Part shown: positions 1 to 64,000 of the stretch, in pieces | Numbering within the stretch: the stretch's first letter is position 1 | How the letters are laid out: every line of letters starts with the position of its first letter | DNA from: Plasmodiophora brassicae | Taxonomy: Eukaryota | DNA length: 64,000 nucleotides | Reading direction: 5' to 3' | Assembly: GCA_036867785.1 (NCBI GenBank) | Contig: CP145426.1 | Coordinates: 372,001-436,000, forward strand | Position numbers and translations under genes: made by a program | The notes under the pieces: model-generated | What the model saw: the letters and a program-made list of their open reading frames with translations, nothing else | Told to the model about the DNA's origin: nothing | The model's database searches: none

Positions 1-888
1 GTTCATGGTCATGATGGGCGCTCTGTTCGTCAAGCACTGGCGCGTCGCTCAGATCTTCAACTTATCGACATCCGGCCAGCGTGGCATGGCCGTCGTCAAG
101 ATCACCAATACCGATGTCGGCAAGCGCGTCGCCCTGCTCGTCGCCCTCGACGTCGTCGTCCTTGGCATTTGGATGGGTCCGTTCGCCATGCTCTGCGACC
201 GACCAGCGCGTAACGCTGCGCTTGAATGCTACAGGTGCCCAGGGGACAACTCCTTCGTACACGCGCGTTATGCAGGAGTCGTCGTGCCCCTGCCAGAACG
301 CTGATTTGCACCAGTTCGTGACCGCGTGCAGGTTGGACGCCGGCGGCCTGTGGACCGTTGTCGTCCTGCATGGCATCCTGATCGTCTGGGGCACCGCCAT
401 CGCGATTCGCACACGCAACATCCCCATGCTCCTCTTCAATGAATCGGTATCGCCTGCGTCGTTGTCCCGCGAGACCACGGCCGACGTCCCCGTTGTGTGT
501 TGTCACAGAAATTCATGGGGCTGACGACGTACAACATCGCGCTGATCATGGTCCTGACACTGCCCGTCATGCTGCTGGCCGGTTCGAACCCGTCCATGGG
601 GCTCCTGGTTCGGGGCGTGGCCGCCGTCCTCGTCGTCACCTTGACCATCGTCGTCCTGTTCGGCTACAAGTTCTTCCTTGTCTTAACGATGACTTCCGAG
701 GAGGTCGACACTCTTAAGGTGAGAACGTCCTGCTGCTGGCTCGACGTGCGTCTTCGATGACGCGCGTGGCACAGCAACAAACGGTCGTCGCGGCGGGGTC
801 CTCAGGCAAAGGCGTTGTGACGGCGTCGTCGAAAGACCGAGCGACCGCTCGTTCTACGCCGAGCCAACCCGTTGCTGGCAACCTTTGA
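1..888 (+). CDS. 3' part of a class C (GABA-B-like, 7tm_3) G-protein-coupled receptor, spliced, 5' end outside the window
   Basis: Hydrophobic helices with KHWRVAQIF, LFNES/KFMGLTTYN and final TM VVTLTIVVLFGYKF. Short GT..AG introns; the last exon 775-888 ends in TGA. Confidence 0.7.
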
Positions 889-1212
889 CCCTCGTGATCG
901 TACTGTCGACCTCATCCACTACATCATCAATAAACTGAAGCTGCCCGAGATCCCACCCCCAAGGAACGGTTAAACCAGGACGGGGGATCATCGGCAAGCG
1001 CGCTGTACAGTCGAAGCAGCATGCGAGCACCCGTCCTACGCCGACCCGTCCTGTTGTCGACAATCTTTGACCTTTGTCTTTATCCGCCTTTCTTGGCGTA
1101 CCTGTACCTTGAGAGTGGGATGGAGTTGCTGTTACTGGCCTGGAGCTGCTGTCAGAGATCCATCCCGAGACGCGGATCGCCATGTGACGGTCAGCGTCGC
1201 CCTGGATTAGGC

Positions 1213-1864
1213 ATGGACGACGTCAACAATCGGCGGTCGATGGCCAGCGACTCGAGCACGCTCGGGCGCGGACGCCCCCACCGACGCCTATCGCCGAGTG
1301 TCGTCAGGCACAAGAGCGCCAACCGCACCGTGATCCCATGGCGACTTGACAGGTCGTCCGTCCGCTCCGACCGACAGGGAGGCGCACGCCCCACAGCTGA
1401 CCCCGTTTGTTATATAGGACGATGGTGCCGACCGCCTCCCAACGTTCAGGGTCCGTTGACAGACGGCCCGACCACCACGAAGGGCCGGCGGCTGCGAATG
1501 GGGACTCATCGCCCGCCTCCATGAACGTCGCCAACGTCATGTGCAAGGTACAGGTGCCCCGGCCTGTCCGCTCCAGGTCATGTTCTGATTGCGACGGCAG
1601 GTACGCGCGGCCGCTGCCCTCGACATTCGTCCGATCGGGACGGAGCCGGCGCCGAAGCTGACCGTGGCCGAGTTCGCCGCCGGCCGAGGCGTGTCGGAAA
1701 CGGCGCTGCAGGACCTGCTGGCGCAGGCCGTCCGGGACGACGCGCGAACCACGCTGGATCCACAGGCGCATGTCGACTACACGATCATCATGCAGAGCTT
1801 CGGCCGGGGCCTGCAGGCCCATGGCGCGCTGCCGATCGCTCTGCTACACGACCAGCTGGAGTGA
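1213..1864 (+). CDS. Small hypothetical spliced protein
   Basis: ATG at 1213 and open segments separated by possible short introns, ending ...ALLHDQLE* at 1864. No recognisable domain. Confidence 0.3.
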
Positions 1865-1935
1865 CGAAACACATCGACAGGAGACAGGGTCGCCAGCCTA
1901 GTAGAGCCTATGAGAGGGGTTTATAACTACATAGC

Positions 1936-2565
1936 CTACGTGCAGGACGACGATTGTTGCATGTAGCCGGTGGGCGCACCGGACGTGATCGGGATGGAGC
2001 GCCGCATGCTAGCCAGGGTCGTTGCCGCTGCAGACGGGGCCGTCGCAGATGACGAATTGCTTGTCGGCGGCGGCGACGTTGAGTTGGTCGGCGTCGACGA
2101 GTTCCCCGACGTCGCGCCGTATTCGCAGACCCAGATCTGGGTGACAGGTTGCCCTTGCGATGGGCAGTTCTGTTTCGTGGCGCACCCGACACTCAGCGTC
2201 TTCGGGTCGACAATGGTCTGGTAGTGGCCGCAGACGGCGCCTGCGTTGCAAACGCCATTGACGAGATTGTCCTTCTCCTTGATCCACTCGGACGCCACTT
2301 CGGACGCGTTCATGGTCGGCCATCCCCAACCGATGTTCTCGGACGCGCCTTGCCTGAGCGAATCCGCACTGTGCCCCGATGGGCACGTGTTCACCCACTG
2401 GGTTGCGATCGACGCCAAATGGTCATCCCAGGTCAGCTGGGGTAGTGGCGACGCCCTGGCTGCGTTGTGGGCACTGAGCAGTGTCGTGACGTCGGCTGGG
2501 GCGATGTCAGCACGAGCGACGCCGGCTATGATCACGCTGAGGAGCACGACAGCGGTGTGCGACAT
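1936..2565 (-). CDS. Secreted CAP/SCP/PR-1 family protein with Ser/Thr/Pro-rich tail
   Basis: Signal peptide MSHTAVVLLSVIIAGVARA; CAP motifs LSAHNAAR, LTWDDHLA, SENIGWG, CGHYQTIV, VGCA, WVCEY. Confidence 0.9.
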   Translation of the reverse strand: MSHTAVVLLSVIIAGVARADIAPADVTTLLSAHNAARASPLPQLTWDDHLASIATQWVNTCPSGHSADSLRQGASENIGWGWPTMNASEVASEWIKEKDNLVNGVCNAGAVCGHYQTIVDPKTLSVGCATKQNCPSQGQPVTQIWVCEYGATSGNSSTPTNSTSPPPTSNSSSATAPSAAATTLASMRRSIPITSGAPTGYMQQSSSCT

Positions 2566-3774
2566 GGGACGATCGGTGGTGGTTGTCTGTGGCGGTGGTA
2601 GAATATAGATGTGTGTGTGCCAGCGTCATCGCCTGTCACAGATCATTGAGCACTGGCTCGACGCGTTGACAGTATCTGACCTTTCCAGTTGACTCATGCG
2701 ACGCGAGTCAACGGCTGTGACCCAGCAGTGACAACGGTTCTTGACAGACAGTGGTGGGGGTGGTGGGCAGCCCGCTACAGATCGTGCTGCTTGGCGACGG
2801 GTCGCCGAATAAAACTGATGATGCGTGACGTCACGAAACCGAGTACGGTGCCGAGAAGCGTCTGCCATGACGACGGACACGACTGGCTTGCACCAAACGC
2901 GGCCTTGCACATGGTGCCGAGGTCGCACCGGTTGGCGATCCGATGTAGATGGCGCTGGAAGACGTCGCTGGGGCACGAGAGCGCGTTATCGCAGAACGGG
3001 ATCGGGATGGGGAGTTCATTGTGCAGAAGCTGAACGATGAATTGGCCGTCAGCACAGGCGTACGTATGGAAGGCAAGGTTTGCGGAATAGGGGACAATGT
3101 GACTCGTCCGCCAAGCGCGATGTGGCACCGACGACGAATCGGTCAGATTGTGGAACAATCCCTGATCAGGACGTCAAGGGAGCGCTGCATGCAAACACGA
3201 GCAACTGACCAGAATCCCGATCAGAGGCAGCAGCGATTCGGCGTGGCCGTGACGAATGTCAAGCAGCAGCGGTGACATGGTCCCATTCGTGATCGTCGAC
3301 ATGGACGACAGGATGTCGTCAACCAGGACGCAAGCCATGTCGTAGTTGATTGCGTTCCCAGGGCCCTGCAGCACGTTGGCCAGACTGCGATAGACGGGAT
3401 CCAGGTCGCGCCTACCTTTGCCCAGAAGTTCTCCAGGTCATCGACAGCCTCCAGCGCAGCGGCGTCTTCCGGCGAGAACAGGGGACAGGTCGTCGACGTA
3501 GTCAGCGCCAACATCTCCATCTTGCAGACCTGCCACAGCGGGTGTACGAGCGACTCGGGTATTCCGCCAGCGATTCGCCCTGCGATCCCGGGCGCGACCT
3601 GGCGCAGGCGCTGACGAGCATGGCGGACCGTGTCGGGCGCGCGGCGCGTCCTCTCGTACTCGGGGCACATGTCGAACGGCCTCAGCAGCGGGTCGGCATC
3701 CAGCGGCCCGGTCGTGTAGATGAACGCGGGTTGGTACCCATGCGGCGTAACGTTGCCAGCGCCGTGCCACAACC

Positions 3775-3942
3775 AATCGGGACACTGGTGCGACCTCGAG
3801 TCCGCAGAGTGCCTTAGATCAGCAATCATAGGGCGCCTCCCACATATACCGCGCAACACTGCCGTACGGCGTCCGTGGCGCACCAATTATACATTCTGCT
3901 ATCTGGCCTTGTCTGGTCTTGTCCGTGTCCTGCGTGCTAATT
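3775..3942 (+). repeat. 5' LTR (168 bp, AATCGGGAC...GCTAATT)
   Basis: Identical by eye to 8640-8807. The identity stops exactly at the TSD on the left and the PBS on the right. Confidence 0.95.
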
Positions 3943-3955
3943 GGTTTTGGGCCCA
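3943..3955 (+). promoter_or_regulatory. Primer-binding site, probably half-tRNAiMet (copia/Hemivirus type)
   Basis: GGTTTTGGGCCCA directly after the 5' LTR; 12/13 match to GGTTATGGGCCCA, the complement of the initiator tRNA-Met anticodon arm. Confidence 0.7.
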
Positions 3956-3967
3956 TCCCAAGCCTTA

Positions 3968-4060
3968 CCCCTGTCCCTGTTCCTGTCCCCGTCCCTGTCC
4001 CCGTCCCTGTCCCTGTTCCTGCCCCAGCCCCAGTTCCCGTACTGTCCCGTGTCCCAGCCC
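3968..4060 (+). repeat. Pyrimidine-rich hexamer tandem array (CCCTGT/CCCCGT/CCCAGC) in the retrotransposon leader
   Basis: ccctgtccctgttcctgtccccgtccctgtccccgtccctgtccctgttcctgccccagccccag... Confidence 0.85.
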
Positions 4061-4146
4061 GTGTCGTGATCCAGTTCGCGTTGTGACCGCCCGCGCCCCA
4101 CGCTCGGTTTGTACCCGTCCCTGTCCCCCTGCTCCCGCCGCCCGCA

Positions 4147-5094
4147 ATGGCGGAGGACTGGAACCAGATCGTCACAAACCTGAACTCTCAGATCCAGCAC
4201 CTGCAACAGCAACAACAACAACAGCAGCAGCTTCTACAACAACAGCACGATCAACTGCTACAACAGCAACAACTACTGCAGCAGCAACCGTCCCCACAAC
4301 AGCGAATGGTCTCACAGCATCATGTTTCCGAGCCCAAGGTCAAGCTCCCCCCCATCTACAACGGCGGCCGTGGAGAACTTCGCGGTTTCCTGAACCAAGT
4401 CAAGCTGGTTATCACCCAGCGGCCTGCCACCTATGCGACCGACGCTCAGAAGGTCGCGCTGGTGGGACAGCTGCTGGGTGGTGATGCTCTTCGGTGGTTT
4501 AATCCGTTGTTCGAAAAGGACGACGCGGTGCTGACGGAGTTCGTCGCCTTTATCAAGGCCTTCAAGACAAGGTTCGGTGACCCTCATCTAGCCGAGACTG
4601 CGGCACGGAAGCTACAGCATCTTCGTCAGGGCCGAGGCACTGTCGCCCGCTTCGCGACAGAGTTCCAAAACCTGGTGGCGGACGCCGGGTTCAACGACTC
4701 AGCCTGCCGACACATGTTCCGCGCCGGCCTGTCCAGGGACGTGCAGTTCCTGCTGCTGTCCCTGCCCGTCGCCGAGACGCTTGACGAGCTTGTCATACAG
4801 GCAATCCGGTGTGACAACCGCCTGGCCGAGCACCGATCGACCACCGCCCTCGTTCCTGTCCCTGCTGCCTCCGCCGCCGCAGTGCCGTCCGCTCCTCCCC
4901 CAGCCCCGGCCGCCGCGGTTGGGGATCCCATGGTTATCGACGCCGCGATCGGCGGTGGGCCCCGCGCGCCCTTAACCCAAGACGAGAAAGATCGCCGTCG
5001 TCGCGAAGGCCTATGCCTTTACTGCGGGGTGGCTGGCCATGTCGCAGTGTCCTGTCCCGTGCGTCCGCAGGGAAACGCCTCCCGGCGTGGCTGA
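4147..5094 (+). CDS. gag: Gag, Ty3/Gypsy sushi/PEG10-like capsid with CCHC zinc knuckle and N-terminal polyQ
   Basis: LPPIYNGGRGELRGFLNQV...KVALVGQLLGGDALRW...FGDP, LRQGRGTVARFATEF, GDPMVID, LTQDEKDRRRREGLCLYCGVAGHVAVSC. Confidence 0.92.
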   Translation: MAEDWNQIVTNLNSQIQHLQQQQQQQQQLLQQQHDQLLQQQQLLQQQPSPQQRMVSQHHVSEPKVKLPPIYNGGRGELRGFLNQVKLVITQRPATYATDAQKVALVGQLLGGDALRWFNPLFEKDDAVLTEFVAFIKAFKTRFGDPHLAETAARKLQHLRQGRGTVARFATEFQNLVADAGFNDSACRHMFRAGLSRDVQFLLLSLPVAETLDELVIQAIRCDNRLAEHRSTTALVPVPAASAAAVPSAPPPAPAAAVGDPMVIDAAIGGGPRAPLTQDEKDRRRREGLCLYCGVAGHVAVSCPVRPQGNASRRG

Positions 5095-5151
5095 AATCCC
5101 GGTCGGTCGCCACGCCTACCAATACACCTGTTCCATCATGCAACCCCGACC
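5070..5151 (+). promoter_or_regulatory. -1 programmed ribosomal frameshift signal (slippery G GGA AAC plus stem/pseudoknot)
   Basis: G_GGA_AAC at 5070-5076 in the gag frame, with pol in the -1 frame. After a 7-nt spacer GGCGTGGC (5084-5091) pairs with GCCACGCC (5109-5116); loop GGTCGG (5101-5106) can pair with CCGACC (5146-5151). Confidence 0.85.
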
Positions 5152-8100
5152 ACTTCTTTCCCGAGCCAAGTATGATTTCCGCGTCCACCAACCTCGTCGA
5201 GCACTTGGACCGTGTCCTAAGCATAGACGTGTCCCTTCAACTCGACAATGGCAAGACTGTACAGACGACGGCACTTATCGACTCAGGAGCAACCAACGAC
5301 TTCATACACTCCGACTTCGCCCGCGCTCACAACGTTCCGCTCACCAAGAAACCCGCACCGGTAGATCTGGAGGTAATTGACGGGCGGCGGCTACCGAAGG
5401 TGGCGCTGGAAACGGCCCCTGTCCGCCTCAGTATCGGCAACCACTCCGAATCGATCGTGCTGAACGTAATCGACTCCCCGCGATTCCCGATTATCCTCGG
5501 CATGACCTGGCTCTCAAGGCACAACCCGAGCATTAACTGGACACACCGAACGATGGAGATTACTCGTGTCGCTCAGGACGCCGCGCGCGAACAGAGCGAA
5601 CCCAAGGAAGCCATCACAGCCCTAACCTTGCACGACAATGGCGTATTCTCTCAGCAACCAGACCCACCACCTCAAGACCTCTCGCCACCCACACGACACG
5701 AACGGCGGTCGAGGGCCCGTGTTGACAGCGGCAAGGTGCCCTACGCCGTTCCGCTTCCCGGGGATTGGAACCAAGCCCAGAGTCTCAAGCGTTGGCACCA
5801 CCGCCTCGGCCACCGTAACCTGCGTGACGTCATCCTGATGGCAAATCATGACCTTACCGAATCCATGGAGATCCTGGCACAGAAGGTTGACAGGTTCTGC
5901 GAAGGGTGCGCTATCGCGAAAGCCAAGGAACGTCCTTTCCCCTCGGAGTCCAAAGAAAAACAGTGGAACGTGCTCGAGAGAATCGACGTCGACGAATGCG
6001 GACCGCTTCCCGTCGCCTCACTCAAAGGGGAGCGATACTTTATCACGTTCACGGAATTTGCAACCAGGATGAAATTTACCTTCCTGTTGCACCACAAGAA
6101 CCAGGCGCTGACCAAGTTCAAGGAGCTCAAGACTCGAATTGAGAATCGCCTGGAGAAATCCATTAAGATCCTCTTCGGCGACAACGATGGGGTATTCATC
6201 AACAACGAGTTCAAGGCGTTCTTGCAGGACAACGGGATCGAGTGGAGATCAACGGTGGAGTATTCCTCCAAGCAGAACGGTGTCTCCGAACGGGGACACC
6301 TGACGCTCATGGACTCCGGTCGCGCAATGCTCGTACACGCAAGGCTCCCCAAGCAGTTCTGGGGACCCGCAATTCTGACTGCCAGCCAGGTCCATAATCT
6401 CTGCCCCCACCCACGCGATCCCTCGACCACGCCCCATGAAATGCTGTCGCGCTCGAAACCTGATATCCGCTACCTTAGAACGTTCGGGTGCGACGCATAT
6501 GGCTACGTCCCGTCCAGCCAGAGAACGAAGCTGGACCCACGCGCCGTGAAAGGCATCTTCATCGGATATGCAGATCACCAGAAAGGGTACGTCCTCTATC
6601 ACCCTTCGTCCGGCCTGATCAAGGTGTACCGCAGCGTGACGTTCAGCGAAGACAGCTTCGGCGGCCGCAGTGCGGACGACGCCCTCGCCGATCCCGAGGA
6701 ACCTGAGTCTGGATACGACAGCGACTACGTTCCCTCCGGTGACGAACCCGCTGTCGAGGGGGCGCAGTCCGCCGCAGGCCCCAATGAGGATCCGCGACCT
6801 CCCACCGAACGAGCCCGGCGTCTCTCCCGCAAGCCAGACCGTTTAGGAGATCCCGTCCACCACGCCTGGATCGCGTCCCTGCAACCTACCAACGACGATC
6901 CTATTCACCACATGTGGATAGGTTCCACACATCAATGCGACGACGACGATGACGCCGCGCTCAATGCAGATGACCCCGACACTCCAAACACATATGAAGA
7001 CGCCATGGCAAGTCCCGAGGCAGAGTTCTGGACTAAGGCGATGGCCGATGAATTGAAGAGCCTGAAACAGCACAAGACATGGGAAGCCGTGGAGCGACTA
7101 CCCGTCGGGGCACGCCCCATCGGATGCCGCTGGGTCTACAAGCGCAAGATCACCAAGTCAAGTCAGATCCCGCCGGACACCACCTGGGTTCTCCGCCATG
7201 ACCCCGACGGTGTCACCTCCTACCGGTACAAGGCTCGACTATGCATACTCGGCTACAGACAGCGCCAGGGGATCGACTACACGAACACCTATGCGCCAGT
7301 CGTCCGGAGCGACATCCTCCGTCTAGTACTAGCCCTGTCCGTCCAAGACAAGGAGATCATCGCCGAGCAGATGGATGTGATGACCGCATTCCTCAACGCC
7401 CACCTCACCGAAGAGATCTACATGGACTCCCCGAAAGGGATGAAGGCCAGAACCCGTTTCGTCAAGCTCCTACGATCGATCTATGGCCTGAAACAGGCCC
7501 CAAGAGAATGGTTCAAGGTCATCGACGCCTTCCTCGTTAACGAATGCGGGTTCCAACGAGCCAAGTCCGCATCGTGCTTGTACTTCAAACGTGGTCCAAC
7601 TGGACGGCTCGTCATTGTTGGGGTCTACGTCGATGATATTCCCATCGTCGGACATCCCGAACTCGTACAGGAAACCAAGTCAGCCCTCTCGAAGAGATTC
7701 AAGATGTCGGACATGGGAGAGCTTCAATCAGTCATTGGCTTCGACGTCGATAGACAAGGTAGATCGGTGTTCCTGTCGCAAGAACGCTACACGAAAACTA
7801 TCCTCGACACCTACGGCATGGCCGAATCGCGCCCCGTCTCGACACCGGCAGATGCGAACTTGAAGTTATCCACATCACTGTGCCCGCAGAACCAGGCCGA
7901 TCGCGAACTTGCCGCCTTAGAAGGCCAGCGCATCAACTATCGAGCAGCGGTAGGTCACCTAATGTGGCTGCTGCACACCCGGCCAGACATCGCCTATGCG
8001 GTGAACGAGGTCTCCCGATACGTGCAAGACCCAGGGCCAGCGCACTTCGTCGCGCTGAAGCGAGTCTTCAGGTACCTCAACGGCACTCGCAACTACGGCC

Positions 8101-8696
8101 TCCTGTTCGAAGGAGGTGGGGAAACGGCCACACCGCTCCTGGTCGGCTACTCCGATTCTGATTGGGGTGGAGACCTCGACACACGACGATCGACTTCGGG
8201 GTGCGTGTTCCTTCTGAATGGCTGCCCGGTTTCATTTCGCTCTAAGAAGCAGACCACGGTCGCGTTATCGTCGTGCGAGGCGGAGACGGTGGCGTCAACA
8301 CTCGCGGCAACAGAAGGCGTCTGGTTGCGCAATGTGCTGGACGAACTAGGTTTTCCACAAGCTCAGCCTACACCTCTACACGTAGACAATCAGGGGGCGA
8401 TCGCGTTCGCCAACAGCGAAATCAACCACAGCAAGATGAAACATCTCGCGCTCAAGGACCACTTCGTCAGAGAACTGGTGGCATCCAACCAGATCAAGGT
8501 GCACTACGTCCGCTCGTGCGAGAACCTCGCCGACATCTTCACGAAACCGCTCGGAAAGCACAAGTTCGTAGAATTCCGTGCGGCCCTCAAGTGCGTACCG
8601 CATCCCCACATGAACTTGGACTCTCAGGTCGAGGGGGGGAATCGGGACACTGGTGCGACCTCGAGTCCGCAGAGTGCCTTAGATCAGCAATCATAG
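5070..8696 (+). CDS. pol: Pol (via -1 frameshift): Gypsy-type aspartic protease, GAG-pre-integrase, rve integrase, RVT_2 reverse transcriptase, Ty1-type RNase H
   Basis: ALIDSGATNDFI...IILGMTWLSRHNPSINW; WHHRLGH...CEGC; DECGP/GDND/NGVSER; KLDPRAVKGIFIGY; RYKARL, QMDVMTAFLN, SIYGLKQAPREW, YVDD; GYSDSDWGGD, DNQGAI, ADIFTKPL. Confidence 0.95.
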   Translation, partial: GKRLPAWLKSRSVATPTNTPVPSCNPDHFFPEPSMISASTNLVEHLDRVLSIDVSLQLDNGKTVQTTALIDSGATNDFIHSDFARAHNVPLTKKPAPVDLEVIDGRRLPKVALETAPVRLSIGNHSESIVLNVIDSPRFPIILGMTWLSRHNPSINWTHRTMEITRVAQDAAREQSEPKEAITALTLHDNGVFSQQPDPPPQDLSPPTRHERRSRARVDSGKVPYAVPLPGDWNQAQSLKRWHHRLGHRNLRDVILMANHDLTESMEILAQKVDRFCEGCAIAKAKERPFPSESKEKQWNVLERIDVDECGPLPVASLKGERYFITFTEFATRMKFTFLLHHKNQALTKFKELKTRIENRLEKSIKILFGDNDGVFINNEFKAFLQDNGIEWRSTVEYSSKQNGVSERGHLTLMDSGRAMLVHARLPKQFWGPAILTASQVHNLCPHPRDPSTTPHEMLSRSKPDIRYLRTFGCDAYGYVPSSQRTKLDPRAVKGIFIGYADHQKGYVLYHPSSGLIKVYRSVTFSEDSFGGRSADDALADPEEPESGYDSDYVPSGDEPAVEGAQSAAGPNEDPRPPTERARRLSRKPDRLGDPVHHAWIASLQPTNDDPIHHMWIGSTHQCDDDDDAALNADDPDTPNTYEDAMASPEAEFWTKAMADELKSLKQHKTWEAVERLPVGARPIGCRWVYKRKITKSSQIPPDTTWVLRHDPDGVTSYRYKARLCILGYRQRQGIDYTNTYAPVVRSDILRLVLALSVQDKEIIAEQMDVMTAFLNAHLTEEIYMDSPKGMKARTRFVKLLRSIYGLKQAPREWFKVIDAFLVNECGFQRAKSASCLYFKRGPTGRLVIVGVYVDDIPIVGHPELVQETKSALSKRFKMSDMGELQSVIGFDVDRQGRSVFLSQERYTKTILDTYGMAESRPVSTPADANLKLSTSLCPQNQADRELAALEGQRINYRAAVGHLMWLLHTRPDIAYAVNEVSRYVQDPGPAHFVALKRVFRYLNGTRNYGLLFEGGGETATPLLVGYSDSDWGGDLDTRRSTSGCVFLLNGCPVSFRSKKQTTVALSSCEAETVASTLAATEGVWLRNVLDELGFPQAQPTPLHVDNQGAIAFANSEINHSKMKHLALKDHFVRELVASNQIKVHYVRSCENLADIFTKPLGKHKFVEFRAALKCVPHPHMNLDSQVEGGNRDTGATSSPQSALDQQS
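8631..8639 (+). promoter_or_regulatory. Polypurine tract
   Basis: GAGGGGGGG directly 5' of the 3' LTR. Confidence 0.9.
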
Positions 8697-8807
8697 GGCG
8701 CCTCCCACATATACCGCGCAACACTGCCGTACGGCGTCCGTGGCGCACCAATTATACATTCTGCTATCTGGCCTTGTCTGGTCTTGTCCGTGTCCTGCGT
8801 GCTAATT
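8640..8807 (+). repeat. 3' LTR (168 bp)
   Basis: Direct repeat of 3775-3942, followed by TSD CAACC. Confidence 0.95.
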
Positions 8808-9546
8808 CAACCCATACGCCATGGCGCTGGCCGATTGCCCGGCACGGTGCTTCTGCGTGGACCTTTCACTGGTTCAGCGCCATGGAACGGGTGCGAACAG
8901 GTGCAACGACGACCTTAGTCGGCATCGTTCCGGGTGGTACGCTGACGCGAACAGGTCCGGGTGCCGTTCCCGGATCCGTCGTCCGAGTTCGAATTGTTCG
9001 TGCAGGCCGGCGACGGTGAGATGCCCGGCCAGCGCGTCGTCGAACGGGTCGTCGGGCATCCACGATCGCGACCCAAGCAATTGCTGCACGCGCTGGCGGA
9101 CGTCGCGGTACAGCCGTAGCTTCGATCGGGTCGGGTATCGCGACCCGTGACGAACGACCATGCTGATCTGGCGCAGGCGGCACTCGCCGACGACGCCGGG
9201 CGCCGGCGAGTGCCGCCACCGGTCGCCGTACGGCGTGCTCGACGACAGGTGCTGCCGAATATCGAACGACGCGTCGACGACGCCGACCCAGATCAGCGCC
9301 ATCATCGCCGCCGCAACCGCCATCCGACGGCCGCGACACAAAATCCGAATGGCCAACGTTGCGCGACTGCGCGCGCCACGTGCCGGTAACTCGTTCCCCG
9401 ATTCTGCGCGCGACTGCCGTGACTGGGACACGCAATCTCGACCCGTACGCGGCTACGTCGCGCGGCGAATGTTGCGTGACTGTGCGTCCCGTCTCCCGCT
9501 ACGCGACACCGCGCGACTGGTGATCTGACACGAGGGTACACATGAC

Positions 9547-9600
9547 GCCGTGCCGAGGCTACGCGGACTGCCGTGCCGAGGCTGCGTGGACTGCCGTGCC
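9547..9600. repeat. 23-bp tandem repeat (~2.3 copies) in a divergent intergenic region
   Basis: gccgtgccgaggctacgcggact / gccgtgccgaggctgcgtggact / gccgtgcc. Confidence 0.75.
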
Positions 9601-9821
9601 GGTTTATGTCCCCAGAGCCACGGGCTCGCGGGCGAACCTGGCGGGGCGCTAAATCGGTCCGGCCCTGCTAATTCCGCGTCTGCCCTTGGCGGGCGGTCGA
9701 CGGGCGATCGAGGTGCTGGTGCCGAATCCGACCCAATACCTTTATAAGCAGCGTGCCTGCGTCTCTATTGGCAACGTTATTCCGCCGGCCACCACCGACA
9801 CCGTTGCCGCCGCCCTGATTC

Positions 9822-11357
9822 ATGATGCGGGTTATCGCGTCACCCGCCCTGCGCCTGTCCATCGCAAAAGTCGTGCTGACGACAGCCGTCTCCGTTCTCG
9901 GTGTCACACTGATCGCCGTCGGCGTCACCGTATCCATGCAGCCGTCGACGGAACAGCAGCAACAGCAACAACGACCTCTCGGTGCCGTCCACGACGGGCA
10001 CCGCCTGCCCGTGCCCGTTGCTGAGACGATCGCACAAGCCTCTGCGATCGCCCTCGGGGGCGGGGCTCTCGCTCTCTACGCCCATCGATCCCGCCCCCGA
10101 CACCGACCTACAATCCTTGAGTCGCCTTACCTGTCCAAGGAGTACGTAGTGCCTGCAGGCGTTGGCCTGGGCGCTGTCGTGCTGACCGCCGCTGGCGTGC
10201 ACCGCTATCGACGCCGGTATACACCACAGCAGAATCAACCGCCACCGCCGTCGCCCACACGGCAACAGGCCAGGCGATATCAGCGACGCGCGTACCCGTC
10301 GCCATCCCCCTTCGTGCCTCCTAGCCGTGTCGATACCCCTGTACCGGACGACGATGAAGACCCCGTCCCAGACGCGCCAGGTGGTCCCGCCTCTAATGGC
10401 GCCAACCGAGGCACGAGCGCGCGCGGGCGTGCCGGTGCAAACGACAATGGCCATCAACCGTCGTCAACGTCCTCTACTCATCGACGTGCATCCAGACCCA
10501 GCTCCAACGCCAGAGGATCCCGGTCGCATTCCAGTAGACCCAGGTCGCATGCCAACGGGCCCGAACCCGGTTCCAATGGACCTCAGCCCGACTCCAATGG
10601 GTCCACGTCCGACTCCAATGGCTTCACGCCTGAATCCAACGGGTCCACGCCTGAATCCAACGGGTCCACGCCTGAATCCAACGGGTCCGCGCCCGATCGC
10701 GACGGGTCAGAGCTGGAGGGGAGTCCCCTGGAGCTGAAGCTGGCTGAGTATAAAACGAGGGTGACGAAAGGAATCACTCTTCCGCACCTGGAAGCGCTGA
10801 TGGACGCTGGCGAGCGGGATCGCATACCCGTCAAAGCGTTGGCGCAGACGATCTCGGCACAATGGGAGGCATTGCACCCGAAACTCGAAGAACGCCTGAA
10901 CCTTGTGGCCGACAATAACAGGTTCATGCCTGTAACAGCGGATGACGTGAAGAAGGGCGACGATAACGTTAAAAAGCTTCGAAGGCGATGCCTACTCGTT
11001 CTGCACTCGGACAAGACTACCGGGCAGCACCTCGGCCATCAAATGCTTCGCAGAGGCCTGATGGAGTGTATCATCGCGTCCTGGGACGAATACAGTGCTT
11101 CCAAAGCGTCGTCCGCCTCGGAGAACCCCGTCGACGCTGTCATCCAGACAGCCGTTAACTTTGCCCATGCCGCCAAGGAGACGTTCACCAACAAGGCCGG
11201 GCAAGCGTTCACGAAGGGGGTCAGGAACCTGAGGAAATCATGGTTCGGCAACAAACGAAAGTCCAGAAGGGCGTCAGGCGCGACGACCGTAGCGGGCAAC
11301 GATAGCGCCAATATGAGGGCGATCGTGTACCGTCCCGGAGACGACACTGAACAATAA
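9822..11357 (+). CDS. Intronless membrane-anchored protein with PESNGST heptad repeats and a degenerate J-domain-like segment
   Basis: 511-aa ORF; three N-terminal hydrophobic segments; 21-bp repeats at ~10550-10690; VKKLRRRCLLVLHSDK. Confidence 0.65.
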   Translation: MMRVIASPALRLSIAKVVLTTAVSVLGVTLIAVGVTVSMQPSTEQQQQQQRPLGAVHDGHRLPVPVAETIAQASAIALGGGALALYAHRSRPRHRPTILESPYLSKEYVVPAGVGLGAVVLTAAGVHRYRRRYTPQQNQPPPPSPTRQQARRYQRRAYPSPSPFVPPSRVDTPVPDDDEDPVPDAPGGPASNGANRGTSARGRAGANDNGHQPSSTSSTHRRASRPSSNARGSRSHSSRPRSHANGPEPGSNGPQPDSNGSTSDSNGFTPESNGSTPESNGSTPESNGSAPDRDGSELEGSPLELKLAEYKTRVTKGITLPHLEALMDAGERDRIPVKALAQTISAQWEALHPKLEERLNLVADNNRFMPVTADDVKKGDDNVKKLRRRCLLVLHSDKTTGQHLGHQMLRRGLMECIIASWDEYSASKASSASENPVDAVIQTAVNFAHAAKETFTNKAGQAFTKGVRNLRKSWFGNKRKSRRASGATTVAGNDSANMRAIVYRPGDDTEQ

Positions 11358-11387
11358 ACGGGCGGATCGCTCCCCGGGTACTGATCA

Positions 11388-12827
11388 ATGTCAAGGCGTA
11401 AGGCGGGACGCGAGAACCCTGGTGGCGATGGGGGTGCTGCTGACCTGAGTCCGACGAAACGGGCGACCGGCGAGACGGCGTCGATGATCGCCGCCCGGGA
11501 ACTCCTTCTGATCCCTGTCGCACAGTCATTGTCGTCGTCGCCGAAGAAGGCGGCGCCGCGTGCGCCTAGTCAGATCCGGTACCGTACCGCGTTCCACACG
11601 ACGATCGGCGATGTGCTGAGGGCGCGCGGGTGGAAGGAGACGGACAGCGACTTGGACTGGGACATCTTCTGGGCCGACGCGACCTGGATTCGCGACGTGT
11701 ACGACCACGTGCACCTGGAGACGCACCAGCGCGTGAACCACTTCCGCAACCATTACGAGCTGACGCGAAAGGATCTGCTCGTGAAGAACCTGAAGCGGGC
11801 GCGGCGCCTGCTGCTGAAGCACGGGAACAGCGACGAGGCCGCCAAGTACGACTTCTCGCCAACCACGTTCAACCTACCCGCCGAGTACTCGCTGTTCGTC
11901 GAGGAGTTCAAGAAGAACCCGACGACCAGCTGGATCATGAAGCCCATCGCGAAGTCGCAGGGCAAGGGCATCTTCCTGTTCCAGAAGCTGAGCGAGATCA
12001 GCGACTGGCGCAACCGGCATCGATCGTTCTCCAAGCAGCAAGACCCGGACAATGGGTCCTCCTCGAACAACACCCTCGTTGCTGAATCCTACGTCGTCCA
12101 GCAGTACATCTCGAACCCCTACCTTGTCGGCGGTAAGAAGTTCGACATGCGTGTCTACGTCCTCGTCACCAGCTACTCGCCGTTAACGATCTACGCGTAC
12201 CGGAGCGGGTTCGCCCGCTTTTCGACGTCCCGATTCTCGATGTCGAACTCGGACCTGACCGACCACCACATCCACCTGACGAACGTCGCGATACAAAAGT
12301 CGGCGCCAAAGTACGACCCGTCCAACGGTGGGAAATGGTCGCTGCGAAACTTGAAGTTGTATATGGTCGCGAAATGCGGCGAGGCGCGCGCCAACCAGCT
12401 CTTCAACGACATGCAGTTGGCGATCATCCGGTCGCTGATCGCCGTCCGGAAGGTGATGATCAACGACAAGCACAGTTTTGAGCTGTACGGGTACGACCTG
12501 CTGTTCGACACGAGCCTGAAGGTGTGGCTGCTGGAGGTGAACGCGTACCCGTCGTTGTCAGCGAACACGCCCAGCGACTACAAACTGAAGTGCGACCTGC
12601 TCGACGACGTCCTCCATGTCGTCGACGTCGAGAACAGGCTGTCGGGCGACGAGGTCCAGGTCGGCGGGTTCGACCTGATCTACAGGAACGGGCTGATCCG
12701 GAACGACAAGGCGTGCGCGATCCAGTCGTACCTCGGGTGCCACAACAACCGAGTCGAACAGCTGGCCGCCATGGAGAAGCAACGACAGGCGACTAAGAAG
12801 GCGACCCTAGCTGCCACAGCGCGATAG
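11388..12827 (+). CDS. TTLL9: Tubulin polyglutamylase (TTL family), TTLL9-like
   Basis: VNHFRNHYELTRKDLLVKNLKR, WIMKPIAKSQGKGIFL, YLVGGKKFDMRVYVLVTSY, HLTNVAIQK, FELYGYD, WLLEVNAYPSL. Confidence 0.88.
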   Translation: MSRRKAGRENPGGDGGAADLSPTKRATGETASMIAARELLLIPVAQSLSSSPKKAAPRAPSQIRYRTAFHTTIGDVLRARGWKETDSDLDWDIFWADATWIRDVYDHVHLETHQRVNHFRNHYELTRKDLLVKNLKRARRLLLKHGNSDEAAKYDFSPTTFNLPAEYSLFVEEFKKNPTTSWIMKPIAKSQGKGIFLFQKLSEISDWRNRHRSFSKQQDPDNGSSSNNTLVAESYVVQQYISNPYLVGGKKFDMRVYVLVTSYSPLTIYAYRSGFARFSTSRFSMSNSDLTDHHIHLTNVAIQKSAPKYDPSNGGKWSLRNLKLYMVAKCGEARANQLFNDMQLAIIRSLIAVRKVMINDKHSFELYGYDLLFDTSLKVWLLEVNAYPSLSANTPSDYKLKCDLLDDVLHVVDVENRLSGDEVQVGGFDLIYRNGLIRNDKACAIQSYLGCHNNRVEQLAAMEKQRQATKKATLAATAR

Positions 12828-12948
12828 TACACGACTGTGGGACTGTACGTGCTTGGTGCAGTCGCGGAGTGCGAGAGACAAGACAGACGGGGGCCCGTGG
12901 GTGATGTATTGCGTAGGTACAGCAGGACCGGGACAAGCCGGTCGTTGG

Positions 12949-14104
<1,156 letters not shown>

Positions 14105-15452
14105 GTCCGGTGCTGGTTCCCGGTGTGGGCGGAAGCCAGTGTGGGGCGCTGGCAAACGCAACGGTGCGACGATGACCGCAGACGGTGACGTCAAGTCCGC
14201 CACGGACTGCGCCACGGACTTCCCCAGTTGTGCGCGCAGAGACCCGCGCGACTTCCTGCGTTCACCGTTGTAAAGAAGTCCCGAGACTTAACTCGCGACA
14301 GCATACCCAGCGGCCTCACGCTAAGCGCTTCGGGTCCACTTACACGTATTGCAGTAACCCAGCATGATCGTAGCCGGTCCAGACAGGCACTCGGGAACGA
14401 TGACGGAACAGGATAGTCCATCTGAGGACTGCCACGTACCTGCGCCCTCTCTGTCCAGGTGGCGCTACCCCCGACTCCACTTGTGCCTGTATAGAAACGA
14501 TGATTGCAGAAGGCGCACTGAAGGACGCTGAGCTGGTTAACAGAAACCACTTATTGGTGAGGGACGTAACCGAACCGGACTGGGACTGCGTCTGGTTCAC
14601 CTCGATCGAGCAGCGACGGTTCACGCATTGAGTGTTTGCTGTGTTGGCTGGCAGAAACGTACCGTTGGAATGGAAACGAGTTCGGTTTGTCCACTTCACT
14701 GTTTACTTTCACGAGCGTCTCATGTCGAGCAGTAACCAACTGAACCTTATTCGAATGTTTGCCGAAACCTGCCCAGGTCGGGGCCCGTAAGTCATGGCTC
14801 CTTCCCAGGCTTGGACGCCTGCATGTCTATCGCTGATCAGCATGTCGTCGGTCGCCAAGCTCACACCGGCGCGTAATCGGTTTAGTTGCTCTTGTGCTTG
14901 AAAATGTTCGGCGCTGAATCTAAAATCGCGTATCATCCCAATTCTACCTGCGTGCGCGCGCTGGGCTTCCGCCCAGTCGTCGACGTCGCCGAACCAGTAT
15001 ACGGCGAGTGTATACAGAGGTTATCGCAGGATATCCTTAGCGTATCAGAAGATAAAGGAAAACAACTGTACTTGGGCATGGTCCCAACGAGAGGCTTATG
15101 TGGTCCAGGGTTGAGATCGTGGCTTGCATGCTGGTCGTTCTCAGGCTAATTAAAGAATCAGGAACGAAAGGCCAGCTGCAACAAAGTGTCTTCGTGACTG
15201 GCCCGGCAGTGCTGCAAGTGAATCATATCGATGCCGTTTGCAGCGTTGCAACGCTTCCCGCTGGCACGTCGGCTCGTTGCCGACGACGACGGAACCCTTG
15301 GATCTATAAGTAGACTGCAATTGTGGTCAGGCGCAGTTCTGGGAAGTGTGGACTGGCGGCAGGCGCAGAGCCGCGCTGGCGGAGTCCGCGGGCGCGCACC
15401 GGCCGGCCGGTCTCAGCCTGATATTTGCCGTGAACCAGAGCAGCGATTGGCA

Positions 15453-17072
15453 ATGACAGACGGCGGGCGTTACCCAAGTGTCGTTCTGATGTGCATCCTC
15501 CTGACCCTTGGCGTCAGTTACGCGATCCCCGCTGTGCTGTACGATAATGTAAGTCACTCGCGTCGATCGTCGATATTGATCACTGGTTCGGCACTGATTA
15601 CTACCAACTAGGTACTGCCACAGGGCGGCAGTATCAGTGGCTGGGTTCGCGATAACCTCCCAAGCCTCGCTGATCGAATGCGTGTGCTTGAAGCCGCACA
15701 GTTCCTTCAGATGTGCGACCTCGAGCAGTGCATCGCCTCCATGGAGTACACGAGTGCGGACATTGCTTGGATCCTGCGCGAGACCCATTTGGCCGAGACG
15801 ACATTGGAACGCATTGTGGAGGGAACCCCAGCCTACAGGATGCTGCGTGATGCCGATGTGAAGCAAGACGGCATCCAGCAAAAGGAAGCCATCGTGGAAG
15901 AGATTCGGACGCTCCTTATCACCGGATATGGCGATATCGACTTAGTGAACAACGGATGCTTTGATAGGAACTTCAACGTGTTGCACTGGGCCACTTTCCG
16001 CAACCGTCCCGAGGTTGTCGAGCTGTTACTCAGTATCCCCGGCGTGGTCGTCACCGACTGGCCCAAACCCAACGGACATGGCTTTGTATCACCGCTACAG
16101 CACGCTGAATTACATGGGTTTACTCGTCTTGTCGAGCTCCTGCTACGGTTCCCAGATATCGCTGTCGACGCAGGCGCCGGCACACCATGGGGCACGACCC
16201 TTCATCTGGCCGCGGGCAAGTTCAGCCACGAAGACGGATCGGATGGCACCCGGATCGTGGAGTTACTGATTGGCCATGGGGCAAACGTCAGCGCGCTTGA
16301 CGCGCGTGGCAGTACCCCACTACACGCTGCGGCAGAGTTCGGCCGGACGGATATTGTCGAGGTGCTACTCGACAACGGCGCCGATATCAATCACCAGGAC
16401 AGCCGAGACGGCCGAACGCCGTTGCATGAGGCCGTGGCCTGGGGACAGGAGGCTTGCGTTGACATGCTGATTCGTAATGACATGGTCGACACCAGTCTGA
16501 AGGACCAAGGGGTCGGACGGCATTTGACCTTGGCCGACGACCAGGCGTCGTGGACCTGGATGCGACGACCCCCAACTGATCATCTGCTTGCATGGCTCGA
16601 CACATGTCCATACAGAATGCCCTCCACCATGCAACCACATCCATTGCGATTCATTTCGTTGAGGAAGCTAACCTTGCGGATGGACGCTTCCGATTTCGCC
16701 ATCGGCCTGGTAGCGTCGCAGCATCGGGCCAGCGGTCTGATGCGTCCTGCTGCCTTCCCTTGCAGTCAGCTGTCACCCGCCGACATCATCTGCGAAACGC
16801 ACAACAAGGAGCTGTGCGCGACCATCGAGGCGTCCGTACGCCGGCGCCAATGCCAGCTGAAGGGCTACGCGCCGACCTACCGTAACCTTGCAGTACGATT
16901 CAAGTTCGAAAGTGCTGGATCCTCGACAAGCGCGCGCTCGTCGATGACCCTTGTCGAGTACGACCCCCGCGTCGCTGCCGCATTGGACGCTGCCGTCAAA
17001 GCATTCGATAACGAAGTCGCGTTGGAGACGCCCCTGGTATGGTGTGTATATGGGCGGAGCACGTCAGTTTGA
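15453..17072 (+). CDS. Signal-peptide, truncated Skp1-like + ankyrin-repeat protein whose ORF reads on into a Gypsy RNase H relic
   Basis: Exon 1 MTDGGRYPSVVLMCILLTLGVSYA (15453-15548), intron gtaagt..ag, RVLEAAQFLQM, and ankyrin repeats (GSTPLHAAA, GRTPLHEAV). Confidence 0.8.
16674..16865 (+). mobile_element. Degenerate Ty3/Gypsy RT-RNaseH fragment
   Basis: MDASDFAIGLVASQ...RPAAFPCSQLSPADIICETHNKELCATIEA matches the TDASDFAIGAVLSQ...PVAY.S.KL..AE.NY..HDKELLAI pattern. Confidence 0.8.
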
Positions 17073-18052
17073 CATCAGCGATGAGTGGCGACGTTCGACG
17101 TGGGCGTAGGTAATGTCGTTACGGCAGAAGACCTCGGTGAAGAACCCCCCGCTTTGCAGCCCGAACGACACGGTGCCGAACACTGTCGACCATGCAGTGA
17201 CTAGGCGTATCATCACTGTGCCGGACGATACGAAACGTTGCTTACTCAGCATTGCACCCAGGAAGGTGATGATTAAATTCTCGGTGGTCTGCCCCCGATG
17301 GACGCCGATGATGATCGGCGGGATGCTGTTCGCGACGGCGACGATGACGATCTCGAAGACGATCGTCTTGACGCCGATTCTCCAGTCGCGAACCGTCAGC
17401 GCCAGGCCGGTCATGGTCAGGAACAGGACGCCAATGATGATGCGTAACCACAGCAAGGACTTGACCATGGACAGCAACTCGATCTGCTCCCTGTCGGTAC
17501 GTGCACCCGACGACGGTGCATCGGCGTTCTCGTTGCTGTTCATGCCCGACAGCTCCATCAGCACGTTGCTATGCGACAATCGGATGATTCAGGGCGTTGG
17601 CGAACAGCGAACGCGCTCGGCGATCCTCACAAGATGAAGAAGACGAGGAAGGCAATCATGAACGCATTGGCGGCGTCCTTGAATGGCGTCCTGCGGTTGT
17701 AGGCGAGTACGATGGTCGGGACGGCGGTGCACGCGCCGACGATCACACATTCCGACAGGAAGTACTTTGGGTTTCCGCAGACGAACGACGTGTCCGCGTT
17801 GATGAATGCGAACAGCAGCAGGACGACGATCATGGACGCCTTGCCTGTCAGGACGCCGTACTCGAACAGCCGGTTCGGCCGGATATCCTGCATCTTCCTC
17901 GTGACGTTCTGGACCGTGCCTTGCATGACGTCCGCGATGGCGTCCGACGGCTTCGCCAGGTGGTGCCTGAGGGCGACCGGGACCGATGCCGTCAGCTGTG
18001 TGTCGCGCCCGCCCTGGAACACCAGGGCCTCATTGTCATCCGACGACGACAT
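17064..18052 (-). CDS. Polytopic membrane protein of unknown function, paralog A (spliced)
   Basis: Hydrophobic ORF segments 17627-18052 and 17064-17579, highly similar to 19926-20888. Confidence 0.75.
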
Positions 18053-18675
18053 CCTCTATCCGTTTTCGCTTAACGATCGGCGACGTGTACCTCCACATGC
18101 AGTCCAGACCGGTGCCAATGTCTACAGCTGGCGACTGAGTCATGTGCCGTTTGTTGCCCCGGCGCGACGCTTCACCACGTAAGCGACTGGTGATCAATGG
18201 TGCTCATCATTGCTAAAGTAACGGCGCCAAAGCCCTCCAGGCGACCTGTGTAGTGCAGTAGGTACTCAAGTTCCGGTAACAGAAGGTACTGACGCCTATC
18301 AATTAGCGCCAAGTTGGCACGACCGAAGATGTTGAAGGCTGTCGTCATCCGCGAGGGTGCAGGCCGCCGCCGAGGTCTCCAAGGTGTACGGGGTACCACA
18401 GGCCAGTATTCGCGAGACCCGGCCATAGTTAACAGGCGTCTGCGACGCAGCCGCTCTACCCTGATCCGACAAGCGCTGGCGATCCCCGGGTCTTCATCAG
18501 GCCTGAACTTTTAAGCACACTGTATCAATATCGGGCAATCAAATTGGTCGCAGCTTCTGTTGGCCGGTTAAATTTCGGCCTGCGAACATGGTCTGACGTC
18601 GTGGACGAGCAACGGAGCCGATGGGCCACCTTGGTCGTCAGCATACGCGCCAGTGGTCGACCTGTTCGTGGCCCG

Positions 18676-19226
18676 CCATGCCCAGAGTGCCGATTGCCTT
18701 GTAAACAATAATTAGAAGGGCAGACGTGACCTGAATAACGCGCGATGCGACAAGACGCGAGCCCTTGTCCAAGAAGTCGGCCGCGTTGAGCACAAGCATG
18801 ATGCCCACGGCGAGAGCAAGAGCGCCAACCACTGGCCAGCATTCCTCATCACCGGCTGCCATCCTGATGGTACCGGACCATACGAAACCGTCGGACGTAC
18901 GTGCTGGTAGCATGGACGCCACAACCGTCGCGACATCAGGGCGGAAGGACTTGGCGACCCCGATCGTCACGACGCGTGTGGCGTCCATGCTACCAGCACG
19001 TACGTCCGACGGTTTCGTATGGTCCGGTACCATCAGAATGGCAGCCGGTGATCAGGAACGCTGGCCAGTGATTGGCGCTCTTATTCTCGCCGTGGTCGTC
19101 ATGCTTGTGCTCAACGTGGCCGACTTCTTGGACAAGGGCGCGCGTCTTGTCGCATCGCGTGCTGTTCTGGTCATGTCTGCTCGTCTAATTGTTTACAAGG
19201 CAATCGGCACTCTACACCGGGCATGG
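18676..19226. repeat. Long imperfect inverted repeat (~240-bp arms, ~53-nt loop), plus a third partial copy at ~19233-19365
   Basis: 18684-18923 is the reverse complement of 18977-19213, e.g. ccggaccatacgaaaccgtcggacgtacgtgctggtagcatggacgccaca versus its complement. Confidence 0.9.
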
Positions 19227-19925
19227 GGGTCTTGTCGGCCGCGTTGAGGACAAGCATGAGGACCTCGGCGACAGCAAGAGCGCCAACCACTGGCCAGCAG
19301 TCCTCATCACCGGCTGTCGTCCTGATCGTATCGGGCGTCCATACGGAACGTTTGGACGTACGTCGCGACGTGAGGACGGAACGCGGCGACGACGAGGACG
19401 CCGCCATCGAAGTTCGACCCCCTCTACTAATTGGCGACTGACAGTCCACAGTGGAGGGGACCCAGGCCGCCACCAGTGTAGAGAAACGTTGCGGGCTCCC
19501 TATTCCGCCCGGCCCGTCTCGTTCCCATTCAGAATCGGCGGGCGTGACCACCCTTTAGGCCTGATGGCATGATGAAACAGGGCACCGTGTTCCCGTTCCG
19601 CCTGCTCACCATTCCACAGAACGTGAGGACTGACGTAGCATGGCTGTGCAGCAGCAGCAGCAGCAGCAGCAGCTGGGCGCGGCTCCAACAGGACGATGAA
19701 CATGACAGTTTGAACATCGGGCAGCGGGACGCCCGGTCACTGACCGAACTCAACGCGGAACGACACCAGGAGACGAATTGCACATCTCCCCCAATACATG
19801 TACTACTCTGACGTGAATACCCCATCGGGAATCTTCCCTAACGATCCACAACGTGTACACTGGCTATAAGGTCTGCCTCGCTCCACTGCACTGTGTTCCG
19901 ATTGCTTGCCGACGCCCGCGACGGT

Positions 19926-20888
19926 TCAACACGTATCGTTGCTGGGGTGCTCAATGGCGTTCATCATTGACATAGATAACGCTTTTGCAGAAGACGTTTG
20001 TGAAGAACCCGCCGCTCTGCAGGCCGAACGCCAGGGTGCCGAACACTGTCGCCGAGCAATCAGGGCACACAGAGCACGCGACAGCAACAAGGCATTGATC
20101 CTACGTAGCAGAGAGCCGACGAAGGTCGTGACCAGGTTGGCGGTGTCTTGCCCCCGGTGGATGCCGATGATGATGGGCGGGACGCTGTTGGACACGCCCA
20201 CGACAACCATCTCGACGACGATGGTCTTGAACCCGATCTTCCAGTCGCGGACGGTCAGCGCCAGCCCCGTCATGACGAGGAACAGGACGCCGATGATGAT
20301 GCGCAGCCACAGCAGCGACTTCACCATCGAGATCATCTCGATCTGCTGCGCGTCCGCTCGCTGCCCTGGGGCCGAGGCGTCCGCGTTCTCGTTGCTGTTC
20401 ATCCCCGAGAACTCCATCAGGACGTTGCTGATCGGACGCAATCTGGTCAGTAGCAGGTTCTGTCTGGCACTGTCGCGAACACCTCACAAGATGAAGAACA
20501 CAAGGAATGCGATCATGAACGCGTTGGAAGTGTCCTTGACGGGCGTCTTGCGGTTGTACGCCAGCACGATGGTCGGGATCGCGGTACAGCCGCCGACGAT
20601 GATGCACTCGGAGATGAAGAACTTTGGGTTGTAGCAGACGAACGACGTGTCGGAGTTGATGATCGCGAACAGCAACAGGACGAGGATCATGGACGCCTTG
20701 CCGGCCAGGACGCCGTACTCGAACAGATGGTTCGGCCTGATGTCCTGCATGCGCCGGGCGACGTTCTGCACCTTGTCCTGCATGGCCTCCGACGCGCTTG
20801 CCAGGTGCTCCCGGATCGCAACCGGCGACTGGCTGCGATTAGGTTGGACGACGAGAGCGCCCTGACCCTGCGAAGGTGAAGATTCCAT
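19926..20888 (-). CDS. Polytopic membrane protein of unknown function, paralog B (spliced)
   Basis: IRPNHLFEYGVLAGKASMILVLLLFAIINSDTSFVCYNPKFFISEC...; same intron positions as paralog A. Confidence 0.75.
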
Positions 20889-21028
20889 TTCGTGAGTACC
20901 TCGTCCCCCGCCTAACGATCGACCTCACGGTACGCACGCGTCACGTTAGGTCGGCGGTGGCACCTGACGTTACGCCCGACCGGGGAACTCTGGGCCTGCA
21001 CTGGCAAGGCCAGGTGCAGAGAGTGCTA

Positions 21029-22138
21029 CTACGGTAGGTTATGTGGCCGTCCGCACAACACGACGTAGGGAACGGCACCATGTGTGTCTTTAGGGACAAA
21101 TCCTTTGCGGCTGGGGATGACCTTCTCGAAGGCCGCCTGCCAGTCCTTGCAGGACGAGTAGCACGCGAGGATGTCGGCGACCTGGTTGACGGTCAGGACG
21201 CGGCGCCCGCTGCCCTCCAGGAACTTGCCGATTGGCAGCTGCTGCATGGCGATGCCTTCGTCCAACGCCTTCTGCCGGCAGAGGCCTTTCAGGCGGTTGT
21301 GGTCGACGATGCCGCCGATGATGTAGGCCTTGGACACGTCCAGGTCGTCAACGACGTCGTCCGCGTCTGCCGTCAGGTACACGAGCTGATCCTTGGGGAA
21401 CATCGACAGGTACGACTTGTCGGACATCTCCATGATCCAGCTGGCCGATGATTCGCCCAGCGCCGACCGCGTCGCCTCCGACAGGTCGGTCAGGAAGATC
21501 GCCGACGGACGATCCATTCGCTTGTTCGACCCGTCTGCACGTGCACGTCAGCGACAACGTTAGCAAGGACAAGCAACAATGACCATGGCGTACATGTGCA
21601 TCGAAGCTGGTGCCGGAACGAGCACAGCTCCTTCTCGGTCATCAGATCGTCGAAGGAGCAGTCGATGACGACCTTCTGGCCGGCACCCTCCTCGAACGCG
21701 GACCGTACGCGACTGTTCCGCTCCTCTTTGACCTTCTTCGACACGTGCCCCGTGTCGCCGTTCATCGCCTGGGCGTGAGCCTCTTCTTCGGTGACTGCGT
21801 TCCAGACGTCAGACGCGCCGATTCGAATCGGGCAACCATGGGAACGTACGTAACCCCTGCGATATCATCTCACGGCGCTGCTGGTTAACTGCCCGAGCCC
21901 GCTCCCTGGATCGCTTCTGGCGTGTGACGCGTTCCTGCTTGCGCGTGCGCTCGCAGCGGATCCGCATCAGTTCGCGGCGGATCGCCTTCTTCCGCGCCGT
22001 CTTCGTCAGGCCCTCCAGGGACAGTTCCGACGCCACCGCGTCGCGCTCGGCATCGCGCGCGACGGTCCGCTCGATCCGCGACACGAGGCCGTCCAGAAGG
22101 CGCTCCACGTCGCCGTTGCCCAGCACGGCGGCCACCAT
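21029..22138 (-). CDS. TRM10: tRNA (guanine-N1)-methyltransferase Trm10/TRMT10 (spliced; 3' end approximate)
   Basis: VVIDCSFDDLMTEKE, LVYLTAD, AYIIGGIVDHNR, LPIGKF, RVLTVNQV. Confidence 0.9.
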
Positions 22139-22210
22139 CACGTGCCGCAAGCTGCAGGACAAACTCCGTGGCGGCCGCGCAAATTTGCTCGCCGATGACG
22201 ATGCGTTCCC

Positions 22211-22543
22211 GCGGCACCTTCCGGCATCACCACCACGATGCAAGCGTGAAAGCCTGGATGGCGAGCAACGGCTGACCCGTCGCAGGTGCAACCCTCTTGT
22301 CCGCGTCTCAACGCATGCCGGGAGCGTATAAACGCGATAACGCCTCTATTTACACCAACGACACCTAGATGAACGTCGTCGCCGTCGCAGATGCCGAACC
22401 CGAACCATGATGATCAGCTAATGAATGACGCGCGCGCATTGGGATCGTACACGAAACGGCGCGCCGGTCTAAGCAGATCCGGTTGCCCGACGGCGTCTGG
22501 CAGTTGGATCAGTGTAGGGAGCACCCGGGATCGCGATAGACGG
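22211..22543 (+). repeat. Diverged direct duplicate of ~24568-24940 (3' end and flank of the giant gene)
   Basis: Shared blocks such as gatgcaagcgtgaa..ctggatggcgagca, acgcatgccgggagcgtataaacgc and gcccgacggcgtctggcagttggatcag. Confidence 0.85.
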
Positions 22544-22639
22544 CGCGTTGTCATGTGCGAGACCACGCTTCCTCGGGCGGCTCCGGGTGCCTGGTCCTTT
22601 GTGTCCTGCAAATCGCTATGACCGTCCTCTTGTTCCACG

Positions 22640-23015
22640 ACCACACCCGGTGTTGACGTCGATGTTCGAGTCCGAGGTCAACCCCCAGCTCACGATCTCC
22701 CAGCGTACGCCCGACTGGTTTCTACTCAGACACTTTCGCATCACTGGCACCGGTTCTACAGCTTCGTACGACATCATCGTGAAATTGGCTCGAAATGACC
22801 CAGACTTCGACATCGATCCCGATACGGAGAGGGTTCTTGACATACTTGCGATCCAGTACGGATGTTCAGCGGCTGACGAAGTACAAGAACGCGCAACCTT
22901 TACTGAAGAAGACCTATAAGGGCGATGACTAACGACACTATTAAAGATCATTGCCGTGCGCAGGGTTTACGTCTTGGTGGTAAGAAATATGACCTTGTGA
23001 AACGGCTATGGAGCA
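22640..23015 (+). pseudogene. Relic with a YqaJ/lambda-exonuclease-like N-terminal motif and a SAP domain
   Basis: SQRTPDWFLLRHFRITGT, then after a frameshift/stop near 22917 MTNDTIKDHCRAQGLRLGGKKYDLVKRL (SAP consensus). Confidence 0.5.
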
Positions 23016-23095
23016 GGGTAGGTGAAGGCGATCGCTGGCAGTTTCGTAGTTATGGTAGGTCGGCGCCGACGCGGATCGTGTGAGGGCTTAACATT

Positions 23096-23268
23096 GCCCT
23101 TCAGCTGGCATTGGCGCCGGCGTACGGGATCGCCATCAGCGCCTTGTTGTGCGTTTCGCAGATGATGTCGGCGGGTGACACAGGCAGCAGGACGCATCAG
23201 GCCGCTGGCCTGATGCTGCAACGCTCCCAGGGCGATGCCGAAATCGGAAGCGGCCATCCGTAAGGTTA
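23096..23268 (-). mobile_element. Second copy of the degenerate Gypsy RNaseH fragment
   Basis: LRMAASDFGIALGALQHQASGLMRPAA; homologous to 16674-16865. Confidence 0.75.
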
Positions 23269-24447
23269 CCTTCCGTTGCAAGCCGCCCGATTCCAGTTCG
23301 CAGCCTCGTGCAACGGCGTCCGCCCTTGTTTGTTCTGGCGATTGATATTGGCGCCGCTCTTGAGTAGCTCTTCGACAATATCCGTCCGTCCGTACTGCGC
23401 CGCATAGTGTAGTGGTGTACTGCCACCCCCGTCAACCGCGTCGACGTCTGCCCCATGGTCGATCAGTAACGTCACGATTCCGGTGCCATCCGATCTCTCA
23501 TCGTCGTCGTACTTGGCCGCGTCGAGATGCAGAGCTGTGCCAAGTCCAATTCCGGCGCCTGCGTCGACCTCGATATCTGGGAACCGTAGCAGCAGCTCGA
23601 CAAGACGAGTGTACCCATGGTGTGCAGCGTACTGTAGCGGGGACACAAAGTCATGTGGATTGCGGGGAAAGTCGGTGACGATCACGCCGGGAATACTGAG
23701 TAACAGCTCTACAACCTCGGGATGATTGTCTGTAGTGGCCCAATGCAGCGCGGTAAAGTCCCCATCAAACCCTCCGTTGTTCACCAAGTAGATGTTGCCA
23801 TGACCGGTGATAAGGAGCGATCGAATCTCTTCCATGATGGCTTCCTTCCGCTGGATGCTGTATTGCGTCACATCGGCATCACGCAGCATTTGGTAGGCTG
23901 GGGTTCCCACTACAATGCGTTCTAATGTCGTCATGGGCAGACGGGTCTCGCGGCGCCGGATCCAAGCAATGTCCTCGCAGGTGTACTTCATGGGTTCGAT
24001 GTACCGCTCGAGGCGCCCCATCTGAAGGTACTGTGCGGCTTCCAGCATACGCATTCGATCAGCGAGGCTTGGGAGGTTAACGCGAACTCAGCGACGAGTT
24101 GTACTGCGGCCCTGTGGCAGTAGTTGGTAGTGATCAGTGATCATCGACGATCGACACAAGTGACTTACATCATCGGCATCAACTGTCGCGATGTAGTTTG
24201 CGAACAGTCGCAGCTCCTTTTCAGCGACCCGCTCCAGGGCAAAGGGGCGGATTAAACGCGCTGGGACATCTTCGACGAGATTCTGCAGACAACCGGAGTG
24301 GGCGGTGGCGCGCTTGGACTTGACCTTGCAACAGATATTGTAACCTCCGTCGTAAAGGTACAACCTACGAGGGGTCGCGAAACTGACGCCAAGGGTCAGG
24401 GCGATGCACGTCAGAACGACACTTGAGTAACGCCCGCCGTCAGCCAT
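23266..24447 (-). pseudogene. Signal-peptide Skp1/BTB-like + ankyrin gene, inverted paralog of 15453-17072, with an in-frame TGA
   Basis: MADGGRYSSVVLTCIALTLGVSFA, POZ-like exon 1 and the same intron. TGA at 24090-24088 aligns with TGG (Trp) in the paralog. Ankyrin repeats follow, truncated at the 3' end. Confidence 0.7.
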
Positions 24448-24727
24448 TGCCAATCGGTGCTCTGGTTCAGGGCAAGTATCAGAATGAGACGCCGGCCGGT
24501 ACGCGCCCGCTGTCAGCTGCGCTCCCGCGGACTCCGTGCGGACTCCGTACCATGGAGATTGGAGTCTGCGGCACCTTCCCGAAACAACACATGGCACCGA
24601 TGCAAGCGTGAAGGTCTGGATGGCGAGCAGCGGCTGACCCATCGCAGGTGCAACCTCCACGTCCGCGCCCTCAACGCATGCCGGGAGCGTATAAACGCAG
24701 TTACGCCTGTATTTAAACGAACGACAC

Positions 24728-27700
24728 CTAGATCAGAAGGTGAAGGGCGTACGCGGCAACGACGGTGATGAACGCCGTCGTCGTCGCAGATGCCGAACCC
24801 GAACCATAATAGTCAGGTTCCTCCGGATGACGCGCATTGGCATCGTACATGAAACGGCGCGCCGCTCTAGAAGACCCGGACGCCCGACGGCGTCTGGCAG
24901 TTGGATCAGCGTAGGGAGCACCCGGGATTGCGATAGACGGGAAGGGGTTATCGTCCTTGCTCGGGCACCACTGCGAGATCAGGAACTCGGGACGGTGCGC
25001 CTCGATGATGATGTCGCTTTTGTCGAGAACGTGCAGGATGTAGAAGCGGAACGCGTCCTCCGCGCCAACCAGCGCCTCGTGACGAGCGCCTTCCCATTCG
25101 GCAGCGTTCATGACGGATAACGTACCCTGGTACAGGTTGACATCCGCCAGGAGGCGTTGCACGAACGTCGAGCTGGCGTCGGCGATGCCCGGCAGGCTGC
25201 TGACCTGACTGGGCGTTGTCGTGTAGATCAACGTAGAGTCGGTCGACAGCGACGACGACGATTCCAGCGCCCGTACGAGGTTGAGCTCCTCGATCGATGC
25301 GAGGACGACGGACGCGTCGTTGTTGGCACCGACACGGACGATGACCTGGAAGGGCGTCTTCCGGTACCGACTGACTGCGTCGTCACCGCCCTGCGACCCG
25401 ACCCGGGTCTCGCAGAACCGATCGGTCACGAAGATGTTGTCGTGGATCATCCGGTCGGTGCCATCCGGGACGGGCACATTGCCGGAGGCAGCGTGCCCGC
25501 GAACACCACGACGGACGATCTCGTTGAGTCGCCGCATCGGCCGGTGGCCATCCTCGCCACGAACCTGGCGCAGGAACTCCTCGCGATACTCGTCCAAATC
25601 GGTGCGAACCGGCGCCGGATCAGCTGGATGAACTTCGACCTCCTGCCCCACCGGTTGTCAATAGGATTGCCGCACGACGCAACGAGCAGGCATACGCACC
25701 TGTTCCTGTTGCTGCTCCTGCTCCTGTTCCTGTTGCTGCTCCTCCTCCTGCTCCTGGACCTGCTCGCGACCCTCGTCGGTCCCTGCGCCGTCGACGCCTT
25801 GCTCGCCCAGCAACGGGAAGCCGTCAATGATCGACGACATCGCGTCACGAAGCAGGTCCCGCTCATCGTTGGAGAACACGCCGGTCACGTGGACGTTGTT
25901 CAGCAGCGCGTCACGACGACCCTCCAGAAGCGTCCGCATCGTCGCCGCTGCATCGTCCCGCATCAGCAGATCGACGAACGCCTCGCTCTGCGACCGGCCA
26001 AACAGCGACGGGGCGTCATTGCGGACGGCGGCCACCATGGCCTGGAAGTTGTTCGCGTCGACGGCCGTCGCGTACATCTTGGACAGTATCGCGTCCCGGA
26101 CGACGTCGTCGATCTTCTGGAACACGCTCTGTAGGTTCTGCTTGCGCTCCTGCTGGAATTGGACCGACTGGGCGTTGCGAAGCATGGCGGCCACATCGGC
26201 GACGCCAGCGAAGGCGACGAACTGGACGGTTTGCGTCGCGAGGAACTTTCGCATTCGCATGACGCCCTGCAGGACGTCCCGAAGAGGCGTGTCGGCGCTG
26301 ATCGTGGCGATGCCGTTGGCGTCGCCGGGCTGCGGGACGTCAGACCCGGTGATATGCCGATGGTCGTAGTAGGTGAACACGGCGGTCGTGTCGATCGGCG
26401 AGTGACCCGTTACCGACTGGATCGTGGCCGCGTCCGTCCCCGGCAATGGGCGGTCGTCGACGTCGCCACTGTGGTGCCGGACCAGCACCCGAGGATGGTT
26501 GGAGGCCTCGTCGTAGAAGATCACGGCCTGGACGTGCGATCTGCATTGGAGAACGTCGCGAGCGACTTCGACATTGCGAACGCCTTTGAAATGCGCGCCA
26601 ATGTCGATGAGAGCGGTTGTCGAGGCGGACGTCGACGCCCGCAGGATACGGGCAGCAAGCGCGTCAGACCCATCGGGAACGTGAAGCAGATCCTGGCCCA
26701 GGTGCAGGATCCGGCTGACGACCTGCCCGTTGGCGCCGGCGTCCAGCAGGATGCCGTCCTGGGCACGGCAGATCCGGTCCGGGAAGATGAACCGGTTCTC
26801 GAGCGTTCCCGAGTACCCCTGCAGGGACTGGAACATGGACCCGAGGTTCTGCACGTTGCCCGTGATCTGCCGTTCGACCACCTTGGCGTTGTTCAGGATG
26901 TTCTCTACGACAAAGTCCATCAGCATGGCCTGGACTTCGGGACGACGGGATAGAAGCGCTTCGCGAACGAGGTCTGCGTCCTGTTCAGCATCCGCACTGG
27001 ACAACTGAACCTTGTCCGAGGTCAGGTACTTGAATTGCATTCCTTCCTCGCCGATATCGGTGTCCTCCCAGCGGTTCGCCTTCTGTTTGCGCCACCGGAT
27101 ATACGCTTTGGCCTGCTCTCTGTCCAGGCCGCTGTGCAGGTACATGATGGCCCCCCGGTTGATGATTTCCCACAGGCTTGCGATTTCACTCGTCTCGCTG
27201 GGCGTGTTCGCAGCAACGTACGGGCGTGGAAAAGGATCAGCAGCGTCGTTCGATCGGCCGTAATGCTGGTTGACGTTGCCTTGTAGGGCGAACGGCACCT
27301 TGCGATGCAGCTGGACATGGACGTAGGCCAGGTGCTCTCTGGCGACACCCGTCAAATCCTGCGGCAAGGCTTCGAACGCACGAGAGCCCGTCCCGGAAAG
27401 GAACGTCGCGACAGCGTCCTTGTCGAGCATCGGCGGGGACTCTGCATCTGGGTCGAGCGCGCATGCCCGAGCCCAGTGGTTCGACGAGCTGACAAAGTCG
27501 GCGGCCCAGTCAACCAAACGGGGACGAATCACGCTGGCGTAAGCTTCCGCGTCGACGGCATGGTCCCTGGCTTTGAAGTCGACCAGTCCCGAGGTCGATA
27601 GGTGCAGGAACAGGCTGGCGGCGAAGTGCACCCGTAAGCGATCCGCGCCAAAGTCGCCGCCAGACGGCAGGTTGTGCTCCAGTTTCGGGTCGAACGTCAT

Positions 27701-30700
27701 GTCGATCTCGTCGAACGTCGCCGCACCGCGCTCCTTCAACAGAAGCAGGATCCGACCCAAGCGCTCGATCGAGGCAGGCGACGCGTGAGGCCGCGACACG
27801 AGATCAATGTACGTGTTCTGCAGCAGATGCAACGTACGCGGGGCCATCAACACGTACTGGTGGTTCCGAATGCAATTCAGTAGCGTCTCATACAGACGTC
27901 GCAATTGCCTAGATCCCACATGTCAGACTCATCCAGGAGACGCAGGCAATGAGCACATACTCGGGAGCAACATCTTCTGCACGGCGCGAGAACGTGATCA
28001 CGCGAGCACGCTGGCCAAAGAACGCAGCGGATCGGGCCGTCATGTCGCCCGCGTTCTGTTCGAAGAGCGCCGCCGGCGGCACCATGATCGATAGGTGATA
28101 GCCATCGGCCTTGGCCAAGGCCATCAGCGTCCCGAGAACGAACGTCTTGCCGGCCGCCATCAGTCGCTGCAGGATCATCGATCGGAACGAATTCTTGTCC
28201 TGTCTGGTCAGCAGCTCGAGAATGTCATTGAACTGGTCGGGTCGCAGACGCAGGCCGGCCTCAAGCTCGAACACGACGATCATTGGGTGCGCTACGATCT
28301 GCTCGAACGCCGAGAGTTCCGAGCGGGTCTTGGCAAGCTCGGCTCCGACGCTCTGCATATCGTCCGACATCGCAGACTGCACGATTCGTTTGCAGTGCTG
28401 CCTGGTAACGACTAGCAGGACGTGCCGAAGAAGGGCGCCATGCAGCTGCTTGATGACGGCGTCGTCGTTCGCCAACGCAGGGAACCTCGCTTTGTACAAC
28501 GTTGACGATGCTGTTGCCAGTAGGTGCAGCAACGACTGGTACTCGAACTCGTCGCCATCACCCATCCCTTCCGCGAATACTTCACGTCGACGATCGTGGC
28601 CACCTTTGCGGACCATGTCCCGGATGGTCTCGTCGCTGTGTGCAATTGAATCGTCTAGCCGACCGATCAGGTCGTCCAGGACATCAACGAGACTTTGGCG
28701 CGATCCAATCAGCTCGTATCGCATCCTTTGTTGGCGAAGTCGGTCGGCGCCCTGTCGTGTTTCCATGACGACATCTTCGGATCGCGTCCGCTCGAAATCG
28801 GGTACATCCGTCAGTTGCAGCGACGATATCGTATCGGCTGAAGCGACGTCTGCCTGGTCAGTGGCAGCGCGAAGCGTCGCATCCATCGCCTCGCGGAGCC
28901 CAACTTCAAAGTCGCGGAACTCGTTGAACAGGCTCGCGGCGCTCTGGGCAGGGCGCACGATATCGGGAGCGTGTGGCAGCTCGTACTGCTCCAGGCGGGC
29001 GCGATCGCGAAAGACGGCGTCGAGGTCCCAAACTCGGTGCTGATTGGTCAGCTGTGTGACACGGCAGAATCCGTTGGGATGGATTCGGTTGAGAAACCTT
29101 CGAATCGAATCGCGGCTGTACGACAAGAATGCGTTATGTGGAGATTTCTGTCGGAACGAAGCAACGATGTTACCTAGGGCATTCTCCGCGCGTATTAACA
29201 AACAGCCACCTGCTCAGGCGAGCATGCAAGGGCGCATCAACACTTCCGCCAGCAAAGTCGAGATCCCGGTCGAGTTGGTCATGCACATCGTTGCCCTGCG
29301 CCAGCGGGTTCTCCTGAAGAATGGTATAGACATGCTGCGGTTTGGACACGGGCAGCTTGGCGCCAGACTTCTCTACCGTAGACGACCGGAAACTCCACTC
29401 ACTCGGGGAAGTCGTCGCGGGTGAGTTTCGCGGAAGGTTGTCGTTCACGAGCCAGGCCGCGCGAGCGGCAAGCTGGAATTTGTCGAAAGGCGAGCAGGTT
29501 ACCACCAGCTCTTCCAGCAGGCGAAGCTCCTGCAGGCGCGTCCGGACCAGGATAACGTTATTCGACGACGGTTGGTCGTGGCTTGCGCCGACGAGATCGT
29601 TGTAGGCCAGCAGGCGGAACCGAATCGGAAGATTGCCATGTACGCGATAGTACGACGCGAGGTGGGGGGCATGGAGCAGCCTGCCGCGCCTCTTTCTTGA
29701 GTCGACGGTCAACTCCCGATTATCCTCGTCGAGAAACATGACCAGCGTCTGCACGGCAATCGCTTCCGGGAGAGCGTCGTCACGCTTGGAGACCATTCGT
29801 TTCAGCAAATTGAATTCGTCGGTGGTCCAGGGCGTCAACAGATGCACCGATTTCAGCATGGACAAGGCGAGCGCGTACCGCCGGTCGATAAGGTGGCAGA
29901 ATGCAACCAGGATCCGGTCAACCCGTTCTCGAGCGACGACCATGTCGACATGAACGCCCTTACGATCAGACTGACGTTGCGATACGTCGACAAGTCGAGT
30001 AAATCCGGGAACACTGGCAAAGGCCTTGAGACGATCCGTACCGTGTTTGCGAACCAAGAGAAACTTGTGCTTGCCCAACCCGTGAAGGCGTTGGTCGGGT
30101 TCGAGAACGAAGGTCGGGTCGGCTTCCCAAACGAGGTCACTTGGTTTGGATGCGGAGCAGGTCGAGAATGCCAGAGGAGCGCCAAGGTAGATGTGCTTGT
30201 AGAAGACAACGCGATGGCAACGGCCCGACGTGGACGATGATTCGAAAACGTCGAACGAAGTGACACCATCAGGGACCGTTAGCGTATCATTACCGACCAG
30301 GACGAACGCATGGCTGTGCCTCGCCCGAAATGTTGCCGTTGAAGATGGATCGGCGAATTCGAATCGTACTGGAGAGGAACCCGACGAACGTGAGGCCCTT
30401 GCGATGGGCTGGAGGAGGTCGTTCGTTATCAGGACGGCGTTACCGCTTGACGACGTTGCGATTCGGCGCCAGACGAACTTCCCTTTGGCATCCTTGACGC
30501 GGCCAAGCATAGCGCGAACGAACATGCCGCCATCAACTTCGTCCAACTGATCCGACTGGTCACCCGTGACCAGTTCATACTGGGCGTCAGAAGTGTGCAT
30601 GACGACGGCTTGCGGGTGAATGTCCCGCAGGCGACGATGCCCGGCAGGCATCTGGATGACTAATTTTGTCCAAGTCGAGGGCGACGATGGTGACACAGTG

Positions 30701-33700
30701 AACGTCGGCGGGTCGTCGTACACTTTGACGATGGAGATATGTGGGTCGCGACCGATTGCCAGGTTCGACACGAGGAATGAGTGGCCGTACATCTCGGTGG
30801 CCTTGCGCGTAAACTGACCCAGCGCCGACCCATCACTGGCTCGACAGCGAACCTCGGACGACATCAGGTCAAACGCGCATTTGCCTTGCTGACCGGATCC
30901 TGAACAAGCAGGATTGGGTCCATTCACACACGTCCAGTGCAGCGAGGAGGCGAGCTCAATCAGCTTCGACTCGTCACCACTGTTGTCGCACGCGGCACCG
31001 ATCTCAACTCGGCGACGCTCGCGAAGATCGTGCAAGACGGCCCAAAGGGCGGGGCCGTCGGCCAACAGGTTCAGGTCGTTGACAATCTCCGCCGATTTCA
31101 TTGCCATAAACAGGTCGGCCTGATGATGAATGTGGCGGTAGGCGGGAGCGGCACCCGAATCAACATCGTCGTCCGGCACATCGTACAGACGGAGGCCTTG
31201 CCGTGCTGCCAAGTGCTTGAGCCAGTCCTTGTCGCGTCCGTTCGGGCAGTCATCATCGACGGAACTCGCGATAATCGTGACGGCATGCGCCAGGGACCTG
31301 ACCGACGGCGATGTCCAGACGTCCTGCTCCTCAGCGATGCGATCCTCGAGCTCCAGGAGCAGGTCAAGACGGGCGCGGCATTCCGCGTCGGACGCAGGCC
31401 GGAACGATCGGATGCGGAACGTCAGGGCATACAGCCAGAGGATCGTGCGCTGCTCGCGAGCCGTAGTCGGCGGGATGAGATCCAGACCACGGCGGGCGGC
31501 CGTTAGAACCGCGTCGACAACCGGGGAACCTTGCCGGCACAGATCTTGTAAGCCTCCGTTCGAGCCAGCGGGACCCTGAAACAGGGCAAAGTCGACCATG
31601 TCCTGGTGCGTATAGTTCGTCAGGTCCAGGCGGCCGGATTGCCACGCGAACAGCATCGATGGGATGCGCGTCTGATCACGGAACATGGTCGATAGCGTTA
31701 GCCGATGAGCAGCGGCTCGCCGAGAGACCAGGAAGTCGTTCTCCTCGAACATATGCGGAGATCGGCCGACGACGATGGCGTCATGGATAGCAGGCCAGTC
31801 GTCGGTCGAACGTGAACGGGAACGTTGACTTCGTGGCCGCAGGAACCGGTTGCTCGAAGCCCGGGTCAGGGATTCATACACATTACCGGAATACAAATTG
31901 CGAAGAAACCATCTTTCAAGATCACGCGGCACCAGGTCTGTAGCGTGCCGGTCAACGCGGTTAACGAAACCGGGTAGGACCACCTCCACGGGACAATAGG
32001 AGTCTCTAACGAGGTTCACAGCGTCCGCGAAATAGAAACTGAAACTTGGCGACCCCACAGTCGTCATATGCCCTTCGACCTGGATCCAAAGAGAAACCAA
32101 CCCCTTGAGCCAGTGCGCAACGAACGCTGACAGCGTCAACGAAGACTGTGTCGACGCGAAGTACAGGTCCGGTAGGGCACGTGGCAGCTCGCCGGTGGCA
32201 ATCAGCCCGTAGACGATGCAAACGCTGTCCTGGTTGTGGAACTTCTCCAACCGGATTTTGCTTTCCCAATGATCACGAGGGTGAACATGCTCGCTCGTGA
32301 TCCGGTCGGCGACCGTCATCATCCATTGTCGAAACGCCATCGGATCGGTCATCAGGCTTCGGTAGACGTTGCTCGTCGGCAGCGCGCGCATATCGCAGGA
32401 GTCGACAGGGTGGCCCAGCGCGTCGAACATGTCGTCAAGCTGATCTAGATACGACCGGTCGTAGGACAGGACGAACTTGGAATGGCGCAGGCGGCACAGG
32501 TTGTAACTGGACATGCGGTGCGAGCCGAGCAGCGGGGAAGAGCCCCGATCGATGACCAGGGCGTCCACGCGGCATACCGCGTGCCACATCATGATCAGGA
32601 GCTTGTTCAAAGCCAGTGCGCAGTCCCAGTGCATCTCGTTGTTCGCCTTTGTCTCCAGCGGAGCAACAATCGCTCGGATGGAACGGAACACCGCATCAGC
32701 GTCGTCCCTCGACATTGACGAATAGTGTCCGGCGCGTAGAACGTGCCCGGGAATGGCGAGGATCGTTGCGGTTAACGCAAAGTAGCCTGATTGCGCCAGC
32801 GGTATCAACGCTTCCATGGACCGCGCCGTCTCCGATGGAGTCGCGAAGGCATTGGGGAGCGCATCCGACGGCGTTAGCGAGCCGATCGTACCCGCTGATG
32901 GGCGTATGATGCGATCCTCGCCAGGAGCGTCAAGGAACGGTGACCCCGTCAGCAGTGGACCCGCGACCGACGTCGTCTGAACAGCAATCTGCATCGGCAC
33001 GCTGCCGGCCAGCGCTTCCACCTTGTCGAGCACCCGCTTGAACCGATTGTCGTCGACCACCAGTCCACCGGGTGCCAACGAGGCCCCCTGCTTCAGTCGA
33101 CGCCGGGCCATGTTCCGCGCCACTGACCGAAGGATGAACAGCCACGTATGCGGGTTGCTAATCGTCGCCGGATCCGCCCGGTCGAGAACGGACGTCATCA
33201 GGTTCACGGCCGCACGCTGAAGGTCCTCTTTGACCAGACGGAACCGGTCGCCCAGCGAAACGTGCAGGTAGGCGAGCTGCGACTTCATGGTACACGTCCC
33301 CGACTGCTGGAACCGGGTCGACGGCATATCGACGGACGTGTCGTGGTACCGGTGAAGTGGCTGCAGAATCCGCTGATAGATGTCGTCGGGCCCATACTGC
33401 CCTTTCCCGGTCGGGAGGCGTTCCCTGGGGCCAGTCCTCATGGACAGCAGGTGGAAGATGACGTCTAGCTCGTTAAGCAGGACACCAGACGGAATGTTCA
33501 CGAACTTGACGACGGGGACGACGTTGGCCCGATCCTTGTGCTTGACAACGGCGTGGGCCGTGTCCGATCCCGAGCCGGCGTTGTACACAGCGACCGTCAT
33601 CTTGTCCCCGGCGTAGGATATCTCCAGGAGCATCGCGTGTCCAACCGTCCTGGATCTCCAGCCAATCGGCACGACGACGCTCTTGAACGCCACCAGGAAC

Positions 33701-34422
33701 ATCTTCGCGAGTTCGGCGAGGAACAACGCGTTGTCGGCGATGTCGTCCCCGAGCTCCATCACCCGGGCGAACACCGCCGCGACACCGATCTGCTGATGCT
33801 GCGCCGGCACGTCCGTCGCCGGCGGCAGCATGAACAGCAGCGCGTGCATGAAGCGCAGCGCCTGGGAGTACACGAGGCCATCGGCGCCGAGCGACGCCGC
33901 CCAGACGTCGCCGAAAAAGTTCGCGACCGGCCTGAGCAGCGCGTCGGGCTCGCCGAACGGGACGCTGCCCGCCTCGAGAATGCGCAACTGCTGCGACAGC
34001 AGCTGCAGTCGCGCATCTTCGTGCCTGACTGACGAGGCCGCGGGGCAATTGAGGGCGTGCGCGCGGTGCAGGACGAACGCGGCACTGGCGGTGTGCAGGG
34101 CGGACGCCTCGCGGTCGTCGGTCGTGATCGATGTCAGGTCGCGGAGGAACGTGCCGACGCCGGCGCAGAAGTCTTTTTCCGGTTGACCGGATGCCGCCGC
34201 GATGAACGACAGGAGCAGGCAGCGGCGCGTGTCGGTGCTGAGTGCGGATGTGAGCGCACCGGGCAACGACGGCTTGGAAATGGCGACGCCGGCCCGTACT
34301 GGGTCGTTCTTGTACTCCCGGCAAGCCGCTATTGAATTGTGTTCCGCGAGGGAACACCATGGTACTGCGTGAATCATGATGACGATGATGATGGTGAGGG
34401 CAGGCACGCTGGAGCCCCCCAT
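24728..34422 (-). CDS. Giant (~3,100 aa) predicted secreted/GPI-anchored protein: cysteine-protease-like N-terminus and DUF3638-type SF2 helicase-like ATPase
   Basis: Four long same-strand ORFs joined by short introns. Signal peptide; GHAM...YNAG...QQSGTC; LRPDQ, QRLMAAGKT, ADG, DEID, GYSGT, QGVMRMR; QEQE repeat; hydrophobic C-terminus AFITVVAAYALHLLI. Confidence 0.72.
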
Positions 34423-34712
34423 GGTTTGGCTATGCGATGCGCAGGCACCACCGGTGAATCCTAAGGCTATCCGATAGCGGAATGATCAACCGGCGCAGAA
34501 GCCGGAATTCGGAAATCATCACCGGATCGATCCACGTCAGTGTCGTCCTTGGCCGGAAGCTGGCCACCTATCAAGTCATGCAATGATCCGGGCAACGTCA
34601 GTTGCGTCACGACCAGCGGCACGAACTGCGGGCCCCTATCGACGTCGTTGAACGTGGCTCTGTATTGTCGGATGAATCGGTTTCCTGACCTTGGCCTAGG
34701 GAAACGATGGCG

Positions 34713-37700
34713 TCAGCATGTGAACTGCGAGTTCAGTTGCGCGTCGCTGACGAAGTGCGACCCTCCTCCGCAACGCCATCCCGAGCCGCACTTATACCAG
34801 TTGAAGCCCGCTGGGCACGACATCAGCCTGCGTAGCTTCTCCTGGACCTCCCTGGCCTTGCGCTCCTCTTCCTGGCGCGCCGCGAGTTCCTTCTCGCGAC
34901 GCTCCCGTTCCACCAGCTCCAGATGCCGGCGTCTGGCCTCGTCCTGCTCGCGACGGATTTCTTCCATGCGCTGATCGTGCAGGCGTCGTGCCTCCTCCGC
35001 TTCCTCCTCCTTCCTGCGTATTTGCTCCTCGTTCAGACGTTTCGCTTCCTCCAGTGTCGCCCAGTCCGCGTCGGACACGCCCGCATCACGACCCGGGGCC
35101 GTTTCAGGGGCGTCCGTTCCATCAGGATCGGGTCGACTGTTGACGTTCTCGGCTCGTGCGAATACGTGCTCGGTAGCAGAATGGGGTCCATCACTCGTCA
35201 TCGCTGCGTCTGGATCCAGCGATGGAAGATCCCTCAACATCGGCGCTGCGTCCGGGGGCCTCCGTTGCGCAATCATCTTAGAGACGGCCCTCTCAACATC
35301 GTCCAGCTGCAGGATGAGTTCATGCTCAGGCGCGTTGACCACACGCGACGCCCGCTGCTTCATCGCCTTCTCCCATAACGCCGTGACATCGCGCCCGTTC
35401 GCCCAGCCGGGAAACCTGATCAGTTGTTCGCATCCAGCCTTGACAATGTTGATCGCCGCATCCGGAATCGATAAACCCTCCTTCCTGGCCTTATTGCTGA
35501 AGAAGAGCGCACAGTCGCCCGCGTCCCAGTCGTCGAAATCAAAGACGTGCGTGATTCGCGACTTCAGACCAGAGTTGCGGTCCAGCATGCGATCCATGTC
35601 GCTGGCAAATCTCGCATCAGCCAGACGCCTTGTTGTGCGCGACCACGCGATTGCTTACGCGGCATATCCGGCGAGAATGATGACCATTCCTTGGTACTGC
35701 TCATCGGTCATCGCTGCGACCAGAGTTGTGATGGCTTCTAAACCGAAGCTGCCGTTCCCCAGCTCATAGGCCTACCGATTGGATCAGCCAGGCTTCCAAG
35801 TGCCGTATGATCGAAACAGACCTCATCAATAAAGAGCACGCCGCCCCTTGCTTCCCCGAGCTGCTGCTCGACTGCCTTTTTCGTGTGACCAACGTATTCG
35901 CCTGGACAGTAATTACACGTTGGTATCGACCGCATGTGTTACGAGCGCGCAGGACAATGGCTGACCAGTCAGGCCCAGGCCGCTGCTCTCCTTTGTACGA
36001 TCCGTTGGAAGGATGCCCAGCTGGAACAGGATCTTCGACATGGCACGAGCCACGGTGGTCTTTCCTGTGCCAGGATTCCCCTACACGAACACGAATCAGA
36101 CAGAGAAGAGACGCCCTATTACGCAATGTGTGCTGATGTACGCGAAACACGAAGTGACCGATAGGCGGCAGAGGCGATCCTTCGCCCTGAGCGACTTGGA
36201 TGACGTTGCGTATGGCGACCAGCTCGGCCCGGATCGCATCAACCTTGTAGAGGCCATCCAGGAGTTTCAACGGGTCCACGGAGTCATCAATGGACACCCC
36301 GTCAATGTCGTCAGGCTGCAGAACGATGCCATCCGTCCCAGGGTGCAACGAAGCCTTCGCGACCGCGGCCTTGAGCAAGTTGTCGACGGCGCCAGCGTTG
36401 CCGAAATTCGCCTGACCGCGCTGCATCGACAGCACGCGGATCGCCTTCTTGCTCACCTCGTACATGACCTTTATGCCCTGCTTGAGACATTTCGAATTGA
36501 AAATGGTCTGTACGCGGTGCCCATCGAGTGTTAGCACTCGCCATCAACCTTCATCACGCGCAGCAACGGACCAGAAGTTGGGAGTCGTCGTAATCCTCGA
36601 AGCGGAACGCATAGTCGAAAGCGAAGCGACGCGCGAGACCCGGGTTCGTCTTTCGCATCATTTCCGACATGTTCTTCTCATATCCCAATAGAAGCACGGC
36701 GATGTCGTCACTTTCGGTCCCTTGCACCTTCTCAACGATGACATCGAGGACCTGGTTGCCGTACAGGCCGTCCGCCAAGTTGTACGCTTCGTCAATGACA
36801 AGAACTTTACCGCGGGCGTTCTCTATGATGTTGCTGGCTTTCTTCTGCGATTCACCGACAACAGACCCGACGAAGTCGCTTGCTGTCTTGAATACGACAC
36901 CGCCCACAGACAGAAAGTTCAGCTCCTTGAGCAGGTCAGCGTAGAGATGGGCACAGGTTGTCTTTCCCGTTCCTATGACGAACTGTAAGGTCGGCACCTG
37001 ATTCGCATGTTTCCAATGGAGATACCAGGATTGCCCAGGAACAAGCGGTTCAAAATCACGGGACAGCTTGGTTTTGCACTGTAGCCGGAGCTGGTAATTC
37101 TTTGAACACACGCTCACGAACTCGACGACGGATTGCTTGACAGCGGCCCAGCCAGTCATGCCGTTGAATTTGTCCAGGATGCGTTTGACCTTGGGATTGT
37201 TGAGCGGGTCCTCGCCAACAACGTCCTCGATCTTGAGCTCCATGTGCGACGTGTCAAAATCATCACATGACATGCGACGATTCGTTGCGGTTTCGATTAG
37301 CTTCCTGACGGCCCTGGCGTTTCCGAACCCTTTCCTGTTGGCTGCTTTTGACAGTTCATAAGCAACCAGATTCCCGATGGCTGGGTCGGCGTTCCATCCC
37401 TTGTCGGACAGCTGCGATTGCCAGATCGTCTTCAGCTCGTCTTCGTCGAAGTCCTCAAAGACGATCTCTTGGAAGCGCGACTTCAATCCATCATTGTACG
37501 CGAACAGCTTATTCTGTATATCATCTTGTCAAGAGCAAAGATCAGAATCACAAACCAAGTCGGCAACATTGCCAGTGGGTCACCTTCGTATCCAGCAAGA
37601 ATGAAGCTAATGCAATCTCTCATGCTCTCCGAGCAAGTAAGAAGCTCTGCTACGATCGGTTTGCCTTTGAAGTCTCCAATGGGGTCCAAGTCGTACGCCT

Positions 37701-40700
37701 CGTCAACAAATATCGTTCCATTGCCGCACGACTTGATCGCTTTACGGAACTCGTCCACGCCATCGTCCTTCAGTTGCTGCGCCGTCAACTCGATGAACGT
37801 TTCCGACCTCCTCATCCCGCAATCCTTCAGAATTTGAGCGAACAGGCGAGCCACTGTGGTCTTCCCCGTGCCTGCATAAGTTCTCGTCAGCCATGTGATG
37901 TCGTCATTCGTCAATACGATACTGACCTGGGTTACCAAGGAAGCAGAAATTTAACGTCATCGCGTTCTTCCTTCGCTTCTCCGCATCCATCTTGTTTCGC
38001 ACAAGGGCCGACTTGAAGATGAGGACCGCTTCGGTTTTCACTTTCTTCAAGCCCGTCAGCGCAAGCAGCTCCTCCATGGCATCGGAGTGACAGCGTTCGC
38101 TCTCCTTCAGCTGCTCCCATAACGACTTTGCGGATTGCGATGTCACGTCGGGCAAGACATCGCCAACCCCGGTGGACTGTTCAAGACACGCGAGCTCGTC
38201 AGGTGTCAGCCAGTCCTTGGCGCAGTCCTCGTAGCATTTAACGAACGCCGTCAAACACGCCCGGGATTCAGCGGGGTTGCTGTTCTTTGCCAGACGCGCA
38301 GCAGCAACGATTGTGAGGGGATGGGCTCGACGCGAATCGACACTGTGAACGTATTCCTGGAACTCGTGTTCGGCATCGGCCGCGAAGTCGAGATGCAACA
38401 GCTCGAGGCAGCGGAACAGTTGCAGTTCCGGTACCTTCAGCGACGCTGACAACGTCTTCAAGTACTCGAGGCCCCCGAACGGACCGCCCGTCGACGGAGG
38501 CGATTCTGTAGCATCCGATTTTGTAAACTGGAGTTTCGCGATAAGGCGTGCCTCTAGAGAAGGCGCAGCATCCTTATTGCCTCGCGTGAACAACCGCCCA
38601 TCCCATGGACCAAACTGGAGTCCGGACAATCGAGTCGCAAGGAGCATGTCCAAATGTTCGCGATGGCGTTCCCGGAAATCGACGTTCGTACTGGAAACAG
38701 CCGTGGTTCGCTGTTGTTGGGACAGTGCCTTTGCCTGGATGTACACTGGGCCAAGATCGACATCTTCGGGGAGCGAACTGGCGACTGCAGAGATCGTGTC
38801 ATGAGACGCACAGATAGCGTGAGATGCCGATAATGCGAATGGGTCCCATAGCACCAACGTTGTACTGCCATCTTTCAGATGACGCTGGACAGCATCAAAC
38901 CCGTTTTTCCTGTGCTGTTGGACCCACTGCTTTGACTGCACAAGCATGTCCTTTGCCTGCTGCTGAGCTTTCAATTTCTGCTTATTGCTGCCCTTGCTTC
39001 GCGGAGCGGGACCTTTCGGAATATCGGGCGGGTCGACGAGGACATGGCAGGTGAAAGCCACACCGATGACAAAGTGCAGATCGCTACGTGCCCCCGATTG
39101 CTTACGAGAGAGTAGGACGCCTTCGATATTTGGACGGGTCCAAGGATACACTTGAACTCCATGAAGCGTGGCGGGTTTGACATGGTCCGATAGACGGAAG
39201 TCTTTCCCGGAATCATTCACGGGAATGAACCACTTGGTGACAGCGCGTCTGTATACCGGGCGAAGCCAAGCGTCATCCATCGACAGTAGCCAATCCCTGA
39301 AGTTCAAGAGCATGACCAAGAGATTACAACGAACATCGCCCTCGTTGCGAGGCAGACATCTCAGTGATGTGAGCTTCGATTCGTCAAGATCCGCAGTAAG
39401 TACGTCCGGGTCGATGGGTGGCCGTTCGTCTTCATCCAGCAGGCGGATGTCCTCATCAAGATGATGTTGTATGCAAGAGGGACATTGCTCAGGGACTCCT
39501 TCGGAGCATTGCGGATACTTGAACCTGTGCCCAGCCTCGCATGTCCAGAGTGACAATGTCGCACAAGTAGGGTGCGCCGCAAGATGGCAAGGTTGGATGA
39601 CGGTTGCCCTACAAATATCAAAATTCCAACATTGTCGTTCGACAGTCTCAGAGCAGGGTTCTTTAAGGCTGACATCACGGAGACAACACTTGAAAGACAC
39701 GCTGTGCCCACATGAAAGTGGCTCGGAGAGCACGACATCGCATTCCGGAATGCGAACTGGCATGTCTCGCCGGAGACAAGCAATAGCTTGAAAACAAGGA
39801 ATCCAAACAGAATGCCCACAGCCAGAGGCTCGGCGAAGCTCGACAGGGACGGAACATTTCGAAATGTAACTAGACAACGCGGTAGGGACCGTGCTGGGGC
39901 TAACATCCCAGTTGTCGTGGAATATCCCATTTTGAATTGACGTCCACGAGGGCGATACCATAAAACCGGGCGGCCAGGCACCCCAACCGTTGAAACCTCG
40001 CAAGTGGCACGGGATAATGACCGGATGATTGCACAAGGGATTCGTCACTGTCACCTGAACGCAGCACCGCGCCGGTTTTCTGGCTTTCGCGCAAGTCATC
40101 TTCTCCTCATGTCCACATTTGCGAATCAGCGTGACGTCCACCGAGCACCGAAGAGCGATTTTGCAAGGGGGTCCAAACGCGTTGACGTCGTCTTCGTTCA
40201 CGATGGTAACAGGACAGCGAACCGACGTTAAGGCCCCGGCTGCCTGCAGAGTCTGCTTTTGGATACAGGTTGACGTGAATGGGTGACCGCATTCCGGGTT
40301 GATGATCGTTTCCTTTTGATCGCAGCGGGACGCGTGCTGCGCCATATCAAACGCACCACTACATTGCAGCGATATCTCATGACCGCACTTGCGCTGAAAT
40401 AAGACGGTGTTCTTGCAGGTGGAGTCTTTCGGCCCATAAGGTTGACCTTCGTAGACAATGCCCTCTGACCCAAGCGTGTTGCCTGTCCACGAATCCAGCG
40501 CTGCCGCACGTTTGCACGGTACGCTCGCCGAGTGGCCGCATCGTGGAAGGTTCAGTTGCATCATTTCGTTACACGTGAGAACAGCCGCGCCACACTCATA
40601 CTGATCCTTCAGGTAGCAAGCGACCTTCTTTTCATGGCCGCATTTGGGACGATACAGGACCTGAGCTTTACAGTGGGTAACGAAAGAGGGCGTGCGTTCC

Positions 40701-43700
40701 CAATCGGTGAACACGGAGCAGGTCAAGTTGATGTCGTGACCGCACGCGTACACATAAGGTCGAAGGGCCGGCTGTGAGCACATAGGCCAATTCAAAGCAC
40801 CAGTGGAATAATCATGCTCTTCGGCGCACGTGACACGAATCGAGTGTGAACATGGCATCTCCACGTCCACCGGTTCCTGGCACCGGTACAGTGCCATTGC
40901 ATCGTCAATGGTGTCAAGCGGCTGAGGCGTCTTACGGAATAGTTTGGCCACTGCAAAGACGCGCGTGCAAGTCAAGGCTTTACGGTGGTGAGGGCAAGGC
41001 GATGCAATCGGCACGCTGCATTGCGCATTGTGGTCGAGTCTCGGCCAATGGCATCGTAACCCGCACATGTGCGTGCAACTCAGAACCGAGTCGCATCGCA
41101 GGTCGCAGAACCCAAGCGACACCTACAGGTTTCAATGCACCGCTTATTAGAACAAACCAGCAATGGTGACGGGCGCACTGGTACCTCATCAGGATTGCGT
41201 GCCATGAACAGGCTGTCTCGGTGCAACGGGCAGCACAGAGGCAGCTCTGTACCCATGCGAGGCCCGTCATACACGACGATTGCTTTGTTAGCGTTGTCGG
41301 AATCGCCCGGCGCCTTCAGAATGTCAAGTGCGCGTTTCCAGTGTTCAGCGCCCTTGGCGTTAAAGTACCCGGCATTGCCGACAATGAACAGGCCAAGTCG
41401 AGCACGGCTCAGAAGAACTATCATCCTGTATTGATGTCAGAATGTGCCTCCATAATGAAGAATTCAAACCGACCTGTTCTGGAGTCTGACAAACGGCGAT
41501 TTTGATTTCTCGTCGGCCACCAGTGATACAAGCACAACGTCCGCTTCATCACCCTGATATCTGTAAATGTCATAAGGCACGGAATGCACATTGAGTAGCA
41601 ACGAAGACGCTACCGATCGATTGTAGATACCACACAAGTATCCTGGATAATGGAGGTGTCTAAGCGGCGTCCAGCGAGGAGACGGACGTCTTGCAGTTTC
41701 TTCCGGATTAACATTAGCTGGCCTAAGCCCTGGCATTAGAACGGCAGCAGCGTTGAACTTTGCAAAGGTACCTTTATACGGCGTGATTACAGCAATCGAT
41801 GTCTTCGGAACACCGCAATCACTATAAGAGGTAAATCAGCGCAGCAAGCACACGCAATCTCATATGCCACGTACACAAGGTACTTCGCCAGCCGGCACAC
41901 CATGTCTGCCTCTAGGTTGTTCACCTTGCTGAGACCGACGTCAGCTCGGGTTTGAGACCCCGTGTGCTGCCAGAAGAAGATAGATGGCGCAATGCCTGGC
42001 ACTTCCCGTCCTTTGCATGTCACTCTATCAATCAGCGACATCTGCCTTGTTGAGCGAATTGCGGACGACTGCCCAATCAACTTGGTAGAGCATATCTCAT
42101 GGTCTTCGATCGCAGTTATGCCATGGTAGAATTCCCGAGTCAGATCAGCAATATTCTTCCGCATACGCCGCTGAATGGACAGAACGGTGTACGGTACACG
42201 ATTTTCTCGCGGTGCTCGAACAAGACGTTCAAACATGCTACAAAGGAATACAAGTCATGTTCGGACAATACGCATCCCGTCCAAGCAACGTACCTCACAT
42301 TAATCTTGTTAATCCTTTCGTATTCAAATTTCGACATCAGCGAGGGCGACTGTAGCAAGGTCAGGCCGGGGTCGTAGCAGATACAGCAGCGCTCCTACCA
42401 ATTGAAGGTGGTCACCAATTTGCTCAAACTTGCATGTCGAAGAGCTGATACACGACAGCAGAAGCGGTTCTAGGACTTCCGATGCTTCCTCGACAATGAC
42501 GGCGAATGGGTTCAACGCGCGGATAGCCTCCAACCGCCCGATGCAACTAACAATCGTTCCTCCCAGGACAGCTTTGCCCTCGTAGACGTGTGCTTTGGCG
42601 CGTACTTCTGCTTCCAGGAAGGACATCCGAGCTTGATCTATTGCGCGCGTCACAATTGACGAGACGCGATCGTGCAGTGTCCATGCGACGAATATAAAGG
42701 CCTCAATGATCGCCCAGCGTTCATCGAACGAACTGTCCCAGGTCCACTTGGACGGATGGACGAATTCGTGTTCACCTTGGGATCTCGCAACGGGCTGGCA
42801 TTTTTCGTCGCTGGACTCGTCCTCGTAGACATGTTCGTCGTCAACTGGGACGCTCGTCGCAACGTCGTCAGCGCCAAATACCTCACGAAGGTGCAGAAGA
42901 TGGTCTGGATCATCGACGTCGTCGGGATTATCAACGGGCACATCGCGAGCAGTCTCATCATCGCTGCCGCCGGTCAACAACCATTCGTCATCAACAATAT
43001 CAGTGTTGCTGGCCTGCTTGTGGTCGTGCTCTGCATCACCTACAGCGCCATCGAGAGCCTCATTCGCGAACGAATCCTCAGGAGTCACCAAGTCGAAGGG
43101 CATGAAATCATCCGATTCGACGACAAGGTCGTGCTGGTCACTTTGGACCGCTTCGCGTTCAACAGCGACAAGGTCTTCGTCGACAGGGATTGTGGAATCA
43201 GGCGCGACTGCCGTTGAACGCGCCTCGGAGATAGCGTAGTCCTGATGGTTGCCGCAGTACCCAGTGCCAGGGAGCACATTTCCTTTACAACGACGCCGCT
43301 TCTTGGTCACCGCCTGGCATATCGAATCCGTGAGGCTGTCGCCAAGAGGTGAAGAGCGCGAAACTGGCGTTTCCCCCAAAAGATGACGATGGTTGCGACA
43401 AAACGGCACCTCTGACGTTCCAAACGAGCGGCACCTGACCCCAGATCTCGTAAAGGCACGGCAGGGAACGCGAACGTGCTCTTCGCAATAGAGCGAGTCT
43501 GGCGATACCACCACTTTCATGCAGGTACCGTCATCAACGCATAGCGGATGATCAGAGCAGGTGTTCCGAGGGTACTCGTTCACGGCGCACTGTGCGACTG
43601 CTCCCAGGTGAAGGCATATCAGACAAGCGTGCTCTTGACAGAATATCTGAGGTGAAGGCAGACGTAGTTCTCCACAAGACGCCTGCTGACAAGCGTGGGC

Positions 43701-46700
43701 TGAACAATAGATCTTGCCAAGAACGACGGCATCTGGACAGTGCACCGACGCTGTGGGGCCGACATGAGTACAACGATGCTCCGCACAGCACTTGGATCCC
43801 AGATCACTCGGTCTAGTACACTTCGAGTCGCCTGCAAGACTAGAATCTTCGACATCATCGTCAAATTCGGCGTCCCTCAGATGCCGATCTGGCCTATAGA
43901 TGTCATCGTAAGAGCACGGCGGTTGCGGTTCGAAACCTGGGAAAGCTCAGCAGATAGCAGAACAAAAGAGTAGTACCCGTACCGGTAAGCCACCGATGAA
44001 GGACTTCGCAGCTATCCATGCTCTCGTCATAATGCTGTGCGAAGAGGTTAATGTTGGCCAATGCCAGGATATAGGTTGGTTAAATGGGAAACGAACCTTA
44101 ATTCCGTTGTACAGCATGGCAATCGCATCATACCCCATGGCGCATGTATCATGCTTGACGTTGATAAAATACTGGGCGAAGGTATCAAACGTCATGCTTG
44201 TCCATCTTTCGTGAGACGCAACGTCCTCAAGGGATAGCTCAGCACCTGACCCAGACACCAAATTTATAATCTCGACGGTCCTAGAGTTCGCATCAGCAAC
44301 GGCCATATAGCATGCGGTGCCGACAATACCTAGCGACGGCTTGCTGTAACGTTGAGGCCGCCGTGTAGGTGCTAGTCTTTCGACGCTTGGCTTCGTCCTC
44401 ATTTGCCACGTCCGCGTGCAACCCCATGGCATCTGCACGAGCTGAAAACAATGCCTGAAGCGCTTCCGCGAAGGTGTGGTATTTCGTTCGCAGGTCGCAC
44501 ACATCGGACAGCTTCGACCGTGCGGCCTTGACACCTGGATCATCATACCATGCGCTGCGTTCGACGTATCGACTAAGAGAAGGTTCGCTGCATCCGCCGC
44601 CAATTCGAATCATCGAAACACTGGGTTCAGATTTCACCAGATCGCACAGGAACTCATCGATCGCATGATTCTACAGAGAAAAACGTCAGCGTTAATACAT
44701 GTCAGCGCAACACGTCCCACCTTATAACTGAGCACCAGGATCGGAGGACGCCCGACAGATGGATTAGTCATCATCCACAGTTTTCGCACGATGAGCATTG
44801 CCCGAGTCATCACCACGCCGACATAAGATTTGCCAGTGCCTGGTGGCCTGCCACGAAACATTCAGAGTACCGTTCCAGAAACGCGGCAGCCGAGTTACCC
44901 GAGAGTGCAGTGTACCGGATATGTTAACGCGTCCAGGAAGCTCTGCATCTGTCCTGGATCAAGTGTAGTCTTCTTCACAAGGAGCTCCAGTTTGTGCTGG
45001 AGTGAATCGCGGACATTGGGATCGCGTCGCAGCTGAATGATCGGGTCGATCATCGAGTTGTCAATCAACTTGGTCACATTTGCCCTTATTACTTCGTCCT
45101 GAAGATGATGACTGCCAATGGGCGAGGACACGAATTGCGTCTGCTGATCGTGCGCTCCATCACCATCAACGTCAGCGTCATTGTAGTCAATAGCATGGTC
45201 GACAGAGTGGCGTGGCGATAGGTTGAGCAAAGCGCCATTCTGGAAAGGTAATGTGGACACGCTAAGGTGCCCGAGGGCAATAAGCACGGGGACGAATTCG
45301 GGAACGAATATCTGGCAATCAATTATCGCGATTTGATCACCGTGTTTCAGGTCGATGCTGGTGAGGCGCGTCAGCCGGGACACATCTGATAAATCAAATA
45401 GAGTGAAAGCAATCTACACCGAGCAGAGTGAGCATCGACAGCATATACATCCTTCGCGTAGCAGACCTGTTTGCGTTCCCGGCGCTTGAATTCGTCGCGC
45501 GACTCCTGTTGCGAGTGCACGACGATCTCGCCCCACAAAATTCGATCGGACAGGCGCAAGCTGGCCTTGGGACCCGACAGCTTCACGATGCCGATCAAGT
45601 TCGGTGCGCACAGGCGCGTGGTGGTCTTCCAGTTCGGCGCGATGGCGGGAGGTCGACGACTCTCCAGCTGGTCGGCGAAAATCCGACCATCGAAGTTCAC
45701 TTTGACAACGCGAGCGTCATAGATATGGGTGGAAGAATAACGTCCAGGAGGTCCTCGCAGTGCTTCTTTCGCCTTGGCCGCGCATGGGTTACAAAGGCCA
45801 CGGTTGTGGAACTTGTTCGGGCAGGCGAGAACGACCGGGCGCGTACAGCGCGGCGCCATGCAGGTCAGTGACCCCGACCTCTCTTCGGGGATCGCCCACA
45901 GGGTGCGCCCGCACGGACGACCTTGTTGGTCGTGATCGTGGCAATGCGGCGTCAGGGCATAGCTACCGTGCTCGAACGTGATGGCCACCCAGACCTTGAG
46001 CACGGTTTCAAAGTAATCATGCGTGGAGTCGTAGACGCCTTGCGATCTCGTTCCAGGAACCTTCATCACGGGAACTTCCGTTGCTTGGAAGATCGACGTC
46101 GTCGAAAGCCATGCAATAGTAGCATCGCGCCATTGCAGGTACGCTTGCGAATCCACGCGTGATAACGCTGACCCGGCAGATGACGATGTCGATTCGGACG
46201 ACGAAATCGTCTGGCACGTCTTAATGGTCCAAGGTTTCTCCAATTCATCCTGTGTTCGCCGATCAGTACATGAATGTACAGAGTAAGATAGCACAGGTTG
46301 TACCAGCAGCTCGCTGATCTTTGATTGCGCCAGACGGTGCTCCTTGTGCCTGGCGTCCAGAGCCCCGGACGCGCAACCGAGTATGCTTTCCAGTGAGTGC
46401 CTCACGTCAGCGGGTGCCAGGTTCCAACAGGTCTTCATCAGGCGCTGAAAGCGTGCAAGTCAACAGGTGCATCCGACACCCTGTAATACATGTACCTTGG
46501 TCGCGTTGACGCAAGCTTCGACGTTTCGAACGCGCTGTTCTTGACCGGCCTGTGCGGATCCTTTGATAAAACGTTCAATTGTAAGCGAGAAATCTGGCAA
46601 CCGCTCCCGTCAGAACTTATAAAGATGAGCAGCGTAGCGCGCATTACCTGATAGAGGCACCGTCGCAACCGGTGCTTCGTTCGAGAACGGAATCCGGGCC

Positions 46701-47092
46701 AGGGCTGTGACCAGAGTCGCCAAGACCTCCATGCTCAGCGAATTGCGCACGTCGCCAGACCACGCGGCGATCCAGAGATCGCGCCCGACAACGGAACACA
46801 GCAGCTTCACCAGATCAGTGTCCGTCTTTCGCGCCAATGTTTCAACGAATCCTGACACCACACGCTGGCCGGGTCCGTTCTGCTCTGGTACCGCTCCATA
46901 ATTGAAGTCTCTTCGTCCCGGAGGTCGCGGGCCTCCGCGCGAACCGCCACGATCCGGCGGACATCCATAACCTCCTCTCCCACGACCCGAAGGTCCGTTC
47001 CCGCGCCCGCGACCGGCATACGGGGCCGATCCCCGTCCACGACCGCGTCCACGCCCCGAGTCGCCGCGATAAGGCGGCGGAGGCGTCGGCAT
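34713..47092 (-). CDS. ZNFX1-like Upf1/SF1 helicase with NFX1-type zinc fingers and three CbbX/SpoVK-type AAA+ domains (multi-exon)
   Basis: RGG-rich N-terminus; PPGTGKSYVG, VIVEEASEV, QIGDHLQL, MFERL, QRRMR, YQGDEAD, SRARLGL; many CGH repeats; GTGKTT/FVDEAY, GFGNARAVR, GWANGRDV; C-terminal CPAGFNWYKCGSGWRCGGGSHF. Confidence 0.85.
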
Positions 47093-47368
47093 GCCTGTCG
47101 GTCTGTGGTTGTCGAAGACAGCCACCAATCCGGAATGAAAGCCGTTGCGGCCAGATCGGCGCCATGGAATGCGGCCGTTGAGAAAAAGGGGGTGCTCCTC
47201 ACGGTGACGGGCGCGCTCTCGTTGTCGACTACCGTATTCCTATAATGGGAGCCAACTGGGCGGCGACAGATTTGGAAATCTGGGCCTCGCCCACCCAGGT
47301 CCGTCTGCAGGAGGATTCGGCGACCGGAGGGCATTGCGACACTTTACTGGGATGCCGGGTAGAGATGA

Positions 47369-48559
47369 TCACGTGTTCACGGATATGATGGCGGTCCGCC
47401 ATCCGCCCATGACGACCCCGATCACGGATCGATCGGGGCCGATGTGGTCGCGCGGAACAACTTCGCAGGGTCGAGGCATATCGGCGTCGTGACCGTTGCC
47501 GCCGGCGCAGTGGTTGCCCCAGGTGAAGAGCTGTCCGCTGAGCGTTATGTATCCTTGATGCCAGTCGCCCAGGAAGACATCACAAACGTCATCGGGCAAC
47601 TCCTCTGGTGAGGCGAACTCGTTATTCAGCCATACAATCCAGCGTTTCGACGTTTTCAACGCAACCGACTGGAACCAGACCCGTAGCTTCAACGGGACCT
47701 CCTCCGGGTCGAACTCCATAATCGATTGCCAGGACGGGTCCGGCCCCATCGGCGACGTGTACAGGCCATGTCGGTTCGCCGCGATGACCTGCGTTCCGAC
47801 TCCAAACAGGTCAAAGTCGTTTTCAGCGTTCCTGATATTATTCCTGTATCAGACCAGTTCCCTGTCTCAATGTTCAACATGACCTACCTACCAGGTTACC
47901 GTGTCGGATGGGGACATGAGGGTCATTGTTCCCTTGTCATCGACGACGAGGGCAGTTTGCCACCCAATCTCAATATGCCGCACGTTGACGTCTAGAAGAT
48001 GACGGTTCGGAGGCACCGCATCGGATAGCATCAGCTCGAAGCGCACAGACCAGACACCATGACGCTTCACGGCGATCAGGTTTCTCCCAGCGCGGACATC
48101 GGTGACTTGGGTCAGGAACGTATGCACAAAGCCATGCCCGTTCAGATGGCCGATGACGACCAGCGTGTCCGTTGTGGTTCGCAGAGCGATAAAGTACCCG
48201 CCAACGTACACGTCACGTACGGACCGGAACCCTCCTGGGACCCTGTACAGATCAGACGTGCCTTCAATCGCTGCTGGGTCACCAGCTCCGAACTGGAACA
48301 CTTGTATGCCGTCCTTCTCCACCGTATCCAGAAGGCGTCGGTAACCAACCGCGTGCACAACGGCAGGACTGATCGGAAAACTATGAAGTTGGCCATGGAG
48401 CAACTCCTGCCAGAGCCGCTCTGCGCCCTTGATTTCCGCGCGCAGCGCCCTGCAGGTCGCCATGCACCGACGAAGGGCGTTGCTGGAGCACAGCCCCAGG
48501 ACGCAGAGCAACAGGTCCGGCGGCAGCGTCAGCAACGTTAACGACGCCGCATCTGCCAT
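47369..48559 (-). CDS. F-box protein with RCC1-like beta-propeller segments (spliced)
   Basis: LLTLPPDLLLCVLGLC...CRALR...LW; later LGDWHQGYITLSGQLFTWG and MGGWRTAII. Confidence 0.6.
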
Positions 48560-48858
48560 GCGATCCGTGGATGATGCCAGATATTCCGTGCAGGCCTATG
48601 AATATCTATCTACCGTACCTCTGTAGGTCGTGGTGCCCCGCTCCTTCGAATCATGCATATAACACATACAATAGGGCAGGGATGTGTTACACGATCGCGA
48701 TAATTCCACGTGTGGGACAGAGAGACGTGCACAACGTTGTTTCGTTCGTGTAAGAAACACTTCATTGCCGAGAGCGGAGAGCCCCATGACGTTTCAGAGC
48801 GTTGTGTTGCAGGTCTGATCAGAAGCAAGACTAACGGATTGGTAGTCGAGGCATCGCA

Positions 48859-61126: not shown

Positions 61127-62822
61127 ATGGAGGAACCGGCGAAGGACCCTGCAGTGAGCCCAGCTCCCAGACTCGCCGTTTCGCAACGGCAGTTCATCAT
61201 GGTTATCTTGGTGGCGATCGTCGCGTCCGTGACGGTCCCGTTCGTATACAGGAACCCGGTGACGTCGTTCCGAGCTGACGACACCGATGCATCGGACGAG
61301 GTCGGTGGCCAGCGACCTGTTGTGATCGAGAACACTGAGGGCACGGCCATCGACGTGTTCTGGTGGGACGCCGACCGCGAGGTCGAAGAGCACCTGATGT
61401 CTATGCCACCTGACGACCAGATCACGGTCTATGCCGGTGATGGCGACATCATTGTGTTCCGTCGCGCTGACGACGGCGACCACCTTCGTAGCGTGCTACT
61501 GACCGGTGCCATTCTCGATGGCGAAGCACCAATGTTAGCAGCCGCGCCAGAGTTCCTTTGCCAGGTCGCTCATTCGTCGTGTAGATACCCCGTTCTGAAC
61601 GACCCCTTCTTCGACGAGTATATGGAGAAGAACGGAATCCCATGGCTGAACGTGTACCCTCGGGATCCGGTCGCCTTGCACATGTACGGAGGCGACACGA
61701 TTGGCACGAAGGAGCACTTCCGCACGACGTTCGGGTACTGGGGCAACGACACCGCCGGGATCGCGCCCCTCGACCTGGAAGTCGAAACGATCAGCACGTC
61801 GCCGCGCATCGTCCGCATCGACAACCTGCTGAGCCCGGAGGAATGCACGGCCATGGTGGCCGCCGCCAACAGCTCCTTCGAACGCAGCCAGGGTACCGTC
61901 CCCTGCTCCGTTGTCGTTGAGCGGCGCGGGACATGATGTTGACGAAACGACGGGCAGTGTCCGACAGCGCTTTCGTGTCCGAGGCCATGTACTCAGAGGA
62001 CCGGACCAGCTCGTCCTTCTTCATGTAACGTGCGACGTCGAAGGCACAAAGGTCTGACACTCAGGGACGGTGTGCGGTCAGGGCGGCGAACGTGACACCC
62101 GGCGCCGAGCACGTAACGAGACGGATCCTGGATCTGATGCGGTTCCCGTTCGCCGGCTGGGAGGACCTGGACCGGCGCGCCGAGATATTCCAGATGTTGC
62201 ATTACGGCCCTGGCCAGGAGTACAGGGTACTGAGGCAGAATGCGCAACAGGACAAGGACGTCGGCCGGTTGCTGAAATGCCCCTCGCAGGCGCATACAGA
62301 TTGGTTCGCCGCCCTAGGAGAAGACAACTGCCACGACAGCGAGATTCTTCGGGGACGCAACCGGTACCGTCCATTGGGCTCTTCCGAGACACAGCATGTG
62401 ACCTTTGGGCAGGTTCGCCACCGTGTTCATCTACCTGTCTGATGTAGAAGAAGGAGGGGAAACCGCCTTCCCACTGGCCAAGGTCGCTAGCGGCGTGATC
62501 CTGCGCATCCTGATGGATCGATCGTTGCTGATGTCGTCCGATCGTCTCTCTGTGATAGGGCTTCGAGTACGAAGGCTCCGTTGACGAGGCGTGCACGTAC
62601 GGGTTCCGCGTCAGGCCCAAGCTGGGATCCGCTATCATCTTCTACTCGATGCTGCCGGACGGCAACCTGGACGAGCTCAGCCTGCACTCGGGCTGCCCGG
62701 TCGTATCGGGAGAGAAGTACGCCGCCAACGCCTGTGAGACGATACGCGCCACGGTTGTCCCATCCGCGGTTGAACTGAATGGCCGGGCAGGGTTCTGGGA
62801 GCCGACCCGCTATTCGTCGTGA
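61127..62822 (+). CDS. Prolyl 4-hydroxylase alpha-like 2OG-Fe(II) dioxygenase, type II membrane (spliced)
   Basis: SPRIVRIDNLLSPEEC, RTSS, FQMLHYGPGQEY, AHTDWF, FATVFIYLSDVEEGGETAFP, SLHSGCPVVSGEKY. Confidence 0.88.
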
Positions 62823-63178
62823 CTCTGAACCGGGTCCCCGTACACTGAATACACTGGCGGCATGGCCAGGGCTCTCTAGCCGGTCCAGCCAGGCAGGAAA
62901 GGCCATCGGCGTTCGGCTGGCACGCACCGGGCGCCTGATTCAGTGCCCTCTCCCCTGAGGCTGTGAGAAAATCGGGGCCCGACGAGCCCCCCCCCTTTGG
63001 GCGGGTGCGCTGGTCATTGCCAAACGTTGTCGTCGTGCGTGCAACGGCCATCGTGTAACAGTGATGGGCGCCGGGCGCTTCCTGGGCGTCATATCATCCG
63101 TTCCTGGCCGCCGCGGCGACCCACCCGGGCCTCGTTCTGCTTGCCGAGCACGCCAGCACGCGCGGGCAGGCGGCCATC

Positions 63179-63901
63179 GTGGACGCGATTCGGAGCGTCG
63201 TCGTCGCTGGGCCCGGCCACGTCGCCAGGGTCAACCGCTGGCACTGGGTTCGCCGTATGAACGCGCTCTGCTGGGCGGCCGGCACGCCCGGCGCCGACGA
63301 CGTCGTCGACCTGCTGCTGAACGTCCCCGGGATCGACGTGAACGCGCCGGCGATGGGCGACGCTGACGACGACGACAGGTGGACGCCGCTGATGGCGGCA
63401 GCGGGTCGTGGCCTGATGCGCACCGTCACGTTGCTGCTGCTGGTCGACGACGTCGACGTCGACGCCGGGGCCGGCAGCGTTCGAGGCACGGCCCTACACC
63501 TGGCCGTGTCGCAGGCACACGACGATCAGGCGAGGTCGACAGCGCACGACCACGTCGTGCTGCTGCTGCTGGCGCGCGGCGCTGACGTTAACGCGCGCGA
63601 CGGTTCGGGCATGACCCCGTTGCACAGGGCGGCCGCATGCGGCCGGGAGCGCGCCGTCCAGATCCTGCTGTCTGTCGACGGCGTCGACGCGAACGCGCGG
63701 CCGGACGGGGACGGGCGGACGGCGTTGCACAGAGCGGTGGCGTGGCGGCAGCCGAAATGCTTCCAAGCGTTGCTGCGTTCCGGCAAGGTCAACGCCAGCC
63801 TGACCGACGCGGACGGCCGGACGGCGTCCGACCTCGTCAGCTGCGCGCGCCATCAGGACCCGGTCCTGGACCGGATCCGTCCCGGCGCCTGCCAGACCTG
63901 A
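63179..63901 (+). CDS. Ankyrin-repeat protein (5' end uncertain)
   Basis: WTPLMAAA, GTALHLAV, GMTPLHRAA, GRTALHRAV. Confidence 0.8.
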   Translation: MDAIRSVVVAGPGHVARVNRWHWVRRMNALCWAAGTPGADDVVDLLLNVPGIDVNAPAMGDADDDDRWTPLMAAAGRGLMRTVTLLLLVDDVDVDAGAGSVRGTALHLAVSQAHDDQARSTAHDHVVLLLLARGADVNARDGSGMTPLHRAAACGRERAVQILLSVDGVDANARPDGDGRTALHRAVAWRQPKCFQALLRSGKVNASLTDADGRTASDLVSCARHQDPVLDRIRPGACQT

Positions 63902-64000
63902 GCCCAACACGAGGTCCGCTCGCGTTCTGACGCCGGTATTGTCCAGACAGTACACGTCGGTCGTTGCAGGTAGCGCGGCGCGTGTCGGCAGGGCGACGCG

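What the first reader, a model, noticed from the sequence alone, without database searches (positions are those of the whole stretch)
3775..8807. Intact chimeric LTR retrotransposon: Gypsy/PEG10-type Gag-protease fused to a Copia-type integrase-RT-RNaseH
Seen: a single LTR pair encloses a Gag with the sushi/PEG10-like capsid, PMxID and RRRREGLCLYCG knuckle, then a Gypsy-type protease (LIDSGA...ILGMTWL.RHNP.INW, ~5270-5560). The same open frame continues through a ~75-aa linker into GAG-pre-integrase (WHHRLGH, 5793), rve, RVT_2 (YVDD, 7626) and Ty1-type RNase H. Established: IN-RT-RH order and these motifs define Ty1/Copia, while this Gag and protease belong to Ty3/Gypsy; the two superfamilies normally do not swap modules. 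No Copia-type Gag or protease is visible. Inference: a recombinant lineage that packages a Copia enzyme set in a Gypsy capsid and has recently been mobile.
Basis: partly seen in the sequence, partly recalled or inferred. Interest (0 to 1): 0.95.

Follow-up and report, generated by a model that had tools for sequence, protein, structure and literature searches.

The report
Gypsy-capsid, Copia-enzyme hybrid retrotransposon
This is an intact, recently inserted jumping gene of the clubroot parasite whose shell and protease genes come from one great retrotransposon superfamily (Ty3/Gypsy) and whose integrase, reverse transcriptase and RNase H come from the other (Ty1/Copia), a combination that is shared by a small old lineage and that I could not find described.

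Summary
Window 3775-8807 is a complete 5,033-bp LTR retrotransposon: two identical 168-bp LTRs, a 5-bp target duplication (CAACC), gag (4147-5094) and a pol frame (to 8696) reached by a -1 shift at G_GGA_AAC. Pfam, profile-profile comparison and pairwise identity all split it at 5580-5790. Gag and protease are Ty3/Gypsy chromovirus type (43% and 51% identical to a canonical chromovirus, no detectable match to a Copia relative). Integrase, RT and RNase H are Ty1/Copia type (47-52% identical to a canonical Copia, RT and RNase H not alignable to the chromovirus).

It is not an assembly chimera. Contigs from independent sequencing runs span the junction. Five diverged relatives (45-54% identity, environmental metagenomes) have the same protease-integrase fusion, and one locus with upstream DNA has the same Gag and the same slippery site. 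The identical protein in public records is from Plasmodiophora brassicae. A second copy from that species shares a near-identical integrase-RT-RNase H but has a 78%-identical protease and an unalignable linker, so modules are still being exchanged at this junction.

Whether the lineage is nested in Copia or branches at its base is unresolved. Seven literature searches found no description.

The parts
3770..3774 (+). Target-site duplication CAACC (left copy)
   Evidence: Read; same 5 bases follow the 3' LTR.
3775..3942 (+). 5' LTR, 168 bp, termini AAT...ATT (not TG...CA)
   Evidence: 100% identical to 8640-8807. Boundaries confirmed by contigs of other runs that leave the element exactly at 3775 and 8807 (table 7).
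3942..3955 (+). Primer-binding-site-like TGGTTTTGGGCCCA, overlapping the last LTR base
   Evidence: L001 has TGGTTATGAGCCCA (584-597) upstream of its gag, 12 of 14 bases the same. The primer tRNA is not identified; no tRNA gene in the window.
3960..4043 (+). CCCTGT-type short tandem repeats in the 5' untranslated leader
   Evidence: Read; flagged as skipped repeats.
4147..5094 (+). gag: Gln-rich N-terminus, Ty3/PEG10-type capsid, one CCHC knuckle; stop TGA 5092-5094
   Evidence: PEG10 capsid 7lga E 4.4e-11; 43% identity to Gag of chromovirus P0004 over 242 aa.
5070..5076 (+). Slippery heptamer G_GGA_AAC in the gag frame, for the -1 shift into pol
   Evidence: Read. The identical heptamer lies at the same distance (15 nt) before the gag stop in L001, although the two Gags are 35% identical.
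5084..5116 (+). Stem-loop 7 nt after the slippery site (GGCGTGGC / GCCACGCC)
   Evidence: MFE -23.4 kcal/mol, but z only -1.59 (14 of 200 shuffles fold as well), so not significant on its own.
5229..5579 (+). Aspartic protease, Ty3/Gypsy type (DSG at 5280-5288)
   Evidence: RVP_2 1.4e-7; hhalign vs Gypsy proteases E 8e-42, vs Copia proteases E 8e-6; 49.6% identity to P0004.
5580..5738 (+). Variable linker; holds the junction between the two parental modules and the recombination breakpoint between P. brassicae subfamilies
   Evidence: identity to P0306 jumps from unalignable to about 99.7% at KVPYAVPLPGDW, nt about 5739. (contigs of X1, X2 and X6 end or start at 5736-5771). (Gypsy match ends at 5579, Copia match starts at 5796).
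5739..6659 (+). Integrase, Ty1/Copia type: HHCC (5778-5921), DDE core (5988-6266), SH3 (6453-6659)
   Evidence: invariant H238, H243, C272, C275, D303, D366, E402; 48% identity to Copia P0046.
7176..7850 (+). Reverse transcriptase, RVT_2 (YVDD at 7626-7637)
   Evidence: 1.2e-58; 47% to P0046; no significant alignment to the P0004 RT, z 0.4.
8037..8564 (+). RNase H, Ty1/Copia type
   Evidence: 51.5% to P0046 over 169 aa; invariant D1024/D1026, E1065, D1101, D1150. No Pfam model hit it.
8631..8639 (+). Polypurine tract GAGGGGGGG, lying inside the pol reading frame (encodes the conserved C-terminal VEGG)
   Evidence: Read; VEGG(N/S) ends all five aligned Pols.
8640..8807 (+). 3' LTR; the pol frame runs 57 nt into it (stop 8694-8696)
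8808..8812 (+). Target-site duplication CAACC (right copy)

Best explanation
This is an autonomous, recently transposed LTR retrotransposon of Plasmodiophora brassicae. It belongs to an old recombinant lineage.

- The 5' half (gag, the -1 frameshift signal and the protease) descends from a Ty3/Gypsy chromovirus-like element.
- The 3' half (integrase, reverse transcriptase, RNase H and the polypurine tract) descends from a Ty1/Copia element.
- The two halves are joined in frame within a variable linker at about 5580-5790.

Inferred working:
- Transcription starts in the 5' LTR.
- Gag is made alone. About 15 nt before its stop, ribosomes slip -1 at G_GGA_AAC and make Gag-Pol.
- The Gypsy-type protease cuts the polyprotein.
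- A Ty3/PEG10-type capsid encloses the RNA together with the Copia-type RT/RNase H and integrase.
- cDNA is primed at the TGG... site beside the 5' LTR and at the G-rich purine tract.
- The Copia-type integrase inserts it with a 5-bp duplication.

Shown here: the anatomy, the module affinities, conservation of the fusion in relatives, and continuity of the junction. Inferred: frameshifting, processing, particle formation, priming, and how the recombinant first arose.
For: Anatomy and integrity:
- Identical 168-bp LTRs and the CAACC duplication.
- Open gag and pol frames.
- Catalytic residues invariant across relatives.

Module affinities:
- Pfam: Retrotrans_gag, Ty3_capsid, DUF4939 and RVP_2 on the 5' half; gag_pre-integrs, rve, SH3_retrovirus and RVT_2 on the 3' half.
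- Family protease profile vs Gypsy proteases: 100% probability, E 8e-42 over 113 columns. Versus Copia proteases: 83.5%, E 8e-6.
- Family Gag vs Gypsy Gags: 100%, E 4e-53 over 249 columns. Versus Copia Gags: 92%, E 6e-7.
- Reciprocal pairwise test, window protein vs chromovirus P0004 and vs Copia P0046:
  - Gag: 43% (z 89) vs none (z 2.0).
  - Protease: 51% (z 50) vs none (z -0.7).
  - Integrase: 24% (z 6.9) vs 48% (z 114).
  - RT: none (z 0.4) vs 47% (z 97.5).
  - RNase H: none (z 1.0) vs 51.5% (z 65).
- P0004 is a canonical Gag-RVP_2-RVT_1-RNaseH-Integrase_H2C2-rve-SH3_Tf2-Chromo element.
- The Gag capsid C-terminal domain hits PEG10 (7lga, E 4.4e-11).

A lineage, not a one-off:
- Four full-length Pols (P0041, P0042, P0043, P0003; 47-54% identity, 91-94% coverage) and P0307 of L001 (45%) align through protease and integrase.
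- RVP_2 is found in 5 of 7 family Pols, generic retropepsin families in the other 2, and Pol_BBD in 0 of 7.
- L001 is the only relative with upstream DNA. It has a homologous Gag (Retrotrans_gag 1.1e-11, Ty3_capsid), pol in the -1 frame, and the same G_GGA_AAC 15 nt before the gag stop.

Not an assembly artefact:
- Contig record 28 of run X9 covers 4841-6565 with 2 differences.
- X1 record 5 covers 5175-5771 with none.
- X2 record 10 covers 4898-5736 with none.
- 20 runs of 10 studies hold 90% or more of the sampled words.

Mobility:
- Other flanks abut the LTR ends, including ...AAGGTT|LTR (X2, X6) and LTR|AGGTTC... (X1). That fits a second insertion with a 5-bp duplication.
- Summed contig depth is about 4-16 times that of the flanks. 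The tool warns that this is not a copy number.

Closest non-family relatives keep Copia parts:
- 6 of 6 tested have Pol_BBD, and 2 have Retrotran_gag_2.
- The protease of P0044 matches Copia proteases at E 1.6e-33.
- In the 918-column IN-RT-RNase H tree, the family plus (P0044, P0059) is a 99* group beside (P0046, P0196) and P0012.
Against: - Rooting is unresolved. With Gypsy RTs as outgroup, the quick tree put family+P0044+P0059 in a 96* clade. But an AU test did not reject a tree in which all 47 other Copia RTs form one clade and the family sits next to the Gypsy root (p-AU 0.71). That tree even had a log-likelihood 11.8 higher than the free quick tree. So 'nested within Copia' is not shown.
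- Family monophyly has only 73% support.
- The protease tree is unresolved. A single acquisition is neither shown nor rejected (p-AU 0.27).
- The Gypsy comparison sets were picked by similarity to the query.
- The frameshift stem-loop is not better than shuffles (z -1.59).
- The LTR ends are AAT...ATT, not the usual TG...CA.
- The primer tRNA is unidentified.
- Gag is known for only 2 family loci.
- P0003 has DGA in place of DSG, and L001 has a damaged RNase H, so some relatives are dead copies.
- No run on record as RNA was listed, so expression is untested.
Confidence: 0.85

Rival explanations
1. Relic rather than recombinant: the lineage is the earliest branch of Ty1/Copia and has kept an ancestral Gypsy-like Gag and protease. 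The Copia-type Gag and protease arose once in the other branch.
For: The AU test does not reject the family sitting next to the Gypsy root, with all 47 other Copia RTs as one clade (p-AU 0.71, higher likelihood). On the unrooted IN-RT-RNase H tree, a root on the family stem would need only one change of Gag/protease type.
Against: Gag and protease normally evolve fastest, yet here they are 43% and 51% identical to one present-day chromovirus. RT and RNase H give no significant alignment to the same element. The family proteases lie among chromovirus proteases rather than outside them (weakly resolved). Such unequal divergence needs a transfer long after the Gypsy/Copia split.
Confidence: 0.05
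2. Assembly chimera, or one element nested in another, that only looks like a single element.
For: Short-read contigs of X1, X2 and X6 break at about 5736-5771, close to the junction.
Against: One uninterrupted reading frame runs 4815-8696. There is a single identical LTR pair with a target duplication. The X9 contig covers 4841-6565 with 2 differences. The same fusion is present in five independent metagenome proteins and in L001. The contig breaks coincide with a subfamily breakpoint also seen in protein P0306, which explains them.
Confidence: 0.02
3. A Gmr1-like Ty3/Gypsy element, that is, a Gypsy whose integrase has merely moved in front of RT so that only the domain order looks Copia-like.
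For: The order PR-IN-RT-RH together with a Gypsy Gag and protease is what such an element would show.
Against: RT is RVT_2 at 1.2e-58 with no RVT_1 hit. Integrase carries gag_pre-integrs and SH3_retrovirus, not Integrase_H2C2, SH3_Tf2-1 or Chromo. IN, RT and RNase H are 47-52% identical to a canonical Copia.
Confidence: 0.01
4. The architecture is real but already catalogued (for example in Repbase or in a genome paper's supplement), so nothing is new beyond one more copy.
For: P. brassicae genomes have been annotated for Gypsy and Copia repeats (passages). The Pol is in public protein records as a hypothetical protein or an integrase-domain protein. Repbase, subscription journals and supplements could not be searched.
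Against: Seven full-text searches and passages of four papers gave no description of a Gypsy Gag-protease joined to a Copia pol. Muszewska 2011 reports RVP_2 as a Ty3/Gypsy marker and RVT_2 as a Ty1/Copia marker. The protein atlas returned only Pol_BBD-type clusters for the junction region (a lead only).
Confidence: 0.3

Closest known systems
Ty1/Copia (Pseudoviridae) LTR retrotransposons, e.g. the metagenome and Logan relatives P0046 and P0044
   Same: Order PR-IN-RT-RH. RVT_2 reverse transcriptase. Integrase with the gag_pre-integrs HHCC region and SH3_retrovirus. Copia-type RNase H. 5-bp target duplication. 44-52% identity over IN, RT and RNase H.
   Different: No Copia Gag (Retrotran_gag_2/3) and no Copia protease (Pol_BBD). 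gag and pol are in separate frames joined by a -1 shift, whereas most Copia are one frame (recalled) and Ty1 uses +1 (recalled).
Ty3/Gypsy chromoviruses (Metaviridae), e.g. P0004; domesticated relatives PEG10 and sushi-ichi
   Same: Gag with Retrotrans_gag, Ty3_capsid and DUF4939 plus one CCHC knuckle. RVP_2 protease ending ILGMxWLxxHNPxIxW. 43% and 51% identity to P0004. Capsid C-terminal domain matches PEG10 7lga.
   Different: No RVT_1, RT_RNaseH, Integrase_H2C2, SH3_Tf2-1 or chromodomain. Integrase lies before RT.
Gmr1-like Ty3/Gypsy elements with Copia-like pol order (Goodwin and Poulter 2002; only the reference title was seen; content recalled)
   Same: Gypsy Gag and protease followed by IN-RT-RH.
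   Different: In Gmr1 all domains are Gypsy by phylogeny (recalled). Here IN, RT and RNase H are Copia by sequence.
P0060, a metagenome Copia polyprotein
   Same: A Copia backbone (Pol_BBD, gag_pre-integrs, rve, RVT_2) carrying a Gypsy-type Gag (Retrotrans_gag 1.4e-14, Ty3_capsid 1.6e-6).
   Different: It keeps the Copia protease, has a chromodomain between IN and RT, and lies far from this family in the trees. It is therefore a separate event.

Membership tests
LTR retrotransposon (general) | Pair of direct long terminal repeats flanked by a short target-site duplication | tested here: met
   168-bp LTRs 100% identical; CAACC on both sides.
LTR retrotransposon (general) | Primer binding site after the 5' LTR and polypurine tract before the 3' LTR | tested here: inconclusive
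   GAGGGGGGG abuts the 3' LTR. A TGG-starting motif abuts the 5' LTR and is 12/14 conserved in L001. No tRNA could be matched (no genome held).
LTR retrotransposon (general) | TG...CA LTR termini | tested here: not met
   Termini are AAT...ATT. The boundaries are fixed by the duplication and by other copies' flanks.
Ty1/Copia (Pseudoviridae) | pol order PR-IN-RT-RH | tested here: met
   domain positions.
Ty1/Copia (Pseudoviridae) | Copia-type RT (RVT_2), integrase and RNase H by sequence | tested here: met
   RVT_2 1.2e-58; 47-52% identity to P0046; groups with RVT_2 proteins.
Ty1/Copia (Pseudoviridae) | Copia-type Gag (Retrotran_gag_2/3, UBN2 families) | tested here: not met
   No such Pfam hit at E<=0.1. 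hhalign to Copia Gags gives only E 6e-7, against 4e-53 to Gypsy Gags.
Ty1/Copia (Pseudoviridae) | Copia-type protease (Pol_BBD) | tested here: not met
   0 of 7 family Pols hit Pol_BBD. hhalign gives E 8e-6 to Copia proteases against 8e-42 to Gypsy proteases.
Ty3/Gypsy (Metaviridae), chromovirus branch | Gypsy-type Gag and RVP_2 protease | tested here: met
Ty3/Gypsy (Metaviridae), chromovirus branch | RVT_1 RT, RT_RNaseH, order RT-RH-IN, Integrase_H2C2, chromodomain | tested here: not met
   None found in P0002; all are present in P0004.
Gmr1-like Gypsy | Gypsy-type RT and IN in Copia-like order | tested here: not met
   RT and IN are Copia type.
-1 programmed ribosomal frameshift signal | X_XXY_YYZ heptamer in the upstream frame within the gag/pol overlap | tested here: met
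   G_GGA_AAC at 5070-5076. The same heptamer is at the same distance from the stop in L001.
-1 programmed ribosomal frameshift signal | Stable downstream structure 5-9 nt after the heptamer | tested here: inconclusive
   An 8-bp GC-rich stem lies 7 nt downstream, but z is -1.59 and 14 of 200 shuffles fold as well.
-1 programmed ribosomal frameshift signal | Frameshift product made | not testable with these tools
   Needs translation assays or mass spectrometry.

The most novel reading that the evidence does not exclude
This would be the first recognised lineage of LTR retrotransposons born from recombination between the two great superfamilies, Metaviridae and Pseudoviridae. A chromovirus capsid, nucleocapsid, frameshift signal and protease have served a Copia integrase, RT and RNase H long enough for members to diverge to about 45% identity. 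Exchange at the protease|integrase seam is still going on inside P. brassicae (P0306). A second, unrelated Copia lineage with a Gypsy Gag (P0060) suggests that such cross-superfamily swaps recur. If so, capsid and enzyme modules of Ortervirales are far more interchangeable than the current classification assumes.
Probability: 0.5. Interest if true: 0.85.

Novelty: new variant of a known kind. Interest (0 to 1): 0.78.

Why it matters
**Classification.** LTR retrotransposon superfamilies, and the virus families Metaviridae and Pseudoviridae, are defined by pol order and by congruent Gag, protease, RT and IN phylogenies. A stable, active lineage that mixes them shows that a Ty3-type capsid and protease can package and process Copia-type enzymes. 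It gives a natural system for asking which Gag-Pol, protease-substrate and capsid-RNA contacts are really required.

**Annotation.** It warns that tools which classify by a single domain will mislabel such elements.

**The host.** In P. brassicae repeats are reported as 11-14% of the genome and linked to structural variation (passages). This family is multi-copy, mosaic and apparently recently mobile, and here it sits inside a histidine phosphatase gene. It is therefore a candidate source of structural polymorphism between isolates.

Tried and rejected
**Searches with nothing usable**
- No whole genome is held for this window. Copy number, other full copies, solo LTRs, tRNA matching of the primer site and the P0306 locus could not be examined directly.
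- The window holds no second copy and no solo LTR.
- No tRNA genes in the window.
- Earlier findings of the scan: nothing by place, sequence or words.
- The metagenome locus scan confirmed only 3 loci, one with upstream DNA. The DNA of P0041, P0042, P0043 and P0003 could not be fetched, so their Gags are unknown.
- The protease had no sequence match in the PDB at E<=1.
- The protein atlas returned only Copia (Pol_BBD) clusters with scores under 0.9 for the junction region. This is a lead only and says nothing on absence.

**Expression and site occupancy**
- No RNA holder was listed among sequencing runs. Several runs are only guessed to be RNA, so nothing can be said on expression.
- No contig joined across an empty site in the four runs laid. 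This is no evidence that the insertion is fixed.

**Trees**
- The RT tree rooted with Gypsy has a very long outgroup branch, and the quick search was not at the optimum. I therefore do not rely on it for rooting.

**Readings considered and rejected**
- Assembly chimera.
- Gmr1-like Gypsy.
- Divergent Copia Gag and protease. See the rival explanations.

**Not run**
- Structure prediction and complex prediction. The sequence evidence already decided the questions they could address.

Full report
**1. What is there**

Window 3775-8807 is bounded by two 168-nt direct repeats that are 100% identical. The same five bases, CAACC, lie directly outside both repeats (3770-3774 and 8808-8812).

Inside are two overlapping reading frames on the + strand:
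- gag, with its ATG at 4147 and its TGA at 5092-5094;
- a 1,293-codon open frame, 4815-8696, in the -1 frame relative to gag. It ends 57 nt inside the 3' LTR.

A run GAGGGGGGG abuts the 3' LTR. It lies inside the pol frame, where it encodes a C-terminal VEGG that is conserved in all aligned relatives. TGGTTTTGGGCCCA starts at the last base of the 5' LTR.

The LTR ends are AAT...ATT, not TG...CA. I leave this unexplained.

**2. Domain content**

Pfam results:

| Protein | Family | E-value |
|---|---|---|
| Gag | Retrotrans_gag | 5.4e-14 |
| Gag | DUF4939 | 1.2e-9 |
| Gag | Ty3_capsid | 2.2e-9 |
| Pol | RVP_2 | 1.4e-7 |
| Pol | gag_pre-integrs | 8.1e-7 |
| Pol | rve | 7.2e-6 |
| Pol | SH3_retrovirus | 1.7e-25 |
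| Pol | RVT_2 | 1.2e-58 |

There was no Copia Gag family and no Pol_BBD, the Copia protease barrel. The capsid C-terminal domain matches the solved PEG10 capsid domain (7lga, E 4.4e-11).

Muszewska et al. 2011 (passages read) report RVP_2 with Ty3/Gypsy and RVT_2 with Ty1/Copia in fungi. This is the expectation the element breaks.

**3. Where the seam lies**

In a tblastn against the window:
- Chromovirus P0004 matches 4324-5106 (Gag, 38%) and 5229-5579 (protease, 49.6%), and nothing further in the element.
- Copia P0046 matches 5796-6746 (IN, 44%) and 6984-8555 (RT-RNase H, 44%), and nothing before.

P0004 is itself a textbook chromovirus: Gag, RVP_2, RVT_1, RT_RNaseH, Integrase_H2C2, rve, SH3_Tf2-1, Chromo.

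Domain-by-domain local alignments with shuffling controls:

| Module | vs chromovirus P0004 | vs Copia P0046 |
|---|---|---|
| Gag | 43% of 242 aa (z 89) | none (z 2.0) |
| Protease | 51% of 115 aa (z 50) | none (z -0.7) |
| Integrase | 24% (z 6.9) | 48% of 286 aa (z 114) |
| RT | none (z 0.4) | 47% of 219 aa (z 97.5) |
| RNase H | none (z 1.0) | 51.5% of 169 aa (z 65) |

Profile-profile comparisons agree:
- Family proteases vs 19 Gypsy proteases: E 8e-42. Versus 46 Copia proteases: E 8e-6. That is about the background Gypsy-Copia level of 8e-5.
- Family Gags vs 13 Gypsy-type Gags: E 4e-53. Versus 42 Copia Gags: E 6e-7. Background is 2e-9.

A caveat: the Gypsy sets were gathered by similarity to the query.

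**4. A lineage, not an accident**

A search with the whole Pol found four proteins covering 91-94% of it at 47-54% identity: P0041, P0042, P0043 and P0003. All come from environmental assemblies. A locus scan found a fifth, L001/P0307, at 45%.

All align through the protease motifs (VIDGR, ILGMxWL, HNPxIxW) into the integrase HHCC. Across the seven family Pols:
- RVP_2 is found in 5 of 7;
- generic retropepsin families are found in the other two;
- Pol_BBD is found in 0 of 7.

L001 is the only relative with upstream DNA. It has:
- a Gag 35% identical to the window's, with Retrotrans_gag and Ty3_capsid;
- pol in the -1 frame;
- the identical heptamer G_GGA_AAC 15 nt before the gag stop;
- a primer-site-like motif with 12 of 14 bases the same.

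The fusion is therefore old and kept by selection. Some members are dead copies: P0003 has DGA in place of DSG, and the RNase H of L001 is damaged.

**5. Not an assembly artefact; signs of mobility**

A 100% identical 563-aa protein in public records is annotated as Plasmodiophora brassicae, and a 1,299-aa version comes from another assembly of that species. Twenty runs from ten studies hold at least 90% of the sampled words of the element.

Four runs from four studies were laid on the element:
- Contigs cover the seam. X9 record 28 covers 4841-6565 with 2 differences. X1 record 5 covers 5175-5771 with none. X2 record 10 covers 4898-5736 with none.
- Other contigs leave the element exactly at 3775 and 8807 into different flanks. 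These include ...AAGGTT|LTR and LTR|AGGTTC..., which fits a second insertion with its own 5-bp duplication.
- Summed depth inside is about 4-16 times that of the flanks. The tool warns that this is not a copy number.

With 0 differences in 168 bp the insertion is young. So short an LTR bounds divergence only to under roughly 1.8%; this is my own arithmetic (3/168).

**6. Exchange still going on at the seam**

The second P. brassicae protein, P0306, is about 99.7% identical to the window's Pol from KVPYAVPLPGDW (nt about 5739) to the end. Upstream, the protease is only 78% identical and the linker is barely alignable.

Short-read contigs of three runs break at 5736-5771, and variant contigs start at 5707. 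That is what an assembly graph does at such a breakpoint. LTR variants that share only parts of the LTR also appear (loose ends at 3814 and 3891). The family in this genome is therefore a mosaic of subfamilies that recombine at the protease|integrase boundary.

**7. Direction and depth of the event**

The nearest non-family relatives keep Copia parts:
- 6 of 6 tested have Pol_BBD, and two have Retrotran_gag_2.
- The protease of P0044 matches Copia proteases at E 1.6e-33 and Gypsy proteases not at all.

In a 918-column IN-RT-RNase H tree, the family plus (P0044, P0059) forms a 99* group. Next to it come (P0046, P0196) and then P0012, apart from 24 other Copia. Family monophyly has only 73% support.

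Rooting with Gypsy RTs first gave a 96* clade of family+P0044+P0059. An AU test then did not reject a tree with the family beside the Gypsy root and all 47 other Copia together (p-AU 0.71). That tree had a higher likelihood than the quick tree. I therefore do not claim that the family is nested in Copia.

The case for a transfer from a chromovirus rests on section 3. The fastest-evolving genes are 43-51% identical to a living chromovirus, while RT is not alignable to it. Vertical descent from the Gypsy/Copia ancestor cannot give that pattern. The protease tree is too short to resolve one acquisition from several (p-AU 0.27).

**8. How it most likely works (inferred)**

- Gag is translated alone. 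A minority of ribosomes slip -1 at G_GGA_AAC. The heptamer fits the X_XXY_YYZ rule (recalled).
- An 8-bp GC stem lies 7 nt downstream, but it is not better than shuffles (z -1.59).
- The Gypsy-type protease then has to cut a polyprotein whose downstream part is Copia. The variable linker probably carries the protease/integrase cleavage site.
- The catalytic residues of integrase (HHCC, DDE), RT (YVDD) and RNase H are invariant in the family.

How the recombinant arose is open. Two routes are possible: template switching between co-packaged RNAs, or read-through of one element nested in another. If the 5' half brought U5 and the primer site while the 3' half brought the purine tract and U3, the first LTRs would have been hybrids. 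That might bear on the odd termini. This is speculation.

**9. Surroundings**

The element lies inside a histidine phosphatase (branch 2) gene on the minus strand:
- Profile positions 2-100 are at 8877-9452 (E 3.3e-11).
- Weak colinear matches to positions 150-251 are at 3224-3772 (E 0.006).
- Weak colinear matches to positions 311-354 are at 2778-3173 (E 0.023).

I cannot say whether the insertion is in an exon or an intron.

**10. Known or new**

Seven full-text searches and passages of four papers found no description of a Gypsy Gag-protease joined to a Copia pol. The four papers were:
- the P. brassicae pangenome preprint;
- Llorens 2009;
- Muszewska 2011;
- a rhizarian genome preprint.

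The hits for 'copia-like pol' are, as far as checked, citations of the Gmr1 paper. Gmr1 concerns Gypsy elements with a changed domain order; its content is recalled. Repbase, Dfam, subscription journals and supplements were not searchable, so prior cataloguing cannot be excluded.

I rate this a new variant of a known kind. The parts and the life cycle are those of LTR retrotransposons. The cross-superfamily combination, its age and its continuing exchange are what is new.

Noticed in passing
window 2778-3772 and 8877-9452, minus strand: The retrotransposon sits inside a histidine phosphatase (His_Phos_2) gene. The N-terminal part (profile 2-100, E 3.3e-11) is on one side. Weak colinear matches to profile 150-251 and 311-354 are on the other. 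Exon or intron not determined; the pieces were not joined.
   Followed up: partly
protein P0060 (metagenome; not in the window): A Copia polyprotein with a Gypsy-type Gag (Retrotrans_gag 1.4e-14, Ty3_capsid), a Copia protease (Pol_BBD 1.4e-16) and a chromodomain between integrase and RT. It is far from this family in the trees and groups with P0149, which also has a chromodomain. This looks like a second, independent cross-superfamily swap.
   Followed up: partly
protein P0306 (other P. brassicae assembly) against window 5172-5738: Same IN-RT-RNase H (about 99.7%) but a 78%-identical protease and a barely alignable linker. After FRAALK its C-terminus runs on into unrelated Cys-rich sequence up to 1,299 aa, which may be a gene-model fusion with a neighbour.
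   Followed up: partly
window 3775-3777 and 8805-8807: LTR termini are AAT...ATT instead of the usual TG...CA. The boundaries are confirmed by the target duplication and by other copies' flanks. Unexplained.
   Followed up: partly
window 16662-16935, + strand: A remnant of a Ty3/Gypsy RNase H (40% identical to P0004 over 57 aa; RT_RNaseH_2 3e-7). It lies in the same stop-to-stop frame as an ankyrin-repeat gene (15612-17069).
   Followed up: no
window 15410-16755 and 23182-24490; 17124-17924 and 19987-20781: Large inverted repeats (81-90% complementary, arms up to 326 nt, about 6.4-8.8 kb apart) and direct repeats (76-88%, about 2.86 kb apart). They suggest a duplicated block around the ankyrin-repeat gene.
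   Followed up: no
window 11385-12824, + strand: A tubulin-tyrosine ligase family gene (TTL, E 9e-82). The large open frames 29173-34485, 37907-41122 and 25661-27922 (minus strand) have no Pfam match at E<=0.001.
   Followed up: no
window 4180-4321: The Gag N-terminus is a CAG/CAA-rich stretch encoding a Gln/Leu-rich segment (family D1). One contig in run X2 skips 114 nt here, 4176 to 4291, so the length of this repeat may vary between copies.
   Followed up: no

What the first reader, a model, noticed from the sequence alone, without database searches (positions are those of the whole stretch)
5070..5151. PEG10-like -1 frameshift (G GGA AAC plus predicted H-type pseudoknot) controlling a Copia-type pol
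Seen: an in-frame X_XXY_YYZ heptamer just after the zinc knuckle, a 7-nt spacer, an 8-bp GC-rich stem (5084-5091/5109-5116) and a 6-bp loop-to-downstream pairing (5101-5106/5146-5151). Gag stops at 5094 and pol is in the -1 frame with no natural ATG at its start. Established: G GGA AAC with a pseudoknot is the PEG10 signal, whereas Copia elements usually use a single ORF, splicing or a +1 shift. This independently supports a Gypsy origin for the 5' half.
Basis: partly seen in the sequence, partly recalled or inferred. Interest (0 to 1): 0.75.

Follow-up and report, generated by a model that had tools for sequence, protein, structure and literature searches.

The report
Gypsy-type frameshift signal driving Copia polymerase
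A young, intact jumping gene carries the classic "slip back one base" signal between its coat-protein and enzyme genes; the signal is ordinary for Gypsy-type elements but here feeds a Copia-type enzyme set, because the element is a natural hybrid of the two families.

Summary
G_GGA_AAC (5070-5076) lies in the gag frame. A 7-nt spacer and a perfect 8-bp stem (5084-5091/5109-5116) follow. Gag stops at 5092-5094 and pol is open in the -1 frame.

Comparison shows a real -1 frameshift site. A 43%-identical relative of the same hybrid type (L001) has the identical in-frame heptamer, a hairpin and a stop at the same place. Three classic Ty3/Gypsy relatives of this gag (L004-L006) have G_GAA_AAC, G_GGA_AAU or A_AAA_AAC there. 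Of 118 diverged gag proteins, 58 end with [G/E/K]-Asn a few residues before the stop, against 7% of control windows. A roughly 84%-identical subfamily shows one listed change across 5051-5114.

The proposed second stem (5101-5106/5146-5151) is complementary but not above chance. Pol-frame ATGs exist at 5013 and 5172.

The element (3775-8807) has identical LTRs and a 5-bp target duplication. It joins a Ty3/PEG10-type gag and protease to Copia-type integrase, RT and RNase H. The signal is a known kind in an unusual context. Frameshifting has not been measured. Interest 0.5.

The parts
3770..3774 (+). target-site duplication CAACC (left copy)
   Evidence: same 5 bases at 8808-8812
3775..3942 (+). 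5' LTR, 168 nt
   Evidence: 100% identical to 8640-8807
4147..5094 (+). gag ORF, Ty3/PEG10-type capsid plus CCHC knuckle (knuckle about 5014-5055)
   Evidence: ORF. First ATG is at 4147. Pfam PF03732, PF19259, PF16297. PDB hit PEG10.
5070..5076 (+). slippery heptamer G_GGA_AAC in the gag frame
   Evidence: Identical heptamer in L001 at 1536-1542.
5077..5083 (+). 7-nt spacer
   Evidence: The diverged subfamily has C>T at 5082.
5084..5116 (+). stem 1 hairpin: 8 bp (5084-5091 with 5109-5116) and a 17-nt loop that begins with the gag stop TGA at 5092-5094
   Evidence: In the subfamily 5084-5114 shows no listed change and position 5115 reads T, which keeps a G-U pair.
5101..5151 (+). proposed stem 2 (5101-5106 with 5146-5151); complementary but unproven
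   Evidence: not above chance
5076..8696 (+). pol in the -1 frame as read after the shift (the frame is open from 4815)
5262..5570 (+). protease, Ty3-type (RVP_2)
   Evidence: Pfam PF08284, residues 150-252 of P0002. This part of the family profile hits Gypsy ORFs.
5778..6659 (+). integrase, Copia-type (gag_pre-integrs, rve, SH3_retrovirus)
7176..7850 (+). reverse transcriptase, Copia-type (RVT_2); an RNase H region follows
   Evidence: E 1.4e-58
8631..8639 (+). polypurine tract GAGGGGGGG abutting the 3' LTR
8640..8807 (+). 3' LTR; the pol ORF ends inside it at 8696
8808..8812 (+). target-site duplication CAACC (right copy)

Best explanation
The segment 5070-5116 is the programmed -1 ribosomal frameshift cassette of an intact, recently inserted LTR retrotransposon (3775-8807).

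Inferred mechanism: most ribosomes translating gag read Gly-Asn (GGA AAC), five more codons, and stop at 5092-5094, giving Gag alone. A minority pause with GGA and AAC in the P and A sites, because the 8-bp G+C-rich hairpin 7 nt downstream sits at the mRNA entry channel. The two tRNAs slip back one base onto GGG and AAA. Translation then continues from the codon that starts at 5076, giving a Gag-Pol fusion of Ty3-type protease followed by Copia-type integrase, RT and RNase H. This sets the excess of Gag over Pol needed for particle assembly.

Shown: the anatomy, its conservation, and the family affiliations of the proteins. Inferred: that ribosomes shift here, how often, and that the hairpin is the stimulator. 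The signal belongs to the Ty3/PEG10-type gag-protease module, which in this lineage is joined to a Copia-type integrase-RT-RNase H module.
For: 1. Anatomy. The in-frame G_GGA_AAC is the only in-frame heptamer in the 280-nt overlap. The spacer is 7 nt. Stem 1 is 8 bp, with pair probability 0.83-0.97 in downstream-only folds and 0.45-0.47 in a fold that also includes upstream RNA (4950-5300), and lies in the top 3.5% of 45-nt windows.

2. Closest DNA relative. L001 has the same hybrid architecture and 43% pol identity. It has an identical in-frame GGGAAAC, which is the only in-frame heptamer in its 199-nt overlap. A 5-nt spacer follows, then a 10-bp hairpin of different sequence whose 5' arm also ends at the stop TGA. 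L001 has no Met in the pol frame between the frame opening and the protease.

3. Gypsy relatives. Of the 9 gag-related loci, three classic Ty3/Gypsy elements have pol in the -1 frame with a site at the homologous place: G_GAA_AAC in L004, G_GGA_AAU in L005 and A_AAA_AAC in L006. Each is followed after 6-8 nt by a hairpin.

4. Gag tails. Of the 150 best representatives of this gag family, 118 have a knuckle and a tail of at most 40 aa. Gly-Asn lies 2-12 residues before the C-terminus in 31 of 118, against 63 of 2479 control windows. [G/E/K]-Asn does so in 58 of 118, against 177 of 2479. The distance peaks at 4-6 residues; this window has 5.

5. Conserved island. Contigs of a subfamily carry 26 differences in about 140-150 nt at 4695-4845 and 32 in 200 nt at 5347-5546. 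They align again at 5051-5114 with one listed change (5082), and the next base keeps the pair as G-U.

6. Chance. An A/U-type in-frame heptamer in the last 10 gag codons arose in 187 of 20000 codon shuffles.

7. The copy is alive. It has identical LTRs and a TSD, and near-identical copies with other flanks stand in other runs.

8. Known shiftiness. Passages of PMC5009743 list G_GGA_AAC among the shiftiest eukaryotic heptamers.
Against: - No measurement of frameshifting, no transframe peptide and no RNA evidence; no listed run is on record as RNA.
- Fold statistics alone are weak. For the 50-nt fold, z is -1.9 here, -1.5 in L001, and -0.6 and -0.2 in L004 and L006. For 5077-5160, z is -1.1. Stem-1 pair probability falls to 0.45-0.47 when upstream RNA is included in the fold.
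- In this G+C-rich overlap some in-frame XXXYYYZ arises in about half of shuffles.
- A pol-frame ATG at 5172 lies upstream of the protease, so separate initiation is not excluded by sequence alone.
- L004 lacks a canonical heptamer.
- The Gly-Asn tail statistic is at protein level; the codons behind it were seen only in 5 loci.
- The table of differences is truncated (91 rows not shown).
Confidence: 0.8

Rival explanations
1. The stimulator is the full H-type pseudoknot drawn by the first reader: stem 1 plus the loop-to-downstream stem 2 (5101-5106 with 5146-5151; L1 = 9, L2 = 2, L3 = 29 nt), as in PEG10. This refines the best explanation and is not exclusive of it.
For: - There is a perfect 6-bp G+C-rich complement (duplex -9.5 kcal/mol), and the topology is sterically possible.
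- The 17-nt loop shows no listed change in the diverged subfamily.
- The Gypsy relatives L004 and L005 have loop-to-downstream helices that are rare in controls: 3.9% and 1.5% of shuffles, 3.1% and 4.0% of natural windows.
- Fisher's combination over the 5 loci gives p = 0.024.
- PEG10 uses GGGAAAC plus a compact H-type pseudoknot (passages of PMC13622457).
Against: - In this element an equally good stem 2 arises in 6.5% of shuffles and in 13.8% of natural windows.
- In the closest relative L001 the best candidate is 5 bp, at 21.7% and 59.6% in the same two controls. In L006 the figures are 69% and 32%.
- The long L3 (29 nt) is unlike a compact knot.
- The nested fold prefers extra pairs inside the loop.
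- The subfamily's partner region was not visible.
- No Rfam family matched.
Confidence: 0.3
2. Pol is made without frameshifting: by initiation at the pol-frame ATG 5172 (or 5013), by reinitiation after the gag stop, or from a spliced or subgenomic RNA. The heptamer is then incidental.
For: - ATG 5172 lies 78 nt after the gag stop and upstream of the protease.
- Some Copia elements balance Gag and Pol by splicing or separate RNAs (abstracts of PMC5580714 and PMC3735527 in the listing).
Against: - Ten ATGs precede 5172 on the element's RNA.
- L001 has no pol-frame Met before its protease, yet keeps the heptamer.
- The heptamer-to-stop spacing is conserved across the gag family.
- No joint listed links gag to pol. 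Those contigs cannot show RNA, so this point is weak.
Confidence: 0.08
3. The frame break is damage or an assembly error in a dead copy, and the heptamer and stem are chance.
For: Single-copy frame breaks are common in retrotransposon remnants. L006 has a second break at a T run, and L007 has one at Ns.
Against: - The LTRs are 100% identical, the TSD is intact, and both ORFs are open over their full lengths.
- The same -1 arrangement stands in L001, L004, L005 and L006.
- Contigs of four other runs cover 5048-5228 with no insertion or deletion listed within 5070-5116; the nearest is a 5-base insertion behind 5203 in one X3 contig.
Confidence: 0.03

Closest known systems
PEG10 (Edr) -1 frameshift signal, and the same GGGAAAC in PNMA3, PNMA5 and Rtl3 (domesticated Ty3/Gypsy genes)
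   Same: Identical heptamer G_GGA_AAC placed just after the gag zinc knuckle, with a structured RNA a few nt downstream (passages of PMC13622457, and of PMC11299033). The gag is homologous: PDB 7lga_A at 4.8e-11 and PF16297.
   Different: PEG10's stimulator is a compact, experimentally defined H-type pseudoknot. Here only a hairpin is supported. PEG10 is an immobile host gene that keeps only part of pol (passage of PMC11299033). This is a mobile element with LTRs and a full pol whose integrase, RT and RNase H are Copia-type.
Ty3/Gypsy (Metaviridae) gag-pol -1 frameshifting, surveyed by Gao et al. 2003 (RNA 9:1422)
   Same: Pol in the -1 frame, a classical heptamer near the end of gag, and a Ty3-type capsid and RVP_2 protease. 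The relatives L004-L006 are such elements. The 2003 survey is described in a passage of PMC5009743.
   Different: After the protease this element continues with integrase and then an RVT_2 reverse transcriptase (Copia order and families), not RVT_1, RNase H and then integrase. Gao et al. itself is not held; its content is known here only from that passage and from recall.
Ty1/Copia (Pseudoviridae) expression strategies: Ty1, Ty2 and Ty4 +1 shift, Ty5 single ORF, Tca2 stop codon, plant Copia splicing
   Same: Integrase-RT-RNase H order and families. The nearest integrase/RT relatives are classic Copia elements (P0032; L018).
   Different: Passages of PMC7175516 and the abstract of PMC5580714 (listing) describe +1 shifts, a single ORF, a stop codon or splicing for Copia elements. 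None of the passages I read describes a -1 heptamer shift for a Copia element. Here both gag and protease are Ty3-type.
Gmr1-like elements (Goodwin and Poulter 2002): Ty3/Gypsy-like elements with Copia-like pol domain order
   Same: A Gypsy-type element with integrase upstream of RT.
   Different: Seen only as a title in the reference list of PMC2774666. By recall, Gmr1 proteins are all Gypsy-like and merely reordered. Here the integrase and RT themselves belong to Copia families (PF13976, PF25597, PF07727).

Membership tests
Canonical eukaryotic -1 programmed ribosomal frameshift cassette (gag-pol type) | Downstream ORF in the -1 frame, overlapping the upstream ORF | tested here: met
   gag 4087-5094 and pol open 4815-8696, one base back
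Canonical eukaryotic -1 programmed ribosomal frameshift cassette (gag-pol type) | X_XXY_YYZ heptamer phased in the zero frame inside the overlap | tested here: met
   G_GGA_AAC at 5070-5076, the only in-frame heptamer in the overlap
Canonical eukaryotic -1 programmed ribosomal frameshift cassette (gag-pol type) | Stable RNA structure 5-9 nt downstream | tested here: met
   7-nt spacer and 8-bp stem; -16.2 kcal/mol for 5084-5116; pair probability 0.83-0.97 downstream-only, 0.45-0.47 with upstream RNA; top 3.5% of windows; z only -1.1 to -1.9
Canonical eukaryotic -1 programmed ribosomal frameshift cassette (gag-pol type) | Site conserved in relatives | tested here: met
   L001 identical; L005 and L006 canonical variants; L004 near-cognate; gag tail statistic; conserved island
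Canonical eukaryotic -1 programmed ribosomal frameshift cassette (gag-pol type) | Measured frameshifting or a transframe protein | not testable with these tools
   needs a reporter assay, ribosome profiling or mass spectrometry
PEG10/Edr-type signal | Heptamer GGGAAAC after a PEG10-like gag | tested here: met
PEG10/Edr-type signal | Compact H-type pseudoknot as stimulator | tested here: inconclusive
   stem 2 complement exists, but at 6.5% of shuffles and 13.8% of natural windows; L3 is 29 nt
PEG10/Edr-type signal | RNA homology to the PEG10 element | not tested
   no PEG10 RNA sequence came from a tool; the Rfam scan of 3700-8900 gave no relevant match
Ty1/Copia (Pseudoviridae) | Pol order protease-integrase-RT-RNase H with RVT_2-type RT and Copia-type integrase | tested here: met
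   PF13976, PF00665, PF25597 and PF07727 in that order
Ty1/Copia (Pseudoviridae) | Copia-type gag (PF14223, PF14244) and Copia-type protease (PF22936) | tested here: not met
   absent here and in P0028-P0031 and L001; present in the conventional relatives
Ty3/Gypsy (Metaviridae) | Ty3-type capsid gag and RVP_2-type protease | tested here: met
   PF03732, PF19259 and PF08284; the protease part of the family profile hits Gypsy ORFs
Ty3/Gypsy (Metaviridae) | RVT_1-type RT with order RT-RNase H-integrase | tested here: not met
   the RT is RVT_2 and lies after the integrase

The most novel reading that the evidence does not exclude
This is a living, multi-host lineage of recombinant LTR retrotransposons. 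A Metaviridae (Ty3/PEG10-type) gag, -1 frameshift cassette and protease were grafted onto a Pseudoviridae (Copia) integrase-RT-RNase H backbone. A Copia-type polymerase is then expressed and packaged through a retrovirus-style -1 frameshift, a strategy I did not find described for Copia elements. It would show that capsid/protease and integrase/RT modules of the two families are functionally interchangeable.
Probability: 0.55. Interest if true: 0.65.

Novelty: new variant of a known kind. Interest (0 to 1): 0.5.

Why it matters
The frameshift signal is textbook for Ty3/Gypsy elements and their domesticated descendants such as PEG10. Its value here is as a marker. It shows that the gag, recoding signal and protease block moves as one module, and that this module can serve a polymerase from another retroelement family.

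- If the shift is confirmed, Copia-type enzymes gain a fourth expression strategy, besides a single ORF, splicing and a +1 shift.
- The element would give a natural experiment on how the Gag:Pol ratio and Gag-Pol packaging tolerate a heterologous integrase and RT.
- The conserved [G/E/K]-Asn tail, 4-6 residues before the gag stop, is a simple protein-level tag for -1 frameshift sites in tens of thousands of uncharacterised gag genes.

Tried and rejected
- The window's own genome is not held. The window holds only this one copy. Earlier scan notes returned nothing.
- Scans of viral contigs with gag and pol profiles found no relative.
- The metagenome scan gave only one locus that reaches the junction, L001. 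L002 and L003 cover only the RT and RNase H region.
- Sequencing runs: no RNA holder is listed. The four runs laid are contigs, so they say nothing about transcription, splicing or RNA ends. The joints 4845>5051 and 5114>5347 belong to a diverged subfamily with unknown letters in between, and one of those runs is labelled DNA, so I do not read them as introns.
- The subfamily's sequence beyond about 30 nt after 5114 was not visible, so conservation of the stem-2 partner could not be tested.
- The Rfam scan of 3700-8900 gave only two sub-threshold, irrelevant matches. No tRNA gene lies in the window, so the primer-binding site could not be matched to a tRNA.
- A MAFFT alignment of the five junctions (A4) lines up heptamer and stop but not the 3' arms. 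I therefore made no formal pair-covariation count; comparing stem 1 between the window and L001 is by eye.
- L007, L009 and L010 (Gypsy, single frame or with Ns) and L011 (no heptamer, short overlap) were left out of the structure tests. L008 and L012 were not analysed at the junction.
- Literature searches for a described Copia/Gypsy hybrid lineage found only nested 'complex transposons' in PMC3248453 (passages) and 'chimeric structures' filtered out in PMC5445492 (passages). This does not prove that none is in print. Gao et al. 2003 is not held.
- I did not try to name the host organism.
Full report
**1. The observation.**
- The gag frame (4087-5094; first ATG 4147) reads CAG GGA AAC GCC TCC CGG CGT GGC TGA. 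GGGAAAC at 5070-5076 is therefore phased G_GGA_AAC, and gag ends at 5092-5094.
- A frame one base back is open from 4815 to 8696.
- After a 7-nt spacer, GGCGTGGC (5084-5091) is the perfect complement of GCCACGCC (5109-5116).
- GGTCGG (5101-5106), in the 17-nt loop, is the perfect complement of CCGACC (5146-5151).
- One detail is imprecise. The pol frame does contain ATGs, at 5013 and 5172.

**2. What the element is.**
- A 168-nt direct repeat, 100% identical, lies at 3775-3942 and 8640-8807.
- It is flanked by the 5-bp duplication CAACC (3770-3774 and 8808-8812), and the polypurine tract GAGGGGGGG abuts the 3' repeat.
- This is a 5033-bp LTR retrotransposon that inserted very recently. The window holds no second copy.
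- Pfam splits its proteins between two families.
  - Gag matches Retrotrans_gag (PF03732, 6.6e-15), Ty3_capsid (PF19259) and DUF4939 (PF16297).
  - The first pol domain is the Ty3-type protease RVP_2 (PF08284).
  - The rest is gag_pre-integrase, rve, SH3_retrovirus and RVT_2 (1.4e-58), which is the Copia order and the Copia families.
- The only solved structure that gag hits by sequence is PEG10 (7lga_A, 4.8e-11).

**3. The hybrid is a lineage, not an accident.**
- I searched pol residues 86-620 against 5.8 billion proteins. The four best hits (P0028-P0031, 45-52% identity) cover 84-88% of the region including the protease, and they lack Copia gag and Copia protease domains.
- The next hits cover only the integrase and carry PF14223 and PF22936.
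- A metagenome contig, L001, has the same architecture.
- I searched a profile of the five family members (A3) against five assemblies that hold contaminating eukaryotic contigs. Profile positions 5-154 (protease) hit Gypsy ORFs. Positions 157-1097 hit classic Copia ORFs.
- One of those Copia hits, L018, is a single ORF with a Copia gag, Pol_BBD, integrase and RVT_2.
- The junction between the two modules therefore lies in the linker between protease and integrase, about 5571-5777 in the window.
- The element, or near-identical copies, stands in 20 of the 24 listed runs, from 11 studies and five coded organisms plus plant metagenomes.
- Laid contigs leave the LTR into different flanks, which means other insertion sites.

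**4. Is the frameshift site real?**
Taken alone, the window is not decisive.
- In this G+C-rich overlap, some in-frame XXXYYYZ arises in 48-56% of shuffles.
- The fold of 5077-5160 has z = -1.1.

The specific configuration is rare.
- An A/U-type heptamer within the last ten gag codons arose in 187 of 20000 codon shuffles.
- The 45-nt window holding stem 1 is among the most stable 3.5% of windows in the element.
- Stem-1 pair probabilities are 0.83-0.97 when only RNA downstream of the ribosome is folded (5077-5200 and 5077-5160). They fall to 0.45-0.47 when upstream RNA is included (4950-5300).

The comparative evidence is what decides it.
- a. L001 has pol in the -1 frame and the identical heptamer, in frame, at 1536-1542. 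It is the only in-frame heptamer in its 199-nt overlap.
  - A 5-nt spacer follows, then a 10-bp hairpin. The 5' arm of that hairpin ends exactly at the stop TGA, as in the window.
  - Anchored on the stop codon, the arms differ at several pairs while complementarity is kept. This is by eye, not a formal count.
  - L001 has no Met in the pol frame before its protease.
- b. A scan of genome contigs with the gag profile gave 9 loci.
  - Three are classic Ty3/Gypsy elements with pol in the -1 frame.
  - At the homologous place, 5-7 codons before the stop, they carry G_GGA_AAU (L005), A_AAA_AAC (L006) and G_GAA_AAC (L004). Each is followed by a hairpin 6-8 nt on.
  - A passage of PMC5009743 lists G_GA among non-standard first parts of shift sites.
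  - L007, L009 and L010 are single-frame Gypsy elements. L011 has no heptamer.
- c. A profile search of 1.84 billion representatives found 40661 gag relatives.
  - Of the best 150, 118 have a CCHC knuckle followed by a tail of at most 40 residues.
  - Gly-Asn lies 2-12 residues before the C-terminus in 31 of 118, against 63 of 2479 control windows from the same proteins. [G/E/K]-Asn does so in 58 of 118, against 177 of 2479.
  - The distance to the stop peaks at 4-6 residues. The window has 5.
  - Leu-Asn, Gly-Phe, Asn-Phe and Phe-Leu are not enriched.
- d. Contigs from three runs belong to a diverged subfamily.
  - They carry 26 differences in about 140-150 nt at 4695-4845 and 32 in 200 nt at 5347-5546.
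  - They fail to align over 4846-5050, then align again over 5051-5114 with a single listed change (5082 C>T, in the spacer).
  - The next base, at 5115, reads T, which turns the 5085-5115 pair into G-U.
  - That table is truncated, with 91 rows not shown.

Heptamer, spacer, stem 1 and loop thus form an island of conservation.

**5. The pseudoknot.**
- The stem-2 complement is real and thermodynamically respectable (-9.5 kcal/mol as a duplex).
- An equal or better loop-to-downstream helix arises in 6.5% of shuffles of loop and downstream sequence. It arises with 13.8% of natural 80-nt windows of the same element.
- In L001 the best candidate is 5 bp (21.7% and 59.6% in the same two controls). 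In L006 there is nothing notable.
- L004 and L005 do have helices that are rare in controls: 3.9% and 1.5% of shuffles, 3.1% and 4.0% of natural windows.
- Fisher's combination over the five loci gives p = 0.024. A pseudoknot habit in this wider group is therefore possible, but it is not shown for this element.
- The 29-nt third loop is unlike the compact PEG10 knot described in passages of PMC13622457.

**6. Mechanism.**
The best-supported reading (0.8) is standard tandem-slippage -1 frameshifting.
- Ribosomes pause over GGA and AAC because of the stem-1 hairpin. The two tRNAs re-pair on GGG and AAA. A minority of ribosomes continue in the pol frame from 5076 and make Gag-protease-integrase-RT-RNase H.
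- The rest terminate five codons later.

The anatomy, conservation and protein affiliations are shown. The slippage itself, its efficiency and the role of the hairpin are inferred.

Rivals:
- Separate initiation at 5172 or a spliced RNA: 0.08. Ten upstream ATGs precede it, no Met is conserved in L001, and the heptamer is conserved.
- A damaged copy or an assembly error: 0.03. The LTRs are identical, both frames are intact, and relatives have the same arrangement.

**7. Comparison with what is known.**
- GGGAAAC followed by a structure 5-8 nt downstream is the signal of PEG10, PNMA3, PNMA5 and Rtl3, all derived from Ty3/Gypsy gag (passages of PMC11299033; PMC13622457).
- A 2003 survey found pol in the -1 frame, with classical heptamers, in many animal Ty3/Gypsy elements (passage of PMC5009743). 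The survey itself is not held.
- For Copia-type elements, the passages I read describe +1 shifts (Ty1, Ty2, Ty4), a single ORF (Ty5) and a stop codon (Tca2) (PMC7175516), and splicing (abstract of PMC5580714, listing).
- As a recoding signal, this one is therefore an ordinary member of the Ty3/PEG10 kind. The unusual part is that it gates a Copia-type integrase and RT.
- The element fails full membership of either family (see Membership tests).
- Three literature searches did not turn up a described Copia/Gypsy hybrid lineage of this type. Nested 'complex transposons' are described in PMC3248453. Gmr1-like Gypsy elements with Copia domain order appear only as a cited title.

**8. Verdict.**
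- Stem 2 is present but not above chance.
It is unproven for the pseudoknot.
- Novelty: a new variant of a known kind.
- Interest: 0.5.

Noticed in passing
window 3775-3942 and 8640-8807: The LTRs are short (168 nt). They begin AATC and end AATT, rather than the usual TG...CA. The pol ORF runs 57 nt into the 3' LTR. Family members end pol with Val-Glu-Gly/Arg-Gly-Asn/Ser, so the polypurine tract and the LTR start are coded within pol.
   Followed up: partly
window 3943-3965: The sequence just after the 5' LTR does not begin with TGG, so the primer-binding site is not of the usual tRNA 3'-end type. Priming by an internal tRNA fragment, as in some Copia elements (recalled), is a lead. No tRNA gene lies in the window to test it.
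   Followed up: no
proteins P0100 and P0110 (alignment A2): Two metagenome polyproteins have the Gypsy order and families (RVP_2, RVT_1, RT_RNaseH). Their C-terminal integrase nevertheless aligns with this element's Copia-type integrase (PF13976, PF25597; about 31-33% identity). This may be a different Gypsy/Copia module combination.
   Followed up: no
window 4180-4321 and 3960-4043: The gag N-terminus holds a CAG/CAA (poly-Gln) tract, seen as 7 overlapping repeat copies. The 5' untranslated leader holds a repeated CCCTGTCC-like motif. Read laying flagged both stretches as repeats where contigs break.
   Followed up: no
L004-L012: Nine contigs filed under bacterial metagenome-assembled genomes encode eukaryotic LTR-retrotransposon gag and pol genes. 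This is likely eukaryotic contamination of those bins. The same bins hold further Copia and Gypsy contigs.
   Followed up: partly
L006:1726-1834: This chromovirus has a second -1 frame break inside the RT, next to a T run (TTTTTTG, out of phase). It is more likely a mutation or a sequencing error than a second recoding site.
   Followed up: no
window 3600-9000 in runs X3, X4, X5, X20: The element is multi-copy and nearly identical (99% or more) across runs labelled as four different coded organisms. It coexists with a subfamily of roughly 84% identity. This is compatible with very recent activity or with horizontal spread.
   Followed up: partly
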